A stretch of 63,529 nt of DNA, the filler included, from Candidatus Zapsychrus exili (GTDB taxonomy: Bacteria > Omnitrophota > Gorgyraeia > Zapsychrales > Zapsychraceae), in NCBI GenBank assembly GCA_030765585.1. It is 5 parts of 5 records of this genome, joined end to end, with 100 filler letters (N's around TTAATTAATTAA, not from the genome) between each part and the next. Parts side by side here need not be neighbours in the genome. Positions count along the whole stretch, not along the records: positions 45,667 to 63,529 come from JAVCCJ010000108.1; 4 more parts are not named here. One strand, written 5' to 3'. The notes under the pieces are model-generated. The model made no database searches. It was given only the letters and a program-made list of their open reading frames with translations, and was not told where the DNA came from. Both the position numbers and the translations under genes were made by a program. Each line of letters starts with the position of its first letter. Position 1 is the first letter of the stretch. Positions 1-63,529 of the stretch are shown here, one piece after another.

Positions 1-154
1 AAAGAATAATCTTCTTTACCGTCTATAGATTTATTATTGTAGAAATCATCTTTTAATGTTTTAATACTCCCGCAAGAGTTCTCGACACTATTAAAACATT
101 AAAAGATGATTTCTACAATAATAAATCTATAGACGGTAAAGAAGATTATTCTTT
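1..154. repeat. Perfect 66-bp inverted repeat (1-66 / 89-154, 22-nt loop) at the window edge; probable fold-back chimera
   Basis: 1-66 is the exact reverse complement of 89-154; the downstream reading frame opens at the junction (57). Confidence 0.9.
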
Positions 155-3100
155 CTTAAAAGAAGGGCTTAAGTGGGGCGAAGAAGAGTTTTTAAAAGCA
201 TTAATTATCATTCAGAGAAGTGAGTATCCTTTTGAGGAGAAAAGTAAGGCAGTATATAAAAGGAAGAATACAACCACTATTGAAGAATACAAAGGTTTGT
301 TAGTGCGCCTAGAGCAATACTACAAAGACCAAGGAAAAGACGACTTATATATAAGACAAGAGCTTAAAGTTATTATGGAAGAAGCTGTTATTTCTTCAGA
401 ATATGCTGATCAATTAAGAGGATATACAGATAAAGATTTAAGAGCAGTATTTTATTTAGCAGTAAACTTGGCAAAAGAATTCGGCCTTCTTAAAGCTAAG
501 ACAGTCTTGCTTAACACGCCTGATTTCTTAAAAGCTATTGGGGATAGCGCAAAGTTTGCAATAGACCAGAAAATAGCTGAGTTATTTAATTTAGGCTCAT
601 TAGATTTGCCAACGCTTGAAGATATTTTTGATAAATTTCCTGAAGATAGGAGCAAGAATTTTAATAGAAGTTTAAGAGGATTTGAGGAAATTAAAAGACT
701 AATAGGCGAAGGTCTTAATGCAGATACTGCAATAAGGCAAACTTTACGTATGTTTTCAAATGAATTGAATTTTAAACTTTTCAAAGGATTTGTAGAAAAG
801 ATAATAGAGATAGAAAAGAAAAACGAGCTTCTTGATAATAAGCTTAAGGTAGGTAGCTATAATCTATATATAGATGAAAATGTAAGATTTCATTTAAGCC
901 ATCAAGATAATTTTACCGACCTGATAAATGAATTATTGATAAATGCAACAAGCTATTCCCCTGAGCATAAAGCAAAAGTTTTTATAGAAAGAGTTTCTGG
1001 TTCAAAATTAAAGATAAATGTTAGAAACAAAGGTGAAATAAATTATGGGATTTTGCGAGAGAAAGTAATGCAATACGCAGAAGAAGGAAAGTTAGTTAGA
1101 TCAACCGTGGGCGTTATATTATTAGATAGTACTGAAGAAGGTATTGAAAAAGATATTGTTGCTGTGGATGAAGTAAGGGTAAAGGCGATGGAAGATCAAG
1201 ACCTTCTTTTCATTAGAGGCTTATCCTCGAGGCTAGCTCTTGAATATGGTTCAGGTGCAGGGAATGGGTTATACGCAGTAAAAGGTATTGTCAATTCATA
1301 TGCCGGGGAACTTGAAATAGAAAGTTCTAGCAATGAAACCAGTATTACTGTTTTATTGGACTATGAAAAACTACAAAAGTCTCTGTTATCAAACAAAAAA
1401 GATAAAGATGAGGCTATGGTGGTAGAGGAAGACGATTATAGTCAAGCAAAGAAAAGCTCTAGAGAACAAAGATATCATGGAAAAAATTGGAATGAGATTC
1501 GTCAACCAAGAAATTATAGTAATTTAGAGAAGGAAACAAAGGTTATTGACAAGATAAAGTGGAGTGTTGGAGAGATTGTTTATGATATAAAGCAAAGAAA
1601 CCATTTTGTTATTTAGGGATTCCCTCAAGTTAGGGGAGAAGATGGAGAACTCGAAGATTCTATTATGCTAGATTTGAATATATTGGGTCAGAAAAAAGAA
1701 CCTCGAGCACATTTTGTATCTATATCTGAAGTAAATTTACGTCTTAACAAAGTTTTTTTAAACAAGCAGAGTCTTTTAGAAGAAGCTAAAAAAGCAGCAT
1801 TAGACGTCTTAAACAGCCAGACTAATCCTATAAGCATTGGTGAATTACATAACACGCTTGTAGATGATAATCCTCCTTTTCTTTTAAGATTGGGATACTT
1901 TATAGAAAATATAAGATATGATCCAGATTTTAGTAAACATCCTAACTTAATATTTAATCCAAAAAAGATTATGAATTTAAGAAAGAAAGAAAATATTATT
2001 AATATTTTGTTGGGTATTCTGAAAGAGAATAAAGAAATAAATACACCAAAAAGACTTTATGGCGCATTTGTTGCAGAATTATTTGAGAGAAAAAACGTTA
2101 GTCGTAATGACGTTGTAAGCTTGCCTACAATGTTTAAGTATTTAAAAGATGATAGGTTCAGACCCTACAATGTTTATCAGGGTAGCAAATCAAAGAAAGC
2201 AGACGACAATGCAATGCTTTCAGAAAGGTTTAATCGCATTAAAAATGATTTAAGGGCTATCGGAACACTTGATTTTGATAATTTAGATATAGTTAGATTG
2301 GATGAAGTTTTGAAAAAAGCTCAAGCAAATCTTTTCTCTTTTACGGTACTGTGTGATGGTAATAAAGAAATGTTAGAAAGAGCGGAAAACATGCTAGACC
2401 TTGTTTCTGATGCTAAGAAGGCAATTAAAGAACAGGCGATTAGAGGTGGCGATATTATTAGAAATTTATGGATCATTGGATATGAGCCTACAACTGAAGA
2501 TTTATCAAGTTTAATTTTTGATAATGAAATTTCTTTAGCATTTAATGTAATTGATGTGCATTTAAAAAGAAAAAATATTACATATGCTGGTTTAGAGAAT
2601 ATCTTTTTAAATTTAAGTCAACTTGTGATGTCTAGCTATGATGACGAGTTAAATTATAGGCTACATTCAGAAGATGTTGTCAATGACACAATTTCTCTTA
2701 TGACTTTCTTTGAATCTATTATTGAAGACGAAGAGAATTATTTTCCTAAGGATATAGTAGAATATGTAGATTCTTTTAATGCTGTTATCCATAATTATTT
2801 TAGTGGTGATTTTGAATTGTTGAATATAAAAGAAGCGTTAAGATCTTTCAAAGAAGAAGAAATTTCTGCAGGAGTTATTAATTTTATAAAAGCAATTCAA
2901 GAACGTCTTTTTAAAGTTGGTATTAATGATGAGAACAGTAATATTGGAAAAAGAGCTTTAAATATGGCAGACGATTTAGAGGGTTTAGAAATGTACATGG
3001 ATAAAATATCAGCTAAGGATATAGTGAATGAAATTAATACTATTGGTTATGAATTATTAAAAGAAGATATATGGAAGCTAATTATGGACAGAGATGTTTT

Positions 3101-4385
3101 TAGAGCTTTTAAAGTAATAGAATTTAACTTAAAATCTGAACTTATTAATTCGGATGATTTAAAAGTTTTGTTTAAAGCGCTCAAGGAAGAAGTTTTGACT
3201 TTTATAGATGCTAAAACGACATTTAAAGAAGCATATGAAATTAGATCTAATATTGATAAATTAAAAAGTTTTTTTGGGTTTTTAGTAAATTTTAAAAGAG
3301 TACCTGGAACAAAAGATATTTTTACTGCTGATGTTACAGAAGAAGTTAGAAATATAGATGCAGAACTTATGGCGTATTCTTTTATGAGCGCAGAGGAGAT
3401 CTTTAATATAAATAGAACAAACATGGACAATTTATTTTCTGACAACGCAATGATGGCAGAAGGTACAAATAAAATGGTAGCTACATATGCAAGGATACTC
3501 TCCAATAAAACTAAGTTTAACTATACAATGTTATACGATTTCAGAAACAATAAGACTTTTAAATCAGTTGATGAAACCGATTATAGCGTGTTAGAAGAGT
3601 GGAGATTGGAGAAAACATATTTCTGGCCAAAGATGGTTAATTTTATAGAGGCCTTTCCATTTGAATTTAAAGATACAAGCGGGTTGCCCACTGATTCTCC
3701 TTATCAATATATCCTTGAGGAAGTTCTTAAAAATGCATTTGATGCTGTTGTGGCTGTTTATGATAAAAAGCTTAATGAATTTGATGTGCCAGAAGGATAC
3801 GAGGGTAAAATTTCTTTAGGTTTTGATATAGAGGACAATAATCTTGTTATTAAAGTAATGGATAATGGAATAGGCAATATGGTTTTATCCGAAGATTTTA
3901 CTAAGAGAAAGAAAGCCTTGTTTCATACTTATCTCGGAGGTGAAGGAGCTGGTTTAGATATAACAACAGAATTTGTTGACATAGGTTTAGAGTTAGGAGA
4001 TTTTGTAGAGTCTAAGCTTACTGTAGCCACAATATCTGTTCCTTTAAATAAGATAGCTATAAAAGATAATTATAATGAGCTTAGTTTACAAAAGTTATTA
4101 GATATGCCAGAAGATAATGCGATGATTTCAGATGTTGGTGGTATAGATTTAAACGCTGAAAAGTTAAACATTGAAAGCAAAGGCGAGGAAATAGATTTTG
4201 ATAGATTCTATAGTAATACAGAGTTTGATAATATAGAAATAAATGGACTTGTCCCAGTGATTTTGAATGTTACCCCAATACTTCCTACTGATGTGCCTTT
4301 GATACTTGGTATAGCAGAGGAAGAACCCGCTGAGCCCCCCTTGGTTTATTTACAAGGCCTAGACCCTTTTGATTTAATTTCTTAA
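57..4385 (+). CDS. Giant modular DxAM-linker / GGIDLN-tail protein, 5'-truncated, interrupted by one in-frame TAG (1614-1616); two HATPase_c-like modules
   Basis: ORFs 297-1616 and 1665-4385 are in the same frame, separated only by TAG plus 16 sense codons; frame open from 57; N-box/G-box motifs ELLINA..GSGAGNGL and EVLKNAFDA..DNGIG..GEGAGL; linkers DEAM, DNAM x3; C-terminal GGIDLN..GLVPVILNVTP. Confidence 0.75.
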
Positions 4386-4510
4386 AATTTATTACAATTT
4401 CTTTGTATTTTGAAGAATTAGTTGAATTAACACCGTAAGTAATTGGCAGAGTGGTAGGTTGAAATTTTAATTGTCTAATAAGGGCTTATGTATTAGAATC
4501 ATTGAATATT

Positions 4511-5991
4511 ATGAATAGAAAAATTATATATATACTTATATTTTTATTCCTATTATTGGAGCTTGGGCAAAATTCCTCTGCTGCAATATCAGGAGACAGT
4601 AACATTGATTCATCTACTATTGAAATATTAGATCTTAAGGCTATAGATGTTGCAGATGTGCTTAAGCTGATATCTCAAAAGAGCGGACTCAATATAATTG
4701 CTGGTCAAAATGTAAAGGGCAAGGTAACTGTTTATTTAAAAGATATTGATGCGCTTGATGCTTTAAAGATAATTGTTGATGCTTATGATTGGGCTTATGA
4801 GATAGAAGATAATGTTGTAAAGCTGATGACAGCTTCTGACTATGAATCCAAACGCGGATATAAATTTGGGCAAGAAACAAACACTCGCATAAAACAACTT
4901 TTGTTTGCAAAATCATCTGACCTTTTAAATGTATTAAATCAAATAAAGAGTCCAACAGGTAAGGTTGTATCCGATGAGAAGTCTAATACCCTTGTCCTTA
5001 TGGACCAAGAAAAGAAGCTTGATGAAATGGAAGCTGTAATAGAAAGAATGGATGTTCCAATTGAGACAGAAATATTTGATTTAAGCTATGCTAAAGCAGA
5101 AGACGCTGCTGGGAAAATTCAAGAGATCCTAACTCCTTCAGTAGGAACAATGAGATTTGATGCGCGCTCTAATAAGATAGTAGTATCAGATACATCAAGT
5201 AAAATTGCTGAAGTAGCAAAAATTTTAAGCGCATTTGACCAAAGAGGAAAACAGGTTTTAATAGAGGCAAAAATATTACAGATAACTTTAAGTGATAGTC
5301 ATAAGATGGGAGTTGATTGGCGAGCTATTTTAGCTGATCATGACAATCTTTATATGCGATCTGATTTTGATATATTAAGCGCAACAGACAAAGCAGGAAA
5401 GCTTAGTATTGGAACAATAGATAATCTAGACGTTTTAATAGAGGCATTAGATATTGTTGGTGATACAAATATTTTATCATCTTCAAGAATTACTACTATA
5501 AATAATGAGGAGGCGAAAATATTGGTTGGCTCAACCGAGCCTTATGTAACATCAACTACCACTACTCCTGCTTCAGGACCAACAACAGTATCAAAAAGTG
5601 TTAATTTTATAGAGGTAGGAGTTAAACTTTATGTAACTCCTACAATTCATAATGATGGCTTTATAACAATGAAAATACGTCCAGAGGTGAGTTCCGTAGT
5701 TGATAACATAACAACATCTAATAATAATACAATTCCTGTGGTAGAAACATCTGAGGCCGAGATAAATGTATTTGTCAAAAACGGTGTCACTATTGTAATT
5801 GGAGGGCTTATGAAGGATACGACTATAAAAACAACAAAGAGGGGTTCCTATTTTAGGGGAATATTCCTTTATTAGGTGTTGCTTTTAGAAATCAAAGCGA
5901 TAGTGTGACAAAAACAGAGATTGTTATATTTCTAACTCCTAAGCTTATTTCAGGTGATGTAAATACTGAAGAAGACCCTGCTTTTTATTAA
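4511..5991 (+). CDS. Secretin (PilQ/GspD family); C-terminus frameshifted in two G4 runs near 5840-5860
   Basis: Signal peptide, STN/N domains, QVLIEAKI, EVGVKLYVTPTI, TIVIGGLM; removing one G from each run restores KRVPILGNIPLLGVAFR..TEIVIFLTPKLI ending TAA 5989-5991. Confidence 0.9.
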
Positions 5992-6006
5992 ATCTGTAAA
6001 GATATA

Positions 6007-6525
6007 ATGCAAAAATTAACTCACGAAGCAATATTATTAAGACAACAAAAGAAATTGAAAGAATCTCGGCTATCACTTTGCGTTGTATTAAACAACATAA
6101 GAAGTCTTTATAACGTTGGTTCAATATTTCGTACCTCCGACGGTGCAGGTATAGAGAAGATATGGATATGTGGTATAACAGGGCATCCGCCAAACAATCA
6201 AATATCAAAGACAGCATTGGGCGCAGAAGATCAAGTCCAATGGGAGTATAGAGAAGATGCAGCTGCCGTTATTGAAGAATTAAAACAACAAGGCTATGAA
6301 ATAGTATCTTTAGAACAAACAAAGACGAGTGTGCTTTATCAAGATTTTAAGCCAAGCAATAAAGTTTGTTTAGTTTTGGGAAATGAAATAGAAGGGATAG
6401 AAGACAAGGTGGCAAGTTTAAGCGATGAATCAATCGAGATTGAGATGTCTGGAATCAAAAACTCTTTGAATGTTTCAGTTGCTTTTGGAATTGTGGCATA
6501 TTATATTAAGAATTGTATGAAGTAG
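6007..6525 (+). CDS. TrmH/SpoU-family RNA methyltransferase
   Basis: NIRSLYNVGSIFRT, VLGNEIEG, SLNVSVAFG SPOUT motifs. Confidence 0.9.
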   Translation: MQKLTHEAILLRQQKKLKESRLSLCVVLNNIRSLYNVGSIFRTSDGAGIEKIWICGITGHPPNNQISKTALGAEDQVQWEYREDAAAVIEELKQQGYEIVSLEQTKTSVLYQDFKPSNKVCLVLGNEIEGIEDKVASLSDESIEIEMSGIKNSLNVSVAFGIVAYYIKNCMK

Positions 6526-6575
6526 GTAGTAGCTTGTAGGATTAATTGTGGGAAAATAAGAAAGGATACGATATT

Positions 6576-6839
6576 ATGATAATTAAAAAAGTAGGAATTT
6601 TTTCTTTAGGAAAAGTATTAGGTATTATAAATGCTGGAATAGGTGTTATTGTTGGAGTATTTGTTCTAATTGCATCTCTTCTTGGTGCAATAGAGGAGGG
6701 TCCTTCTGTAGGTGCTCTTGCAATGTTCTTATTGCCAGTTATGTATGGACTTGCTGGATTTTTAGGAGGAGTATTAAGCGCTTGGTTATTTAATTTAGGT
6801 GCAGGTTTAGTAGGCGGATTAGAGATAGAAACAGAATAA
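6576..6839 (+). CDS. Small two-TM membrane protein (DUF3566-like)
   Basis: IKKVGIFSLGK start, two Gly-rich hydrophobic helices, FN..A..GGLEIE end; AAGGA RBS. Confidence 0.6.
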   Translation: MIIKKVGIFSLGKVLGIINAGIGVIVGVFVLIASLLGAIEEGPSVGALAMFLLPVMYGLAGFLGGVLSAWLFNLGAGLVGGLEIETE

Positions 6840-6888
6840 TAATTATTTCGGAGTTAGGAAATAGATAGTATAAAAATATTTGTTAATT

Positions 6889-6920
6889 ACCCCAGGGGTT
6901 ATATGTCCCTGGGGTTTTTT
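6889..6920 (+). terminator. Rho-independent terminator
   Basis: ACCCCAGGG/CCCTGGGGT stem followed by a T run. Confidence 0.8.
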
Positions 6921-6997
6921 ATTGGATTTTCACGAATAAGGAACATATTAAAACTTAGTTGTAAAGTGCTGCGTATTTGATTAGAATATTCAAGTAT

Positions 6998-7930
6998 ATG
7001 ATTCTTGCAGACAATATCACAAAATATTTTGGAGCTTTTAAAGCAGTTGACTCGGTTTCTTTTGAAATTGGACGCGGAGAGATTGTAGGCTTTTTAGGTC
7101 GCAATGGAGCTGGAAAGACTACGCTTATGCGTATGTTAACAGGATATTTACCTACAAGCGAAGGAAAGGTAATAATTGATGGAAAGGATATGTCTAAAAA
7201 CCCTCTTTCCATTAAAAGAAATATAGGATACTTGCCAGAAAACCCACCTCTTTACTCTAATATGACAGTTAAGGATTATTTGAAATTCGCTGCTAGATTA
7301 AAAGATATTACCCCAAAACAGATATTGGCCTGTGTTGACAGGGTTATTGAAGAATGCAGATTAGAAGATTCTCGCGGTAAAATAATTTCAACATTGTCTA
7401 AAGGTTATAAGCAAAGAGTAGGGATAGCGCAGGCAATTATAAATGAGCCAGAAATAATTATTTTAGATGAGCCTACAAGCGGACTTGACCCAGTGCAGAT
7501 TTCGCACATAAGAGATCTTATCGGAACTCTTGAACATAAGAGGACAGTTATAGTAAGCACTCATATACTTTCTGAGATAGAACAAATTGCTAAAAGAGTA
7601 ATGATAATAAAAGATGGGCGTATAGTAAAAGATGATTCTTTGGAAAACATACTTTGCTCAGACAATAGAAAAGATATTTTTATAAAAGTAGCTGGTAAAG
7701 AAGAGCTGATAGAGAAGGCAATAAGACAGGCTGACGGATTTAAACAAATTAATATAGATATAGTCCAAGACGATGTTTATCTGGTTCAGGCAGAGAATAA
7801 AAATAATATATTGAACTATAATGATTTATTGCAGAAGCTTGTTGATAATGGCGCAAAGGTTCTTGAAATAAAACAAAAAAAAGGAAGCCTAGAAGAAGAG
7901 TTTTTAAGAATTAATAGGTTAAAATTATGA
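6998..7930 (+). CDS. ABC transporter ATP-binding protein (GldA-like)
   Basis: Walker A GRNGAGKTT, LSKGYKQR signature, Walker B IIILDEP, STH. Confidence 0.92.
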   Translation: MILADNITKYFGAFKAVDSVSFEIGRGEIVGFLGRNGAGKTTLMRMLTGYLPTSEGKVIIDGKDMSKNPLSIKRNIGYLPENPPLYSNMTVKDYLKFAARLKDITPKQILACVDRVIEECRLEDSRGKIISTLSKGYKQRVGIAQAIINEPEIIILDEPTSGLDPVQISHIRDLIGTLEHKRTVIVSTHILSEIEQIAKRVMIIKDGRIVKDDSLENILCSDNRKDIFIKVAGKEELIEKAIRQADGFKQINIDIVQDDVYLVQAENKNNILNYNDLLQKLVDNGAKVLEIKQKKGSLEEEFLRINRLKL

Positions 7931-8631
7931 GAAAGATTTTAGATATAGCTAAGAAAGAATTGTCTTCGTATTTTCGAACGCCAATAGCGTATATAGTGCT
8001 TATTGTCGCTGCGATAGTATTTAATATGTTCTTTTTTATTATAGTAGATAACAGTCAAGAGGCTTCATTAAGAGATGTATTTAAGGTAATGGAATTTTTG
8101 TTTGTGTTTATTGTGCCGATCTTGACTATGAAGGTTTTTGCAGAAGAAAAAGCAACAGGTACTATGGAATTCTTGATGACAACACCGACTACTAATAATC
8201 AAATTGTACTTGGCAAATATCTAGGAAGTCTGGCTTTCTTTGGTTTGATGGTAGCTCCAACAGGCGTTTATTATCTTATATTAGAAATTTTTAGTTCGCC
8301 TGACCGCGCAACAATTTTAACTGGATATTTAGGAATATTGATTGAAGGAGCATTTTTTATATCAGTTGGTATTATGTGTTCTTCTTGGAGCAAGAATCAG
8401 ATAGTATCAGCAATACTTTCTTATTCAATTTTATTTATGTTGTATTTTTCTTTAAGTTTTATTAAGTATTTTAGCGGAATAGCAGAGCAAATAATTAGGT
8501 ATACAAACATCATGAGCCATTCGGAAAATTTCCTTGTTGGTCTTATTACTGTGTCTGATTTGATTTATTTTATTAGTGGCATTTTGTTTTGTTTAGTCAT
8601 AACAAGAGTCAGCATTGATAAAAGAATATAA
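7927..8631 (+). CDS. ABC-2 permease (GldF-like)
   Basis: KKELSSYF.TPIAY, AEEK.TGTMEFLMT, IVLGKYL; 6 TM; ATGA overlap. Confidence 0.9.
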   Translation: MRKILDIAKKELSSYFRTPIAYIVLIVAAIVFNMFFFIIVDNSQEASLRDVFKVMEFLFVFIVPILTMKVFAEEKATGTMEFLMTTPTTNNQIVLGKYLGSLAFFGLMVAPTGVYYLILEIFSSPDRATILTGYLGILIEGAFFISVGIMCSSWSKNQIVSAILSYSILFMLYFSLSFIKYFSGIAEQIIRYTNIMSHSENFLVGLITVSDLIYFISGILFCLVITRVSIDKRI

Positions 8632-8635
8632 AAAA

Positions 8636-8680
8636 CAGGGTTTAGGGGCTAGGGATTAGGGTCTAGTCTAGGGTTTAGGA
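8636..8680. repeat. Degenerate heptamer run (AGGGTTT/AGGGGCT/AGGGATT/AGGGTCT)
   Basis: Direct reading of the intergenic sequence. Confidence 0.6.
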
Positions 8681-8683
8681 AAT

Positions 8684-10279
8684 ATGGGTAATGTAAATAA
8701 AAAATCTAAAGTTTTACTTATGCTTAGCATAACTTGCATTATATTTGCAGTTGGAGTCTGGTATATAGAAAAAAGTTTAGCTATTTATGCCATCTGTCTT
8801 CTTGTTGTGGGAGTGGTTTCTTTGTTTCAGTCAATAATACAGCTTATAAAGTTAGCTCCTAAAATTGGTCAAGGAGCTTTAAGAAAATGTATTTTTATTG
8901 GGATTTTAATAATGCTTTGGTTTGCTTGGCTCCTTAGCATTAATTATTTGGGTTATAAATACAATTTACGTTTTGATTTGACAAAATTAAAACAACATAC
9001 TGTAACAGATTCTACAAAAGATTTATTGTATGGACTAACAAGTGAAATACAATTAACTTCTTTTTATGTTGGAGTACCTCCTAAATACTTAGAGGATTTG
9101 CTTAAAGAATATTCACGGCTATCAAATGGTAAGATAACGGCAGAGATAATTGACCCCATTGTTGATATTGGTTATGCAGCGCGTTTTGGAAATATAATAG
9201 ACGGTAAACAGCAGAAATTAATTGTGCAATCTGGCAGTCAAAGACAAGATATTGATTTTACCGAGAGTGCACTTAATGAAGAGCTCATAAATAACGCTAT
9301 TATTCGCACCTTAAGAGATAAGCGCCGAGTTTATTTTTTAACAGGGCATGGCGAATATAATATTTTTGAAGAAAAAGAAAAGGGTTTAAGTTTATTTGCA
9401 AAAATATTAGAGGTAAATAATATTATTCCAAAACGAATTATGCTTGGTGTCTCTGATGGAATGCCAGACGATTGCGATGTTCTTGTTATTGCCGGCCCAA
9501 AAGATTTCTTAACAAAAAGAGAAGAAAAGATAATAAGTGAATATTTAGACAAGGGAGGAGATGCCCTTTTCTTAATAGAGAATACGGTTGTTACAACTCC
9601 TGATAAGCCTTTGACAGAAGAGGAAAAAGAAAAGAATCCTTCTTTAAATGAAATTTTAAAGAATTGGGGCATTGAGGTACAACAAGACATTGTTGTTGAT
9701 TCGTCTTCTCACGCAAGTGGTGATGTTGGAAGTCCTGCCACAAGAAATTATATGGCGCATCGCGCTATAGTAGGCTCACTCGATTATACATTTTATGTAA
9801 GACCGCGTTCAATAAAAATGGTTCGTAATAGACGCAAGACAATCAAAATAGCTCCGCTTGTTTTAACTGCATCAAATGAACATAGCTGGGGAGAGACAAA
9901 TAGATATTTAGAAGTAGAGTATGACGAGGGAGAGGACAGGGCAGGTCCTGTTCCAATTGCTTTTGTTGCTTGGGAGCCTGTAATAGATACTAAGACAGGT
10001 AAGAAAATAAGAGCAGATAAGACATCTGACACAAGGTTAGCGGTTTTTACTGATGCCGATTTTATAACTAATATTTTTATAAAACAATATAGTAATGCTG
10101 AGATGGGATTAAATATTGTTAATTGGTTATCTGAGTTGGACTATAAAACTTTTGTTGATAAGAAATCTAAAGAGATAGAAGTAGAGAGGCTAGATTTAAC
10201 TAGTAGGCAAAAACGTATTGTTGTTTTTATTCTTTTTCTTATTCCTGTTGTTATTTTGATATTAGGATTACGAAGGTAA
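8684..10279 (+). CDS. GldG-family ABC auxiliary component
   Basis: RFDLTK, VYFLTGHGE, CDVLVIAGP, YLDKGG, NIVNWL, C-terminal TM. Confidence 0.88.
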   Translation: MGNVNKKSKVLLMLSITCIIFAVGVWYIEKSLAIYAICLLVVGVVSLFQSIIQLIKLAPKIGQGALRKCIFIGILIMLWFAWLLSINYLGYKYNLRFDLTKLKQHTVTDSTKDLLYGLTSEIQLTSFYVGVPPKYLEDLLKEYSRLSNGKITAEIIDPIVDIGYAARFGNIIDGKQQKLIVQSGSQRQDIDFTESALNEELINNAIIRTLRDKRRVYFLTGHGEYNIFEEKEKGLSLFAKILEVNNIIPKRIMLGVSDGMPDDCDVLVIAGPKDFLTKREEKIISEYLDKGGDALFLIENTVVTTPDKPLTEEEKEKNPSLNEILKNWGIEVQQDIVVDSSSHASGDVGSPATRNYMAHRAIVGSLDYTFYVRPRSIKMVRNRRKTIKIAPLVLTASNEHSWGETNRYLEVEYDEGEDRAGPVPIAFVAWEPVIDTKTGKKIRADKTSDTRLAVFTDADFITNIFIKQYSNAEMGLNIVNWLSELDYKTFVDKKSKEIEVERLDLTSRQKRIVVFILFLIPVVILILGLRR

Positions 10280-10303
10280 GTAGTTTTTTAAAATTCATCA
10301 CAT

Positions 10304-10354
10304 AGTATAAAATAATAGGGACAGGCGTTAAGCCTGTCCCTATTATTTTATACT
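10304..10354. terminator. 23-bp perfect hairpin between convergent genes; probable bidirectional terminator
   Basis: AGTATAAAATAATAGGGACAGGC-gttaa-GCCTGTCCCTATTATTTTATACT. Confidence 0.8.
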
Positions 10355-10367
10355 CTAAATATTTAAA

Positions 10368-11816
10368 TTAATACCAATCACACATAGCAACTGCGCATAA
10401 ATCTTGGCTACCAATGCTAACACAAGGTTTTCCGCCGTTTCCTCCATCATCTATGCATTGACTTCCAAGTGGGTTGGTTGGCATCCAGGTGCAGCCTATA
10501 GAATTACATGTTCCGTGTGGCAGTGCTCCTCTGCAAACTGCACTTTGATAGGGTGGGTTACAAGAAGCTTCAGGATCAGTAGAACCTAACAATTCGCATG
10601 TTACGGAACATCCTGCATTTGTAGGGCAATCTGACTTATTATAATCTTCACAAAACATTGAATAGCTAGAAACAGGTCTGCATTCACATCCGCAAGGACC
10701 GTTACATCCATAAAGATCTTCGTATTCTTCACAATATGGAGAGCTACATCCTCCTGCACATTCTCCGCAGTCAAGGTTTCCTCCAGTGCAAACTTTTTCT
10801 TTTTTTACCCAGCTACATCCTACATCTTTGCAACCATCTTCCCAATTAAAATCATCACAGTTCCAGTTTCCGGGCTCTAGTTGTACAGCAGAAGGTCCGC
10901 AACCCTGATATCCAACAGGTTCCCAAGTACATTCTTCGCCCGAATTACAAATTTCCCATCCTAAAGAAGTAAGATCTGGACAAGATCCACCGCCACCAAC
11001 ACATCCATATCCACATTCAGGATCGCATTCTCCAGTATCTGGATTTAGAATATAACCTTCATCACAGGCGCAAATGCCGTTTTCTATGTGTCTATTTTCT
11101 GGGCAATCACATGCAGTAGTGTTACCAGAATATACAACAATAAATGTATCAGCGCACTCTATCTCGCACACACCTCCTGTACAAGCGCCTTTGTCAACAT
11201 AAGTATAGCTTGTTGGATTCGTTGGTGTAGATCCAGCACACGCAGCACCATATCCCGGAGCACCGCCTGGCCAGCCATTAGGCGCACCTGTACATTCAGA
11301 TAAACAACCAGGAACATCTGGGTCACAGCCATAATTTTCATCTGTAGGTGCAGGATAAGGCTCAAGTACGCCACAAAATCTTGGCTTAGATCTTAATTCT
11401 CCATAGTCACAAGGGGATTTCCCGCAATTAATTGCAAGAGAGTTTGCAGAGTAGTCCCATTCAAAATCATCAGGTGGATCGCAGCATTCATCGGAAAGTA
11501 CACATTCAGCGGGAGGTGGGGTAATATTTTCACAATTATCGCCGCCTACATACTCAAAAACTTTTCTTTTTTGAGTCATGGCGCATGTTCCACCGCCACA
11601 TTCTTCAACTATTATCAGATCACAGCCTGGTATATCAGGAATAGTTTCAGATTCCATTAAAGGATCGTTAAATGAGTCTTTTACAGAGTCTTCCCAGCCC
11701 TTCATGTTGGCATTCCAGGATCTAATAACATAAGGACCCATAACAAGAACGCCTATAGTTGCCAGTATAATAAGAGTAGTAAATTCTATCGATTATTGAC
11801 CTTTAATTTTTTTCAT
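10368..11816 (-). CDS. Cys-rich protein with class III (pilin/TadE-like) signal peptide; in-frame TAA at codon 8 (11793-11795)
   Basis: MKKIKGQ*SIEFTTLIILATIGVLVMGPY; the paralog has CAA at the stop position; EGF-like and CxW Cys-rich repeats. Confidence 0.75.
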
Positions 11817-11834
11817 TTTTTTTCCTAAAATTAA

Positions 11835-12699
11835 TTATTTTTCGCAATATCCTGGTCCACATGCTCCTTGTAAGCAATATTTTGCTGGGCATCCGATTGC
11901 CTTAGCAAAACCAGTGCTACATTCACAACGACCGTTTATTATAGACATTCCTGTGGGATCCGGGCAATCACATGCTGTAATGTCACCACTATATATAACA
12001 ATAAATGTATCAGCACACTCTATTTCGCACTCGCCTCCCGTACAAGCATCTTTGTTAACATAAGTATAATTTGTACTGCTTGTTGGTGTAGATCCAGCAC
12101 ACGCAGCTCCATATCCTGGAGCATTATCTGGCCAGCCATTAGGCGCACCTGTACATTCGTATAAACATTCAGGAACATCTGGGTCACAGTCATAATTTTC
12201 ATCTGTAGGTGTAGGATAAGGTTCAAGCACGCCACAAAATCTTGGATTAGATCTTAATTCTCCATATCCACAAGGGTCTTGACCGCAATTAATTGCAAGA
12301 GAGTTTGCAGAGTAATCCCATTCGAAACCATCAGGCGGATCGCAGCATTCATCATCAAGCACACATTCAGTTGGAGGTGGGGTAATATTTTCGCAATTAG
12401 CGCCTTCGTATTTAAAAATCTTTTTCTTTTGAGTCATAGCGCATGCGCCAGTACCACATTCTTCAAAAAGTTATAGCTAAATCGCAACCTGGTATATCCG
12501 GAATAGTTTCAGATTCTATTAAAGGATCATTAAATGAGTCTCTTACAGAATCTTCCCAACCTTTTATATTGGCGTTCCAGGATCTAATAACATAAGGACC
12601 CATAACAAGAACACCTATAGTTGCTAGGATAATAAGAGTAGTAAATTCTATTGATTGTTGACCTGCAGATTTTTTTTCTTTGAAGAAGGGAAATTGCAT
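11835..12699 (-). CDS. Shorter paralogous Cys-rich pilin-like protein; frameshift in a T5 run near 12465
   Basis: KKSAGQQSIEFTTLIILA N-terminus (12463-12699) joins ORF 11835-12437 by removing one T, giving EECGTGACAMTQK, colinear with the neighbour. Confidence 0.75.
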
Positions 12700-12805
12700 T
12701 CTAAATACTCCTTATAATAAAGGATAACATATTAATATTAATAATACAAAAAGCTAGAAAATGCTTTTTAAATCTATTCTTTATTAAGAGTTGTTTTTAA
12801 TAAAG

Positions 12806-12997
12806 TTACCAGGTTATACAAGAAGCAGTGCAAATAGCTCTGGATTTACCGCTACTATCTGCGTTTGCTCTTAGAAGCCAAGTCCCAGAATTAGCGTTTC
12901 TCCAAAGAACGCATTCTGCCCACTTTTTCACCCCAAGGCCTCTTTTGTAATCGTGTGTTAACGCGCAAAATCCATTGCTACTAGATATGCCTGTATC
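12806..12997 (-). CDS. 3' end of a gene cut by the contig break; Cys-patterned domain resembling PilV-type pilus-tip adhesin C-termini
   Basis: Open frame not in the ORF track: DTGISSSNGFCALTHDYKRGLGVKKWAECVLWRNANSGTWLLRANADSSGKSRAICTASCITW*. Confidence 0.5.
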   Translation of the reverse strand, partial: DTGISSSNGFCALTHDYKRGLGVKKWAECVLWRNANSGTWLLRANADSSGKSRAICTASCITW

Positions 12998-13097
12998 NNN
13001 NNNNNNNNNNNNNNNNNNNNNNNNNNNNNNNNNNNNNNNNNTTAATTAATTAANNNNNNNNNNNNNNNNNNNNNNNNNNNNNNNNNNNNNNNNNNNN
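12998..13097. other. Artificial contig linker
   Basis: N-run, TTAATTAATTAA, N-run; 100 nt. Confidence 0.99.
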
Positions 13098-13156
13098 ATA
13101 AAAAAGATAGTTAATCTTGCTATAAATAGAGCTAAGCATTAAGGAGGAGAAAGTAA

Positions 13157-13519
13157 ATGTCTAAGAAAATTTTAATTATTGATGATGACTTAACAAGTAT
13201 TAAATTACTTGAAGCAAGGCTTGTGAGCAAAGGTTTTGAGGTTTGTATGGCTATTAATGGAGAGCAGGGTATAGCGCAAGCTGAAGCACAAAATCCTGAT
13301 ATGATAATATTAGATGTTGAGATGCCTCGAATGAATGGGTATACTTTTTTGTCAAAGCTTAAAAAGATAGACAGCCTTCAGTCTATTCCTGTAATTGTTT
13401 CAACAGCTCATCAAGAAAATCAGCCTATTTTTGAGCTTAAGGGTGTTGTAGGGTATCTAATAAAGCCATTGAATTTTGATGATTTGTTTGAGAAAATAGA
13501 TAAAATTTTAACAAACTAA
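13157..13519 (+). CDS. Single-domain response regulator
   Basis: KILIIDDD, IILDVEMP, TA, KP; AGGAGG RBS. Confidence 0.92.
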   Translation: MSKKILIIDDDLTSIKLLEARLVSKGFEVCMAINGEQGIAQAEAQNPDMIILDVEMPRMNGYTFLSKLKKIDSLQSIPVIVSTAHQENQPIFELKGVVGYLIKPLNFDDLFEKIDKILTN

Positions 13520-13536
13520 TATTTTAAAGAGGAAAT

Positions 13537-14025
13537 ATGAAGAGATCAACTATTGCTTGGGTTTTAGCGTTTGTGATGATAGGTACGATAATGTTTGTTT
13601 TTAATTCCACTCCTAATAAAAATACAAAATCTATAAGTGAAATATTTCAAGATGATGATAGTCAAGTAGAGTATGAATTTATTGATATTGCTGCAGAAAA
13701 GCAAGAGGTCGTTGAGGAGATAGTTGAGGAGCGCGAAGAAGTTAATGTAAAAGAGAAAGAAATTCTTATTTTTGATGATCAAGCAAAAATTAAAGCTTCT
13801 TTTGTTATACAAGTTGCATCACTTAAAGCAAAGGTAAATGCAGAGAAAATCTCTGAGGATTTAATATCAAAAGGGTTTTCTCCTTTTATAGTGAAAAGAA
13901 ATTTAAAAGACAAAGGCGTTTGGTACAGAATTTATGTTGGAGAATTTAGTACAAAGGAAGAGGCTAAAGAACTTTTAGGAAAAATAAGATTGATTCGTAA
14001 AAATAGTTTTATAATAAAACTTTGA
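13537..14025 (+). CDS. SPOR-domain membrane protein
   Basis: N-terminal TM; FVIQVASLK..A..WYRIYVGEF..EEA. Confidence 0.85.
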   Translation: MKRSTIAWVLAFVMIGTIMFVFNSTPNKNTKSISEIFQDDDSQVEYEFIDIAAEKQEVVEEIVEEREEVNVKEKEILIFDDQAKIKASFVIQVASLKAKVNAEKISEDLISKGFSPFIVKRNLKDKGVWYRIYVGEFSTKEEAKELLGKIRLIRKNSFIIKL

Positions 14026-14055
14026 TAAAATAAACCATTAGCGGGAGGTATTGTC

Positions 14056-14664
14056 ATGAGAAGTAAAAATTTAATTGTATTTGTTTGTTTTGTTGCTGCA
14101 TTGTCTTTGCTGTTGGGATGTGCCACAAAAATAGAAAGAGTAAATACAGGAACTATTGTTGATTTTAGCGGAAAGTTTAATGATTATGATTCTTTGTCGG
14201 TTTCTAAGGAAATGGTATCTGATTGTTTGAGTCAGTCTTGGATAGAAAGTTTTCATAAAGAAAATGGTCGTAATCCTGTTGTTATCGTAGGGCATGTAAA
14301 TAATAGGAGCCATGAACATATAAACTCTCAAGTATTTACAAAATATTTAGAGCGTGAAGTAATGAATTCTGGCAAGATTGTATTTGTCGCATCGTCTGAT
14401 GAGAGAGAACAGATAAGAGATGAAAGAACTGATCAGGCTAAAGGTTTTACAGATCCTACGACAATTGCTGCTATTGGAAAAGAAAGAGGCGCCGACTATA
14501 TGCTTATCGGAAGCATTAATTCTGTAAAAGATGAGACAAAAGGAAAATATGTAATTCTTTATCAAGTAAATTTAGAACTTATTGACTTGTCTACCAATGT
14601 AAAGGCTTGGATAGGAAGCAAAGAGATAAAAAAAGTTGTAAAAAATCCTAAATATTCTTTGTAG
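14056..14664 (+). CDS. LpoB-like penicillin-binding protein activator lipoprotein
   Basis: Lipobox LLGC; NRSHEHIN, GADYMLIGSI, YQVNLELIDL. Confidence 0.8.
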   Translation: MRSKNLIVFVCFVAALSLLLGCATKIERVNTGTIVDFSGKFNDYDSLSVSKEMVSDCLSQSWIESFHKENGRNPVVIVGHVNNRSHEHINSQVFTKYLEREVMNSGKIVFVASSDEREQIRDERTDQAKGFTDPTTIAAIGKERGADYMLIGSINSVKDETKGKYVILYQVNLELIDLSTNVKAWIGSKEIKKVVKNPKYSL

Positions 14665-14714
14665 TGGTGCGATTTCTGCGCCAGTTAATCGGGTTGGGAG
14701 AACCCAGCCTCTGC
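14661..14714. repeat. Degenerate GTAG-type REP-like element supplying the upstream gene's TAG stop
   Basis: GTAGTGG..GGGTTGGGAGAACCCAGCCTCTGC; same ends as 16483-16545. Confidence 0.5.
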
Positions 14715-14720
14715 ATTATT

Positions 14721-16046
14721 ATGATTAAAAAATATTCTGCATTATTTTTGTGTCTACTGGTTACTTCAACATCTTGCTCTCCAGTTTCAACTGTAATTCA
14801 ACCTCAAATAAATGGATTGGTTATAGGCGGAAAGTTTAACTCTGCGATTAAAGTAATGGAAGACAATAAGGAAGGCTATGGCTATAAAAATCGCCTTCTT
14901 TATTATATGGATTATGGACTTGTTTTGCATTTGGTTAAGAGATATAAAGAAAGCATTATTGCGTTCGAGCGTGCAAAATCTATCTATGATGGGCTTTTTA
15001 CTGTTTCATTGTCTTCTGAAGGCTCCGCATGGCTTGTAAACGATTATTCATTGCCATATAGAGGTGAAGATTTTGAAAGAGTTATGATAAATATTTTTCA
15101 AGCTATAAATTTCGCTTGTTTGGGAGACATTGGTGAGGCATTAGTTGAGGCAAGAGATGTTGATTCAAAATTATTTATTATAAATTCTCATTATGAGAAT
15201 GGTCAAAGAAATGTTTATAAGGAAGATGCTTTTGCAAGATTCTTGATGGGAATTTTTTATGAGTCTCAGGACACTATGGAAGGTTTTAATGATGCTCTAA
15301 TATCGTATAGAAAAGCAATTGATATATATGAAGATGACTACTCTGCAAATTATGGGCTAGAAATTCCTTACATTTTAAAAGAAAATATTTTAGCTGTTTC
15401 AGAGATGATAGATGCTGATTATTATAGAAAATATAGAAATAAATTTAATAATATTGATTTTGTGAGCTTGGTTAAAAAGAAAAATAAAGCAGAGATTTAT
15501 CTGATTCATTATGTAGGTTTTTCGCCTATAAAACATCAGGTGTCTATTACAATACCGGTGCCGAATGGTTTTATAACAAAACTTGCTTTTCCAGAGTACT
15601 ATGATAGAAGTTTTTCAAAAGAGATAGGCGTGCTAAAGGCCGTATCAGATACTGGCAAAGTATTTGAAGCTAAAACTTTTGTATCGCAAGATATTGGATC
15701 AATAGCAATTAATAATCTTAAGAATAGAAAATCGCGTGTAATCGCAAAAGCAGCGCTTCGCGCAGGGTTAAAATATTTTATTGCAGAAAGCGTAGCAGGG
15801 TATTTAAAGGAGAATCATGGAGAAAATGCTTCGAAATGGTCTAAATATATAAGCAATTTATATAATATTTCTTCCGAACAAGCTGATTTGCGAAGTTGGC
15901 AAACTTTACCTTCAGAAATAAGAATAACTCGCTTAATTCTGAATTCTGGGAATTATAGACTATTCTTTGATGAGGATGATTTGGGTGAAATAGATATTAA
16001 AGAAAACGAAAAGAAGTTTATTGTTTATAGAAAAACAGGATACTGA
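14721..16046 (+). CDS. COG3014-like lipoprotein (usual LpoB-like neighbour)
   Basis: PYRGEDFE, EALVEAR, ADLRSWQTLP motifs; lipobox-like Cys. Confidence 0.8.
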   Translation: MIKKYSALFLCLLVTSTSCSPVSTVIQPQINGLVIGGKFNSAIKVMEDNKEGYGYKNRLLYYMDYGLVLHLVKRYKESIIAFERAKSIYDGLFTVSLSSEGSAWLVNDYSLPYRGEDFERVMINIFQAINFACLGDIGEALVEARDVDSKLFIINSHYENGQRNVYKEDAFARFLMGIFYESQDTMEGFNDALISYRKAIDIYEDDYSANYGLEIPYILKENILAVSEMIDADYYRKYRNKFNNIDFVSLVKKKNKAEIYLIHYVGFSPIKHQVSITIPVPNGFITKLAFPEYYDRSFSKEIGVLKAVSDTGKVFEAKTFVSQDIGSIAINNLKNRKSRVIAKAALRAGLKYFIAESVAGYLKENHGENASKWSKYISNLYNISSEQADLRSWQTLPSEIRITRLILNSGNYRLFFDEDDLGEIDIKENEKKFIVYRKTGY

Positions 16047-16180
16047 TTCCTAGATGCTAGAATCTAGCACTTTTTCTTTTTATGAACTTTTATATTGAGA
16101 ATATATCTCTTTTTGATACAATACTCCCAATAATGCATATTAAAGTTATTATAAATAAAAATAATATAAGGAGAAAATAG

Positions 16181-16477
16181 ATGAAAAGATCTATTATGTT
16201 AATATTAATTTCTATGGTTTTAATGGGATGTACAGCAACACAAAAGTCTACTACAGCAGGAACTGCTATAGGTGCTGGACTTGGCGCAATAATAGGACAT
16301 CAGTCAGGAAATAGAGATAAAGGAGCTGCAATAGGAGCAGCTGTTGGAGCTTTAGGCGGATATGCGGTTGGCGAAAATATGAAGGCTAAATTTTGCCCAA
16401 CTTGTGGTAAAGATTTTGATGAGTCAGTTCAATTTTGTCCTCTTGATGGAACCGAGTTAAAATATAAAAACAAATAA
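16181..16477 (+). CDS. Glycine-zipper lipoprotein with C-terminal zinc ribbon
   Basis: LMGC lipobox, GAGLGAIIG/GAAIGAAVGALGG, FCPTCG..FCPLDG. Confidence 0.85.
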   Translation: MKRSIMLILISMVLMGCTATQKSTTAGTAIGAGLGAIIGHQSGNRDKGAAIGAAVGALGGYAVGENMKAKFCPTCGKDFDESVQFCPLDGTELKYKNK

Positions 16478-16482
16478 ATTTT

Positions 16483-16545
16483 GTAGTGGCGATTCTATGT
16501 AATCGCCCTAATAGATTAAGGGCGATTACATAGTTTCGCCTCTAC
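16483..16545. repeat. GTAG-type REP doublet
   Basis: GTAGTGGCGATT..AATCGCCC / GGGCGATT..TCGCCTCTAC inverted pair. Confidence 0.75.
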
Positions 16546-16559
16546 ATAAGAAAATTTTT

Positions 16560-16958
16560 ATGAAAATATTAATAGTAGACGATTCCCTTCTTGACAGAAG
16601 ACTTTTAATGAAATGCATTTCAATTGTAGGGATTGATTGTGAGATTTTAGAAGCTTCTGATGGAGAGCAAGGCATAGAAGTTTTGGGCAATAACTATAAA
16701 GATATAGGTATTATTCTTTTAGATCGTCAAATGCCAAAAATGGGTGGCATTGAATTTATGCAAGCAGTTGTAAAGGTTCCTATAATAAAAGATATTCCAA
16801 TCATCATGATTACTGCTTCTGTTTCTGAAGAAGATAAAAAAATAGCTCGCGATGCTAATCCTGGTTTGGCAGGCTATGTTACAAAACCCTATAAGTCAGA
16901 TAAATTAGCTGAGCTTATAAAAGCGTTGATAAAAAAAGAAGATACTGAGAATGAGTGA
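16560..16958 (+). CDS. CheY-like response regulator
   Basis: KILIVDDS, ILLDRQMP, ITA, KP. Confidence 0.9.
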   Translation: MKILIVDDSLLDRRLLMKCISIVGIDCEILEASDGEQGIEVLGNNYKDIGIILLDRQMPKMGGIEFMQAVVKVPIIKDIPIIMITASVSEEDKKIARDANPGLAGYVTKPYKSDKLAELIKALIKKEDTENE

Positions 16959-17577
16959 TCCGATTTTACAATTTGATAAAAAAACAGATGAGCTTTATCT
17001 TCAATCTAAGCTCTTGTCAGAAGTAGTTAAAAGAGTTTTGGGGAGAGATTCTAATATAGTTTTAGATAAAGAGCCTTCAATTCGTTCGGTTAAAATTGTT
17101 GAATTTATGAAGCGTATGAGGGTAACGAGTTGGGAAAAGTTTGATAAAACTGCATACATATCGACAATAAATCTTTATCTTACTGAAAAAGATATAGAAA
17201 AAAACAGAGCAATTGGGGCTGTAATTGTATATATATTAGATGAGCACATATTAAACCTTTTTAAAAAACTTAAATATCCTATTGAAGAAGAGGAGGAGTC
17301 GTATGAGGATGCCTGCGGAACCTTATGCAATGTTATCGTAGGAAATTTTAAAGCAGCTCTTACTCAATGGGGATACAAGGATTTAGTAATGCCACATTTC
17401 TTAAGCTATAAGAACGATGTTCCAAATGGAGTCGCTTATGATTTTTCTCAAAAAGATAAGTATGAAATATCTTTTGTTATAGCTGATGAAAAAATGTTAG
17501 TTATTGATCTTACGTTGGGAAAAATCCCAAAAGATAGAAATAAAAAAGAAAACAGAGAGGATGAACAAAATGATTAA
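16951..17577 (+). CDS. Divergent CheX/CheC-like protein
   Basis: [15 protein letters not shown] resembles CheX DAxGExxNxxxG; overlaps the CheY-like gene. Confidence 0.5.
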
Positions 17578-19213
17578 AGTTAGTTTAGAACAATTAGGCT
17601 TAGATAAAATAGGTATAAAAGATGCTAAAGAGATTTGTTATAACTTATCTTATGAGGAACTTTTTGAGCATGAAACAGACCCTTCTTTAGAGGGCTTTGA
17701 AAAAGGTGCGTTGACAACCTTAGATGCTATTAATGTTGACACTGGCAAGTTTACTGGTCGTTCACCAAAAGATAAATATATTGTTGAGGAAGAAACATCA
17801 AAAGATAATGTTTGGTGGGGTTCGGGAGCAGCTCTCCCAACATCAAATAACTCTGATAATAAGAAGATTAGTGAAAAAACTTGGGAGTATCTTAAAGCAA
17901 TAGCTTTAAATCAGTTAAGTGGAAAAAAGCTTTATGTTATGGATGGTTTTTGTGGTGCTAATAAAAATACAAGAATAAGTGTAAGGCTTGTTAATGAAGT
18001 TGCTTGGATGGCGCATTTTGATAAGAATATGTTTATTCGTCCAAGCGAAGAGGAATTGGAAAATTTTAAACCAGATTGGACTATTTTCAATGCTTGTAAA
18101 GCAGTATGTCCAAATCCAGAAGAGCATCATATGCGTTCAGGTACTTTTGCTGCATTTAATATTAAAGAAAGAATGACGGCAATAGGTGGAACGTGGTACG
18201 GTGGCGAAATTAAGAAGGGTATTTTTTCTATGATGAATTACTTTTTGCCGCTTCGAGGCATTGGTTCTTTTCATTGTTCGGCTAATATGGGAGAAGAAAA
18301 AGACACTGCACTTTTCTTTGGACTTTCGGGAACAGGAAAGACAACTCTTTCAGCTGATCCTAAGCGTAAGCTTATAGGAGATGATGAACATGGATGGGAT
18401 GATGAAGGTATCTTTAATTTTGAAGGCGGATGTTATGCTAAGTGTATTGATCTTTCAAAAGAAACAGAGCCCGATATTTATAATGCAATTAGAAGAGATG
18501 CATTATTGGAAAATTTAACGTTAGATGAAAAAGGTAATATAGATTTTTCATCAAGTGAAAAGACTCAAAATACTCGCGTTTCTTATCCCATTTACCATAT
18601 TGACAATATAGTCAAACCTGTATCAAAGGGAGGGCATCCTAAAAAGATAATTTTCTTAACTTGTGATGCTTATGGAATTTTACCTCCTGTTTCAAAGCTT
18701 ACTAAGGAGCAGGCAATGTATCATTATTTAAGTGGATACACTGCAAAAGTTGCTGGAACAGAACTTGGTATTGTTGAACCACAAGCAACTTTTTCAGCTT
18801 GTTTCGGTCAAGCGTTCTTATTACTACACCCTACACAATATGCAGAGATTTTAGGTAAAAAGATGGATGAACACGGAGCAATTGCATATTTAGTTAATAC
18901 TGGATGGACAGGTGGAAAATATGGAATAGGCAAACGAATGTCATTACCAGCAACAAGAAAGATTATTGATGCTATTTTAGATGGCAGCTTAGATGATGCA
19001 GAATATGAAATTATGCCAGTATTTAATTTTAATATTCCGAAAAAGGTTTCTGGCGTTGATTCAAATATATTGAATCCTCGTAATTCTTGGGAAGATAAAG
19101 AAAATTATGATAAAACTGCATCACAATTAGCAGAAATGTTCGTATCTCATTTTAAGAATTTTACAGATACAAAAGAAGGAGAGGTTCTAGTTAAAGCAGG
19201 ACCGCAAGTATAA
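17570..19213 (+). CDS. pckA: Phosphoenolpyruvate carboxykinase (ATP)
   Basis: [44 protein letters not shown]. Confidence 0.97.
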
Positions 19214-19230
19214 ATTACGAAACATGCAAT

Positions 19231-19257
19231 GTAGGGGCGCGGAAACCGCGCCCCTAT
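19231..19257. repeat. GTAG-type REP hairpin / possible terminator after pckA
   Basis: GTAGGGGCGCGG-AAA-CCGCGCCCCTA. Confidence 0.7.
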
Positions 19258-19900
19258 GCTTTTAATAAAGGTGTTCTTTTTGAAAAAAATTATTTTTTCT
19301 TTATTCTTCATCCTAACATTCTCCACAGTATCAAATGCTCAAATAAAAGATTATTTTAAAGAAGCTAGAACGAAGGGCTCTGAGTCTGCACCTGTTCAGA
19401 TAATAGAATATATGGACTACCAATGTCCAAGTTGTGCTAAAGGTGCTAAATATTTAGAGAAAATATTTGAAGATTATCCGAATCTTGTTCGATTGGAAAT
19501 GAGATTTTTTCCTTTAAATGGTCGCAAGCACTCTCTTATAAGCGCACACTATGCTCAATGTGCTGCAAGACAGGGTAAGTTTTGGGACTTTCATCACTCA
19601 TTGGTTGATAAGCAGAAACAGTGGAGTCATCTTGTTGATGCGAGATACTTCTTTGACATCATTGCAAAAGAATTGAAAGTAAATAATTCAGATTTTGATC
19701 AATGTTTAGAAGATAAAATGATATATGACTTCTTGCTTGATATGAAGTTAAAGGGAAAAATTAAAGAAGTAAAAAGTACTCCAACATATTTTATTAATGG
19801 CAAAATGATTGTAGGATATAAAAAGCTTATTGAAGAGCTTAACGAGTTTATACCTGAATCAGAAATCTCTGAAACAAAGCAATTAGAGCCAGAAAAATGA
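19256..19900 (+). CDS. DsbA-family thiol-disulfide oxidoreductase
   Basis: IIEYMDYQCPSC, FPL, QGKFW, STPTYFING. Confidence 0.9.
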   Translation: MLLIKVFFLKKIIFSLFFILTFSTVSNAQIKDYFKEARTKGSESAPVQIIEYMDYQCPSCAKGAKYLEKIFEDYPNLVRLEMRFFPLNGRKHSLISAHYAQCAARQGKFWDFHHSLVDKQKQWSHLVDARYFFDIIAKELKVNNSDFDQCLEDKMIYDFLLDMKLKGKIKEVKSTPTYFINGKMIVGYKKLIEELNEFIPESEISETKQLEPEK

Positions 19901-21411
19901 TAAAGACTGTACAAAAAAGCTTTATTATCCTCCTAGTCTTAATAATATCTTTCCTAAATCCAATTTTAGTTTTTGGAGATGAAAATATGAAAAAACCAAA
20001 TGTTAGTGGTCAATTTTACAGTTCGAATAAAGATGAACTTAAAAATCAAATAAATCAATTTTTATCTAAGGCAGATATTGATCCCAAAGAAGAATATGTC
20101 CCTGCAATAATAGTGCCTCATGCAGGATATGTTTATTCGGGTCAAGTAGCGGCATATGGATTTAAAGCAGCAAGTAAAAATACCTATAAGACAATTGTTA
20201 TCATAGCAGCAAGTCATTATTTTCCATTTGACGGAGTTTCTATTTATAGCGAGGGGGCGTTTAGTACTCCTTTGGGTGATGTTGAGGTTGACGATGTTTT
20301 TGCAAAGGAGCTTATATTGTTAGATAATAAGTTTTCTTTTGAGTCACAAGTTTTTGAGCAAGAGCATTCATTGGAAGTTGAAATTCCCTTTGCACAAAGC
20401 ACGTTTAAAGATTTTAAGATAGTACCAATAATTATGGGTCAACCAACTTTCGATGTAGTAAACAAGTTTGCACAAGCCTTAAATAAAGTTATAGGAGACA
20501 GAGAAGATGTGCTTGTGATTGCTAGTACTGATATGTCGCATTTTCATAATGATTCTGTTGCAAGAGATATGGATAATAAAACTTTAGACGTTTTAAGGGA
20601 ATTTGATATAGAGGAATTTTGGAAAGGTTGCAAGTTAAAGACGCTCGAAATGTGCGGGTTTGTTCCTGTTACAGCGGCACTTCTTTATGCCAAACAAAAA
20701 GGTTTCAAAGATATAGAAATTCTAAAATATGCAAATTCAGGAGATATCACGCAAGATAAATCAAGAGTCGTAGGGTATACATCAGCTATTATTTACAATA
20801 AAGAGACTGTGTCTAAAAAAGCAGATTTAAATATTGCATCCCAAGAAGTGTCCATATTAAGCGAAGAACAAAAAAAGCGCCTTTTGCAGATAGCAAGAGA
20901 AACAGTGGAAGAGTATGTTAGAACAGGAAGAGTGAAAAAATTTAAAGAGATTGATAAGCGTTTGCATGAAGAAGAAGGAGCGTTTGTCACAATTCATAAA
21001 GGTGGGGTTTTAAGAGGTTGCATTGGAAATATTTTAGGTCGTGGACCATTGTATTTGACAATTCGTGATATGGCTATATCCTCGTGCTCTCGAGATTCAC
21101 GTTTTAATTCTGTAAGCATAGAAGAGTTAGATAAATTAGATGTAGAAGTTTCAGTATTATCTAAGCCAATTAGGGTAAAAAGCGTAGATGAAATAATACT
21201 AGGAAAGCATGGTGTTATTGTAAGTCGTGGGCCGTTTAATCAGGGAGTGTTTTTGCCACAAGTGGCTGATGAAACTCAATGGAGCAAGGACGAATTTTTG
21301 TCCCAACTTTGCTCTCAAAAAGCAGGTTTGTCGCGCGATTGTTGGAAAGATCCAGGAACTAGAATGGATATCTTTACAGCAGAAGTTTTCTCTGAGAATG
21401 AACTTGAATAA
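19897..21411 (+). CDS. AmmeMemoRadiSam protein B-A fusion (MEMO1 + AMMECR1 domains)
   Basis: VPHAGYVYSG, EHSLEV, ASTDMSH, VVGY; GAFVT..LRGCIG, DSRF, GVFLPQV. Confidence 0.92.
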   Translation: MIKTVQKSFIILLVLIISFLNPILVFGDENMKKPNVSGQFYSSNKDELKNQINQFLSKADIDPKEEYVPAIIVPHAGYVYSGQVAAYGFKAASKNTYKTIVIIAASHYFPFDGVSIYSEGAFSTPLGDVEVDDVFAKELILLDNKFSFESQVFEQEHSLEVEIPFAQSTFKDFKIVPIIMGQPTFDVVNKFAQALNKVIGDREDVLVIASTDMSHFHNDSVARDMDNKTLDVLREFDIEEFWKGCKLKTLEMCGFVPVTAALLYAKQKGFKDIEILKYANSGDITQDKSRVVGYTSAIIYNKETVSKKADLNIASQEVSILSEEQKKRLLQIARETVEEYVRTGRVKKFKEIDKRLHEEEGAFVTIHKGGVLRGCIGNILGRGPLYLTIRDMAISSCSRDSRFNSVSIEELDKLDVEVSVLSKPIRVKSVDEIILGKHGVIVSRGPFNQGVFLPQVADETQWSKDEFLSQLCSQKAGLSRDCWKDPGTRMDIFTAEVFSENELE

Positions 21412-21431
21412 AGAGGATAGAAGACAGAGAT

Positions 21432-21534
21432 TTAATTAGGGACAGGGTGGGTTCATAGGCAACTCCTTTTCTCTGTTATTTTAACAGATTAAAGTGTTGC
21501 ATTAGAAACTTGAACCCACCTTGTCCATAATTAA
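21432..21534. repeat. MITE-like element with 24-bp terminal inverted repeats
   Basis: TTAATTAGGGACAGGGTGGGTTCA vs TGAACCCACCTTGTCCATAATTAA (2 mismatches). Confidence 0.7.
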
Positions 21535-21703
21535 TGTACATCGGAAGTCTTTGGGGAATAAGAGGTTGAAGAAAAAAAGTAAAAAAATCCTTCCTTAAAA
21601 TAAATATTTTGTTAATATAAAAAGGTAGCACAAAAATACTACCGGACTCCAAGAAATAAATTTAAGTCTAACGTTTATTAACTCCTCCTCCAGCTGTTAA
21701 TAA

Positions 21704-23531
21704 ATGTATAAAAAAAGACAATTTATTTTTTATAGGGGTTTTCTCTACAAACTATTTACCTTTATAATTTTATCTACAACGCTAATGTCTTCGTATGCCT
21801 TCGCGGACAATATCGAGGCTATTCTAGACTCTGCCGACGGGTCAAGCTCTGTATCTTTTCAGGATTCTGGTGCAGTTGAAGTATTACATGTTGACTCAGA
21901 CGGTAATCTAACAGCCAGGGGATGTATTCGTGTGGATAGCGATGGCGGTGAATGTTCCGAGATAGAAGGCCTTACCGTAGATGGTAATGTTGGAATAGGA
22001 ACAACTGACCCAGCAATAAAATTTCATACAAATACTAATGCCGCAGCAACAACTGCAATTATGCGTATTGAGAATGCAGTAAATAATTTTGATACATTTA
22101 TCTCAAACGCAACTCCTGAAGGAAGTATTATTGCTAATATGGGTGATATATGTGTTGATCCTACAAATGGTCTTATGTTTATTAAGGAAGTAGGCACTGC
22201 TACAAACACTGGATGGAAACAAGTAGGTTATGGTGCTGGTAATATGGCCAATGAATTCTTAAGCAATTTAAGTGATGGTAATGTTGCAGTAAATACATCT
22301 ATAATTTCAGATACTGATTCAACAGATGATTTAGGTTCATCAGCGATTGCGTGGGCAAATATTTATGGGGATGCGATAAGGAGTGCAACAGGCGTTAATC
22401 TTCTCATAGACTCAGCAACAGGAACGTTAGACATAGATGATACTACAATTGATTTATCAACACAGGCAGTTGGTGTAACTTTAAACAATGTAGCAAATGC
22501 ATTAAACGTTGATTCAGATACGTTTACTGTTGATGCAATAAACAATAGAGTTGGTATTGGTACAAGTGCGCCACAAGCTGTTTTGCATGTTATAGGTGAC
22601 GAAGCAAGATATGGAGATGGTGGTACTCTTAATTATGCTTCAGGAGATGGAGATGTATACATTGAGAATGTTTTGGAAGTTGATGGACATATTTATGGTG
22701 ACTTATCAGGATCTGTTAATTTGGCTTTGATGAAAGGTTCTGTAGTCTTTGGTGATACTGATGGTTCAGCAACAGAAGACAACGCAAATCTTTTCTGGAA
22801 CGATACAGATAATTATATGGGCATCGGAACTGCGGTACCAACAGGTAAATTGACTGTTAAAAGTGCAACCGATGTTGAGGTCGCTCGTTTCTTAGACGAA
22901 AGTGGCAACATAGTTATTATTGACGAAGACGGTCGTCTTGGTATTGGGACAACTAATCCAGAAACATTACTTCAAATAAAAGGTGGAGATGTAAAAATAG
23001 GTACTGGTTCGTTTGATAAGGCAGGGTTAAGCGATGATTTGTATGTAACAGGAGAGCTAGAAGTTGATGGCTCAAGTTGGCAAAAGCTAGTTTATGCAAC
23101 ATCCGTTGGTATTGGCACATCATCTCCAACATCTCTTTTAGAGGTACAGGATACTGATGCATCGCCAATAATAAGTATTACAAATTTATCTGATACAGAT
23201 TACGATCCTATAATTAAATTCCGCACGGGCGATGCTGCACAGACTAGATTTACTATTGGCGTTGATGACTCTGATGCTACAAAATTTAAGATTGAAGCAG
23301 CAGATTCATTAGGAGCAACAACTCCTGCTTTAGCAATAGATTCAAATGAACAAATTGGTATTGGTACAGGTGCGCCAACTTCGTTATTACAAATTGTAGG
23401 TGGTGATGTAAAAGTAGGTACAGGTACATTTGATAATGCAGGTAGTAGCGACGACCTTTATGTTACAGGCAACCTAGAAGTAGATGGCAGCGTCTGGCTT
23501 GGTGATGCTAGTGCTGATAATCTGACTGTTA
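21704..23531 (+). CDS. Secreted fibre/adhesin-like protein with GNVGIGT-x-x-P repeats; 3'-truncated by contig end
   Basis: Signal peptide (SYAFA-D); six (V/L/M/I)GIGT.. P repeats; duplicated GGDVK.GTG.FD.AG.SDDLYVTG.LEVDGS. Confidence 0.75.
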
Positions 23532-23631
23532 NNNNNNNNNNNNNNNNNNNNNNNNNNNNNNNNNNNNNNNNNNNNTTAATTAATTAANNNNNNNNNNNNN
23601 NNNNNNNNNNNNNNNNNNNNNNNNNNNNNNN
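23532..23631. other. Artificial contig linker
   Basis: N-run, TTAATTAATTAA, N-run. Confidence 0.99.
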
Positions 23632-23754
23632 AGGGCAATGAAGTATTAATGGGTTGACCGAGGGATATGAGCATTCCCATGGAGCGTTTCTTGTGGAGTG
23701 ACACAAGTAGTTGTATTGTTTGATGTTGTGTAGTTCGACTCGTGTCCCATTCGA

Positions 23755-23900
23755 CCCGTTGACACATTTACAAATGTGTCAACGGGAATAGTGGCTTTTC
23801 TAAAATTAAAATGAAGCCACTAGTACCGTTTACTTGTTACAAATGTGTTAACGGGATCAACAGCTTATCTGATTTTAGCGGAAGCTGTCAATACCGTACC
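23755..23900. repeat. Alternating palindrome cluster (A-B-A'-B')
   Basis: CCCGTTGACACATTT-ac-AAATGTGTCAACGGG, TAGTGGCTT..AAGCCACTA, degenerate copy ending ACAAATGTGTTAACGGGA, CAGCTT..AAGCTG. Confidence 0.7.
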
Positions 23901-23966
23901 GTTTCGCAGGATTGAAGCTGATTTAGTAATAATAAATAACCCTTCCGATACATACTTAAAATTAAA

Positions 23967-26099
23967 ATGACAAAAGAATACGATATAAAAATATCTAAAG
24001 AGTTAGGGCTTAAAACCTCTCAGGTATCATCGACTGTAAAACTATTGGATGATGATGCAACAGTTCCTTTTATTGCTCGATACAGAAAAGAAGTAACAGG
24101 AAGTTTAGATGAGGTCGTAATAACATCTATAAGAGATAGGTTAAAGCAATTAAGAGAGCTTGATAAAAGGCGAGAAACTGTTCTTAGCAGCATAAAAGAG
24201 CAGGGGAAGCTCGACAGTAAATTAAAAAAGAAGATTTTAAGCGCAGAAACGATAACAATCTTAGAAGATATTTATCTGCCATATAAGCCTAAACGTCGAA
24301 CAAAAGCTACCGTTGCAAAAGAAAAGGGACTCGAGCTTTTAGCTAAGAAAGTGTTTGAACAAAATGGAATAGATATAAATAAAGAAGCTGAAAAATTTAT
24401 CGATCAGAAGAAAAAAGTTGAATCAGTTGAAGATGCTTTACTTGGAGCACGGCATATTATTGCTGAATGGATAAATGAAAATCAAGAAGCTAGATCGGTT
24501 TTAAGAGATTTGTTTCTTCAAAAAGCTGCATTGGTATCTACAATAATTAAAGGAAAAGAAGCTGAAGCTATAAAGTACAAAGATTATTATGATTTAAAGG
24601 AATTAGCAAAAGATTGCCCATCGCACAGAATGCTTGCTGTCCGTCGTGCTGAAAAAGAAGGTTTTCTTACGATGAGTGTATTGCCAGATTTTGATGAAGC
24701 TGTGCAAATATTAAAGAAACAGTTTGTAAAAGGTTCAGCAGAAGATTCTAAACAGGTGGAAATTGCAGCAGAAGATAGTTATAAGAGACTTCTGTCTGTA
24801 TCTCTTCAAACTGAGATACGAGTTGGTTTAAAGAAAAAAGCTGATAATGACGCCATTGATATATTTAAGAATAATTTAGAGCAACTTTTGATGGCGCCAC
24901 CATTGGGTCAGAAATCAATTTTAGCAATAGATCCAGGCTTAAGAACTGGATGTAAGGTTGTTTGTTTAGATAAACAGGGTAAGCTTTTAGCAAACGACAC
25001 AATCTATTTGTTAAGCGATGAACAAAAACAAAAGGCAGTGCAAATAATAAAAGATTTGTGTGAGAATTTTGAGATAGAGGTAATTGCGGTTGGAAATGGT
25101 ACTGCATCAAGAGAGACTGAGAGTTTTATTAAGTCTATTGGTCTTAAAGAAGAAATAAAAATTATTATGGTTAGCGAAACTGGAGCTTCAGTTTATTCTG
25201 CTTCAGATGTAGCTCGAGAAGAATTTCCAGATTATGACATTACGGTTCGTGGCTCTATCTCTATCGGAAGAAGGCTTATGGATCCGTTAGCCGAACTTGT
25301 TAAAATTGACCCTAAGTCTATAGGGGTAGGGCAATATCAACATGATGTTGATCAAAATTTATTGAAGTTAAGTCTAGACGATGCTGTTGTAAGTTGTGTT
25401 AATAGGGTGGGTGTTGAGTTAAACACTGCAAGCAGACAACTTTTATCATACGTCTCAGGTTTGGGAAATTCACGTGCAGGTGCGATTATTGATTTTAGAG
25501 ATAAGAACGGAGCGTTTAGCTCTCGAGAACAATTAAAGAAAGTTGTAGGTTTAGGCCCAAAAGCTATTGAACAAGCCGCAGGATTTTTGCGCATATACGG
25601 CGGAGATAATCCGCTAGATGCAAGTGCTGTTCATCCTGAAAGATATGATATAGTTTACGGTATTGCAAAAGACTTACAGTGCGATGTCAAAGATTTAATA
25701 TTAAAAGCTGAGCTTCTTGAAAATATTAATTTGAATAAATATGCAAATGATGATGTGGGCTTACCTACATTAAATGATATAAAAAGTGAGTTGATTAAGC
25801 CAGGAAGAGATCCTAGAGAACCTTTTCAGTTATTCTCATTTAAAGAAGGCGTAAATACGCTCCAAGATATAGAGCCAGGGATGAAATTACCAGGTATTAT
25901 AACTAATATTACTGCTTTTGGTGCATTTGCAGATATCGGCGTTCATCAAGATGGATTGATTCACATAAGTCAGCTTTCAGAAAAATATATAAAAGATCCT
26001 AAAGAAGTTGTTAAATTGAGCCAACAAGTAGAAGTTACTGTTTTAGAGGTTGATTTGCCACGAAAAAGGATAGCTTTAACCCTAAAAGCCAATGCTTAA
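23967..26099 (+). CDS. tex: Tex-family RNA-binding transcription accessory protein
   Basis: ATVPFIARYRKE, DPGLRTGCK, GASVYSAS, DPLAELVKIDPKSIGVGQYQHDV, S1 domain. Confidence 0.97.
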   Translation: MTKEYDIKISKELGLKTSQVSSTVKLLDDDATVPFIARYRKEVTGSLDEVVITSIRDRLKQLRELDKRRETVLSSIKEQGKLDSKLKKKILSAETITILEDIYLPYKPKRRTKATVAKEKGLELLAKKVFEQNGIDINKEAEKFIDQKKKVESVEDALLGARHIIAEWINENQEARSVLRDLFLQKAALVSTIIKGKEAEAIKYKDYYDLKELAKDCPSHRMLAVRRAEKEGFLTMSVLPDFDEAVQILKKQFVKGSAEDSKQVEIAAEDSYKRLLSVSLQTEIRVGLKKKADNDAIDIFKNNLEQLLMAPPLGQKSILAIDPGLRTGCKVVCLDKQGKLLANDTIYLLSDEQKQKAVQIIKDLCENFEIEVIAVGNGTASRETESFIKSIGLKEEIKIIMVSETGASVYSASDVAREEFPDYDITVRGSISIGRRLMDPLAELVKIDPKSIGVGQYQHDVDQNLLKLSLDDAVVSCVNRVGVELNTASRQLLSYVSGLGNSRAGAIIDFRDKNGAFSSREQLKKVVGLGPKAIEQAAGFLRIYGGDNPLDASAVHPERYDIVYGIAKDLQCDVKDLILKAELLENINLNKYANDDVGLPTLNDIKSELIKPGRDPREPFQLFSFKEGVNTLQDIEPGMKLPGIITNITAFGAFADIGVHQDGLIHISQLSEKYIKDPKEVVKLSQQVEVTVLEVDLPRKRIALTLKANA

Positions 26100-26160
26100 G
26101 TTAAAAGTAAGGGAATATATTGACAACAAAATATATAAAATGTAACATAGCATATAATAC

Positions 26161-26333
26161 AAACTCTAAACTCTAAGCTCTAAGCTCTAAGCTCTAAACT
26201 CGAAACTCTAAATAAATTTTAAATATAAAATTCAAATGTTTAAAGATTAGTATTTTATAAAGAATTGTAGGATTTTTTTGAATTTTGGTCATTTTGATTT
26301 TACATTTGTTTAGAGTTTCGAGTTTAGTGTTTA
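26161..26333. repeat. Heptamer (AAACTCT/AAGCTCT x7) element with an inverted arm
   Basis: Seven tandem units at 26161-26209; 26304-26333 is complementary to the array end. Confidence 0.8.
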
Positions 26334-26351
26334 TTTTTTAAGGAGTTATTT

Positions 26352-27368
26352 TTGAGAAAGAAATTAAAGATATTAAAATTAATAGTTTTCTTATTATTAG
26401 TTAGCAATATTTTAGCGCCAACTTGCTTTGCGATGGCAAAAATTCCTGGCTTTCAAAGCCAAGAATCTGGTAAAAACGTAGACTCTGCAGTTGGACAGTC
26501 TTCAATTATTGATTTTTTAGCACCTACACGTGAAACAAAAAAGAAACTAGTAGAAACATTGTTTGTAGCGTTGGTAGGCTATATATTGCTTTTTGCGTTT
26601 ATAAAAATTGTAAATAGTAGAATACGAGACATTAAAACAAAACATACCTTAAGAAAGAACGCTAGTTATTTTGTAACAATTATTCTAGTTATTATAATAT
26701 TTTTCATTTGGATTCAGAAGTTAAGCTCAATTACTATATTTCTTGGTGTTGCTGGTGCTGGTTTAGCATTAGCGCTTCAAGAGGCGTTATTATGTATTGC
26801 AGGGTGGATGCTTATTATGGTAAGACGACCGTTTGAAGTAGGGGACCGAATTGAGATAAATGGAGTTAAGGGCGATATAATAGATATAAGGGTTTTTCAG
26901 ACAGCATTGTTAGAAATAGGTAATTGGGTAGATGCTGATCAAAGCACTGGAAGAATTGTAAATGTTCCAAATAGCTTTTTGTTTAAGCATGAGAATTATA
27001 ATTATAGTAAAGGATTTGAGTTTATATGGAACGAAATACCTCTTCTTATAACATTTGAAAGTGATTGGAAGCGTGGCAAAGAAATTATTACTTCTCATGC
27101 TGAGAGTTTAGCTGAAGGAATGGAGCATGAAGTAAGAAGAAAAATTGAAGTAATGCGCAACAGATATATGATTTATTATGGTAAGCTTTCCCCAATTGTT
27201 TATGTAAGCATAAAAGATAGCGGAGTTGAACTTACAGTAAGATATTTGGTAGAGGCAAAAAAGAGGCGCTCTACGCAGGATTATTTGTGTCAGAAAATTC
27301 TAGAAGACTTTGAAAAAGAACCCAACGTTACTTTTGCATACCCAACATACAGAATAGTAAAAAATTGA
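26352..27368 (+). CDS. MscS-family mechanosensitive channel
   Basis: GVAGAGLALALQ, RPFEVGDRIEI, GRIVNVPN, FAYPT. Confidence 0.92.
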   Translation: MRKKLKILKLIVFLLLVSNILAPTCFAMAKIPGFQSQESGKNVDSAVGQSSIIDFLAPTRETKKKLVETLFVALVGYILLFAFIKIVNSRIRDIKTKHTLRKNASYFVTIILVIIIFFIWIQKLSSITIFLGVAGAGLALALQEALLCIAGWMLIMVRRPFEVGDRIEINGVKGDIIDIRVFQTALLEIGNWVDADQSTGRIVNVPNSFLFKHENYNYSKGFEFIWNEIPLLITFESDWKRGKEIITSHAESLAEGMEHEVRRKIEVMRNRYMIYYGKLSPIVYVSIKDSGVELTVRYLVEAKKRRSTQDYLCQKILEDFEKEPNVTFAYPTYRIVKN

Positions 27369-27378
27369 CAGCAAAGCT

Positions 27379-27499
27379 GTCATCCCTGCAAAGGCACGTA
27401 AAGTCCCGCTGGAACCATGTCCCTTTACGGACAGGGATCCCTTTTAAACTAAGAAGTAATATTTTGCACCGTAGAGATTCCTGCATGCGCAGGAATGAC
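27379..27499. repeat. GTCAT..ATGAC palindromic element with a nested hairpin
   Basis: GTCATCCCTGC..CAGGGATCCC left arm, GATTCCTGCATGCGCAGGAATGAC right arm. Confidence 0.7.
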
Positions 27500-27520
27500 A
27501 ATAGGTTTTAAATAAAAATT

Positions 27521-29209
27521 ATGTCATATCTAGTTTTAGCAAGAAAATATAGACCTCAAAATTTTGACGAGATAATTGGGCAAGACCATATCATCGAGAT
27601 ATTAAAGAAAGCTGTTTTGTCTGATAAGGTTTCTCATGCCTATCTTTTTAGCGGACCTCGCGGAATAGGCAAAACATCCTGCGCTCGTATTTTAGCAAAA
27701 TCTCTTAATTGCGAAAAAGGTCCCACCACTGAACCTTGTCATAAATGTCCTGCCTGTGATGAAATAACAAAAGGTACAAGCTTCGATGTGTTAGAAATTG
27801 ATGGCGCATCTAATCGTGGCATAGATGAAATAAGAACGTTGCGCGAAAACGTTAAGTTTGCACCAAGCTGTGGAAAATTTAAGATATATATTGTTGATGA
27901 AGTTCATATGCTTACAATGGAGGCGTTTAATGCATTGCTTAAAACATTAGAAGAGCCGCCAGAACATGTTAAGTTTATTTTTGCAACAACCGCGCCTAAC
28001 AAAGTTCCGCAAACTATTATCTCTCGTTGTCAGAGATTTGATTTTAAAAGAATGTCTTTAAAAGTCATAGCGGATGCTCTTGAATCAATAAGCAAGAAAG
28101 AAAAGTTCAGGATAGACATAGAAGCACTTTCTGCAATAGGAAAAGCCGCCGAAGGAAGCTTTAGAGATGCTTTGAGCATATTAGATCAATTGAGCGCCTT
28201 AAGCGATAATAGTATAAAAGCCAGCGATGTTTTTTCTATGTTAGGCCTAGTTGAGACGCAACTTTTATTTAATTTGGTTGATAAGTTAGCTGATAAGAAT
28301 TGTTCAGAGGCTCTTAAGATATTAGACGAGATAATTGATAAAGGAAAAGATGTAAGACAGCTTGTTAAGAATTTAAATGAACATTTTAGGAATCTAATGA
28401 TAATAAAAGTTGGAGGGAAATCCTTAGGTAAGTTAGTAAACTATCCGGTTTCTATTAAAGAGATGTTTTTAAAACAGGCAGACAGTTTTTCTTTAAAAGA
28501 CATATTAAGCGCAATAGATGTTTTAATCCAAGCGCAAGAAACATCACGCATAACAGAGTCTATGCGCATGCCTCTGGAAGTTGCTTTTGCTAAGTTGACT
28601 TATGTGGATGGAAGTTTTCCTAAAAATGTGGAAAATGTGGGGTCAGAAAATGTGGGGTCAGACCCCCATAAAGAAAGCAGCAATTCTTTTCTTACGGCAA
28701 GCGCTTTAAAGAGCGAAAAAGGAGCTGTTGATATATCGGGTCCTTTGAAAAACGAAGACAATATAGAGCAAGAGATTAAAGAAATAAAAGAGACGTCGTT
28801 AGAGAATAACTCGCCCATAGAAGAGCAGAAGTTACCATTGCAAGAAGATATGCAGCAAAATATAGATCTTAATAGAATAAAACGTATGTGGGATTCTCTT
28901 ACGCATGCTGTAAGTAGAGAAAGAATGTCTATAGCTACTTATTTACAAGAAGGTTCTCCTTCTAATTTTAAAGAAAATAAGATAACAATAGCATTTCCTA
29001 GTAAATGTAGATTTCAAAAAGAATCATTAGAAAATCAAGCGACTACTGAACTTATTGAGAGAAAGATATCTGAGAAATTAAATAGCAAGATTTTTGTTGA
29101 GTATATAATTGATGATGAGTGTGAGCCGCAAATTTTAGAAGACCCATCGGTCAAGAATGTTCTAGATGCTTTTAAGGGTAAAATAACTAATAAATGGCAT
29201 AACGAATAA
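27521..29209 (+). CDS. dnaX: DNA polymerase III subunit gamma/tau
   Basis: LARKYRPQ, GPRGIGKT, EIDGASN, DEVHML, SRCQRF. Confidence 0.97.
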   Translation: MSYLVLARKYRPQNFDEIIGQDHIIEILKKAVLSDKVSHAYLFSGPRGIGKTSCARILAKSLNCEKGPTTEPCHKCPACDEITKGTSFDVLEIDGASNRGIDEIRTLRENVKFAPSCGKFKIYIVDEVHMLTMEAFNALLKTLEEPPEHVKFIFATTAPNKVPQTIISRCQRFDFKRMSLKVIADALESISKKEKFRIDIEALSAIGKAAEGSFRDALSILDQLSALSDNSIKASDVFSMLGLVETQLLFNLVDKLADKNCSEALKILDEIIDKGKDVRQLVKNLNEHFRNLMIIKVGGKSLGKLVNYPVSIKEMFLKQADSFSLKDILSAIDVLIQAQETSRITESMRMPLEVAFAKLTYVDGSFPKNVENVGSENVGSDPHKESSNSFLTASALKSEKGAVDISGPLKNEDNIEQEIKEIKETSLENNSPIEEQKLPLQEDMQQNIDLNRIKRMWDSLTHAVSRERMSIATYLQEGSPSNFKENKITIAFPSKCRFQKESLENQATTELIERKISEKLNSKIFVEYIIDDECEPQILEDPSVKNVLDAFKGKITNKWHNE

Positions 29210-29210
29210 A

Positions 29211-29809
29211 ATGAGCTATCCTAGATTAATAGAAAATTTAATTGAGAAATTATCAAAACTTCCTGGCGTAGGAAGAAGAAGCGCCGAAAGAATGGTGTTT
29301 TGGCTTTTAGACCAATCAAAAGAAACATCAAGCGCGCTCGCAGAAAATATCATACAATTAAAAGAAGATATGACGTTCTGTAGGATTTGCAATAACTTAA
29401 CCGATACAGAAGTATGTCAAGTTTGTAGCGATACTACTCGTGATCAAAGTATAATTTGTGTTGTAAAAAACCCAAAAGATTTGTTAGCAATAGAAAAAAC
29501 AGGTGCTTTTAAGGGATGTTATCATGTTTTGCTAGGAACTATTTCTCCGTCAGATGGAAGAGGACCTGATAGCATAAAAATACAGCAGCTTCTTGATCGT
29601 GTAGCGTCTTGTGATATAGAAGAAGTTGTTATAGCAACAGATCCAGATAGTGAAGGCGAGATGACAGCACTTTTTTTGACTAAACACTTAAAGCCCTTGG
29701 AGTAAAGGTAAGCAGAATCGGTTTTGGCATTCCTATGGGAGGTGCTGTTGAGTATACTGATGCATCAACGCTAAGTATATCAGTTTCATCACGCCGTGAA
29801 ATAATGTAA
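29211..29809 (+). CDS. recR: Recombination mediator RecR; one base missing near 29699
   Basis: [12 protein letters not shown]4 zinc finger, Toprim; alternate frame continues [26 protein letters not shown] to 29809. Confidence 0.93.
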
Positions 29810-29897
29810 TAAAGGCAAGAGCTGTCTTTATCTTGTAAACATTTAGTTTTACTAATTTAATTATCCCCCAGAGTAAAAACAAAGGGGGATTTATATT

Positions 29898-30899
29898 ATG
29901 AAAAAGAACGAATTAAAAGAAAATTTAGGTGAGATTGCTATCTTTAAACTAAAAGGAGGCAATGTCAAAGTTGAGGTTAATATTGAGAATGAGACTGTGT
30001 GGATAACGCAGTCACAGATGTCTGATTTATTTTCAACGGAGAGAAGCGTTGTTACAAAGCATATTCGTAACATATTGAGATCTAGAGAACTTATAGAAAA
30101 TTCAGTATGTGCAATTTTTGCACGTGCTGCTTCTGATAAAAAGATTTATAAGACTAAATTTTATAACTTGGATATGATAATTTCTGTTGGATATAGAGTG
30201 AATTCAAAGCTTGGTACCAAGTTTCGTATTTGGGCCACCAATGTATTGAGGCAACATATGGTAAAAGGATATACCATAAACAATAATAGGCTTAAGAAAG
30301 AATCAAAATTATATGAAGATTTAAAGAAAGCTGTTGACCTTTTAGGAAATGTTGTATCTCTGGAAAACGTTTCAGATGATGCAAAGGGTCTTATAGAAGT
30401 TATCTCTCAGTATTCAAAAGCCTTAAAAATTCTTGATGATTATGATTATAAAAGGTTAAAAGATGTCAAGACAACAAAAAAAGAAATATATAAGCTAACC
30501 TATGATGAGGCTAGGGGTATAATTGATGTATTAAGAAAGAAATTTAACGATTCAAATTTTGTTGGTCAAGAAAAAGATAAGAGTTTTGTAAGCTCAATAA
30601 GTGCAATTTATCAAACTTTTTCGGGAAAAGATTTATATCCAAGCGTAGAGGAAAAAGCAGCTAATCTCCTGTATTTTGTCACAAAGAATCATAGCTTTAT
30701 TGATGGAAACAAAAGGATAGCAGCAGCGTTATTTATATGTTTTTTGAAAAGAAACAATTTATTGTACGATACAAAAGGTAATCTTAGCATTAGTAATAGT
30801 GCGCTCGTTGCTTTAACGCTTATGATAGCTGCAAGCAGACCAAAAGAAAAAGATGAGATTGTGAAGGTTTTAGTTGGCTTATTGAGCAAGCGTTATTAG
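29898..30899 (+). CDS. RhuM-like DNA-binding domain fused to Fic/Doc domain
   Basis: YNLDMIISVGYRVNS..FRIWA; HSFIDGNKRIA. Confidence 0.92.
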   Translation: MKKNELKENLGEIAIFKLKGGNVKVEVNIENETVWITQSQMSDLFSTERSVVTKHIRNILRSRELIENSVCAIFARAASDKKIYKTKFYNLDMIISVGYRVNSKLGTKFRIWATNVLRQHMVKGYTINNNRLKKESKLYEDLKKAVDLLGNVVSLENVSDDAKGLIEVISQYSKALKILDDYDYKRLKDVKTTKKEIYKLTYDEARGIIDVLRKKFNDSNFVGQEKDKSFVSSISAIYQTFSGKDLYPSVEEKAANLLYFVTKNHSFIDGNKRIAAALFICFLKRNNLLYDTKGNLSISNSALVALTLMIAASRPKEKDEIVKVLVGLLSKRY

Positions 30900-30922
30900 G
30901 TGATAAGAAATAATAAAGAAAA

Positions 30923-30950
30923 TTGACTTTTATTATTTTTTATGTATAAT
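30923..30950 (+). promoter_or_regulatory. Sigma70-type promoter upstream of tRNA-Asn
   Basis: TTGACT-N16-TATAAT, followed by boxA-like TGATCTTTTAAAA at 30961. Confidence 0.7.
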
Positions 30951-31088
30951 TTGTATCAACTGATCTTTTAAAATGTAATCCTCTCTCACCACAAGGCGTG
31001 GTGAGCTCGCCAAGTTTTGTGGCGAGGTAGTATTAGAACATTTTTTATGTATTATGTTTTATTGTTGCATAGTATTTTAAAGATACAA

Positions 31089-31376
31089 TCCCCTGTAGCT
31101 CAGCTGGTAGAGCAATTGGCTGTTAGTTAAGTTAGCAGCCTCTAGCAGAAACGCTAGAGTGAATAAGTAGGCTAATTCAGGGAAACCCTATTCGATTAAT
31201 CGAAGGGCAATCCTGAGCTAGCATCCGTTATGATTTATAGCGGAGGGCAAGTGCAGAGACTTTACACCTACTTCCCAAACGTAAAGACGTGGGAAAAGAG
31301 AAAGTCCGACTCTTCAGGTAACTGGAGTCAGATCGTAACCAATGGGTCCGTGGTTCGAGTCCACGCGGGGGAGCCA
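31089..31376 (+). tRNA. tRNA-Asn(GUU), exons 31089-31123 and 31336-31376, CCA encoded
   Basis: Joined exons fold into a cloverleaf: TCCCCTG/CGGGGGA acceptor, GCTC/GAGC D stem, ATTGG/CCAAT with loop CTGTTAA, CGTGG-TTCGAGT-CCACG. Confidence 0.95.
31124..31335 (+). ncRNA. Group I self-splicing intron (IC3-like), 212 nt, no ORF
   Basis: P AATTCAGGGAAAC, Q AATCCTGAGC, R GTGCAGAGACT, S AAGAGAAAGTCC; P1 GGCTGT/GCAGCC with U.G at the 5' splice site; terminal G 31335. Confidence 0.93.
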
Positions 31377-31523
31377 ACTCGTTCTCTCATCAAAACGAGA
31401 GATAATACCACCAGAAGGGCCCTTCTTGGGTTTTTCTGGTGGTATTTTTATTTCAGGTAAATCCCAAAATGTGATTCTGACCTTTGATGAGTCCTCGTTA
31501 TATATAATCTTTTTGATAAGTAA

Positions 31524-31623
31524 NNNNNNNNNNNNNNNNNNNNNNNNNNNNNNNNNNNNNNNNNNNNTTAATTAATTAANNNNNNNNNNNNNNNNNNNNN
31601 NNNNNNNNNNNNNNNNNNNNNNN
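31524..31623. other. Artificial contig linker
   Basis: N-run, TTAATTAATTAA, N-run. Confidence 0.99.
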
Positions 31624-31624
31624 T

Positions 31625-31729
31625 GTGGAAATCCTTGTGGGAGAAGAACTTTTCGTTCAGCCAAAAGAAGATTTGATAAACGATATTAAAGAATTGGTTG
31701 GAAAAGAGAGTTTTTCTGTTACACTTTGA
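31625..31729 (+). CDS. 3' end of a truncated gene, possibly the DnaE C-terminus
   Basis: VEILVGEELFVQPKEDLINDIKELVGKESFSVTL*. Confidence 0.4.
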   Translation: MEILVGEELFVQPKEDLINDIKELVGKESFSVTL

Positions 31730-31777
31730 TAGTTTCAGGGCCTAGTTTCTAGGATTTAACCCCTAGGATTTAATCGC

Positions 31778-31806
31778 TTGACACCCTAACACATTGTTGT
31801 TACTAT
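31778..31806 (+). promoter_or_regulatory. Sigma70-type promoter for the HU gene
   Basis: TTGACA-N17-TACTAT with TG extension; AGGAG RBS downstream. Confidence 0.75.
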
Positions 31807-31845
31807 ACTTAGCATTAGATTACTCAGCTAACAGGAGAAAAATAA

Positions 31846-32118
31846 ATGACAAAAAAAGACATAGTTTTAAAAATCACTGATAGGATAGGCATCAAGCAAG
31901 TGGATGTCAAAAAGATTGTCCAAAGCACTTTTGATGTTATTATTGAGAGCTTAATGCGTGATGAAAAGGTTGAATTGCGTAATTTTGGAGTATTTAAGAT
32001 AAAAGAAAGAAAAGCGCGTTTTGGACGAAACCCAAGAACTGGCGACAGTGTACCTGTTCCTCCACGCAAAGTTGTTGTTTTTAAGCCTGGCTTAGAAATG
32101 AAGCAGAAAATAAAGTAA
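31846..32118 (+). CDS. HU/IHF-family DNA-binding protein
   Basis: MTKKDIV, VELRNFGVF, GRNPRTG, VFKPG. Confidence 0.96.
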   Translation: MTKKDIVLKITDRIGIKQVDVKKIVQSTFDVIIESLMRDEKVELRNFGVFKIKERKARFGRNPRTGDSVPVPPRKVVVFKPGLEMKQKIK

Positions 32119-32238
32119 TTTTCTTTTATATTTAGCAGAGTATTGTCTTACTAAAGGCATTGCTCTATTTTTATGTATTACTTTAAATATATTAAGAAAA
32201 GTATTTATATTAAAAATAATTATAAAAAGTTTTTAATT

Positions 32239-33498
32239 ATGACAAAAAAGTTCTCAGTCCCAAGAGGCACATCTGATATCCTTCCTGAAGATATAAGTTT
32301 ATGGCAAGAAATTGAAGCCATATCTCGAAATCTTTTAGATATATACAATTATAAAGAAATCCGTACTCCTATTTTTGAAGAAATAGGCCTTTTTAAACGT
32401 TCTTTAGGCCAGACAAGTGATATTGTGAATAAACAATTGCTTCAATTGGCATCAGAAAAGGAAGAAGGCTTTGTTTTAAGGCCAGAGGGTACAGCTTCTG
32501 TTGTTAGGTCATATATTGAAAATGGTTTAGATAGAAAAGATAATTTATCTAAACTTTTTTATTTTGGACAAATGTTTAGGGGTGAGCGTCCTCAAAAAGG
32601 AAGATTGCGCCAATTTAATCAAGTTGGAGTTGAGGCGATAGGTCCTAATACATGCTCCCCATATTTAGATGCAGAAGTAATCTCTTTAAGTGTAACTCTA
32701 TTGGAGGCTTTTGGAGTAAAAGATTATGAACTTAAAATAAATACTTTAGGTACCCTAGAAGACAAAGAAAATTTTTCTAAGATGCTTAAGAATGGGCTTA
32801 AAGACAAGATATCTAATCTTTGCGATGATTGTCGTGATCGTTTTAATCGTAACGTTTTTCGTATTCTAGATTGTAAATCATCAAGATGTCAGGAAGTTGT
32901 TGCTGATTTGAAGGAGGACAATAGTTATTTATCCGAAGAATCTTTACAATACTATAATAAAGTAAAAGAGGCTTTGGATATTTTAGGGGTAAAGTACAAA
33001 GAATGTTCTAATCTTGTCAGAGGTCTTGATTATTATACTCATGTAGTGTTCGAGATTTCTTCTTCTAGCTTAGGAAGCCAAAATGCATTGGGCGCAGGCG
33101 GAAGATATAATAGCTTGGTTAGTCAATTAGGTGGCTCAGCAGTTGATGCGGTAGGTTTTGCTTTAGGCATAGAGAGGATATTGCTTGCAATTGAAGGTAA
33201 AAAGGTCTCTAATATTAAACTGCTAGATTGTTATGTGATTGCATTAGATGAAAGTTTATTCCAGAAGGCATTTGAGATATTAAAAACTCTTAGAGAATCT
33301 GGAATTTCTGCAGATATAAGCTATAAAGCTACGTCTTTAAAGAATCAAATGCGCTATGCAAATAAATCATGCGCTAGAAAAACTATTATATTGGGTCAAG
33401 ATGAATTAGAAAAAGGACTTATCACCTTAAAAGATATGGAAACCGGGGAACAATTGCAATGCTCATTTGAGGAAATTGTAAATAAAATTAAAGAGTAA
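32239..33498 (+). CDS. hisS: Histidine--tRNA ligase
   Basis: PRGTSD, LRPEGTA, FRGERPQKGRLRQF, LVRGLDYY, GGRY. Confidence 0.97.
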   Translation: MTKKFSVPRGTSDILPEDISLWQEIEAISRNLLDIYNYKEIRTPIFEEIGLFKRSLGQTSDIVNKQLLQLASEKEEGFVLRPEGTASVVRSYIENGLDRKDNLSKLFYFGQMFRGERPQKGRLRQFNQVGVEAIGPNTCSPYLDAEVISLSVTLLEAFGVKDYELKINTLGTLEDKENFSKMLKNGLKDKISNLCDDCRDRFNRNVFRILDCKSSRCQEVVADLKEDNSYLSEESLQYYNKVKEALDILGVKYKECSNLVRGLDYYTHVVFEISSSSLGSQNALGAGGRYNSLVSQLGGSAVDAVGFALGIERILLAIEGKKVSNIKLLDCYVIALDESLFQKAFEILKTLRESGISADISYKATSLKNQMRYANKSCARKTIILGQDELEKGLITLKDMETGEQLQCSFEEIVNKIKE

Positions 33499-33521
33499 AA
33501 CAAGAAAGGCATAAAAAAGAA

Positions 33522-34901
33522 ATGTTAAGAACGCACACATGTTCAGGATTAAGAAAAGAAGATAAAGATAAAGAAGCTATTCTATGCGGATGGGTTGGAG
33601 CAAGAAGAAATCATGGTAAACTCATTTTCATTGATATAAGAGATAGATATGGAATAACGCAAGTTGTTTTTGTTCCTTCAGTTAGCAAAGAGGCTCATGA
33701 GTTAGCTCAGAAATTAGGACCTGAATTTGTTATAAAGGTAACAGGTAAAGTAGCTACGAGACCAGATAATATGATTAATTCTGATATACCAACAGGCGAA
33801 GTTGAGCTTTGCGCTGAAGACCTAGAAATACTTAATGAAAGCGAAGTTCCTGTATTTGAAATTGATGATACGGTAGATGTTGGCGAAGAGTTGAGATTGA
33901 CTTATAGATATCTAGATTTAAGAAGAGAAAAGGTTAGAAGCGCACTTGAATTAAGACATAAACTATGTGCAACTATTCATGATTATTTAAATAAAAAAGA
34001 TTTCTTAGAAATTGAAACACCTGTCTTGACAAAGTCAACTCCAGAAGGAGCAAGGGACTTTCTGGTTCCTTCTAGACTTAATCCAGGACAATTTTATGCG
34101 CTACCTCAATCTCCTCAGCTTTTTAAACAAATTTTGATGGTATCAGGAATGGATAAGTATTATCAAATTGTTAAATGTTTTAGAGATGAAGATTTGCGAG
34201 CTGATCGTCAGCCTGAATTTACACAGCTTGATATGGAGATGTCTTTTATCGAAGAGGAAGATATATTTTCTTTAACAGAGGGATTGTTTAAAGAAATATT
34301 TTATCAAATAAAAGGTATAGATATACCGACTCCTTTTCCTCGTATGACACACAAAGAAGCAAAGGACAAGTATAATAGCGACAAGCCAGATTTGCGCAAA
34401 GAAGGCGAAGAGTTTTCGTTTACTTGGATAGTGGATTTTCCAATGTTTAAATACAATGAAGGAGAAAAGCGTTGGGATAGCGAGCATCATCCATTTACAT
34501 CGGTTAAAGAAGAAGATATGGAGAATTTTAATAATGGAAAATATGACAAAGTTCGCGCACGTTCATATGATTTAGTTCTTAATGGAAGTGAAATTGGAAG
34601 CGGATCTGTTCGTATACATAAAAAAGATATGCAAAAAAAGATATTTGATATAATAGGTATTGATGAAAAAGAAGTGGAAGAAAGATTTGGCTTCTTGCTT
34701 AAAGCTTTTCAATATGGAGCTCCACCTCACGCCGGAGTAGCATATGGCATAGATAGACTAGTTGCTATATTAGCAGGATTAGATTCTATAAGAGATACAA
34801 TAGCTTTTCCGAAAACTCAGAAGGGTAGCTGTTTATTGGCTGATGCGCCTTCTGGCATAGATCAAAATCAAATAAAGGAATTAGGCCTTAAAAAGGCATA
34901 A
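33522..34901 (+). CDS. aspS: Aspartate--tRNA ligase, short bacterial type without GAD insertion
   Basis: MLRTHTC, STPEGARDF, LPQSPQLFKQ, FRDEDLRADRQPEFTQLD, YGAPPHAG; 459 aa. Confidence 0.96.
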   Translation: MLRTHTCSGLRKEDKDKEAILCGWVGARRNHGKLIFIDIRDRYGITQVVFVPSVSKEAHELAQKLGPEFVIKVTGKVATRPDNMINSDIPTGEVELCAEDLEILNESEVPVFEIDDTVDVGEELRLTYRYLDLRREKVRSALELRHKLCATIHDYLNKKDFLEIETPVLTKSTPEGARDFLVPSRLNPGQFYALPQSPQLFKQILMVSGMDKYYQIVKCFRDEDLRADRQPEFTQLDMEMSFIEEEDIFSLTEGLFKEIFYQIKGIDIPTPFPRMTHKEAKDKYNSDKPDLRKEGEEFSFTWIVDFPMFKYNEGEKRWDSEHHPFTSVKEEDMENFNNGKYDKVRARSYDLVLNGSEIGSGSVRIHKKDMQKKIFDIIGIDEKEVEERFGFLLKAFQYGAPPHAGVAYGIDRLVAILAGLDSIRDTIAFPKTQKGSCLLADAPSGIDQNQIKELGLKKA

Positions 34902-34917
34902 TTCAAGGAGGAGAAAG

Positions 34918-35520
34918 ATGTATAAGCATTCTATAAAATCACTTATTGTTATTTTAATGATTATTTTTGTAGCAGGATGTGCAACTTCAGGAATTAAAGT
35001 AGAGAGCTATTTTCAGGCAAAGCCTAGAGTAGACCAGAAGCTTGAGGGAAATGCAGGATATTTAGCAGGAACTCCCAAAGTAGAGGAGAATGCGGAGAGA
35101 AAAAAGACTCGCAAGATTTTTGTTGTAGAAGTTACTCAAAATGAGCCATCTTCTAAGACGAAAAGTTATATTGTTAAGAAAAAAGCAAAGACAAATAAAT
35201 CTGTTAAAGCTAAAGAAGAAATTAAAACAATAGAGTCAAAAGTACAAGCTACAGGAGTAGCAGCGTCTACTATGTCTAACATTTCTGCGATAGATAAAAT
35301 AGAACTTGGAGTTGTAGAAGGCAAGGCTGTCCCTGCAGAACCACAAAAACCTGCATTTGTAGAATATAAGGTTGAGAAAGATGATACCCTGCAGAAGATA
35401 TCTGAAAAGTTCTATGGTTCTTTTGGTAAATGGACAAAAATTTATGAGGTTAATAAGGCGTTGATAAAAAACCCTGATCGAATTAAACCAGGTATTACTA
35501 TAAGGATTCCATCACAATAG
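34918..35520 (+). CDS. LysM-domain lipoprotein
   Basis: VAGC lipobox; YKVEKDDTLQKIS.KFYG..W.KIY..N..NPDRIKPG. Confidence 0.9.
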   Translation: MYKHSIKSLIVILMIIFVAGCATSGIKVESYFQAKPRVDQKLEGNAGYLAGTPKVEENAERKKTRKIFVVEVTQNEPSSKTKSYIVKKKAKTNKSVKAKEEIKTIESKVQATGVAASTMSNISAIDKIELGVVEGKAVPAEPQKPAFVEYKVEKDDTLQKISEKFYGSFGKWTKIYEVNKALIKNPDRIKPGITIRIPSQ

Positions 35521-35524
35521 GTTT

Positions 35525-36475
35525 ATGGAAATATCAATTGATTTAAATACAAATAAAGACCTTCAAATTCTTTTTGGAAAGTATGATCAGAATTTAAAAT
35601 TAATTGAGAAAGAATTAAGTATAAAAGTTACTCGAAGTAGTAGTGGTTTGAAACTTTCTGGTCATAAGAGTAATGTTGATAAAGCAGCAGAGTTATTTGA
35701 GTATCTACAGGGACTTTTAGATAATGATTTAGAGATTAAAGCAAGAGACATTATTTATTCTTTAAGGTTGGCTAAACCTGATGAAGGCGTTGATTTTAAA
35801 GAATTAGCTAAAGGAAAGATAGACGTTGCATCTCGTGGAAAGTTGGTTGTCCCAAAAACAAAAGGGCAGATGGAATATGTAGATGCTATTAAGAAAAACG
35901 ATATTGTTTTTGGCGTAGGTCCAGCAGGGACAGGAAAAACATATTTAGCGATGGCGATGGCAGTAAATGCCATGAAAAAGGGTCTTGTTAAGAGAATAAT
36001 ATTGACTAGACCTGCAATTGAAGCTGGTGAAAACTTAGGATTCTTGCCAGGAGATATGATCGAGAAAGTTTCTCCTTACCTTAGGCCGCTTTATGATGCT
36101 CTTTTTGATATGATGGACGCTAATGCTGCAGAAGAATATATAGAACAAGGTACGATAGAAGTAGCACCTTTAGCTTTTATGAGAGGCAGAACTTTAAATG
36201 ATGCTTTTGTTATTTTAGATGAGGCTCAAAATAGCACTCCGTTTCAGATGAAAATGTTTTTAACGCGTCTTGGTTTTGATTCAAAGACAGTTATTACAGG
36301 GGATGTAACGCAAAGCGATCTCCCTAAAGGATTTATGAACGGATTAGTTGATGCTGAGGCAGTACTAAAAGACATAGAGGGAATTAAATTTGTACATTTA
36401 ACTGGCGAAGATGTGGTTCGTCATGAATTAGTTCAAAGAATTGTTGAGGCTTACGGTAATGATAATAGAAATTAA
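35525..36475 (+). CDS. phoH: PhoH-family ATPase
   Basis: GPAGTGKTYLA, LTRPAIEAGENLGFLPG, FMRGRTL, DVVRH. Confidence 0.95.
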   Translation: MEISIDLNTNKDLQILFGKYDQNLKLIEKELSIKVTRSSSGLKLSGHKSNVDKAAELFEYLQGLLDNDLEIKARDIIYSLRLAKPDEGVDFKELAKGKIDVASRGKLVVPKTKGQMEYVDAIKKNDIVFGVGPAGTGKTYLAMAMAVNAMKKGLVKRIILTRPAIEAGENLGFLPGDMIEKVSPYLRPLYDALFDMMDANAAEEYIEQGTIEVAPLAFMRGRTLNDAFVILDEAQNSTPFQMKMFLTRLGFDSKTVITGDVTQSDLPKGFMNGLVDAEAVLKDIEGIKFVHLTGEDVVRHELVQRIVEAYGNDNRN

Positions 36476-37904
36476 AGAAAAACTTAAACAGAGAAATATT
36501 TTTAACATCATAATGTCAGTAGTTGCTATTTTAGGCTCGGCTTTATTCTGTTATTTAGCAGGGTATTCGTTGATCATTCCTTTACTATTTCTTTTTGTAG
36601 GAATTCATCTTAATTTCTTTGGGAAAGCCCATACAAAGATATTTGTTCATTTAGGGCTTTTAGTTGCACTTCTTATTTTTATTACACATGCCATTGGAAC
36701 TTATTGGAACATTTCAGAATATTATATTCCTGTTGCTGGTATTGTAATACTTACGACATTACTGTTTAATGATATTGAGCTTTCTTTTGTGATGGCTTTT
36801 GTAAGTAGTATCGCAGTAAGTATTATTTTAAAAGGTGACTTCGGCATGATGATTACTTTTTTTGTTGGAAGTTTAATTGGAGCATATTCTGTTCGAGGAG
36901 CAAGAACAAGAGGCCAGCTTATTACAGCTGGACTTTTTGTGAGCGCAATTCATGTTGTATGTTTAATTTTGCTTTATCCAGATCTTCAGATTTTATCTAG
37001 CAAAGTATTCTCATCAAATAAAATATATCCGCTTATAGCTAGTGGTTTTATTTCAACTTTCTTCGTTGCAGCAACGCTAAAGGTTTTTGAATATTTATTT
37101 GGAGTTTTGACTAATTATAGTTTATTAGAATTATCCGATTTTAATCAACCTCTGCTTAAGAGGATGATATTAGAGGCCCCAGGGACATATCATCATAGTT
37201 TGGTTGTAAGTAATTTGTCTGAATCTGCTGCTGATGCAATAGACGCTAATTCGCTTTTGACCAGAGTCGGCGCTTATTATCATGATATTGGTAAAATGAT
37301 AAAGCCAGAATATTTTACTGAGAATCAAATGCTTGGCGGAAACAAACATGATAATATCGAGCCTTCAATGAGTCGTTTGGTTATCTTAAATCATGTTAAA
37401 GAGGGAATAGAACTAGCCAAGAAGAATAATTTAAATCAGATGATAATTGATTTTATTTCACAGCATCATGGAACAAGTATGATGTATTATTTTTATCAAA
37501 AGTCACTTGAAACAACAGAAGATAAAGAAAATACAAAGGAAGAGGATTATCGTTATCCAGGTCCAAGACCTCAGAGAAGAGAAACTGCAATTGTTATGTT
37601 GGCAGATTCGGTTGAAGCTGCTGTTCGTTCGCTAGATGAAGCATCGCCTGCCAGGATAGAAGAAACAGTTAAGAAAATTATGAATAACAAGTTTATAGAC
37701 GGTCAGTTAGATGAGTGCAATTTAACTCTTAAAGAAATTGATAAAATTTCATCTACATTTATTCGCATTTTAAGTGCGATGTATCATGGTCGAGCTAAAT
37801 ATCCGGAAAAGAATAATGGAAGTAATAGTAGAAAATCTTCAGAAGAAAATAAATCTAAAACCTCTCCAGATAGTCAAAATCGCAAAAACAATTCTTCGTC
37901 ATGA
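36459..37904 (+). CDS. 7TM-HD (HDIG) phosphohydrolase, PgpH-like
   Basis: Multiple TMs; EAPGTYHHS, YYHDIGK, QHHGT, YPGPRP, MLADSVEAA. Confidence 0.9.
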   Translation: MIIEIKEKLKQRNIFNIIMSVVAILGSALFCYLAGYSLIIPLLFLFVGIHLNFFGKAHTKIFVHLGLLVALLIFITHAIGTYWNISEYYIPVAGIVILTTLLFNDIELSFVMAFVSSIAVSIILKGDFGMMITFFVGSLIGAYSVRGARTRGQLITAGLFVSAIHVVCLILLYPDLQILSSKVFSSNKIYPLIASGFISTFFVAATLKVFEYLFGVLTNYSLLELSDFNQPLLKRMILEAPGTYHHSLVVSNLSESAADAIDANSLLTRVGAYYHDIGKMIKPEYFTENQMLGGNKHDNIEPSMSRLVILNHVKEGIELAKKNNLNQMIIDFISQHHGTSMMYYFYQKSLETTEDKENTKEEDYRYPGPRPQRRETAIVMLADSVEAAVRSLDEASPARIEETVKKIMNNKFIDGQLDECNLTLKEIDKISSTFIRILSAMYHGRAKYPEKNNGSNSRKSSEENKSKTSPDSQNRKNNSSS

Positions 37905-38262
37905 AGGCATAAAGAAGTCAATCGTATCAATTGTTTTTGTTACTAGTCAGAAAATTATAGCATTAAATAAGAAATTTTTGGGCAAGACTTATGCTACTGA
38001 TGTACTAGCTTTTGATTTTAAGGGTGACGCAAAGAATGGGGCCTTAGAGGGAGATATTATCATTTCAACAGATGCAGTTATAAAGAATTCAAAAGAATTT
38101 AAAACAAATGTTGAAGAAGAAATTGCCTTGTACGTTATTCATGGAATATTGCATTTATTGGGTTTTGATGATCATAAGAAGAAAGACACCGAAGTAATGC
38201 GTCTAAAAGAAAAAGAGCTTTTAAAGTGCATTAAGCCTACAATAAAACATTTGGTTAGATAA
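37816..38262 (+). CDS. ybeY: rRNA maturation RNase YbeY
   Basis: TDVLAF, GDIIIS, HGILHLLGFDD. Confidence 0.93.
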   Translation: MEVIVENLQKKINLKPLQIVKIAKTILRHEGIKKSIVSIVFVTSQKIIALNKKFLGKTYATDVLAFDFKGDAKNGALEGDIIISTDAVIKNSKEFKTNVEEEIALYVIHGILHLLGFDDHKKKDTEVMRLKEKELLKCIKPTIKHLVR

Positions 38263-38999
38263 TGATAGTAAAAACCGAAGGAGTAGTTCTTAAGACTTTT
38301 GACTACAGAGAAACAAGCAGAATAGCTAGAATCTTTACTAAAGATTATGGAAAGATTTCAGGTGTTTTAAAAGGCATTAGAAAAGATCCTAGAAAATTTG
38401 GCAGTCATCTTGATAAATTCTCAGTTAATGAAGTTATTTACTATACTTCGAGAAAAACAGACTTGCATCTTATTAGTCAGTGTGACTTAAAGCAGTTTTT
38501 CTTAGCCGTAAGAGGCGATTATAAAAGAAATATAGCGGCAAATTATATTTTAGAGCTTGTTGACTCTATTATGCAGCAAGAGCAAAAGAACTTAAGAGTG
38601 TATAGGCTGATGATAGATTATTTGGCTGAACTTGAAACTGTAAGAGATCAAGATATTGATAAGTTAGTTTATATATTTCAAATTAAAACATTGTTGTTTT
38701 CAGGATTTCGTCCACATATTGATTCGTGCGTTAAATGTCAGAAGAAAATTACAGGCAAGGTTCGTTTTAGTTCAAGATTAGGGGGCTTAGTTTGCTCAAG
38801 CTGCCCAACAAGCGAAACAAGTTTTCAGGTAATATCTAAAGGCACTATATCTTCGATGCTTCATATAGAACAAAGTGATTGGAAGAAAAGCTTAAGATTG
38901 GGGCTTACCAGTCCTGTAAAGAAAGAATTAAAATACGTGTTAAATAATTTTTTAGTTTACCATTTGGAAAAGAAAATAAGATCGGCGAAATATTTATAA
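38262..38999 (+). CDS. recO: DNA repair protein RecO
   Basis: KTEGVVLK..YRETSRI..FTKDYGKI..KGIR; CVKC..CSSC zinc finger. Confidence 0.92.
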   Translation: MIVKTEGVVLKTFDYRETSRIARIFTKDYGKISGVLKGIRKDPRKFGSHLDKFSVNEVIYYTSRKTDLHLISQCDLKQFFLAVRGDYKRNIAANYILELVDSIMQQEQKNLRVYRLMIDYLAELETVRDQDIDKLVYIFQIKTLLFSGFRPHIDSCVKCQKKITGKVRFSSRLGGLVCSSCPTSETSFQVISKGTISSMLHIEQSDWKKSLRLGLTSPVKKELKYVLNNFLVYHLEKKIRSAKYL

Positions 39000-39448
39000 T
39001 GAAAGTAATAATACAAAGAACAAAATATGCAAAAGTAGAGGTAGATCAAAAGGTCGTGGGGGAAATAGAGAGAGGAGCTCTTGTTTTCCTTGGGGTGTCT
39101 TGTGAAGATTCTGTCGACGATGCGGATTATTTAGTAAATAAAATAGTCAATCTTCGCATATTTCAAGATGCTGAAGGTAAAATGAATTTGTCTGGCTTAG
39201 ATGTTAACGCAGAGTTTCTGGTTGTATCTCAATTTACTATTTATGGAAACTGTGACAAAGGAAGACGTCCATCTTTTGATGAAGCCGCTGATCCCAAAAA
39301 AGGCGAAGAATTGTACGATTATTTTGTAGATAAATTGAAAGAGCAGAACGTAAAGGTAGAAACTGGTAAATTTAGAGCAATGATGGATGTGTCTTTGTTA
39401 AATGATGGACCTGTGACTTTTATACTTGAAAGCAAAGATAATGATTGA
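38999..39448 (+). CDS. dtd: D-aminoacyl-tRNA deacylase
   Basis: IQR, VSQFT, GRRPSF, NDGPVT. Confidence 0.96.
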   Translation: MKVIIQRTKYAKVEVDQKVVGEIERGALVFLGVSCEDSVDDADYLVNKIVNLRIFQDAEGKMNLSGLDVNAEFLVVSQFTIYGNCDKGRRPSFDEAADPKKGEELYDYFVDKLKEQNVKVETGKFRAMMDVSLLNDGPVTFILESKDND

Positions 39449-40229
39449 TACTCACGCACATTTAGATCAATTAAAAGATATTGATGATGCTTTGTTAACC
39501 GCAAAGAAAGAAGGAGTCGAGGAAATAGTTGCTGTTAGTATAGATGTTGAATCTTCTAAGAAGAATTTAGAAATAAGTTTAAAAGAGAATGATAATTATC
39601 CAAAAGTTCATTTAGCTTTTGGAGTTCATCCATCAGAAGCCAATGTAGAGAAAATAGATGATTGCATTGAATTGATAAGAGAGCACTCATCTGATTTAAA
39701 AGCTATTGGCGAGATTGGATTGGATTTTTGGTATAAGTGGGTTAAGAAAGATCAACAAAAGAAAGATGAACAAATCCAAGTTTATAGTAAATTGTTGGAA
39801 CTTGCAAAAGAGCTTGATTTGCCTGCGGTAATACATTCTCGTGGGGCGTGGAAACAATGCTTTGAAATAGCAAAAGAGATTAATCTTAAGAAAGTTCTTT
39901 TTCATTGGTATAGTGGACCAATTGATATTTTAGAAGATATTTTAGATTCAAGTTTTTATATATCAGTAACGCCATCTCTTGGTTATAGTCCTCAAGCGCA
40001 AGATGCAGCAAAGCACGCTCCGATGACAAGAATTTTGATCGAGACAGATACTCCGGTTTTTTATAGAAATTTAAATAGTGCAGACAAAGAAGATGGATAT
40101 TCGTCTGAGCCTAAAGATGTTTTTAAAACGCTTGATTTGTTATCTAAAATAAAAGATATAGATCCTCAACAAGCGTCTGTAATTGTAAATAAAAATGCGA
40201 TAGAGTTTTTTAATTTAGGAGAGAATTGA
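39441..40229 (+). CDS. tatD: TatD-family hydrolase
   Basis: IDTHAHL, GVHP, AIGEIGLD, IHSR, ETDTP. Confidence 0.92.
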   Translation: MIDTHAHLDQLKDIDDALLTAKKEGVEEIVAVSIDVESSKKNLEISLKENDNYPKVHLAFGVHPSEANVEKIDDCIELIREHSSDLKAIGEIGLDFWYKWVKKDQQKKDEQIQVYSKLLELAKELDLPAVIHSRGAWKQCFEIAKEINLKKVLFHWYSGPIDILEDILDSSFYISVTPSLGYSPQAQDAAKHAPMTRILIETDTPVFYRNLNSADKEDGYSSEPKDVFKTLDLLSKIKDIDPQQASVIVNKNAIEFFNLGEN

Positions 40230-42313
40230 TGAAAAAAACAATTATTATAGCTGTATGTGCGCTCCTTGTTTTAACTATAGTTGGGATAAGTGTATTTTAT
40301 GTAACCAAACCAAGTTTATCTATAGAAGATGTTTTGCCTAAAGACCCACTTATCTATTTGAAAGTTTCTGATATACAAGGTGCGGCGGTTAAAGTAATAA
40401 CATCAGATCTTTTTAAAAGTGTTATGAATATTGATTATGATATGTTGCTAGACAAAGAAGTTATTACAAAAGAACAAAAGAGCACTTTTGATTCAATTAG
40501 AGAAAAGTCTGCTATATTATCTGAAAATATTATTTTAGCTAGATTACTAGGTAAAGAAGTAGCGATAGCTTTGTATCCTGGTAAATTGGATATTAAATTT
40601 GATGGCAACGTGAATCCAGACGACATCATGAGAATAATAGAAAATTTTGTATCAAATATCTCTATAGCCGTGCACCTTCAGCCAGAAATTAAGTTTTTAG
40701 AATTTATCTCAAAGTTTTCTCTTAATAAAGATGTAAGTCAATTTGAGCAAGAGGTATTGAATTATAAAGAAAAGGAAATTCGTATTATTACAATACCTGA
40801 TAGTGGACTTGAGGTAGGATATGTGGAAATTGGAGATTTATTGATAGTTGGGCTAGGAGATAAATCTGCAAAGGCTGCTGTTGATGTATTTAGAGGCGAT
40901 AAAGGCTCGTTAGACAAAGACTCGAATATTATAGAAGCTAGAAAAAATTACGTAGAGTCTGCCACATTAATTAGTTTATTGAATATAGAAGGTTTAATTT
41001 CTTTAGTTGAAAACAAATCGCAGGAATTCCCGAAGACGACCCAAGAAGTTCAAGGTCAACAAGATAAAACTAGTCAGCTTTTAGATTCTTATTCTGGTTT
41101 CAGATTTGTAACAATATCATCACGTTGGGGAGATATTTCGGAGTTTAAATTTAATGCGCACATAGATAGAGATAAATTTAATAATGTTCCTTTTATGCGT
41201 GCATGTGATTCTTCGGTTAATGGAACCATTGATTTTATACCTACAGAAACTATTGTATATTATTGGGATAATTGTTTAGAGATCGACTATTATTGGCAAG
41301 AAGTAAAACGAGAATTACTTAAATTAAGTAAAGAAGATGCCTCAAATCCAATGGATCAAATAAAAGATTTTGAAAATAAGATGGGCTTGAGTATAGAAGA
41401 AGATATAATAGGTGCTTTCGCAAGTGAAATGGGAGGAGCTCTTTTTGATATAAAGCTTAGCAATATGTTTCCTACGCCTGAATTTATTTTCTTTATTAAG
41501 GTGAAAAATAAAGCAAAAGTTGAAAATTTAATGAACAAGTTATTGGATAAGCCGTTTTTTATGATAAAAGATGAAAGCTATTCTGATATAAATATAAAAT
41601 ATATTAATTCGCCTATTGCTAGTGTGCAGCCAAGTTATTGTTATATAGGCGACTATATGCTTATATCTATAAATAGAGATTTACTTAAAAATTCTATCAA
41701 CGTCTCTGCTGGAGGAGTTGCATCATTGCTTGAAAATAAGAGCTTTAAGGAGATTGATCCTAGTATAGCAGAGGACAGTACATCAATTTCTTTTGGTAAA
41801 ATTGATAAAATTTCTGAAAAGCTAGAAGGTATTATTAATTTTTCTAATCTTTGGCTTGTCGCTAAAGATAATGAACTAAAAGCTTTTAAATCAGGTACAG
41901 AAAAACGTTTAGAAGATGTTGATAAAACAATTGCCTTGATGTCAAAAGAAGTAGGAGAGTTTCAGAAACAAATTGACCTTACAGAAGATAAAATTTGGGA
42001 TTTACAAGCAGAACAGAAAGATATATCTGCTGAGAAAACAAATGAGAATAATGCGATTGAGGCATTAAATAAGAAACAAGGCGACATTGAAGCATCAATA
42101 GAAAAAAGAGAAGAACTCAAAGAAACTTTGCTCATGTATGAGTTATCAGCTAAAGAATCAGAAAAACGTAAGATTATGTTAGATGAAATAGTTTTTCCTA
42201 TTCTTAGGAGCTTTCTTTCTATAGATTCTTTTGGAATGAGAAAGACTTCTATCGGAGACGTTTTTGAAACTAATATTTTTCTAAAAGAAAAAGTATCTAC
42301 AAGTACTCCTTAA
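40229..42313 (+). CDS. Membrane-anchored DUF3352-like protein with coiled-coil insertion
   Basis: N-terminal TM, VLPKD.LIY, LLGKEVAIAL repeat-like architecture; heptad-rich C-terminal part. Confidence 0.55.
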   Translation: MKKTIIIAVCALLVLTIVGISVFYVTKPSLSIEDVLPKDPLIYLKVSDIQGAAVKVITSDLFKSVMNIDYDMLLDKEVITKEQKSTFDSIREKSAILSENIILARLLGKEVAIALYPGKLDIKFDGNVNPDDIMRIIENFVSNISIAVHLQPEIKFLEFISKFSLNKDVSQFEQEVLNYKEKEIRIITIPDSGLEVGYVEIGDLLIVGLGDKSAKAAVDVFRGDKGSLDKDSNIIEARKNYVESATLISLLNIEGLISLVENKSQEFPKTTQEVQGQQDKTSQLLDSYSGFRFVTISSRWGDISEFKFNAHIDRDKFNNVPFMRACDSSVNGTIDFIPTETIVYYWDNCLEIDYYWQEVKRELLKLSKEDASNPMDQIKDFENKMGLSIEEDIIGAFASEMGGALFDIKLSNMFPTPEFIFFIKVKNKAKVENLMNKLLDKPFFMIKDESYSDINIKYINSPIASVQPSYCYIGDYMLISINRDLLKNSINVSAGGVASLLENKSFKEIDPSIAEDSTSISFGKIDKISEKLEGIINFSNLWLVAKDNELKAFKSGTEKRLEDVDKTIALMSKEVGEFQKQIDLTEDKIWDLQAEQKDISAEKTNENNAIEALNKKQGDIEASIEKREELKETLLMYELSAKESEKRKIMLDEIVFPILRSFLSIDSFGMRKTSIGDVFETNIFLKEKVSTSTP

Positions 42314-42361
42314 TTAAACTTAAATAGACACCAAGAATAACTTTATTTAGAATATATAATA

Positions 42362-43240
42362 ATGTTTGAAATAATAAGTAAACAAATTTTAGCTCAAGAC
42401 ATAAAAAGAATTGATATCTCGGCACCCGATATTGCAAAAAAGGTTAAGCCTGGGCAATTTGTAAGCATTTGCCCTGAAGAGGGTGACGAAAGAATACCTT
42501 TAACTGTTGTTGATTGGGATTCATCCAAGGGAACCATTTCTATAATTTTTCAAGAGATAGGACAGACTACAGGGAAATTAGGTACATTACCTATTGGAGA
42601 ACCTATTTTTTCAATTTTAGGTCCTTTAGGAGTACAATCCCAAATAGAAAAAAAAGGAACTGTTGTTTGTATAGCAACTGGTATTGGAGCAGCTCAGATA
42701 CTTCCTATATGTCGTGCGTTTTCTCGTGTTGGAAATAAAGTCATTGGTATAGTTGGCGCAAAAACAAAGAAGTCATTAATGCTTGAGGCTCAAATGCGTC
42801 TTGCCTGTAATAAAATCTTTATTACAACAAACGATGGTTCGTACGAAAGAAAAGGTTTAGCAACAGATATTTTAAGAGAGCTGATAAAGAAAAGAGAAGT
42901 AGATTTTGTTTATGCAATAGGCACAATTGATATGATGAAAGAAGTATGTTCAATTACAAAAGAAAAATCAATTGAAACTAGAATTCAAATTAAACCTGTA
43001 ATGGTTGATTGTATGGGTATGTGTGGATCTTGTCGTGTTGTAGTAAATGGGAAAATAGTATTAGCCTGCATTGAAGGTCCTGAATTTGATGGCCAAGAAA
43101 TAGAGTTAGAAGATTTTTCAAAACGTATGGAGACTTTTAAGGAGTCGTGTAAATGCAAAAACCAGAAGTTAATATCCAGCCAGCAGAAAAAAGAGTCACC
43201 AACTTTAATGAAGTTTCTCTTGGATATTCTAAAAGATTAG
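42362..43240 (+). CDS. NfnA/SudB-like FAD and [2Fe-2S] electron transfer subunit
   Basis: KPGQFV, ERIPLT, GPLG, DCMGMCGSCRV, CIEGPEFDG. Confidence 0.9.
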   Translation: MFEIISKQILAQDIKRIDISAPDIAKKVKPGQFVSICPEEGDERIPLTVVDWDSSKGTISIIFQEIGQTTGKLGTLPIGEPIFSILGPLGVQSQIEKKGTVVCIATGIGAAQILPICRAFSRVGNKVIGIVGAKTKKSLMLEAQMRLACNKIFITTNDGSYERKGLATDILRELIKKREVDFVYAIGTIDMMKEVCSITKEKSIETRIQIKPVMVDCMGMCGSCRVVVNGKIVLACIEGPEFDGQEIELEDFSKRMETFKESCKCKNQKLISSQQKKESPTLMKFLLDILKD

Positions 43241-44514
43241 TTATAGATGAGGCAATGCGCTGTCCCCAATGTGCTCATCCAATTTGTGCAGATGTGACAC
43301 AAGGATGTCCACTGGGAATTAGTGTGCCTAAGTTTATTCGCTGCCTTCGTGAAGGAAATGTGACAGGCGCATATGATTATATAAAACAAAATAATTGTTT
43401 TGCGTCTATATGTGGAAGAATATGTTCTGCTCCTTGTGAGGTTGCATGTGTTTTGTCTGAAGATAAGTCTCCAATACAGATTCGTGAACTAGAGCGTTTT
43501 GCAGCAGATTTCGGAAGAACGCGTTTTGTTAAAAAAATACAAAAGAATTTAAATGATAAGAAAGTAGCTATTATAGGTGCTGGGCCTTGCGGATTAACTG
43601 CAGGATGGAAATTAGCAAAGCAAGGATATCAGGTAACTGTTTTTGAGGCATTAGATAAGCCAGGAGGAGTATTAAGATATGGTGTTCCTGATTTTAGAGT
43701 GCCAAAGAAAGTTTTAGATTCAGAAATTAATAATATCAAGTCTCTCGGAGTTAAAATAAAGACTAATTTCTTTATTGGTAAAACTGCAACGATAGACGAT
43801 TTAAAGTCTCAAGGATTTGAAGGTATTCTTATTGCGACAGGGGCAGGAACACCTAAGTTTATGAATGTAAAAGGAACTAACTTGGGCGGAGTTTATTATG
43901 GTGAAGAATTTTTAATGCGAGTTAATCTTACCAAAACAAGCATCTTCTCTAAATATATACCTACTTTTCCAATAGGAGAGAAGATTGTTGTAGTTGGTGC
44001 AGGTAATACTGCTTTGGATTGCGCAAGAGCTGCTGTTCGTTTTGAAAAACAAGTAACGCTTATCTTTCGTAGGCCGGAAGATGAAACTTTTGTTCGCCAA
44101 GAAGAGCGTGAGTTTGGCAAAGCAGAAGGCATAAAGGTAGAACCTATGATAAAGGTAGTTGAGATATTATCAGATGACAAGGGATCAACTGCAGGTGTAA
44201 AATGTATAAGAATGGATTATGCAGATGTGGATGGGAACTGGGAGATAATTCCAGTGCCTGATTCAGAATTTACAATAGAGGCTGACACTGTTATCATTGC
44301 TATTGGGCATAAACCAAATTCAACCTTGAGTGATACGTGCACAGAAATAAAAGTAAATAGAAACAAGACTGTTAAAATAAATCGGGAGGATTGCTCGACA
44401 AGTGTTGAAGGTGTTTTTGCTGCTGGAAATGTTGCGACAGGAGCCAATCCTTTAATTAATGCAATGGCACAAGGCCTAAAAGCTGCAGAAAGTATAGATA
44501 AATTTTTATCATGA
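43153..44514 (+). CDS. NfnB/SudA/GltD-like NAD(P)-dependent oxidoreductase
   Basis: RCPQC..GCP, CGRICS..CE..C, IIGAGPCG, GGVLRYGVP, VVGAGNTALD. Confidence 0.9.
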   Translation: MQKPEVNIQPAEKRVTNFNEVSLGYSKRLVIDEAMRCPQCAHPICADVTQGCPLGISVPKFIRCLREGNVTGAYDYIKQNNCFASICGRICSAPCEVACVLSEDKSPIQIRELERFAADFGRTRFVKKIQKNLNDKKVAIIGAGPCGLTAGWKLAKQGYQVTVFEALDKPGGVLRYGVPDFRVPKKVLDSEINNIKSLGVKIKTNFFIGKTATIDDLKSQGFEGILIATGAGTPKFMNVKGTNLGGVYYGEEFLMRVNLTKTSIFSKYIPTFPIGEKIVVVGAGNTALDCARAAVRFEKQVTLIFRRPEDETFVRQEEREFGKAEGIKVEPMIKVVEILSDDKGSTAGVKCIRMDYADVDGNWEIIPVPDSEFTIEADTVIIAIGHKPNSTLSDTCTEIKVNRNKTVKINREDCSTSVEGVFAAGNVATGANPLINAMAQGLKAAESIDKFLS

Positions 44515-45344
44515 GTAAAATTACAATAGACGATATTAAGCTTAAGAAAAAAGACGGCAAGAAAATTACTATGCTGACTGCATACGATTATCCTTTTGCC
44601 CAAATTGTTGATAATTGCGGCATTGATATTGTATTGGTAGGAGATTCTTTAGCCAATGTAGTTTTAGGACTTAAGTCAACAACCGAGGTTAATACAGATG
44701 AAATGATACATCATACAAAGTCAGTTAGGCGCGGAGTAAAAAATGCTCTTTTAGTCGGAGATATGCCATATGAATCATATCAAACAGATATAAGTCAGGC
44801 TGTTAAGAATGCAAAAAGATTTATTGATGAAGCTGGATGTGATGCGATTAAGCTTGAATGGTTTGATAAGTGCTTAGAGATAGCAGCGGAGATTATAAAA
44901 GAGGGCATACCTGTTATGGGTCATGTTGGTTTGACTCCTCAGACGGCAGCACAATTGGGTGGATTTAAGGTTCAAGGAAAAGATGCAGGTTCAGCGCGTT
45001 TAATTATAGAGAATGCAAAAAAGCTAGAAGATGTGGGTTGCTTTAGTATTGTTTTAGAATGCGTTCCAGCTCCACTTGCAAAGCTGATTACTGGTGAGCT
45101 TGTTATACCAACATTTGGTATTGGTGCAGGTGTTGATTGCGACGGACAGGTATTGGTTATTCACGATCTTTTAGGGCTTTATGGAGGTAAGCGTCCAAAA
45201 TTTGTAAAGCAGTATGTTGATTTAAATGAAACAATTTCAAAGGCAGTAAGGAATTTTAAACAAGAGGTTGAAGATAATCAGTTTCCAAATGATGAATATA
45301 GTTATCATATGGATGAAAACGAATTGAGGAAACTAGAGAAATGA
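44511..45344 (+). CDS. panB: 3-methyl-2-oxobutanoate hydroxymethyltransferase
   Basis: [38 protein letters not shown]. Confidence 0.97.
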
Positions 45345-45566
45345 AAAAATGTCCTTTTTGCGCAGAAGAAATCCAAGATGAAGCTATTAAGTGTCGTTTT
45401 TGTAATGAATTTTTAGAAGGGAAAGAAGCTGTTCCTGTCAAAGAAAAACAAAAATGGTATTTAAGTACATCTACTATTGTTATTGGATTTTGTTTTGCAG
45501 GACCACTAGTTTTACCACTCATTTGGATTAATCCAAAGTTAAGCAAGAATGTAAAAATTGTACTAA
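45341..45566 (+). CDS. Zinc-ribbon membrane protein, 3'-truncated
   Basis: [21 protein letters not shown] followed by TM segment. Confidence 0.8.
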
Positions 45567-45666
45567 NNNNNNNNNNNNNNNNNNNNNNNNNNNNNNNNNN
45601 NNNNNNNNNNTTAATTAATTAANNNNNNNNNNNNNNNNNNNNNNNNNNNNNNNNNNNNNNNNNNNN
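45567..45666. other. Artificial contig linker
   Basis: N-run, TTAATTAATTAA, N-run. Confidence 0.99.
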
Positions 45667-46070
<404 letters not shown>

Positions 46071-46252
46071 ACTTGGCTTATTTTAACTCTTAAAATTATA
46101 AACGTGGCTTGTTTCTTTTTTCTAAAAAACTTTAAAAAATTTCAAAAAAAGAATCTTAAGATCATCTCCAGGTTGAAAAATGACCTTAATAAAAAACAAT
46201 AAGATTTCAAAGATCGTTACAAATTTACAACATTCCCCTCATGGGGACTTGA

Positions 46253-46281
46253 AGAATACCAGAGAATTATATCTTTGTCAA
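46253..46281 (-). promoter_or_regulatory. rRNA promoter with downstream boxA-like site
   Basis: TTGACA-N17-TATTCT; GATCTTTGAAA about 40 nt downstream. Confidence 0.75.
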
Positions 46282-46588
46282 GTATTTTTCTTCGATAAAT
46301 TTAAAAAAATTATTTTACTGCCAAATTACCTAAATTAGGGCAAATTCAACATGTTACGATTTAAACAAAATAGCTTATCAGCCTCTTAAAATAAGAGAAA
46401 TTTATTATTTAAACAAAACTATATTATATTGGTTTATAATAGGTATTTTTAATATATATTATAGACAACTTCAAAGGTAGAGTAAATATACGTGCAGTAA
46501 GAGACACTTCTTTTTTTAATCTAAAATTCTTGCCTATTTATTTTACTATTTCTTAACAATAAGATTCTACAAATATCTTAAACTTGAC

Positions 46589-46822
46589 CTACTCCATATT
46601 ATTTTCTTTTAGGATAGCTTCAACTTCTGCAATAGCTTTTTTAAGCTGAGGCAAAAGGTGTACGTTTATTGAAACCCCTTTAGCTGTTGGAACCATTTCA
46701 TCAGTTCCTTGAGTCATTGTCCAAGTACGAATATCGATTAAATCGTTACCCTTAAATTCTCTTATACCTACTCGAATTTCTTGAAACTTGTTTTTTTGAA
46801 AAACCGTAATAGTTTTATCCAT
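46589..46822 (-). CDS. PC4/YdbC-family ssDNA-binding protein
   Basis: EIRVGIREFKG..IDIRTW..PTAKGVS. Confidence 0.88.
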   Translation of the reverse strand: MDKTITVFQKNKFQEIRVGIREFKGNDLIDIRTWTMTQGTDEMVPTAKGVSINVHLLPQLKKAIAEVEAILKENNME

Positions 46823-46909
46823 CTTCCATCTCCCCTTTTTATTTGTTAAATAACAAATGTAATTATATTTTTGTACTACCTACTTTTTCTATATATCAAA
46901 GACTTGCAA

Positions 46910-48052
46910 TTAAAACCTCTGTTGCAAGACTGTTTTTTTCAAAATAAAAGTTAACGATAAAATTAAAACTCCAATAACAAAAAACGTAATAGAAAAACTT
47001 TTCTCAACAAAAAAGCTACTTACAAAAAAACCTATTGCCCCTGCTACAAATCTTACCGAAGAATTTAAACTCGCAATAATAGGTCTATTCTCCTCTGAAA
47101 AGTCCGTCAAAATAGTCGATATGCCATTATGCCCTATCGTCCATGACATTGCGATCAAAACAAAAATAATACCAAGAACAATTTTATTATAAACGCCTAA
47201 GAGCAACATTATGCCTATAGCTAAACCTACAATGCCAATATAACAAGCAGTATCCCTTCCCTTCTTATCGGAAATATATCCACCTACAATCTGACCAACA
47301 AATCCACCGATACCAGCAAAAAGAAAAAACATACTGATACTTAACTTATCCATTTGATAAATTCGACTTAAATAAATACCGAACCACTTATGCACCCCAT
47401 GAAAAAGAAAGCTTATTGCTGCGATAAAAATAAAGACATCTCTGATTCTAGTATTGCTAAAGGCCTTAAAATAATTTACTTCTCCCTTATGTACGCATTT
47501 TATCAGATCAGAATTAAATAACACAAAACTCAACACCACAAGCAAACTAAATATGCCTGGTATAAAAAATAACCAACGCCAGTGTATTATTCCGCTAAGA
47601 ACAATCCCAACAATAGCTGATAGAAAGCTGCAGGCAAAAAAACCTCCTACTAACCTTCCACGTATTTGTTTATCAAAGAGCTGTCCAATAAGTATAAGTC
47701 CTAAAGGAATTATACTTGCGCCAGTAACTCCCATAATTACTCTGGCAAACAAAAGCTTAGGCAATGAACCTATAAAACCACAAGCAAGTGTAGATACTCC
47801 AAAAAGAGCTATGGTTATAACAAGAACTGTTCTATACCTTATATACCTGGTAATAGGAGCATAGATAAGCGCTCCAATACCATAAGACATAATATAATAG
47901 GGAATGATCTTTGCTGCCAAAAAATCTGATACTTTTAAATCAATACTAATCTCTGGAATAACAGCAGCAATAGCCGCTGCATTAAAAGATATATTAATAC
48001 AACCTAAACAAATAAGTATATATATTACTATCTTATTATTAATATTATACAA
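46910..48052 (-). CDS. MFS transporter
   Basis: About 12 TMs, ARVIMG, WRWLF, GYISDKKGR. Confidence 0.9.
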   Translation of the reverse strand: MYNINNKIVIYILICLGCINISFNAAAIAAVIPEISIDLKVSDFLAAKIIPYYIMSYGIGALIYAPITRYIRYRTVLVITIALFGVSTLACGFIGSLPKLLFARVIMGVTGASIIPLGLILIGQLFDKQIRGRLVGGFFACSFLSAIVGIVLSGIIHWRWLFFIPGIFSLLVVLSFVLFNSDLIKCVHKGEVNYFKAFSNTRIRDVFIFIAAISFLFHGVHKWFGIYLSRIYQMDKLSISMFFLFAGIGGFVGQIVGGYISDKKGRDTACYIGIVGLAIGIMLLLGVYNKIVLGIIFVLIAMSWTIGHNGISTILTDFSEENRPIIASLNSSVRFVAGAIGFFVSSFFVEKSFSITFFVIGVLILSLTFILKKTVLQQRF

Positions 48053-48151
48053 ACTTTCCTATTTGTAAACAAAAATTTATTATTAGCCTTAATTATAATA
48101 TATAGTAATTTTATTATAATAATATATCTATTATATAATATGTGCCCTTAA

Positions 48152-48958
48152 TTACTTCCCTGCTTTCCCTATTTTCTTCTTTTTTAAATCACTATACATA
48201 TTGTACGCATTCTTAACAGATGAGCCTTCGTGAATTATAGAGCGAACTGCCTTTATCATTGGCACAGGCGCATCTGACTGAAAAATATTTCTTCCCATAT
48301 CAACTCCAACAGCTCCATCATTGATAGCATTATAAGCTAAATTCAAAGCATCTAATTCAGGAATTTTCTTACCCCCTGCTATAACAACAGGAATTGGAGT
48401 TTGCTTAACCAACTTTTGAAAACCTTTACAATAATAAGTTTTAACAATATGCGCTCCGGTCTCTGCTGCTATTCTGCAAGCCAAACCTAAATAACGAAGA
48501 TCGCGAACCATTTCTTTTCCAACAGCTGTGACAGCTAAAATTGGTATTCCATATTTTTGCCCCTTATCAACAAGCTTAGCTAAATTAACAATCGTTCTAT
48601 GCTGATATTCTGATCCTACAAAAATTGAAAGCGCAAGCGCAGACACATTCATTCTGATCGCATCTTCAATTGATACCGTAATATCTTCATTCGACAAGTC
48701 TTCATCAAGCACACTATTACCGCCACTTGCGCGCATAACAATCGGCGTATCAATTGATGGATCGACACAATTTCTTAATGCACCACGCGTCAACATCAAA
48801 GAATCCGTATAAGGCAACAATGGTTTTATAGTTTTAGAAATATTTTCCAGACCGCTGGTAGGTCCTAAGAAATATCCGTGGTCAACAGCAAGCATAAGAG
48901 CCTTGCCTGTATCTTTTTTGATTATCCTTGCTAATCTATTTTCCATTCCCCAATCCAT
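48152..48958 (-). CDS. lsrF: LsrF-family thiolase / class I aldolase
   Basis: MDWGMENRL, LAVDHGYFLGPTSGLE, VKTYY, VIAGGKK, GVDMGRNIFQS. Confidence 0.9.
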   Translation of the reverse strand: MDWGMENRLARIIKKDTGKALMLAVDHGYFLGPTSGLENISKTIKPLLPYTDSLMLTRGALRNCVDPSIDTPIVMRASGGNSVLDEDLSNEDITVSIEDAIRMNVSALALSIFVGSEYQHRTIVNLAKLVDKGQKYGIPILAVTAVGKEMVRDLRYLGLACRIAAETGAHIVKTYYCKGFQKLVKQTPIPVVIAGGKKIPELDALNLAYNAINDGAVGVDMGRNIFQSDAPVPMIKAVRSIIHEGSSVKNAYNMYSDLKKKKIGKAGK

Positions 48959-48980
48959 TTGATTCCTCCTTGTTTGTTAA

Positions 48981-49102
48981 AAATCCTAAATCCTAAACTC
49001 AAAATCCTAAACAAATAAGAAATTCGAATAACCAGAAATTCAAAACATTTGAATTTATTACTTTTAATTTGTTTCGTGTTTCGAGCTTCGAATTTCGAGT
49101 TT
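48981..49102. repeat. Heptamer-based palindromic element (same type as 26161-26333)
   Basis: AAATCCT/AAACTCA run ending AAACAAAT; right arm ATTTGTTT followed by CGAGCTT/CGAATTT/CGAGTTT. Confidence 0.7.
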
Positions 49103-49108
49103 ATAGCT

Positions 49109-50131
49109 TTATGGTTTTATTATAATTTTCATTGATTTATTTGGCTTAAGCACAAGCCCAAAACCTTTTTTAGTATCTTTTAAAGAAAACTTATGCGTTA
49201 TCATATCTGAGACAACGATTTTCTTTTTTGCAATTAAATCTATTGCTTGTTTTAAATCTGGGCCGCTTGCGGCGTATGAACTTAAAACAGTTAGCTCGTT
49301 TCTCCAAAACATTTCATTAATGCTTCTTGGAAAACCTGCCCCACGAGCTGCCGCTGTAAACACCAAAACAGTACCTCCGCGCTCAACGGAATCTAGACCT
49401 TGCTTTATCGCAGTGGTAGACCCTGCACATAAAATAACTAGATCAGCTAACTTGCCCTTAAAATACTTCTTAACTTTTTTTGAAACATCTTCTTTTGCAT
49501 TAATAGTAAAATTTGCGCCAAACTTTTTAGCCTGTTTTAATCGATACAAATCTATATCTGTTGCAACAATAGATTTTGCTTTGCTATATTTTGCTGTCTT
49601 TACATGAAGTAGTCCTGATATGCCGCTTCCAATGATAAGCACTCTTTTACCCTTAGCGCTACCCAATAAGCGCTGTCCACGAAGAACACATCCTAAAGGC
49701 TCGGCAAACGTTGCATCACAATCTGTTACATTTTTAGGAATTTTAATTGTTCCTGTTTTTACATTAATTTTAGGCAACTGTATATATTCAGAAAATCCAC
49801 CAGGATAAAAGCTTGTACTACGAATTGTATCACAAACACTTTCATGCCCGTTTAAACAATATTGACATTTATAACAAGGGACATGATGTGTCGCAACTAT
49901 CCTATCTCCTTTTTTAAAGCCACTAACATTTTTACCTACTTTCTCAACTGTACCTGCGACTTCATGACCTAAAACCAAAGGCACTTTATGAATCCTATAC
50001 CACTCCATAACATCAGATCCGCAAATACCACTTGCGGTTACTTTCATAAGTATTTCCGATGATGATACTTTAGGAATTGGCATATCTTCTAATCTAATAT
50101 CCTTATTGCTATAATACATTGAAACCTTCAT
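49109..50131 (-). CDS. Zinc-dependent (MDR) alcohol/sugar dehydrogenase
   Basis: GICGSD, LGHEVAG, CYKCQYC..C, EPLGC, GSGISG. Confidence 0.92.
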   Translation of the reverse strand: MKVSMYYSNKDIRLEDMPIPKVSSSEILMKVTASGICGSDVMEWYRIHKVPLVLGHEVAGTVEKVGKNVSGFKKGDRIVATHHVPCYKCQYCLNGHESVCDTIRSTSFYPGGFSEYIQLPKINVKTGTIKIPKNVTDCDATFAEPLGCVLRGQRLLGSAKGKRVLIIGSGISGLLHVKTAKYSKAKSIVATDIDLYRLKQAKKFGANFTINAKEDVSKKVKKYFKGKLADLVILCAGSTTAIKQGLDSVERGGTVLVFTAAARGAGFPRSINEMFWRNELTVLSSYAASGPDLKQAIDLIAKKKIVVSDMITHKFSLKDTKKGFGLVLKPNKSMKIIIKP

Positions 50132-50163
50132 AAATTTCCCATTTCTTTAAATAATACTTTTTC

Positions 50164-50238
50164 GTAGGGGCGGGCCTTGCGTCCGCCCAAATAACAATAA
50201 TATTTTTTGTAAAGGGCGGACGCAAGGCCCGCCCCTAC
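50164..50238. repeat. GTAG-type REP doublet
   Basis: GTAGGGGCGGGCCTTGCGTCCGCCC and its exact reverse complement separated by an AT-rich spacer. Confidence 0.85.
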
Positions 50239-50239
50239 A

Positions 50240-50752
50240 CTATTTCACTACAAAATTCTTTCCTGGAACCCATTCATACAGAGGAACGTATCCTTCAGTT
50301 TCCTTTGGTGCAATTGATATAGCCTGAAATAACGTTACATCTTTAGTCTTTCCAATAAGTTCTTTTTTTCTTTTTCTTTTTGCTGGATAACAAAAAACAG
50401 GAACGCTATGTCTTTTAGAAAGCGCTCCGATTATTGACGCACCAATAAAACAAAATGCTCCTCGATAATCTATTTGATCATACGCCAACCACACTTCTTT
50501 AACCAACTCCTTGTAAAATAAAAAACCTACCATATTGTCTGCAATGACTGTTGGCTTAAGCTTTCTTTTAAGAAGCTCTTTACATATTATTTTCGAAGAA
50601 TCTAAATTTGGTCTGCCTTCAACAACAAATATCTTGTTCACATCTTTTGTTTTTAATAAATCAAAAAAACTAGCATCAAATTCTCCATGCAAAACAATGG
50701 AAGAATTCTTCATTTGTGCAAGATCGCTATCTGTAATATTTAATTTACGCAT
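50240..50752 (-). CDS. Short divergent MtnA/eIF2B-like protein (C-terminal domain only)
   Basis: VVEGRP, TVIADNMVGFL, H.VP.F, P.YEWVP align with the neighbour's VAETRP, TLIADNAVG, HFYIPFY, PGFDIVP. Confidence 0.65.
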   Translation of the reverse strand: MRKLNITDSDLAQMKNSSIVLHGEFDASFFDLLKTKDVNKIFVVEGRPNLDSSKIICKELLKRKLKPTVIADNMVGFLFYKELVKEVWLAYDQIDYRGAFCFIGASIIGALSKRHSVPVFCYPAKRKRKKELIGKTKDVTLFQAISIAPKETEGYVPLYEWVPGKNFVVK

Positions 50753-51746
50753 TTTCAGTTACACTTATAGGTATAGACTTTGTTATTAAATCATGAGGAA
50801 CAATGTCGAAGCCAGGATAAAATCCATCAACTTCTCCTCGAATAATCTTTTTATTGTTAAATTTAAGCAATTCTGAAGAATGTCTTATTTCAACAGGAAT
50901 ATCTTTTCCCGTTCTTATCAAATCAGACGGCTGCGTTAAAGCGTAAAATGGAATATAAAAATGCCTTGCAGCAACTGCTATTTGATATGTTCCTACCTTA
51001 GAAGACAAGTCGCCATTAGCGCATGATCTATCTGATCCAACAATTACTTTGTTTACCAATCTATCTGACATAACAGAGCCAACCGCATTATCAGCTATCA
51101 ACGTTGCCCTTGCGCCCATCTCTTCTAATTCCCAACAAGTAAGCTTTGCACCTTCAAAATTAGGACGAGTCTCCGCTACAAAAAACCTAATATCCTTTTT
51201 TTGCTTTTTACAAAGATACGCTGCCATTGCAAGTTCACCACTGACATTATAATGAGTAAGAATACTGTCGCCATCTTCTATTATTTCAGATAATTTTTCT
51301 ACTCGTTCTAATCTTTTTATTCTTATGCTTTCTAGATAACCTTCGGTATTATTCTTAACAAAGCTTTTCACATCTAGACCACTGTCTATTGCCATAATAG
51401 CCCATCTTACGATAATTAACGTTACATCTGAGAAAGGAAACCCTTGGCGACTCTTATTAAGATCGTGCGCGACATCTTGCACTTTCTTCAATACTTTTTG
51501 CTGAGATTTAAAATCACCTTTTTTAGGAGACTTAATCTTTCCAAGCTCAAGCAGGAATGTGTTTAAAACTACTAAGAACTGGCCAAAAATGCGAGTTTTC
51601 GCGTTATGTATAACATCAACTGCGCCTTTAGTATTTCTAACTGAAATGTAGCGAAATTTGTTTGGTATAAGCGTTTCATCTAATACACTTAAAATACCAG
51701 CCTTTAATTTCGCAGGCCAAAATAATGAAGATTCTTTTATATTCAT
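50745..51746 (-). CDS. MtnA/eIF2B-family sugar-1-phosphate isomerase-like protein, divergent
   Basis: LDETLIP, ILTHYN, AETRP..EGAKLT.WEL, VIVGSDR..NGD..KVGTY, IPVE.R, FDIVP. Confidence 0.85.
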   Translation of the reverse strand: MNIKESSLFWPAKLKAGILSVLDETLIPNKFRYISVRNTKGAVDVIHNAKTRIFGQFLVVLNTFLLELGKIKSPKKGDFKSQQKVLKKVQDVAHDLNKSRQGFPFSDVTLIIVRWAIMAIDSGLDVKSFVKNNTEGYLESIRIKRLERVEKLSEIIEDGDSILTHYNVSGELAMAAYLCKKQKKDIRFFVAETRPNFEGAKLTCWELEEMGARATLIADNAVGSVMSDRLVNKVIVGSDRSCANGDLSSKVGTYQIAVAARHFYIPFYALTQPSDLIRTGKDIPVEIRHSSELLKFNNKKIIRGEVDGFYPGFDIVPHDLITKSIPISVTENA

Positions 51747-51752
51747 AAGTTT

Positions 51753-51795
51753 AGGTGCCTGGCACCTGTAGGTTTCTTTTAGGTGCTTGGCACCT
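51753..51795. promoter_or_regulatory. Two 15-bp palindromes just upstream of the mtnA-like operon (operator or small repeat)
   Basis: AGGTGCCTGGCACCT (51753-67) and AGGTGCTTGGCACCT (51781-95). Confidence 0.5.
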
Positions 51796-51919
51796 ATTAT
51801 TTAATCTAGATTTTATTAAAATACTTATAAATGTCAAGCTATATATTATATGATAAATATTAATAATATTATATTATAGGCAGGATAATAATGTTTGTCG
51901 TTGAAAGCTAGCTTTCAGG

Positions 51920-54900
51920 CTAACGCGACAATCCCTGTTTTTTATGAGATTGCTTCGTAGCTACGCTTCTTGCAATGACAACACGCGCTAAACGCGCGCC
52001 TTGTGGCTTGTTATAGTGTTCGACTTGACCGATCAAATCTTGACTCTCACTGTCCTCTTCTTCATTTAATCCAAGCAAATTATATATATTTGTAACAGGA
52101 GTAATATTTATAATAATAGGCATGACACCTTCAATATTATCCAAATCTATGCCACGAAGAGACTCTGGAAGATTAAAATCAACCCCTTGTCCTTTTATTT
52201 CTATGTTCATCTTATCCGCATTAAAATCAATTCCACCCTTATTTGCTGTCATCGCCTGATCTTTTTGCTTTTTAACTTTACTAACAAATTTTTCTTTATC
52301 TAAGCCTTTAAAGTCAAGATTCATATTATAATGTTCTCTGCGAGAACTATAGCTACCATAAAACCCTTTCTCTTCTTCCCACTTTTCTTTAATTTGCTTT
52401 TGTGTCTCACCTTTATCTTTAAGGTTAGTCTGCTTCTTAATAGATGCCCATGATTTGTAGGCTATATAAGAAGTTATTAATCCAGCCGTTTGGAAAATTA
52501 AGAATTTTCCTACAAAAGACCAATCCAAAGTATGTGATCCTGTGTCGCTAACAATATCATCAACAATCGCTGCTGGAGCCAAATAAAATGCAGCACCTAC
52601 AAAAAACCAAAAAGGCTTTAAAAGCAACCAATTAACAATTTTCTCTTTTAATGTTTCCGCCTTTATTTCAGAAGGCTTTTCTTTTCTCACAAAAATAGGA
52701 TCAATATTTTCTGCAGGATCATAGAGAGAAACAATCATAGTCCCTACAATAGGACTTTTATCAAATTGTATCTCAGCAATTCTAGATTGCTTTCTTACAA
52801 TCTTTTCTTGTTGTTTTAATATGTTAGCACCATTCTCAGGAGATGCTACATTATGAGGTCTGACAAAAAGATATTCAAAAATATTCTGAATAATATTATT
52901 TTTCTTTCTCTTTAAAGTTGCTCCTTGAGCATGCAATAGAGTTGTATTATTTTCTGCGGATGTTACTGCCATAAAAGGACTACTTGAAGCAATATTTGCC
53001 AATGCATTATGCTGATTTGACATGCTGTCTCCTCCGCTTCGATAACGCACTTTATTAAAAATAGGATCAACTGCTCTACCCATAGTGCTTCGATTAATTG
53101 TAATATCTGCAAATAGTTTTCTATTGCCGATGTCACACTCTAAGTTATGAATTAAAGCACCAAACTCTCCATATTGAAACAAATTATTAGCAGACTCTAG
53201 ACCAATAAATGTATCTAACTGGGCTTCTAAAACATTGTATACTCTTTTTTCTCTACAAATCTTCTCAATATATTGATATAAACTTTTATTATCTTTTACT
53301 TCTCTATCAGCATGAAAATAGAAATCAGCTTCTGGATTACGTTCAGCTAACTCAATGAGAACTTCAACAAATTTTTTCTCACGGCCCTCTTTGGACACTA
53401 AGCTCACAAGCTCTTGAACAAGTTCTGCTGAGCGCTCATCTTTTGGTTTTACATTTAAAATATTATTGGTTTGCTCAATAATATTAGCATCTCTTAAGTC
53501 TTGCACAATCTTCTTCCTTTCATCATTGCTGCTTTTTATCATTTTCCAAGCTAAGCTTAAAGCTTGAGTTGCGCTAGAAGGAAGCTTATTTATTGGACTA
53601 TATTTAAATGGCTCATGCAATGCTTCAGAATATCCCTTAAAATCATATTTTTCTTTTTCTGTTATCATCGCCTCGTCTGCTTTTGATAATTCCAACTTAT
53701 CATCTAACTTATTTCCAAAAATAATATCAAATGATGATACATCTGAAGAAATATCATCATAGTAATTACCAAAAACAAGTCCCTCATTAAACAGTTTGGA
53801 AAAATGCTCCAATCTAGGGAGATTAAAATTATGCTGATTAAAAGCAACTATAATCTTCTGAGCAATTCTTTGAATGCGAGTTCTTATGGGTCTCGGAATA
53901 TGCTCTGGATGATATGAAAAAGAAAGGTGTTCAGCATCTATAAAAAACAAAAGAAGCGATGATAAATCCATAGTATCTTTATGTGATTCGTTAGCTCTAA
54001 TATCAACAAAATTGAATTCTTTATTCTTAAAATCAACTAATAAGTTTGAAGTGCTAGCATGATCAATGCTATGTCCAGCATCATTAATAACAAAATAAAG
54101 CTTAACAAACTTATTGTAGGAAGACTGTGGCATATTAGAAACCATATCTAAATAATTCAAATAATACTCTTCCATAGACTCTTTATCATAATTAAGTTTT
54201 ATTGCAACTTCATTAGAAACTCCTGCGGCAACTCCTCTTTGGTTTAATAAAATTTCAACTCCTCCAATACGCGCTATAACTTGCCCAACATTATATCCAG
54301 GCAAAATATCGTCGACCATCTCTAACGAACTTCCCTTTAAATAATATTTAGCAGGAACTTTAATAACAAACTCTCTAATATTCGGTATAGCAAAAACTGT
54401 CCCCTCTCCGCCAGAACCTATAAAATTAATCGAACCATCGGCTATAGCTTCTTGAATCATACTAAGAATATCCTTATAACCTGCATCTTTTATTTTTCTT
54501 AAAAAATCTTCTTTAGATATATAAGGCCCTACAATACTTTCGTCTTTATTGTCCGACACCATTGCATTATCTCCGCTAATTTTTTTAACCATTAAAAGCA
54601 TATTTATTACATTCTGCGATATAGTCCCATTTCTTTTCTCCTTCAAAAATTTCTCAGAAAAATCATTGTCCTTCAAGAGTTTTGATAAATTAGTTGCAAC
54701 AACTCCATCTCTATACTTAAATTTAAACTTATCCTCGTCAACAATTCCTTCTTCAGAAACTTTCTTGATGCTCTTAACAATACTTCCACTATAACTATCC
54801 TTCATGCCAACCACTTCAGAAGCATCAGGAAACAAAATTGTCATTCTTTGCAAAACATTAATTTTATTTTTTTCCCTTTTAAAAGCAGTCTCGCAAGAAT

Positions 54901-57900
54901 CTAAAATAATCTTACCGTTTCTCTTTAAGGCCTTCGAAACTCCTCTTTGATTTAAATATTTAAAAGTTTCATTCTTTATTGATTTAAACATTGAATCTAA
55001 GTCAATGGTTTTCCCATCCTTACCATGACCTGCAAAAACAATAACATCTGCAAGCCTAGGCTCGTCATCTTCTGAATCAAAAAATGTTGCTTCACGTAAT
55101 GCTTCAACAATTTTCTCCTTACTTTCAACTTCGTAATACAACACATTAAATCCACCTTCAATAAAAGTTTTTAAACTACTACTATCAAGAAAAGCTGCGT
55201 TGTGATCTGCAGTAGCGTTAATAACAACAACTTTCGGACGTATATCAATCTTTTTATTTCTAATATTATTTCTGTTGCGAATAATCTCATCCCCTACAGA
55301 AGTCTCATTACCAAAAATATTGATTCTTTCTTTTGACCATACTAAACTCCTAACAAGCCCCAACTCATGATGTTGATAAATATAATTTAATAATTCTTTC
55401 ACTTCATCTGACTTCGCTAATTCATCCTCATAGATCAAACTTTTCCTATAAGCAGCTCTTAAAACAGCTTGAACAATCCTGAGCCTTTCTTGTGATATTA
55501 AAAAACTGTTACTCCCTCTGGCTTTAAGCTTAGAAAACGCCCCTACATCTTCTAATACATAAGGTAAGATATTTTTTGCTATCTTTATATAATTATCTAT
55601 GTTCTCATCAAAATCTTCTACATTATAACCTTTCATATTATAAAACCTATGCGCTATTGAGCGCATAACGGCTCTTACCACAAATTCTTCACTGCTATTT
55701 TCTAATTCTCTACCTTCCATCTCAACAAAAGATTTAACAATACTTTCTTTTAGCTGTTTTACTTTTTCTTTGTGTCTAAATATTATTCTAGAATACTGGG
55801 GGAGAATATCCTCTTCAGAATTTTCAACAAACTTTTCAAATAAATGATAGATATTTCTTCCTAATTTATGATTTTCGTATGACTCCTTTTTCTTAAACAA
55901 AGTCCTGCCTATCATCTTTCTCACAGTTAGCTTGTCGTCAAACGCCTCTGATAAAAAACCTACAGCCCTATAAGTATAACTATTTTTATAATCTATTTCT
56001 TGATCAGCTTTATCACTATCAATAAATAATTTCTTTTCTAACTTAGCTAATAACTTTTTCTTAAAAATAGAAGATTCCCCTTTAATGCTCTTGTATACTT
56101 CTTCTATATCATCATTTTCTCTAATATTAAACGCTCTAATTCTTTTTGAATCGTCTAAAGAAATTTTCTGTTGCATATTACTTTCTGCTGTCTTTTTAAA
56201 AGTCTTAACTAAGTAATCTACAAAACTTTTACGCTGAACTTCATACTTGTTCCACCTAGAATCTTTATTTCCTAAAAGAAAAACAATGGCGCCTTGAATC
56301 TCTTCCTTAGTGCCCATAATAAGTATCTCATTCTTTAAATATATAGTTTTTCCTCTATATTGCTCCATATATATCATCGCGCCTAATATCCTTGCTATTA
56401 AAACTCTTAACATTAACTTCATGCGAAAATCCAAGCTCATCTAAAATAGAACGAATTTCACCAATATCAACAAAATTAGTTCCAGCTAACGTGTGACTTT
56501 CAAACTTATCAAAACCCTCTTCTTTTCCTAATGTTGCTACAAGCCTTCCATCTTTATCATATCCAACTTTAAAAGTTGTTTCATTAATTTCCGTCGTCAT
56601 CGCCTGATCTTTATCAAAAGATTGAGAATTGCTTAACTGCTTTGCAATTGCTTTTATTATGTAATCACTACTATGAGGTGTTTTATTTTTAAAATTAAAC
56701 AATATTGCTCTCTTAAACGGATTTCTTATTCTTCTATCAGCTATTGCTTCTTTGAATTGTTTAAGCAAAACATCATTGTAGTCTTTTTTATCTCCAAAAT
56801 ACTCCTTAAAATAACCTTCTATTTTCTTTCCTTGACGAGAGAATTTTGGAAGCCTACTATACGCATCAACAAGATATTCAAAAACATATCTGTCATTGCT
56901 CTCTATATTTTTAAACGACTTTGCAGTACGATAAGCATAGTGCCAAGCTTCATCTTCATGATTTACGCCCTCTACTAAAGGAAACTGTATAATATTTATG
57001 CCCAAGTCTTTCTTCTTAGCTGCATCAATATTTTTTATATAATCATCTATAAAATATATCTGATCTCTTTTTAATCCTTTATTTTTCTTTAACAATCTTT
57101 CTACTTCTTCTTCTAAGACATTAGCCTTTATTGTTCCATCTCCGGATGTAAAACGTATTCTTGTAACAGTTTTGCCTTCAACAATACCTACAGATGCAAG
57201 CACTTTACGCGTCAACCTACCTTTTCCATCGCTTTTAGGTCTTGCTGTAAAAACTACAACATTTACACCAAAATTCTTTAATGTATCTAAAATATCTGCA
57301 TTGAGATGGGTTGGCATTTTAAAGAAATTATGCTTTGCCATCCTTTCCTCGTCTTTATCTCCCTGAGCATAGACAACCTTTTGAGCTTTACCAATAGCCC
57401 ATCCAAGCATGGCTTGACCCCCTTTTGTATTTACATCAAAAATTTCTCCATTATTTATTTTTTCAACAATATAATTGTGAGCAAATATATTAATACTGCG
57501 AACTTTTTGAGTCTCAGAACCAACAAATCCCATAGGCATTACCATGGTATTGTCTAAATCAACAAAAAGAGTTTTAACGTTTCCTTTTTTTGCCTCCTCA
57601 ACTAAATCTACAGATATATCGCGCCAAGAATCATACTTCAAATCCCTACTTTTTCTTACATCTTTATTCTCAGAAACCATTGCTTTATCTTTTTCCTTAC
57701 CATCTATCTCGAGCGCTTCTTTAATAATTTTTAAAGTTTGTTCGCTATTAGAAACATTTGTGTGAGGATCTTCTAAGCCTTTTATAATAAAAGATTCTTT
57801 AACAGAATTTAATGTATTATTGTATCTATCTACATATCCCTCAAAGAAACTCTTTTGATATTTAAGGCCACTGTTTTTAGGTGGGGCATGAGAATCTCCA

Positions 57901-60122
57901 TCTGCAACTATACTTATACTATTAGGAATCTCCCTAGAAAAAGATGCTACGCTCTTTTCACTAAACAACTCCAACATCTTATAGCTATGAGGACTTAGTG
58001 ATTCGTAGGCATCACGAGCATCTTTATTAATTATTCCATAAATAAAACTAGGCTCTGGCATTGTCGTCCATGCAGCTACATTAGAGCCAGATATAGGAGC
58101 AGCAATTTCTATATATGCTTTTACATCAGAAGAAAGCTCTTTATGATATCCTTTATTTACAAAATTCCTGTAAACGATTGTCCCTAAAGAATAACCAATA
58201 ACGCTATATTCTTTAGGTGAATATTCATTATGAAACTTATACATCTGTTCTTTTAATATTCTAGAAATATCATCTATCGGAAGATAATTGTCATAAATAA
58301 AAGCTGCCACATTAAAATCACCTTTAATCTCATCTATAATATTTGAAAAAGTACTGTTAGCTCCTCTTCCTGCGCCATGAAGTAAAAATACTGTTGATTT
58401 AGAGTTATCGAATTCTCCTAAAATATAAATATTGTTAAGAGAAGAAAATACCTTTAATACTTCTTCTTTTCTTGGGTCACCATCTCTTGCGCTTCTTAAC
58501 ATCTGACCAAGTTTTGATAGCGGAACTACATCAGGAACCGCTGCATCTCCCCAAACAAGATCTCCGTTAATACCACTATATATAAGCTCTAATGCATGTT
58601 TAAAAATTTTAGTATTATGCTCCCATATTCTATTTTTTATATTTGAATCTTGTTCTCTATAAATATTATCCTCTAGGAGCTCTCGGAAACCATGCATAAC
58701 ACCTTTAACGTTTTCTACCGAAACAGGGCCTTTAAGATTTTCTATAGGAAAACGCTCATCCTCTACTTTTTCTTTTTCTGCATTCTCAGGAAATACGCCA
58801 AGACCTTCACCTTCTACATATTTACTATAATCATACTCATAAAAACCTTCGCGAAATTCCTCAAGTATTTGCTCTTGAGACATGCTTATATCAGGCATCA
58901 AAATCTCATGATCTAACTCTATATTCTCTCCGATAACACCATCTGGTGATAGTAAAGCAACTCCTGTTGTAATTACAAATAGTCCTACAGCAATGGCCTT
59001 TGCAAGCTTTCTCCCCACGCTACGATTTGTTGTTGTTATCATAGCTTCATCCATTTTCCATGAAAGACCGCCAGAGAAATATTTCTTTGGAATTATTTGT
59101 TTTGTTGCAGGGTCATATTCTTCCTTTATATAATTACAAACACCCTTCTTAAAAGCCTCTACATATTGACTATATATTTTCTTTGACACATCTTTGTCTT
59201 CTATGTCTATACCTTTTATTTTGGACTTGTCTGAATATACTTTATTTAAAATAGCATCCTTTAAATTACCTTTAAACCAATGAGCCAAGATAATAGAATT
59301 ATATATTTGTCTTAATTCTGCGAAATTCTTTCCTTCGTTTACTTCTTTTTCTATAGCTGGAATAATTATCTCTTTAATTATTTCAGTCTGCAGTTGACGG
59401 TTTGCAGTTGGCAAAACATTGCTTGCTTTTTGCTTACTGCCTACTGCCAATTGCCCACTATTCAAATATTCTTCTTCAAGCATAACCTTCAATTTAGACT
59501 CAACTACAAACGCCCTATCTCCCTGCTCGTACACAACAGCCTTTTCTGGTACTATCCATACCTTATTAAAAGTATCCGTAGAAATATCTATCTTTCCATA
59601 TTTTTGATATGCTTTTTTGTACAACTTGTCCCAAAATTTTCTTCCTATTTCGCCTTCTGGATGCATAAGAGACGCTGTTATTTGCTTTAACAGGTAATCT
59701 TGCGCAAGCATATCGCGACCCATATCTGTTTGACCTAAAGCATTTGGGATAATCCTATCTTTTTCATAAGGAGACAAATTGACCCACAAATTATCTTCTG
59801 GGATAGTTAAAGCTGATAAGAAATATTTTATAAGTTTCTGACTTTCTTCCTCTAATGTGTCCTCTTGCGCCTTTGAGTCTCCAGAATCAACTATAAAATC
59901 AAATTGTAAGGGGTTATCAAGGTAGATTTTAATACCGCGCAATATGGCGGGAGCAAAACCAGAACTTAAGTTTACTATAGCTCCAGGCTGCGGGAGACCC
60001 AATAACCCCTGTGCAAAACTTGGCGTCGGGAATATACAGGTAGAAAGAAAAGAAATAACTACAAAATATATAATTATCTTTAAAGAAAAATTAATATTTT
60101 TATTATTGGCATTGATAAACAT
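51920..60122 (-). CDS. Giant (~2730 aa) secreted modular DxAM-linker / GGIDFN-tail protein; one frameshift near 56360
   Basis: ORFs 56355-60158 and 51920-56440 join by removing one A (DDIYGA|YRGKTIYL); signal peptide ending SFA-Q; six DxAM linkers; hydrolase (GYSLG), HAD (DLDNT..FIDD), His-Cys (FAGHG..LDSC), kinase-like (GSGGEG..VIK) modules. Confidence 0.8.
51924..51979. repeat. GTCATTGC..GCAATC-type palindromic repeat read in frame at the giant gene's 3' end
   Basis: GAGATTGCTTCGTAGCTACGCTTCTTGCAATGAC, translated on the minus strand as VIARSVATKQS. Confidence 0.7.
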
Positions 60123-60332
60123 GCTTCTCAGATACCCCCCAATTGATAAACTTAACAACGCATAATACTGATATCAAAATCTAATATAAGTATAAAATAC
60201 TTTCTTAATAAATAGGGGCATCTAGGGAGCTTTGAAGAAAGCGGTTTCTTTTACATCTACACAGAGAAGCCTTAACTATAATTTTGAATATTTTTATTAA
60301 TATAAATACTATTGGTGTGGACACGAAGTGTC

Positions 60333-61352
60333 TTATTTAGGAAGGGAATTTTCGTACTTTTCAGCGTATTCAATTGTCTGACGCATAATGCTTACTGTTT
60401 GCGCAGGAAACTTTCCTACAGCTGTTTCTGCAGATAACATGACATAATTTGTTCCATCTAAGATTGCATTGGCTATATCTGAGACCTCTGCTCTAGTAGG
60501 TCTACTATGCTCTGTCATACTTTCAAGCATCTGTGTTGCAGTTATAACAAATTTAGACTTTCTATTACATTTATGTATCAAATATTTTTGTATTATAGGA
60601 ACTTTATATATCGGAAATGTTACTCCTAAATCCCCCCTTGCAACCATAATTCCATCACACGAATCAATTATGCTATCTATATTCTTTACACCATCTTGAC
60701 TTTCAATCTTAGAAATTATTTTGACCTTAGGCAGTCTAGCTTTAGCTATATTGCTTATTCTTAAAATATCATTCTTATTTCTAACAAACGACTGAGCTAT
60801 AAAATCAACGCCATTTTCTATTCCAAATTCAAGGTCCCTTTTGTCTTTTTCTGTTATTATGTTTGCCTGCAATTTAAGCTCTGGTATGTTCACACCTTTT
60901 CTTTGTTTTAAAATACCTCCCTGAACAACTTCTAGCTTTAGCCTTTTATCTGATATACATAAAACCTTAAGATGAATATTACCATCATCTATAAAGACAT
61001 CAGAACCTTTTTTTATATCCTTAACATTGCCCAAATAATCAAATGGTATATGGTTTTTAGATTTATTTTTGCTATTAGACATATAGAATATCTTATTCTT
61101 CTCTAAAATCTTGCTACCTTGAAAATGCCCAAGCCTTATACGATATCCTTCCAAATCCTGCAATATCTTAATCTTCCTGCCGCTCTTGTTAATAGAACGA
61201 ATCGTATCTATCATCTTTTTGTGTTGAGTATAATCGCCATGAGAGAAATTAAGACGCACTACGTCGCATCCAGAAGCCGCCATATCGCTTAAAATCTTCT
61301 TAGAAGAACTTGCTGGGCCAAGTGTACATATTATTTTGGTTTCTCGTCGCAT
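60333..61352 (-). CDS. pyk: Pyruvate kinase lacking the C-terminal domain
   Basis: [53 protein letters not shown]; 339 aa. Confidence 0.95.
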
Positions 61353-61380
61353 AAAACATCCTTTTTTGTTACTGTTTCTC

Positions 61381-61580
61381 CGAGGAATCTCAGCTTTACT
61401 GTCTTTAAAATGTAGCTGAGCTTTCTCGCTTCATATAATTTTTATCCTTCGCGAAGAATTTCGATCTTTCTGTATTCTTAAATGTAATCGAACTTACCCT
61501 TCTTATATTATTATTTTTCTAGAAAATCTTAATTCTTCTATATTCTAGGCTATGGTCAAACTTACTCACTTCATATTTAT
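61381..61580 (-). ncRNA. Three tandem ~70-nt structured repeats upstream of pyk (candidate cis-regulatory RNA)
   Basis: Units start ATA(T/A)GAAG..(T/A)AAG; inner stems TTCGATT/GATCGAA and CTCAGCT/AGCTGAG covary around ACATTT..ACAG. Confidence 0.5.
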
Positions 61581-62041
61581 TTCTTTGCAGGAAAACGAAC
61601 ATCTAGTTCATTAAACACTATATCGACAGCTTTTCTCTTAGCGCTTGAACTTGACGATGCTATGTCAATTTCCAACATATTATCCTCTAATTCAGTTAAA
61701 AAGATACCTACCTCTGTCGTGTCTATATTACCTTTGATACCCATAACAACAACTATACCCTTTATAGGATCTTTTAAAAATACTTCATAGAGCTTTTTTG
61801 TAAAAGGTTCCAACTCTTCTTCGTTAATAGCAAGACTTAAAACAGCATCATAGCATTGATCGAAACTGCATTTATAGACCTTACTTACAGCGCGTACACG
61901 TGCTTCTTGGAGCTCTTTTGTAGATGAACCCCAAATAATCTTAGGCGACTCAAATAAATTCGAAATAAGATTTGAACATCCCGCCCCAAATAAAATTAAA
62001 ATTAAAATTAAAAACAAGAATGGTTTTTTATTCATAATCAC
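61577..62041 (-). CDS. Hypothetical lipoprotein
   Basis: Hydrophobic leader with GAGC lipobox. Confidence 0.7.
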   Translation of the reverse strand: MIMNKKPFLFLILILILFGAGCSNLISNLFESPKIIWGSSTKELQEARVRAVSKVYKCSFDQCYDAVLSLAINEEELEPFTKKLYEVFLKDPIKGIVVVMGIKGNIDTTEVGIFLTELEDNMLEIDIASSSSSAKRKAVDIVFNELDVRFPAKK

Positions 62042-62066
62042 CCACTATAATAATTTAATAAATATA

Positions 62067-62519
62067 TTAAAATGTTAAGCTTTCTAAAATAGGAATTAAT
62101 AAACTCTTCTCAACCTCTATCCTTAGTGCTAGGCTTGAAGAAAAATCACGAAAGTCTGAAACAAAATTCTTAGGATTAATATCTCCCATATCTGCTGGAT
62201 GATCTTCGATAAAAATCAATGTCTTGACTTTTATCTCTTTGAAATCTTGCAACAGAAATTTCGCATCACTGCCAATTTGCCCACCTATGTTTACTACCTT
62301 TTCTAAGACATCAAACGTCTGCCTATTTTGTCTTTCAAAATGATCCAACAATATTTTTTCTAAATCTCTTAACTTAGGCTTTACATTTTTATAAGAACGA
62401 ATAGCTGGAGAAATTTCTTTAAGTGCATCTAGAATTAATTCTTGCCCATTTCTCAACTCTAAAATAAGTCTTTTAAAATGATACGGCTTTTGTTCGCTAT
62501 TCATTTTATATTTATCCAA
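62067..62519 (-). CDS. Hypothetical helical protein, possibly degenerate hemerythrin-like
   Basis: LLDHF..Q and RI..E...L.P spacing; overlaps the CBS gene. Confidence 0.5.
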   Translation of the reverse strand: MDKYKMNSEQKPYHFKRLILELRNGQELILDALKEISPAIRSYKNVKPKLRDLEKILLDHFERQNRQTFDVLEKVVNIGGQIGSDAKFLLQDFKEIKVKTLIFIEDHPADMGDINPKNFVSDFRDFSSSLALRIEVEKSLLIPILESLTF

Positions 62520-62994
62520 AAGAGAATGTAGCGTTTAGCATATCATGTCTTCCTATAATACCAACTAAATGTTTCCCCTGCATTACCGGAAATGTATGCA
62601 CACTGAGCTTTGCTACTGCTTCAACAATTTCATTTAACTCTGTATCTGGTTTTACAAAAACAACATTGTCCGACATTATATCGCTTATAGGCTTATCTCT
62701 AAACTTAGATACATTTTTGTGAAAAATTTCTCTTCTTTCTTCTGGGGTCAAATGATCTTCTGACATTTCTTCTTCTACAATATTGTTAAGAAGTTTAAAA
62801 AGATCTGTCAACGTAACAATTCCAATAACATCTCCTGTGTCGTCGACAATAGGATAAGCACTTACCCCTATTCTAAGCATTAAATGCGCAACTTCCACAA
62901 TTGTAGTATTTTTATTAACAACTTGCGCATTCTCCGTCATAATATCTTCGGCGAAAATAGGTCTTACATTAGATTTTTGTTCTTTTTCTGCCAT
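62512..62994 (-). CDS. CBS-pair domain protein
   Basis: AEDIMT, YPIVD..VIGIVTLTDL, SDIMS, FPVM..LVGIIGRHD. Confidence 0.92.
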   Translation of the reverse strand: MAEKEQKSNVRPIFAEDIMTENAQVVNKNTTIVEVAHLMLRIGVSAYPIVDDTGDVIGIVTLTDLFKLLNNIVEEEMSEDHLTPEERREIFHKNVSKFRDKPISDIMSDNVVFVKPDTELNEIVEAVAKLSVHTFPVMQGKHLVGIIGRHDMLNATFSFG

Positions 62995-63020
62995 AAGAGA
63001 GCTCCAAATTTAATGTTATT

Positions 63021-63529
63021 TTATTCTTCTTTTTTTTGTTTCTTGCTTAATTCCTCTATCTGAATCTTAAAATCTTCACACATTCTCTCTAAACCTAAAG
63101 ACTGTGCTCTATGTTTAGCTAACTCTTGATTTAGAGATCTTTCTTTTTCTAATAAATGATCATTTAATTCTTTTACTTGCCCTAACTCAGAGGCTAACAT
63201 TTCTTTTTCTTGCACAATTCTGTCGTACTCTTCAATATTTCCTACTATCTCATCCTGATTGCTTTCTTGCTTTGCAGAATCATCACTTTTATTTAATATC
63301 TCTACTTGACTTTTAAGCTCAGCATTCTCGATTACAAGTTCTTCAATCTTCTTCTTAGATTCTTTTGTCTTATTAAACAAGACTTCTTCCAATTCTATTA
63401 TTTCGCGCTCTAGAGAATCCTTGTCTTTTTCCTTTCCTAAAACTGCTGATACATCTATCTTCTCTACAGTTTCTTTTATTACAAAATCAAACTTTTGCTT
63501 GCTATTAGCACCTAAATTCTCATCGATCA
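63021..63529 (-). CDS. Coiled-coil protein, 5' part outside the window
   Basis: Frame stays open from the window end to the stop at 63021; E/K/Q-rich heptads. Confidence 0.7.
   Translation of the reverse strand, partial: IDENLGANSKQKFDFVIKETVEKIDVSAVLGKEKDKDSLEREIIELEEVLFNKTKESKKKIEELVIENAELKSQVEILNKSDDSAKQESNQDEIVGNIEEYDRIVQEKEMLASELGQVKELNDHLLEKERSLNQELAKHRAQSLGLERMCEDFKIQIEELSKKQKKEE

Follow-up and report, generated by a model that had tools for sequence, protein, structure and literature searches.

A truncated member of a head-linker-tail protein family in Candidatus Zapsychrus exili and the linkers between its cargo modules

The window, the whole stretch of 63,529 nucleotides from Candidatus Zapsychrus exili that was analysed, is composed of five separate contigs with N runs between them. 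The assembly of this genome is 96% complete. Omnitrophota, the phylum of this organism, are ultra-small, host-dependent bacteria, and multi-domain exported proteins are a signature of them. The gene at 57..4385 (plus strand) belongs to a large head-linker-tail family of Omnitrophota proteins, and only its 3' portion is present. The architecture in this family is a signal-like peptide, a head of ~310 residues, modules with five-residue linkers between them and a tail. The first contig opens inside the cargo, and the signal peptide and head of the gene are not on that contig. Bases 1..154 (no strand assigned), at the very start of the contig, form a fold-back that is 92% self-reverse-complementary (blastn self-match, 1–154 against 154–1); a hairpin scan found ends of this type in 3 of 258 cases. 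About the first 60 bases, the mirror of 88–154, are probably an artefact of assembly. As the fold-back sits at the extreme contig start, the 5' end of the gene is absent, and a search for a contig overlap prolonging it found none.

Four linkers divide the gene, all on the plus strand: DEAM(V) at 1407..1418, DNAM(L) at 2205..2216, DNAM(M) at 3441..3452 and DNAM(I) at 4113..4124. They lie exactly where the original prediction had placed them, in one frame with the GGID sequence at 4137–4148, and the segments bounded by them comprise 266, 412 and 224 codons, as claimed. An in-frame TAG (1614–1616, plus strand), either genuine or an assembly error, splits the gene within the 266-codon segment. No public contig bridges this codon and one stops at 1613. 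Six family genes are interrupted in this genome, gene 57..4385 among them. Recoding of TAG was considered and rejected, since the interruptions are TAG, TAA and TGA or frameshifts. A siting of frameshifts in linkers was rejected as well; the five interruptions inspected all lie outside linkers.

The gene starts with the remainder of a helical cargo module (63..695, plus strand), which is common to the family member P0045, an SSP-linker user (phmmer E 4e-19, residues 3–213 against 729–938 of P0045). In P0045 an H...HD pattern lies just ahead of the matching region, and Pfam HD gives only a weak match to P0045 (E 0.13). Judged from this pattern the module is possibly HD-like, its putative metal-binding residues having been lost at the contig end. 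Segment 2 (1419..2204, plus strand) has no Pfam match. Among Atlas clusters with a family, HARE-HTH comes nearest to it (score 0.83; 31% of the members carry the family), so that winged-helix content is possible, as a lead only. Segment 3 (2217..3440, plus strand, 408 residues) has no family match. A weak word-based search found no homologues of segment 1 among longer proteins or of segments 4 and 3 among proteins of similar length, and the Atlas look-alikes are hypothetical proteins only.

Two HATPase_c-like domains are present, the first with the CheA-like insertion that had been described for it. Domain 1 (906..1364, plus strand; PF02518, E 3.7e-5) carries a CheA-P4-like insertion and lid, and domain 2 (~3705–3986; Pfam HATPase_c, E 3.1e-4) forms the core of segment 4 (3453..4112, plus strand) and is of the histidine-kinase type; both matches fall below the curated cut-off. 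Each of the best eight PDB sequence matches of domain 1 (E 3e-5 to 2e-3) is a CheA sequence and extends over the insertion and the lid, both of which are found in the CheA P4 domain (PDB entries 4xiv and 1i58). By the usual definitions of the ATP-binding boxes, domain 1 has the N and G2 boxes and a degenerate G1 box (NKGEI), and in domain 2 the N, G1 and G2 boxes are intact. Domain 2 matches YycG weakly (E 0.025). Segment 4 has no phospho-accepting His helix, and its sole His is in the lid region. Unlike CheA, gene 57..4385 has no Pfam match to Hpt or CheW (nor to HisKA), its G1 box in domain 1 is degenerate, and no CheW was found in the 96% complete assembly. The two domains would be captured kinase ATP-binding domains that have no His-acceptor partner, and not a working two-component kinase.

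The last linker starts 8 codons before the GGID tail (4137..4385, plus strand). In the alignment this tail consists of a core of ~60 residues followed by an acidic end and the stop. The tail profile matches 4131–4334 with E 6e-26, and its closest relative, at 73% identity, is the tail of a paralog in this genome, the member on contig C87. The head of that paralog is 72% identical to the one of a head-only member at the end of contig C25, which makes the C25 piece the best candidate for the missing 5' half of gene 57..4385.

A secretin gene (4502..5991; Pfam Secretin, E 1.8e-29) lies on the same strand and starts 117 nt past the stop of gene 57..4385, which agrees with the reported arrangement. 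An apparent frameshift near 5841–5856 is probably an assembly error, as a public contig covering 5064–6382 has one base fewer at 5841 and one fewer at 5856. The implied link to the secretin did not survive the synteny check: a family tail abuts the secretin at none of the 39 orthologous loci with visible upstream DNA, and at 38 of them a GspC-like gene occupies that position. At 3 of the 39 loci a family gene stands directly before ATPase-gspC-secretin, and a fourth locus has one at a distance of about 8 kb. The closest relatives of tail 4137..4385 are not among the tails of the three directly placed genes. PilO and the orthologous GspC-like gene were not found in the assembly with the queries used. 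The adjacency is probably incidental and would reflect the insertion site. Taken alone, gene 57..4385 adds little, being truncated and interrupted and having a neighbour that is not conserved.

A second member occupies 51920..60158 on the minus strand, with a head, six DxAM linkers (59040, 57678, 56598, 54560, 53666 and 52250) and a GGID tail at 52226. Its conserved head (59061..60011, minus strand; supported by alignment and hydropathy) follows a hydrophobic N-terminal stretch ending in AQ and is predicted by AlphaFold with a pLDDT of 78 and a pTM of 0.81. The gene is split by a frameshift within 56355–56440. A public contig covering 56220–57147 spans the frameshift without differences and may derive from the same sample. 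When gene 57..4385 was read through with X and compared with both ORFs of the second member (BLASTP), one significant match was obtained, consisting of the last linker and the tail (E 1e-13); the next-best match has E 0.18. The claim that only linkers and tail are shared therefore holds for this pair, which aligns only at the last linker and tail, but not for complete members, which also share the ~310-residue head. This head is present in 51920–60158 and absent from the truncated copy.

The view of a polymorphic family rather than a one-off fusion was borne out: the genome holds 17 head matches, one of them incomplete where a contig ends, as well as 16 tails, and cargo is almost never common to paralogs. 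Six pieces on other contigs of this genome are head-only. Tails were found in 28 of 30 relatives. Of 150 further genomes drawn from across the phylum, 16 have the head: these comprise all 6 that belong to the same order and 10 that belong to the same class. The head profile finds 8,205 clusters at 50% identity, and a family of this size would be a major uncharacterised part of Omnitrophota genomes. No Pfam or NCBIfam model exists for the head, and no invariant Cys or His is found in it. Family members have about 600–5,000 residues (at most 2,991 in the ORFs of this genome; 4,199 in the longest among the representatives listed) and occur as many dispersed paralogs per genome. Their cargo includes HTH domains, kinase ATPases, methyltransferases and glycolytic enzymes; a Pfam scan of family ORFs revealed neither protease nor RTX or toxin domains. 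The neighbours of other members checked in this genome, all ORFs of 200 or more codons, belong in 18 of 19 cases to known unrelated families, mostly housekeeping, with no secretin among them and no adjacent immunity gene seen among ORFs of that size. A description of the family or its linker was not found in the literature searched, which covered few subscription journals, and the family is apparently previously undescribed. Foldseek returned nothing for the head at E 0.001, and the best match ranked by Z score was not clear (Z 3.7, rmsd 6.5, 111 aligned). For a natural 579-residue member the matches listed covered its own cargo only (the best PilO-like, Z 8.1, rmsd 2.5, 81 aligned) and barely probed head and tail. 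This outcome does not show a new fold.

The linkers mark genuine module borders. D.AM occurs 86 times in 34,540 family residues versus 31 times in 411,316 other residues, and the following residue is V, I, L, M or T in 86 of 86 family cases versus 13 of 31 elsewhere. None of 24 Pfam stretches is cut by DxAM (8.2 expected, P 4e-6), and PGK, enolase, PGI and PFK each fill one segment. Furthermore, ends of cargo-cargo alignments lie within 10 residues of DxAM for 35% of 26 sides, reciprocal duplicates included, versus 4.7% with random placement.

As the linker of the family, DxAM is typical of this genome, where it is found within 40 residues of 14 of the 16 tails (by eye; the motif tally before tails under-counts this genome, identical representatives being counted under P ids). 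It is not universal: DxAM is missing from 33 of 104 complete representatives, and many members use SSP[VI] in its place. Among 24 relatives sampled, 11 use DxAM, 4 SSP[VIM] and one each DxA[AS], TNAAV and SS[AS]; 6 are ambiguous. The general linker pattern is [DST]-x-[AS]-[MASP]-aliphatic. DxAM and SSP are mutually exclusive among 150 representatives (12 with both, 70 with DxAM only, 42 with SSP only and 26 with neither; P 2e-9). In the quick tree of heads, a clade with a support of 99 unites three DxAM members of this genome with two SSP members of other genomes. The linker wording tracks the genome more than the head lineage. Heads do cluster partly by genome (33 changes versus 50.6 when shuffled, quick tree), and part of the dialect can therefore be plain descent. 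The linker is also found in a head-less giant ORF of this genome (9,937 residues), which has 6 D.AM versus 0.65 expected (P 6e-5; one of seven long ORFs).

Several features of the family point to a location outside the cytoplasm. At the threshold applied, 15 of the 16 ORFs with a head have a hydrophobic N-terminal stretch; at most two stretches per family ORF exceed the threshold, and none does in gene 57..4385. Cysteine is depleted 11-fold in family cargo (30 in 27,264 residues versus 325 expected), and gene 57..4385 has 1 Cys in 1,299 residues where about 15 are expected. Head and tail seem to be coupled. Across 160 pairs of head and tail sequences, the three strongest couplings between the domains reach z 9.4, 6.6 and 6.0, against control maxima of 5.6 in all 18 random re-pairings and 4.3 in a nearest-head swap; in an earlier run one of two shuffles reached z 8.2 versus 11.2 and 8.6 for the true pairs. 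A complex prediction of head and tail scored 0.24 versus a mark of 0.32 and counts neither for nor against docking. In the predicted model of the 579-residue member (pTM 0.68) the tail core has a pLDDT of 76–92 and the cargo is mostly below 60. For ATP- and NAD-dependent cargo, the supply of cofactors in the periplasm is not obvious.

The reading that we favour, at somewhat less than an even chance, is that these are exported polyproteins with a head-tail clasp, whose linkers serve as processing sites with one reader for the whole genome. Export would probably proceed through Sec. Co-variation and modelling suggest that the head probably docks onto the tail, so that the cargo string would loop out. 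At somewhat less than even odds, each genome would have one protease that acts in trans, recognises the linker and releases the modules beyond the cytoplasm, either in the periplasm or where the host is contacted; at the same odds, recombination copying linker DNA would bring in new modules. A trypsin-like gene beside one member was considered as the linker reader and rejected, as its distribution is not that of the family. Of 31 genomes, 18 have close matches; several genomes rich in family members show none with that query, and one genome without a tail match has them.

The linker also carries a signal in its DNA. Silent sites in this genome strongly favour G in the Ala codon (z 8.2) and in the codon after Met (z 10.9); pooled over 10 genomes, GCG and NTG codons are in excess at linkers (z 13.6 and 11.4). 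Protein-level selection alone does not explain this bias. The pattern GAYNANGCRATGNTR is found 52 times in family ORFs versus 3 times in the rest of the genome, and in 3 of 7 genomes linkers within a gene are more alike than linkers between genes (p 0.0005, 0.0005 and 0.026). All this favours a linker that is chiefly a DNA-level joint, an insertion scar or micro-homology between paralogs, which encodes a tolerated tether while the exported, clasped protein stays whole as a surface or periplasmic scaffold. That no reader protease was found, with one candidate examined, fits this as well. However, the within-gene excess is absent in 4 of 7 genomes, and the Ala-codon bias, with z >3 in 6 of 10 genomes, is absent in the other 4. 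In SSP and DxAS linkers, Ser is encoded by TCN as well as by AGY codons, an indication of selection on the residue. Moreover, the flanking bases have no shared consensus, so that the common stretch is only about 15 nt, and the inspected interruptions avoid the linkers. We regard such a joint as somewhat unlikely to be the chief role of the linker.

A broader form of the processing idea is a general Omnitrophota linker code with one short signal per genome between all modules of the exported polyproteins, parts of giant proteins included. As DNA, the signal would guide the in-frame insertion of captured genes with copying of the joint, and as peptide it would be the cut site of one co-evolving protease that frees modules from the clasp at host contact. 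This generalization is unlikely as it stands. If true, this would be a way of capturing cassettes and processing polyproteins that has no described counterpart in bacteria.

A third explanation is effector delivery of the MARTX type. Export would proceed through the neighbouring secretin system, head and tail would together serve for translocation or attachment, and the modules would do their work in a host or prey cell. The layout, with constant ends and variable modules in the middle, recalls that of MARTX proteins (PMC6315884), the cargo holds domains that are normally cytoplasmic, and at three of the 39 orthologous loci a family gene directly precedes ATPase-gspC-secretin. Omnitrophota giant genes often adjoin type II/IV secretion genes, according to the accessible parts of West-Roberts et al. 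(10.1101/2023.11.21.568195) and Nielsen and Lui (10.64898/2026.06.07.730766). Against this, the direct abutment recurs at none of the 39 loci, partners of the secretion system were not found with the queries used, the nearest tail is that of a same-genome paralog and not of a syntenic locus, and no protease, RTX or toxin domain was seen in the ORFs scanned. The loss of cysteine suits an oxidising compartment better than a host cytoplasm. Delivery of this kind is decidedly unlikely.

The loci could also be a decaying reservoir of captured gene fragments, gene 57..4385 being a pseudogene that has no current function. The in-frame TAG, the six interrupted family genes, the frameshift of the second member that recurs in a public contig (which may share the sample), the degenerate G1 box and the CheW not found in the assembly are in line with decay. 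Conversely, the assembly has base errors of its own, as the secretin frameshift is absent from the public contig, and the frame, the single TAG excepted, remains open over 1,442 codons of DNA with 34% GC. Most relatives fetched are single intact ORFs, a choice biased towards top tail matches. Near-total removal of cysteine together with perfectly kept linkers indicates selection on the protein. Decay is very unlikely. The suggestion that the linker Met is an internal translation start, giving modules as separate cytoplasmic proteins from one mRNA, can be set aside as extremely improbable: Met begins each segment in the DxAM dialect, frequently with GTG, ATG or TTG as the codon after it, but Shine-Dalgarno-like words precede 6 of 86 linker Met versus 44 of 572 other Met, the SSPV, DxAA, TNAAV and SSAI dialects have no Met, and the loss of cysteine and the ending of modules are left unexplained.

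Among known systems, the HYP effectors of cyst nematodes offer an analogy for the DNA-level reading only. According to the accessible text of 10.1101/2023.10.16.561705, the number and order of motifs in their central domain vary by species-specific rules; as described there, they are eukaryotic and allelic and vary short motifs, not whole captured domains, and no homology to the present family is expected. Programmed editing is disputed in the title of PMC13577501. Polymorphic toxin systems, in the portion of Zhang et al. 2012 (PMC3482391) that was available, likewise combine a constant trafficking part with variable cargo in multiple copies. In contrast to these, the head-linker-tail proteins vary in an internal stretch of several modules and end in the constant tail.

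The family may work like MARTX, by analogy of layout. As far as the available text of PMC6315884 describes them, MARTX proteins have conserved N- and C-terminal arms around strain-variable modules, and the modules are released by inter-module cleavage. They differ in their type I secretion and toxin cargo from the present family, which has a Sec-type signal, metabolic and regulatory cargo and many paralogs per genome. Furthermore, head, tail and cargo have no Pfam match to the repeat arms or the cysteine protease domain of MARTX.

The closest comparison is with the giant proteins of the same phylum, the 'multi-enzyme metabolic cluster' proteins and the Archaeovorins (Nielsen and Lui; West-Roberts et al.; both as accessible in part). 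These share with the family strings of unrelated, normally cytoplasmic domains and a signal peptide or membrane association, and HATPase_c is among the commonest domains (136 proteins) in the catalogue of 916 proteins. The tiling by unrelated metabolic and regulatory domains is seen in the head-linker-tail family too, and the giant ORF of this genome bears the DxAM linker. The family is unlike the giant proteins, which have 10,000 residues or more, in its smaller size, its many dispersed paralogs and its fixed head and tail. Unlike Archaeovorins, it has few or no membrane helices, and SecA-like and C39/S8 peptidase domains were not found by Pfam in the family ORFs scanned. In the accessible text of both studies cleavage of giant proteins into pieces is proposed and cut sites are not given; in their main texts the word 'linker' does not appear and 'motif' appears only in one reference title. 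West-Roberts et al. state, in the part available, that missing cleavage-point information prevented the splitting of giant proteins into units. A linker that is genome-specific, never cuts a known domain and recurs in a giant protein provides candidate boundaries, which can be used for folding modules singly. If the linker code holds, it would supply the cut sites that the work on giant proteins lacked.

Reading frame 3 is open from position 57 to 4385 of the window (+ strand) save for a TAG at 1614–1616. The four DxAM motifs and the GGID motif of this gene are found at the positions claimed in the original prediction. Comparison with the two ORFs of the second family gene (51920–60158, − strand) returned the last linker and the tail as the only significant match. 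The observation is confirmed and its interpretation is partly supported: a family is present, whereas the neighborhood of the secretin gene is not conserved.

The window is composed of five contigs separated by runs of N. The two genes lie on contigs C67 (window 1–12997) and C73 (window 45667–63529) of a genome of 2.04 Mb with 34% GC and 96% completeness. Bases 1–154, at the start of C67, fold back on themselves, and similarity to P0045, a family member with SSP linkers, begins at base 63. Thus, the contig starts within the cargo and lacks the first part (5′ end) of the window gene. A candidate for its 5′ half is a head-only member running off the end of contig C25 (L003:9769–12966). This head is 72% identical to that of the member on contig C87, which also has the nearest relative of the window gene's tail. 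Altogether six family genes of this genome are interrupted. A public contig, perhaps from the source sample, spans the frameshift in 51920–60158 without change.

Segment 1 of the cargo contains what is left of a helical module that is also found in P0045 (E 4e-19) and is possibly HD-like as judged from a Pfam match (E 0.13). It is joined without an intervening DxAM to HATPase 1, whose eight best PDB matches are all CheA and whose G1 box is degenerate. CheW was not found in the 96% complete assembly. Segments 2 and 3 could not be assigned to a family. Segment 4 consists of a kinase-type HATPase; its boxes are intact and the His-acceptor helix is absent. BLASTP gives no alignment between the two HATPases, and HATPase modules are present in two other family members. 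HATPases are among the commonest domains of Omnitrophota long proteins. Those of the window gene are best read as captured domains that are independent of each other.

Synteny with the secretin gene directly downstream was inspected in relatives. Outside the window genome 54 secretin loci were collected; 46 are 49% or more identical to the secretin of the window, 41 remain after removal of five duplicates and 39 include upstream DNA. The usual gene order is pilO, ATPase, gspC-like, secretin, and the gene upstream of secretin is GspC-like in 38 of the 39 loci (NCBIfam E 0.007). A family tail abuts secretin in none. In three loci (L045, L053 and L055) the gene immediately preceding the ATPase is a family gene, and a further locus has one ~8 kb upstream. 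The tails at the three loci are not the closest to that of the window gene, the nearest being the C87 paralog. With the queries used, the window assembly contains no PilO and, as GspC-like gene, a paralog only. Among 19 scanned neighbors of other family members there is no secretin; 18 belong to unrelated known families, mostly housekeeping genes. Most likely, therefore, the two genes are adjacent because a family gene was inserted here, perhaps at a site used more than once, and they do not form a conserved module.

The secretin gene itself has a frameshift at window 5841–5856, caused by two bases that are surplus in comparison with a public contig, which lacks the frameshift. This is probably an assembly error, and other frameshifts of the assembly are to be treated with caution. 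A paralogous ATPase-gspC-secretin cluster occurs at the starts of contigs C44 and C56 (L097 and L098). Each contig has one half of an ExeA-like ATPase gene; the two halves overlap, and the contigs probably join. Elsewhere, a trypsin-like peptidase of 250 residues whose N-terminus is signal-like (L002:10290–11039; Pfam matches to the trypsin family only) is encoded divergently from an adjacent family gene. Its close matches, present in 18 of 31 genomes, do not track the family.

Genome-wide counting, proposed in the original prediction, yields 17 head copies (query: N-terminal 360 residues of the 51920–60158 member) and 16 tails (tail profile). Head and tail lie on the same contig in eleven genes; six pieces are head-only and five, including the window gene, tail-only. 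The heads have a mean column identity of 58% and end in YFSGG; neither Pfam nor NCBIfam holds a model for them. The head profile matches 8,205 clusters (50% identity), and the tail ends 104 of the best 150 representatives. Of 150 other genomes sampled across the phylum 16 have the head: all six of the same order and ten others of the same class. Of 30 relatives, 28 have tails, and the number of matches per relative ranges from 1 to 72. In more distant families the tail is reduced to GGIDL and one short strand or continues into a different domain. Two distant members (L187:1326–6683 and L188:1136–4036) stop a few residues past GGIDL, which leaves one short strand as the minimal tail; in one of these two proteins SSPA and DRVGG recur five to six times.

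In the head at window 59061–60011 and its paralogs, two loops (columns ~200–235 and 305–335 of head alignment A2) carry variable insertions, similarly worded in several paralogs. The members L008:2984–11956 and L009:3439–9519 have heads 84% identical and differ in their glycolytic enzymes (GAPDH, PGK, enolase and aldolase; UGPase, PFK, PGI and PGM); this pair is a recent duplication with wholly replaced cargo. A stand-alone GAPDH (L003:6833–7837) adjoins another member. One cargo segment of L004:3079–8631, a protein with a signal-like N-terminus, has several tandem helix-turn-helix matches.

The family proteins consist of a head, modules split by linkers and a tail, and the linker marks the module borders. 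Family ORFs carry D.AM at 33 times the density seen elsewhere, and the next residue in them is always V, L, I, M or T. Where Pfam assigns a domain, D.AM never cuts it (0 of 24 stretches, 8.2 expected), and in paralogs whole enzymes fill single segments. Cargo-cargo alignments (26 sides, not independent) end near a linker in 35% of cases (4.7% by chance) and span one in 7.7% (42% by chance). The effect on alignment starts is weaker (7.7% versus 2.3%).

Linker wording also varies between genomes as a dialect. Among 24 sampled relatives, represented by 1 to 7 ORFs from the top tail matches, the dialects are DxAM (11), SSP[VIM] (4), DxA[AS], TNAAV and SS[AS] plus aliphatic (one each), with no clear motif in six. 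All clear dialects fit [DST]-x-[AS]-[MASP]-aliphatic, and DxAM and SSP avoid each other within single proteins. In a quick tree of 69 heads, the 16 heads of the window genome take three label changes, of which starred branches force two; a clade with support 99 unites three of them with SSP members from two other genomes. The heads overall still group by genome, so part of the dialect pattern is descent.

Two signals coexist in the linker. In the SSP and DxAS dialects serine is encoded by TCN as well as AGY codons, an indication that the residue is under selection. Side by side with this, silent third positions are biased in the window genome (z 8.2 and 10.9, residue and next base controlled). 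The silent bias of the Ala codon exceeds z 3 in six of ten genomes and not in the remaining four, and linkers are more alike within than between genes in three of seven.

D.AM also occurs six times (0.65 expected) in a 9,937-residue ORF on contig C24, which matches neither head nor tail; five of the six are grouped at residues 5721–6263. The other six long ORFs have none. This ORF is the first of four very long same-strand ORFs in a row (C24:37451–109729; 9,937, 3,548, 2,776 and 7,894 codons), which are probably pieces of a single giant gene that is interrupted.

The head is predicted to dock with the tail. In a mean-field coupling analysis of 160 distinct head-tail pairs, inter-domain pairs rank 2, 6, 13 and 24 of all, where one of two shuffles reached z 8.2. 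Repetition without near-invariant columns gives head-tail z values of 9.4, 6.6 and 6.0, all above the controls (maximum 5.6 over 18 random re-pairings, 4.3 for a nearest-head tail swap). The AlphaFold model of a natural 579-residue member (58-row alignment) has pLDDT values of 76–92 in the tail core and 93 in the post-head strand, and a pTM of 0.68 though the cargo is poorly modelled; its bearing on docking is indirect. In a 426-residue relative with little cargo (L181:2641–3918), the head ends in FSGGVDL and a strand resembling the GGIDL strand of the tail. Head end and tail start may be two copies of a single motif, a hint at strand exchange.

A hydrophobic N-terminal stretch is present, at the threshold used, in 15 of 16 head-bearing ORFs. 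Family cargo contains 30 cysteines in 27,264 residues (325 expected), and the window gene has one in 1,299 residues. Cysteine loss is a mark of proteins leaving the cytoplasm. Judged from these sequence features, the family proteins appear to be exported.

Tentatively, we regard the proteins as exported, clasped polyproteins. The linkers would be putative processing sites for one reader per genome, and new modules would come in by recombination that copies the linker. Of this chain, the sequences show architecture, module borders and dialect, whereas export and clasp are predicted. The main rival, a linker that is a joint at the DNA level only within an uncut scaffold, is somewhat less likely.

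The weight of the finding lies in the family and its linker code, not in the damaged window copy. A description of head, tail or linker was not found in the literature searched; preprint supplements may list members. The Lipocone paper refers briefly to giant proteins of this type. Phylum and cargo style are common to the family, Archaeovorins and multi-enzyme long proteins, but the family does not match these in size or membrane content. Among known systems, the family works most like MARTX toxins as regards layout, but it lacks their defining features.

Follow-up and report, generated by a model that had tools for sequence, protein, structure and literature searches.

In the analysed window, i.e., the whole 63,529-nt stretch of Candidatus Zapsychrus exili (Omnitrophota) DNA, a tRNA-Asn(GUU) gene at 31089-31376 is interrupted within its anticodon, between positions 35 and 36, by a 212-nt group I intron (Table 1). 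After joining of the two exons, ARAGORN recognized a 76-nt tRNA-Asn(gtt) with an encoded CCA, and the exons are 93-98% identical to the intron-less tRNA-Asn genes of relatives. The RF00028 covariance model matched positions 31114-31328 over its full length (model positions 1-253; 80.8 bits, E-value 6e-19, cut-off 50). This is the sole group I intron detected in the genome. Folding of the 288-nt precursor gave z = -5.2.

Table 1. Features of the split tRNA-Asn locus (positions in the window; helices are predicted).
Feature	Position	Strand	Remarks
Sigma-70-like promoter candidate, TTGACT-16-TATAAT	30923..30950	+	11/12 consensus matches; putative function
tRNA-Asn 5' exon	31089..31123	+	tRNA positions 1-35; first base U1, last base U35
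Group I intron	31124..31335	+	212 nt; nuclease gene absent; last base omega-G 31335; RF00028 80.8 bits
Internal guide sequence	31131..31140	+	P10 strand GUUA (31131-34), P1 strand GCAGCC (31135-40)
P2 hairpin	31141..31158	+	GAAA in loop; 6/6 pairs change on both sides (alignment A1)
P3, enclosing P4, P5 and P6/P6a	31166..31272	+	31166-71 with 31267-72
P4	31177-82 with 31211-16	+	inside P3; nearly invariant in A1
P5	31186-31207	+	one 22-nt hairpin inside P3; 2/3 pairs change on both sides
P6/P6a	31217-31252	+	inside P3
P7, with P8	31256..31307	+	31256-61 with 31303-07; bulged A31257; P7 invariant in 20/20
P8	31273-94	+	CCC...GGG receptor-like motif
P9.0 and P9 hairpin	31308..31334	+	G31308-C31334 and A31309-U31333 (P9.0); GUAA tetraloop (P9)
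tRNA-Asn 3' exon	31336..31376	+	tRNA positions 36-76; A72, G73, encoded CCA
Terminator-like hairpin	31404..31446	+	19 pairs, then T run; putative function

Promoter-like sites numbered three, versus 1.5 in shuffles, and weak Rfam matches near the terminator-like hairpin were put down to chance. A GC-rich double hairpin (30981-31030), present once in the genome, lies in the tRNA leader, downstream of the promoter-like site and ahead of exon 1. Just upstream of the promoter candidate, after recR, there is a gene for a 333-aa protein (29898-30899) with a C-terminal Fic/Doc-like match (TIGR01550, E-value 5e-7, below the cut-off). Elsewhere in the window, on the minus strand at 45666-46022, a 16S rRNA gene is represented by its 5' part, truncated at an assembly gap.

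The same mature tRNA results from three junction registers. Among the nine registers tested, U at position -1 and G at omega coincide at 31123/31336 (35/36) only, and because the first intron base is other than U in 121 of the 138 related introns, the ambiguity of the junction register is removed. In those 138 relatives, the terminal G and the ending of exon 1 were set by the search patterns and carry no independent evidence. The junction in intron-less orthologues reads CTGT/TAAC (the slash marks the splice point). ARAGORN run without the intron option called zero tRNAs in the window, and its intron mode (-i) returned a wrong call, tRNA-Thr(cgt) i(34,212). As a standard tRNA finder overlooks the gene or assigns it wrongly, genomes carrying it seem to be devoid of tRNA-Asn. 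In a preliminary description of this DNA, an ORF-less, 212-nt group I intron ending in G had been proposed at 35/36 of tRNA-Asn(GUU), in a gene that standard tRNA callers would miss; the covariance-model check, the call obtained for the spliced sequence, the last intron base, the lack of an HNH-like frame and the behaviour of ARAGORN all bear this out.

According to a passage of a review (PMC3984707), group I introns are defined by the P, Q, R, and S elements, which make P4 and P7, plus helices P3-P9. In the window intron eleven helices form, and the P, Q, R, and S elements, P3-P9, P9.0, and P10 are all present; the group I features found thus comprise the covariance match, the core helices, the U.G pair of P1, omega-G, P9.0, and P10. 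The P1 strand of the guide sequence pairs with GGCUGU (31118-23), which places U35 (U31123) opposite G31135, and the P10 strand pairs with UAAC of exon 2 (31336-39); both pairings had been put forward in the preliminary description, and the sequence agrees with them. The G31258-C31306 pair in P7 is part of the predicted guanosine pocket. The pocket residues (A31257, G31258-C31306) are named after the Tetrahymena core.

For the analysis of covariation, alignment A1 was built from 20 introns of the window intron's 24-member clade (L005, L008, L033, and L035 were omitted to limit long inserts). Over the 45 named pairs, 94.5% of the cells pair, versus 27-40% in slid controls. Changes on both sides were found for 20 of the 45 pairs (including three of six in P3), and none of 500 shuffles, which ignore relatedness, reached the pairing and change values of A1. 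P7 shows no variation and P4 hardly any, and therefore both are uninformative by covariation. Three of the four P10 pairs are invariant in A1, and of the 136 introns with a located guide sequence just 34 have a P10 of at least three pairs. P9.0 was scored in 138 distinct introns as the two bases after P7 versus the two before omega-G; it is strictly paired in 108 of them, compared with a mean of 27.5 and a maximum of 44 in 2,000 shuffles (relatedness ignored), the five main combinations across the introns being AC/GU, AA/UU, GA/UC, AG/CU, and GC/GC. Compensatory changes of this kind speak for selective maintenance of the predicted intron fold.

Loops L1, L5, L6, and L8 of some related introns (L006, L036, L038, L039, L040, L194, L201, and L202) hold palindromic inserts of the GAGCGAAGCGAG and GTCATTGCGAG...CGAAGCAATCTC type, which we take to be REP-like. 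These inserts in the peripheral loops enlarge the introns to 300-700 nt.

The distribution of the intron was surveyed in 401 genomes of the host phylum (Omnitrophota), using as a test a G directly before exon 2. An intron junction was detected in 93 genomes (reversed-pattern control: 0) and an intron-less junction in 149, with both forms in two genomes and neither in 161. When loci were fetched from the 93 junction-bearing genomes, 29 of 30 could be spliced to tRNA-Asn, and the remaining one contains assembly gaps. Furthermore, scanning of five of the 64 parts of a species collection yielded 120 loci (about 1,700 stretches with the junction pattern are estimated), of which 93 spliced to tRNA-Asn; for loci with long flanks the figure was 75 of 80. 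The misses were mostly loci without upstream DNA, with one intron-less tRNA-Thr and one unrelated sequence. Hosts of the Asn 35/36 introns include Patescibacteria groups, Bacillota, Omnitrophota, Acidobacteriota, Nitrospirota, cyanobacteria, Elusimicrobiota, and Planctomycetota. In the clade of the window intron, all four named records are from Omnitrophota, and its kin cluster with named Omnitrophota in other clades too. In the preliminary description, insertion at Asn 35/36 had been called unusual, which is an overstatement: an intron occupies the site in 93 of the 240 informative genomes of the phylum, and in many other phyla as well.

Several further loci should be mentioned. Two assemblies, G252 (L194, L195) and G212 (L196, L197), hold an intron-bearing plus an intron-less tRNA-Asn; the intron-less copies are near contig ends and may be true second copies or strain mixtures. 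On contigs taken as viral (host DNA being possible), the intron was present in 14 of 57 loci. Nine Asn 35/36 introns on such contigs, each about 200 nt long (L208, L222, L224, L234, L237, L240, L245, L247, and L251), have 3' ends resembling those of cyanobacterial fMet, not cellular Asn, introns. Annotated phages gave short P/Q-core matches only (8 records) and no tRNA intron. The 5.7-kb contig with the Asn 35/36 intron L167 bears the label of an archaeon (Methanosarcinales) and may be misbinned. Two cyanobacterial genomes have four intron-split tRNA genes each, read as Leu, fMet, Arg-CCU, and Asn (L085/L189, L183, L191, L193 and L096/L188, L182, L190, L192, respectively). Finally, at L124 the tRNA-Asn 3' exon follows a mere intron 3' end, and a search of 1.2 kb gave no 5' exon; this locus is possibly an integration scar.

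No second tRNA-Asn was found in the genome by ARAGORN, blastn, or pattern search; this absence is soft, because the assembly, with 35 tRNAs only, also misses the Tyr and Ile(GAU) tRNAs. The cell likely has no tRNA-Asn gene apart from the split one, and splicing would therefore be essential. The spliced tRNA has the cloverleaf, the anticodon GUU, U1-A72, and G73, the last of which is a tRNA-Asn determinant. The U1-A72 pair of tRNA-Asn is described in a passage of PMC1635274 as a GatCAB determinant promoting amidation. As gatB scored above the cut-off in the genome, and no match to asnS above the cut-off was found there, the aspartate-tRNA ligase likely charges this tRNA-Asn. A bacterial-type enzyme of this kind is encoded in the window (33522-34901); its 459 aa, versus about 590 in the model, suggest that it is likely a short form without the insertion domain.

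We consider it very probable that the intact group I intron between U35 and U36 of this tRNA-Asn(GUU) gene self-splices, a reading based on sequence comparison. Every structural element needed for the two-step guanosine pathway of group I introns, as outlined in a passage of PMC3984707, is present. The guide sequence would pair with exon 1, with the U.G pair marking U35, and free guanosine bound in P7 would attack after U35. The omega-G, positioned by P9.0, would then occupy the guanosine pocket, P10 would align exon 2, and an attack by U35 would release a normal 76-nt tRNA-Asn.

An alternative that we hold to be improbable, though the least so of those considered, is that the intron is real and in the cell splices poorly or depends on host proteins or chaperones. 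Its P8 indeed differs from the CCUAAG/UAUGG-type receptor of many clade members; however, the window copy retains every core helix as well as the P7 pocket, and in size and layout the intron is near the 205-nt Azoarcus pre-tRNA intron, an efficient self-splicer in vitro according to a passage of PMC13168695. We give less credence to a dead or spare locus accompanied by a second, intron-less tRNA-Asn missing from the assembly. Such a copy could be imagined, given that several other tRNAs are absent from the assembly and that two of the 93 intron-bearing genomes also have an intron-less copy, whereas no such copy was seen in the other 91; moreover, the exons, the promoter-like site, and the terminator-like hairpin are intact, and the compensatory changes point to selection on the fold.

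The least credible reading, which we rejected, takes the host for tRNA-Thr(CGU) with an intron at 33/34. It follows the intron-mode call of ARAGORN, and this register does have U at -1, but the last intron base would then be U rather than G, with P1 and P9.0 out of register, and both the closeness of the exons to the intron-less tRNA-Asn genes of relatives and the U1-A72 pair speak for tRNA-Asn.

In relatives, the L1 loop, which in the window intron is 5 nt long, holds a gene for an HNH-like protein. Matches of at least 75 aa to this frame (about 100 aa) were found in 30 of the 138 introns, the count being based on trimmed queries, which gave 30 long and two short matches. Five examples compared with Pfam HNH scored 18.2-19.7 bits (E-values 0.0009-0.003), below the curated cut-off of 21.4. 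Copies of the frame from different phyla are 54-75% identical, and its last codons overlap the guide sequence in the relatives; in the short copies L037, L043, and L203 these last codons are kept as deletion remnants. The window intron has no HNH-like reading frame. Its nearest intron, L003 (76% identity over 192 columns), carries the frame, as do all five other clade members from the same family (L003 plus four), some of them in a broken form. Elsewhere in its own genome no convincing nuclease homologue was found (best E-value 0.013), and a nuclease supplied in trans was rejected on this ground. A match of the L1-guide junction of the window intron to the last nuclease codons (KLAAS) was disregarded when remnants were scored, the guide sequence being under constraint in any case.

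The 11 introns of the window family fall into two lineages, their monophyly being rejected (p-AU 0.00013) for a group picked after viewing an earlier tree. At least 14 changes in nuclease presence or absence are needed among 53 rows of an unrooted tree, in which loss and gain are not separable. This pattern fits invasion, decay, and loss. From these comparisons, the window intron likely descends from a mobile form with an HNH homing nuclease gene in L1, since lost, and likely marks the final, nuclease-free stage of a homing cycle. A broader picture can be drawn, in which the host phylum (likely Omnitrophota) would be a second hotspot with a live Asn 35/36 homing cycle, the intron being carried by about 40% of species and two distinct intron lineages sharing this site within one family; the L1 HNH nuclease would be repeatedly gained, broken, and deleted, phages would carry the intron between phyla, and the window copy, in an essential gene, would have reached the end stage by losing its nuclease. 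That all these parts are true together and previously undescribed is a serious possibility, and we would narrowly expect at least one of them to fail.

Taken as a family, the introns, which are patchily distributed, have nuclease genes in intact, broken, or deleted form, and occur on viral contigs as well, would offer a testable case of homing into a tRNA gene that is single-copy on a free-standing bacterial chromosome, a setting in which a 2014 review (PMC3984707) found little evidence for horizontal movement. The window intron itself is a compact natural ribozyme that is simple to assay.

In IC3 introns, L2 docks with P8, and GAAA in L2 as well as CCC...GGG in P8 are both present in the sequence of the window intron. 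Passages in two papers ascribe to IC3 a GNRA L2 loop with CCC...GGG or an 11-nt receptor in P8 (PMC2275092) and the absence of the P5a-d extension (PMC11835236), which is absent here too. Likeness of the P/Q/R/S elements to cyanobacterial tRNA-Leu introns had been noted before and is seen again in P, Q, R, S, and P8, which are close to those of L182 and L183. As P5a-d is absent and the core is like that of cyanobacterial Leu introns, IC3 membership is plausible. In the tree, whose backbone is unresolved, seven reference introns, labelled as Leu, fMet, and Arg by reading their sequences, grouped together (86/90), apart from the window intron. The IC3 pre-tRNA introns (Azoarcus tRNA-Ile(CAU), cyanobacterial tRNA-Leu(UAA), tRNA-fMet, and tRNA-Arg(CCU)) share with it the compact core, P2 with GAAA, simple P5, and tetraloop-capped P9, but differ in host tRNA and insertion site.

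Among bacterial tRNA anticodon-loop introns, Williams (2020; bioRxiv 10.1101/2020.01.27.920355) distinguished 21 host/site classes, four classical and 17 new. The window intron shares with them the U-1/G-omega rule and the size range, and would be Asn.4Ug in the numbering of Williams. Bonocora and Shub (2001) described a homing endonuclease in the tRNA-fMet intron of cyanobacteria, a nuclease-bearing precedent targeting an anticodon region; the window copy, in contrast, is without a nuclease gene, and its relatives have the HNH-like frame of about 100 aa in L1. A search of the accessible literature returned no paper on Asn 35/36 introns and none on tRNA introns in Omnitrophota. A 2025 preprint (Nakagawa, Amikura, Omae, and Suzuki; bioRxiv 10.1101/2025.07.03.662931), cited in a passage of PMC12641178, concerns a novel tRNA insertion site of Patescibacteria group I introns, and its title bears out the introns mentioned for that group in the preliminary description. 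The Patescibacteria loci of our own survey share the tRNA-Asn host and the site, whereas the window host belongs to Omnitrophota and its intron to a separate P10-bearing clade of the tree with the unresolved backbone. Nakagawa and co-workers reportedly found introns in tRNA-Asn and tRNA-Asp at 35/36 that splice in vitro, and they are said to call the site rare outside Patescibacteria and to assign the introns to subgroup IA. Group I insertion at Asn 35/36 appears to have been described already, and the window intron is a further member of this set.

What the first reader, a model, noticed from the sequence alone, without database searches (positions are those of the whole stretch)
51920..60122. 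Cassette-built giant polyprotein: unrelated enzyme modules delimited by a recurring D-x-A-M linker
Seen: signal peptide, a ~360-aa N-terminal region, then DEAM (59040-51), DKAM (57678-89), DQAM (56598-609), DNAM (54560-71), DEAM (53666-77) and DQAM (52250-61). Each sits at a domain boundary: TM + alpha/beta-hydrolase (LLHGAG, GYSLG), HAD phosphatase (DLDNT, FTAR, FIDD), His-Cys protease-like, kinase-like (GSGGEG, VIK, FVD), unknown + 2 TM, then a GGIDFN tail. Established: MARTX toxins also have conserved termini around variable, proteolytically released effectors. Inference: a secreted effector array whose DxAM sites are processing or release sites, fitting a predatory or host-attached lifestyle.
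Basis: partly seen in the sequence, partly recalled or inferred. Interest (0 to 1): 0.9.

Follow-up and report, generated by a model that had tools for sequence, protein, structure and literature searches.

The report
Punctuated enzyme-cargo proteins of Omnitrophota
A four-residue mark separates swappable enzyme modules in a very large family of exported proteins of Omnitrophota bacteria that matches no library family, and each genome uses its own version of the mark in these and in its giant proteins, pointing to cutting sites, although this particular gene copy is broken by a frameshift.

Summary
All six DxAM sit where stated, but this is not one ORF: a frame break at 56355-56440 splits it into 1267 and 1506 aa. 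The locus is one of about 20 paralogues in an Omnitrophota genome: signal peptide, conserved 320-aa head with no fold match, variable cargo, GGID tail (16 heads, 16 tails). DxAM occurs 85 times against 2.8 expected, 0 of 53 inside Pfam domains, bracketing whole enzymes. Other genomes use SSP[VILM], NxAML or N[SA]AV. In 10 of 16 genomes both this family and the giant protein show a mark, the same one in all 10; 6 were uninformative. Signal-peptide-like stretches follow the mark directly (19 against 4.2), as expected if cutting makes new N-termini. Best reading: an exported polyprotein cut at the mark, probably inside prey; cleavage, protease and delivery are unproven. Works like MARTX, is not one. 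The scan noted this family, and another mark (RSELR), on other DNA before.

The parts
56355..60158 (-). ORF A, 1267 aa from TTG (ATG at 60122): signal peptide, head, modules 1-2, start of module 3; ends at a stop without a tail
51920..56440 (-). ORF B, 1506 aa in another frame: rest of module 3, modules 4-5, tail; no signal peptide or head
56355..56440 (-). Frame break (overlap of ORFs A and B) inside module 3
   Evidence: identical in one X1 contig
60012..60122 (-). Sec-type signal peptide (hydrophobic core 60033-60089, ends at S-F-A)
   Evidence: hydropathy and motif; judged by eye, no signal-peptide predictor was run
59067..60011 (-). Conserved head domain, about 320 aa, ending in KYFSGG; no Pfam, NCBIfam or PDB match
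59040..59051 (-). Delimiter 1, DEAM
58950..59042 (-). Internal signal-peptide-like stretch directly after delimiter 1 (basic n-region, hydrophobic core 58950-59006, acidic residues after)
57690..59039 (-). Module 1, 450 aa: alpha/beta hydrolase-like (GYSLG 58182-58196)
   Evidence: weak Pfam hits; 23% match in a giant protein of G043
57678..57689 (-). Delimiter 2, DKAM
56610..57677 (-). Module 2, 356 aa: HAD phosphatase-like (DLDNT 57546-57560)
   Evidence: weak hits
56598..56609 (-). Delimiter 3, DQAM
54572..56597 (-). Module 3, broken: unknown N-part plus caspase-fold cysteine peptidase (54851-55171; His in FAGHG, Cys in DSCE)
   Evidence: PF00656 above cut-off; one relative, as sole cargo of a head-tail protein in G012
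54560..54571 (-). Delimiter 4, DNAM
53678..54559 (-). Module 4, 294 aa: minimal protein-kinase-like domain
   Evidence: relatives in 3 of 44 other genomes, one in a 26,489-aa giant; profile match to NleH-type kinases E 0.001
53666..53677 (-). Delimiter 5, DEAM
52262..53665 (-). Module 5, 468 aa: unknown, one weak hydrophobic stretch
   Evidence: no usable hit
52250..52261 (-). Delimiter 6, DQAM
52040..52243 (-). Conserved tail, about 68 aa, beginning GGIDFN
   Evidence: tail profile E 8e-23

Best explanation
A member (here frame-broken) of an Omnitrophota family of exported polyproteins. SHOWN: signal peptide + fixed head + one to many unrelated cargo modules + fixed tail; the modules are separated by a protein-level mark of consensus [DNS]-x-[AP]-[MVIL], whose version is a property of the genome and is shared with that genome's giant protein; cargo is nearly cysteine-free but keeps catalytic cysteines; some modules begin with a signal peptide right after the mark. 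INFERRED: the precursor crosses the inner membrane by Sec; head and tail address it to a second delivery step (the pilus/secretion locus and giant-protein machine are the obvious candidates); a protease encoded elsewhere in the genome cuts at the mark; the freed enzymes act in the cytoplasm of an attached prey or host cell, and those with an exposed signal peptide are re-exported there into its envelope. This copy probably yields a tail-less first half and an unexported second half, so is probably decaying.
For: 85 DxAM against 2.8 expected in 25 ORFs (79 of them in the 22 ORFs picked by head or tail homology alone). 0 of 53 inside Pfam domains, 13.4 expected; whole PGK, enolase, PFK, PGI lie between marks. 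A mark lies 1-55 aa after the head in 16 of 16 heads and within 32 aa of the tail in 14 of 16. Same mark in family and giant in 10 of 10 genomes where both show one; 51 SSP[VILM] against 0.95 in 23,156 aa of the G054 giant, none in a 7,909-aa core holding SLT and M23. No head column tracks the mark (best 0.2 bit) and G000 heads are spread over the whole tree. Of 356 segments, 29 have a hydrophobic stretch, 19 within 45 aa after the mark (null mean 4.2, maximum 9 in 1000), none near the segment end; 14 against 2.3 without the one protein that gives 5; 16 of 19 are more basic before than after the core; giants 12 against 4.8. Cys 0.10% against 1.09%. Cargo needing ATP, NAD or SAM, and HTH modules, fit a cytoplasm (established biochemistry). 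PMC13153191 (passages) reports open cytoplasmic contact between Ca. Velamenicoccus and its prey.
Against: No cleavage data. No reader identified: the giant's C39 peptidase looks alike in a DxAM and an SSP genome, trypsin-like proteases occur 2-5 per genome with nothing tying one to the mark, S8 was not found in 2 of 5 genomes including G000. 65 of 150 relatives fit neither main version. 6 of 16 genomes gave no concordance signal, among them G044 (39 DxAM in the family, 0 in 13,332 aa of giant) and G009 (24; 0 in 6,666 aa); the G000 giant signal is weak (6 against 1.2). The five patterns were defined after looking, and related genomes are not independent. Codons at the mark are biased in G000, so DNA copying contributes. 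Signal peptides may be relics of captured genes. The head has no recognisable catalytic or pore fold. The prey of this organism is unknown.
Confidence: 0.55

Rival explanations
1. The mark is read but not cut: a grip or restart signal for a translocation motor or chaperone that threads each module in turn.
For: Genome-wide versions and a trans reader fit equally; the G000 giant holds a DEAD-type domain; marks are often doubled 6-40 aa apart.
Against: Complete signal peptides, some with A-x-A or lipobox-like ends, directly behind the mark need a free N-terminus; oligomeric enzymes such as GAPDH, PFK, PGI and enolase are hard to assemble while chained (established biochemistry).
Confidence: 0.17
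2. The polyprotein is cut in the predator's own periplasm or on its surface and the enzymes work there on leaked prey contents; nothing is injected.
For: Sec signal and cysteine depletion point to the periplasm; West-Roberts et al. propose extracellular sugar pre-processing for such domains.
Against: Internal signal peptides have their basic side toward the mark, wrong for a periplasmic location by the positive-inside rule; HTH, RNA polymerase alpha-CTD and SAM-dependent cargo have no obvious substrate there.
Confidence: 0.18
3. The mark is only the translated scar of a DNA site at which cassettes are recombined.
For: In G000, Ala GCG 30 of 85 against 74 of 486 (p 5e-5), Val GTG 18 of 32 against 49 of 494 (p 1e-9); four of six window sites form a 23-nt repeat family at 74-78%; longer duplicated linker stretches in three paralogues.
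Against: Other genomes favour other synonymous codons and all four Ala codons occur; SSP sites mix AGY and TCN serine codons; every site counted is in frame, although out-of-frame copies were not searched; no recurring recombinase neighbour seen (by eye).
Confidence: 0.07
4. The Met of DxAM is an internal translation start that makes separate proteins.
For: ATG followed by codons typical of gene starts.
Against: SD-like words precede 10 of 85 sites, against 223 of 555 gene starts and 524 of 6604 internal Met; SSP and N[SA]AV versions have no Met and varied Val/Ile codons.
Confidence: 0.02

Closest known systems
Omnitrophota giant proteins: 'Archaeovorins' (West-Roberts et al., 10.1101/2023.11.21.568195) and 'multi-enzyme metabolic clusters' (Nielsen & Lui, 10.64898/2026.06.07.730766)
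   Same: Same phylum, overlapping cargo (methyltransferase, HATPase, GNAT, HAD, PGM, glycolytic enzymes), one module of this locus has a relative inside a giant, same delimiter within a genome; cleavage was proposed there.
   Different: Those are over 10,000 aa, many-TM, with C39/S8 and SecA-like domains beside a secretion locus; this family is 600-7,500 aa, multi-copy, scattered, with its own head and tail (no head or tail match in the part of the G054 giant held). West-Roberts state that cleavage points were unknown; no delimiter terms were found in either main text.
MARTX toxins
   Same: Conserved ends around a variable row of enzyme modules thought to be released by proteolysis (abstract starts).
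   Different: No repeat regions, no conserved cis cysteine protease domain, Sec-type signal peptide instead of type I secretion (recalled), short strict delimiter read in trans, metabolic cargo, many paralogues.
Polymorphic toxins (CdiA, Rhs, MafB)
   Same: Conserved trafficking N-domain, variable cargo behind a short boundary motif (VENN, DPxG; recalled).
   Different: Several cargos per chain, conserved C-terminal tail, no immunity gene seen next to the G000 paralogues.
Viral polyproteins
   Same: Repeated short sites between modules, internal signal sequences behind sites (recalled).
   Different: Cellular, exported, protease not found in the same chain.

Membership tests
MARTX toxins | [quoted passage not shown] | tested here: not met
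   Head is a 320-aa globular alpha/beta domain, tail about 68 aa; no repeat family hit
MARTX toxins | Conserved cis cysteine protease domain before the C-terminal repeats | tested here: not met
   The caspase-fold module is found in 1 locus of G000 and 1 of 44 other genomes; several paralogues have no cysteine after residue 60
MARTX toxins | Type I secretion, no N-terminal signal peptide | tested here: not met
   Signal-peptide-like N-terminus (by eye); no transporter neighbour noticed
MARTX toxins | Effector release by proteolysis | not testable with these tools
   Indirect support only
Polymorphic toxins | Variable toxin domain at the extreme C-terminus | tested here: not met
   C-terminus is the conserved tail: 16 in G000, 105 of 150 relatives
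Polymorphic toxins | Adjacent immunity gene | tested here: inconclusive
   Neighbours of 150 aa or more look like housekeeping genes by eye; smaller ORFs were not examined
Archaeovorin giant proteins | Over 10,000 aa with many TM helices | tested here: not met
   2,773 aa in two ORFs; 1 of 49 G000 segments of 100 aa or more has a strong hydrophobic stretch
Archaeovorin giant proteins | N-terminal C39/S8 peptidase and SecA-like domain, next to a secretion locus | tested here: not met
   Not found in the window gene; present in the separate giant on G000:C24 (C39 and DEAD domains)
Archaeovorin giant proteins | Row of cytoplasmic-type enzyme domains | tested here: met
Any solved fold (head domain) | Structural match in the PDB | tested here: inconclusive
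   Best Foldseek E 0.06, best VIA Z 3.8 (rmsd 4.9, 115 aligned); absence does not prove a new fold

The most novel reading that the evidence does not exclude
Omnitrophota run a genome-wide polyprotein system: hundreds of cargo enzymes, in dozens of head-tail proteins and in the giant protein, are marked with one genome-specific four-residue code, delivered into the prey's cytoplasm, and cut apart there by a co-delivered protease, so that the predator installs its own glycolytic, signalling and envelope-attacking enzymes in the prey, some routed onward by the prey's own Sec machinery.
Probability: 0.35. Interest if true: 0.95.

Novelty: categorically new. Interest (0 to 1): 0.8.

Why it matters
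Whether and where the giant Omnitrophota proteins are cut is an open question in print (West-Roberts et al. say that missing cleavage points blocked domain-wise analysis). The mark gives a per-genome map of candidate sites that can be checked in existing or new proteomes, and ties a family of more than 8,000 sequence clusters without a library match to the same machinery. If delivery into prey holds, it is an unrecognised protein-delivery system of a widespread predatory or parasitic phylum and a rich source of unknown enzymes.

Tried and rejected
Head domain: no hit in Pfam, NCBIfam, PDB sequences, Foldseek, VIA wide (46); Atlas gave only unnamed Omnitrophota clusters (36). Full-length model of P0149: tail residues 641-660 at pLDDT 87-92, cargo poor; the fold search saw only the methyltransferase cargo; no contacts are reported, so head-tail binding is untested, and the complex prediction never ran because the queue stayed full. 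The window's caspase module as the general protease: too rare. The glycine pairs that end the head and start the tail could be C39 sites; not tested. Stop-codon reassignment for breaks in paralogues: rejected, the stops are TAA, TAG and TGA. No RNA holder listed. Read joints have sides of about 20 letters and were disregarded. A SecA_DEAD family search found only ordinary SecA. Module 5: nothing. Paper searches listed no description of the head, tail or mark; 'GGID' had 0 occurrences in the 20 papers listed of 35; one search returned only unrelated papers.
Full report
OBSERVATION. All six motifs are at the stated coordinates. They are not in one reading frame: ORF A (56355-60158, 1267 aa) holds three and stops; ORF B (51920-56440, 1506 aa) holds three and the tail. 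One contig of run X1 covers the break without difference or gap; X1 may be the source sample. Other G000 loci are broken too: C119 by a frame shift, C39, C67 and C83 by single in-frame stops, and C13:472 ends without a tail, whereas all 12 fetched loci of G044 and all 7 of G007 carry head and tail in one frame. This copy is therefore probably decaying, in a genome where several copies are.

MODULES HERE. Module 1 alpha/beta hydrolase-like and module 2 HAD-like have only sub-threshold hits. Module 3 ends in a caspase-fold peptidase above the Pfam cut-off, with His and Cys. Module 4 has no Pfam hit; three relatives give a profile whose best PDB matches are NleH-type minimal kinases, E 0.001. Module 5 is unknown. 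Relatives of modules 3 and 4 sit in other contexts: the peptidase as sole cargo of an 860-aa head-tail protein in G012, the kinase in proteins of 1,529 and 3,010 aa and in a 26,489-aa giant. That is module shuffling.

FAMILY. The genome holds 16 heads and 16 tails, scattered among what look like housekeeping genes (by eye). The head is found in 28 of 31 relatives (18 of 18 in the family), in 37 of 201 genomes sampled across the phylum, in 8,307 clusters at 50% identity; the 65 named loci are titled Candidatus Omnitrophota/Omnitrophica or uncultured Planctomycetales/Planctomycetia MAGs. Range outside the phylum was not tested otherwise. The head folds confidently (pLDDT 79.5) but matches nothing. 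Cargo in G000 includes PGK, enolase, two GAPDH, aldolase, PFK, PGI, UDPGP, PGM, guanylate kinase, methyltransferases, GNAT, HATPase, NUDIX and HTH arrays; 11 of 24 ORFs scanned had no hit. Cysteine is 0.10% against 1.09% elsewhere, with catalytic ones kept (lead from note e1-1553735).

THE MARK. 85 DxAM against 2.8 expected in 25 ORFs, the top pattern of its shape by a factor of about four. 22 ORFs were chosen by homology and 3 by motif count (6 sites); 4 other ORFs with two or more DxAM were set aside (the giant, treated separately, and three unrelated genes). 83 of 85 extend to D-x-A-M-[VLIMT]-[ATSVG]. In the 13 ORFs with Pfam hits, 0 of 53 fall inside a domain, 13.4 expected (best stretch per family only). 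Codons are biased in G000 but differently in other genomes: the peptide is what is conserved, with DNA homogenised inside each genome. No SD enrichment.

VERSIONS. Of 150 relatives, 46 use DxAM, 39 SSP[VILM], 65 neither clearly, 1 both. Further forms are NxAML, N[SA]AV, DxA[VIL]L and SSA[VI], giving [DNS]-x-[AP]-[MVIL]. Giants were located with an SLT/M23 query (26 of 151 genomes) and sampled in pieces of 7,000-27,000 aa. Of 16 genomes with both classes sampled, 10 show a mark in both at p<0.005 and it is the same in all 10 (SSP 6, N[SA]AV 2, NxAML 1, DxAM 1); 3 show one in the family only, 1 in the giant only, 2 in neither. Patterns were set after looking, kin are not independent, and G000's own giant is weak (6 against 1.2); but SSP spans two families. 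The G054 giant is Archaeovorin-like (GT5, GT1, methyltransferases) with 51 marks and a 7,909-aa unmarked core holding peptidoglycan hydrolases. Heads neither cluster by genome nor carry a column that tracks the mark (37 label changes against 65 shuffled, so some clustering by kinship remains). I could not identify it.

SIGNAL PEPTIDES BEHIND THE MARK. Hydrophobic stretches in cargo cluster right after the mark (19 of 29, null 4.2; none near segment ends), robust to removing the one protein that gives five (14 against 2.3), mostly basic before and acidic after, and also in giants (12 of 20 against 4.8). Module 1 here is one case. This rests on a hydropathy rule, not a predictor. A signal peptide works near a free N-terminus in a cytoplasm (established), which is the best indirect evidence for cutting and for release inside a cell other than the exporter; relic signal peptides of captured genes are the alternative.

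MECHANISM. Shown: architecture, mark, versions, sharing with giants, cysteine loss, internal signal-like stretches. Inferred: Sec export, second-step delivery, cutting by a trans protease (about 0.7), action inside prey (about 0.55 overall). Rivals: uncut translocation signal, processing in the own periplasm, DNA scar, internal start.

LITERATURE. West-Roberts et al. (parts 1-4 of 8 and passages) propose cleavage of giants and say cleavage points are unknown. Nielsen & Lui (abstract, outline, section 8, passages) describe multi-enzyme giants; no 'motif', 'linker', 'cleav', 'SSP' or 'delimit' in the main text. Seymour et al. PMC10066038 (passages): most Omnitrophota proposed as predators or parasites, not pathogens of macroscopic hosts. 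PMC13153191 (passages). MARTX papers: listing and abstract starts only. Kizina et al. 2022 was not seen. Preprint supplements are closed and could bear on novelty; subscription papers are not searched. Polymorphic-toxin and viral-polyprotein features are recalled.

EARLIER SCAN NOTES describe the same head-cargo-tail family in other genomes and a different delimiter (RSELR and kin), including the idea that it is tuned per genome; I saw the delimiter notes after my own test and did not test RSELR.

VERDICT. Real and far above chance; the locus itself is broken; the family and its punctuation fit no family I tested and make an open question directly testable. Interest 0.8.

Noticed in passing
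window 59395-59470: In-frame insertion in a low-confidence loop of the head that folds as a hairpin (-17.3 kcal/mol, no shuffle control); single copy by short BLAST in this genome. Resembles the palindromic inserts of note e1-1060291.
   Followed up: partly
window 51925-52005: The end of ORF B is read through a small repeat element (VIARS...) with 3 other copies in the genome and hairpins.
   Followed up: partly
G000:C24:37451-109729: Giant-gene cluster in four consecutive ORFs (9937, 3548, 2776, 7894 aa; two overlaps, one single stop) behind a pilin/secretion locus; C39, OmpA, DEAD, M23, SLT, glucan synthase, PRTase, CrcB domains. May be one broken gene.
   Followed up: partly
G000:C80:14983-23955 and C83:1-9519: Two paralogues together carry most of glycolysis as cargo: GAPDH x2, PGK, enolase, aldolase; UDPGP, PFK, PGI, PGM.
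   Followed up: partly
G000:C13:27289-28038: A 250-aa secreted trypsin-like protease without PDZ lies divergently just upstream of a head-tail gene; a candidate reader, or chance.
   Followed up: partly
L213-L232 (G190, G275, G208, G309, G285): Distant head relatives in other families of the class (E 1e-75 to 1e-5), several with SSP-type marks and enzyme cargo, but no match to the tail profile in the 3-4 kb pieces held.
   Followed up: partly
window 50240-51746: Two adjacent IF-2B-family (MtnA-like) genes, one short (170 aa), directly downstream; pyruvate kinase directly upstream at 60333-61352.
   Followed up: no
window 12998-13097, 23532-23631, 31524-31623, 45567-45666: Four N-spacer joints: the window is made of several contigs; only 45667-63529 is C73.
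   Followed up: yes
G012 (several contigs): 79 head matches in one 3.7-Mb genome, including short 130-140-aa frames holding only the first 83 profile positions.
   Followed up: no
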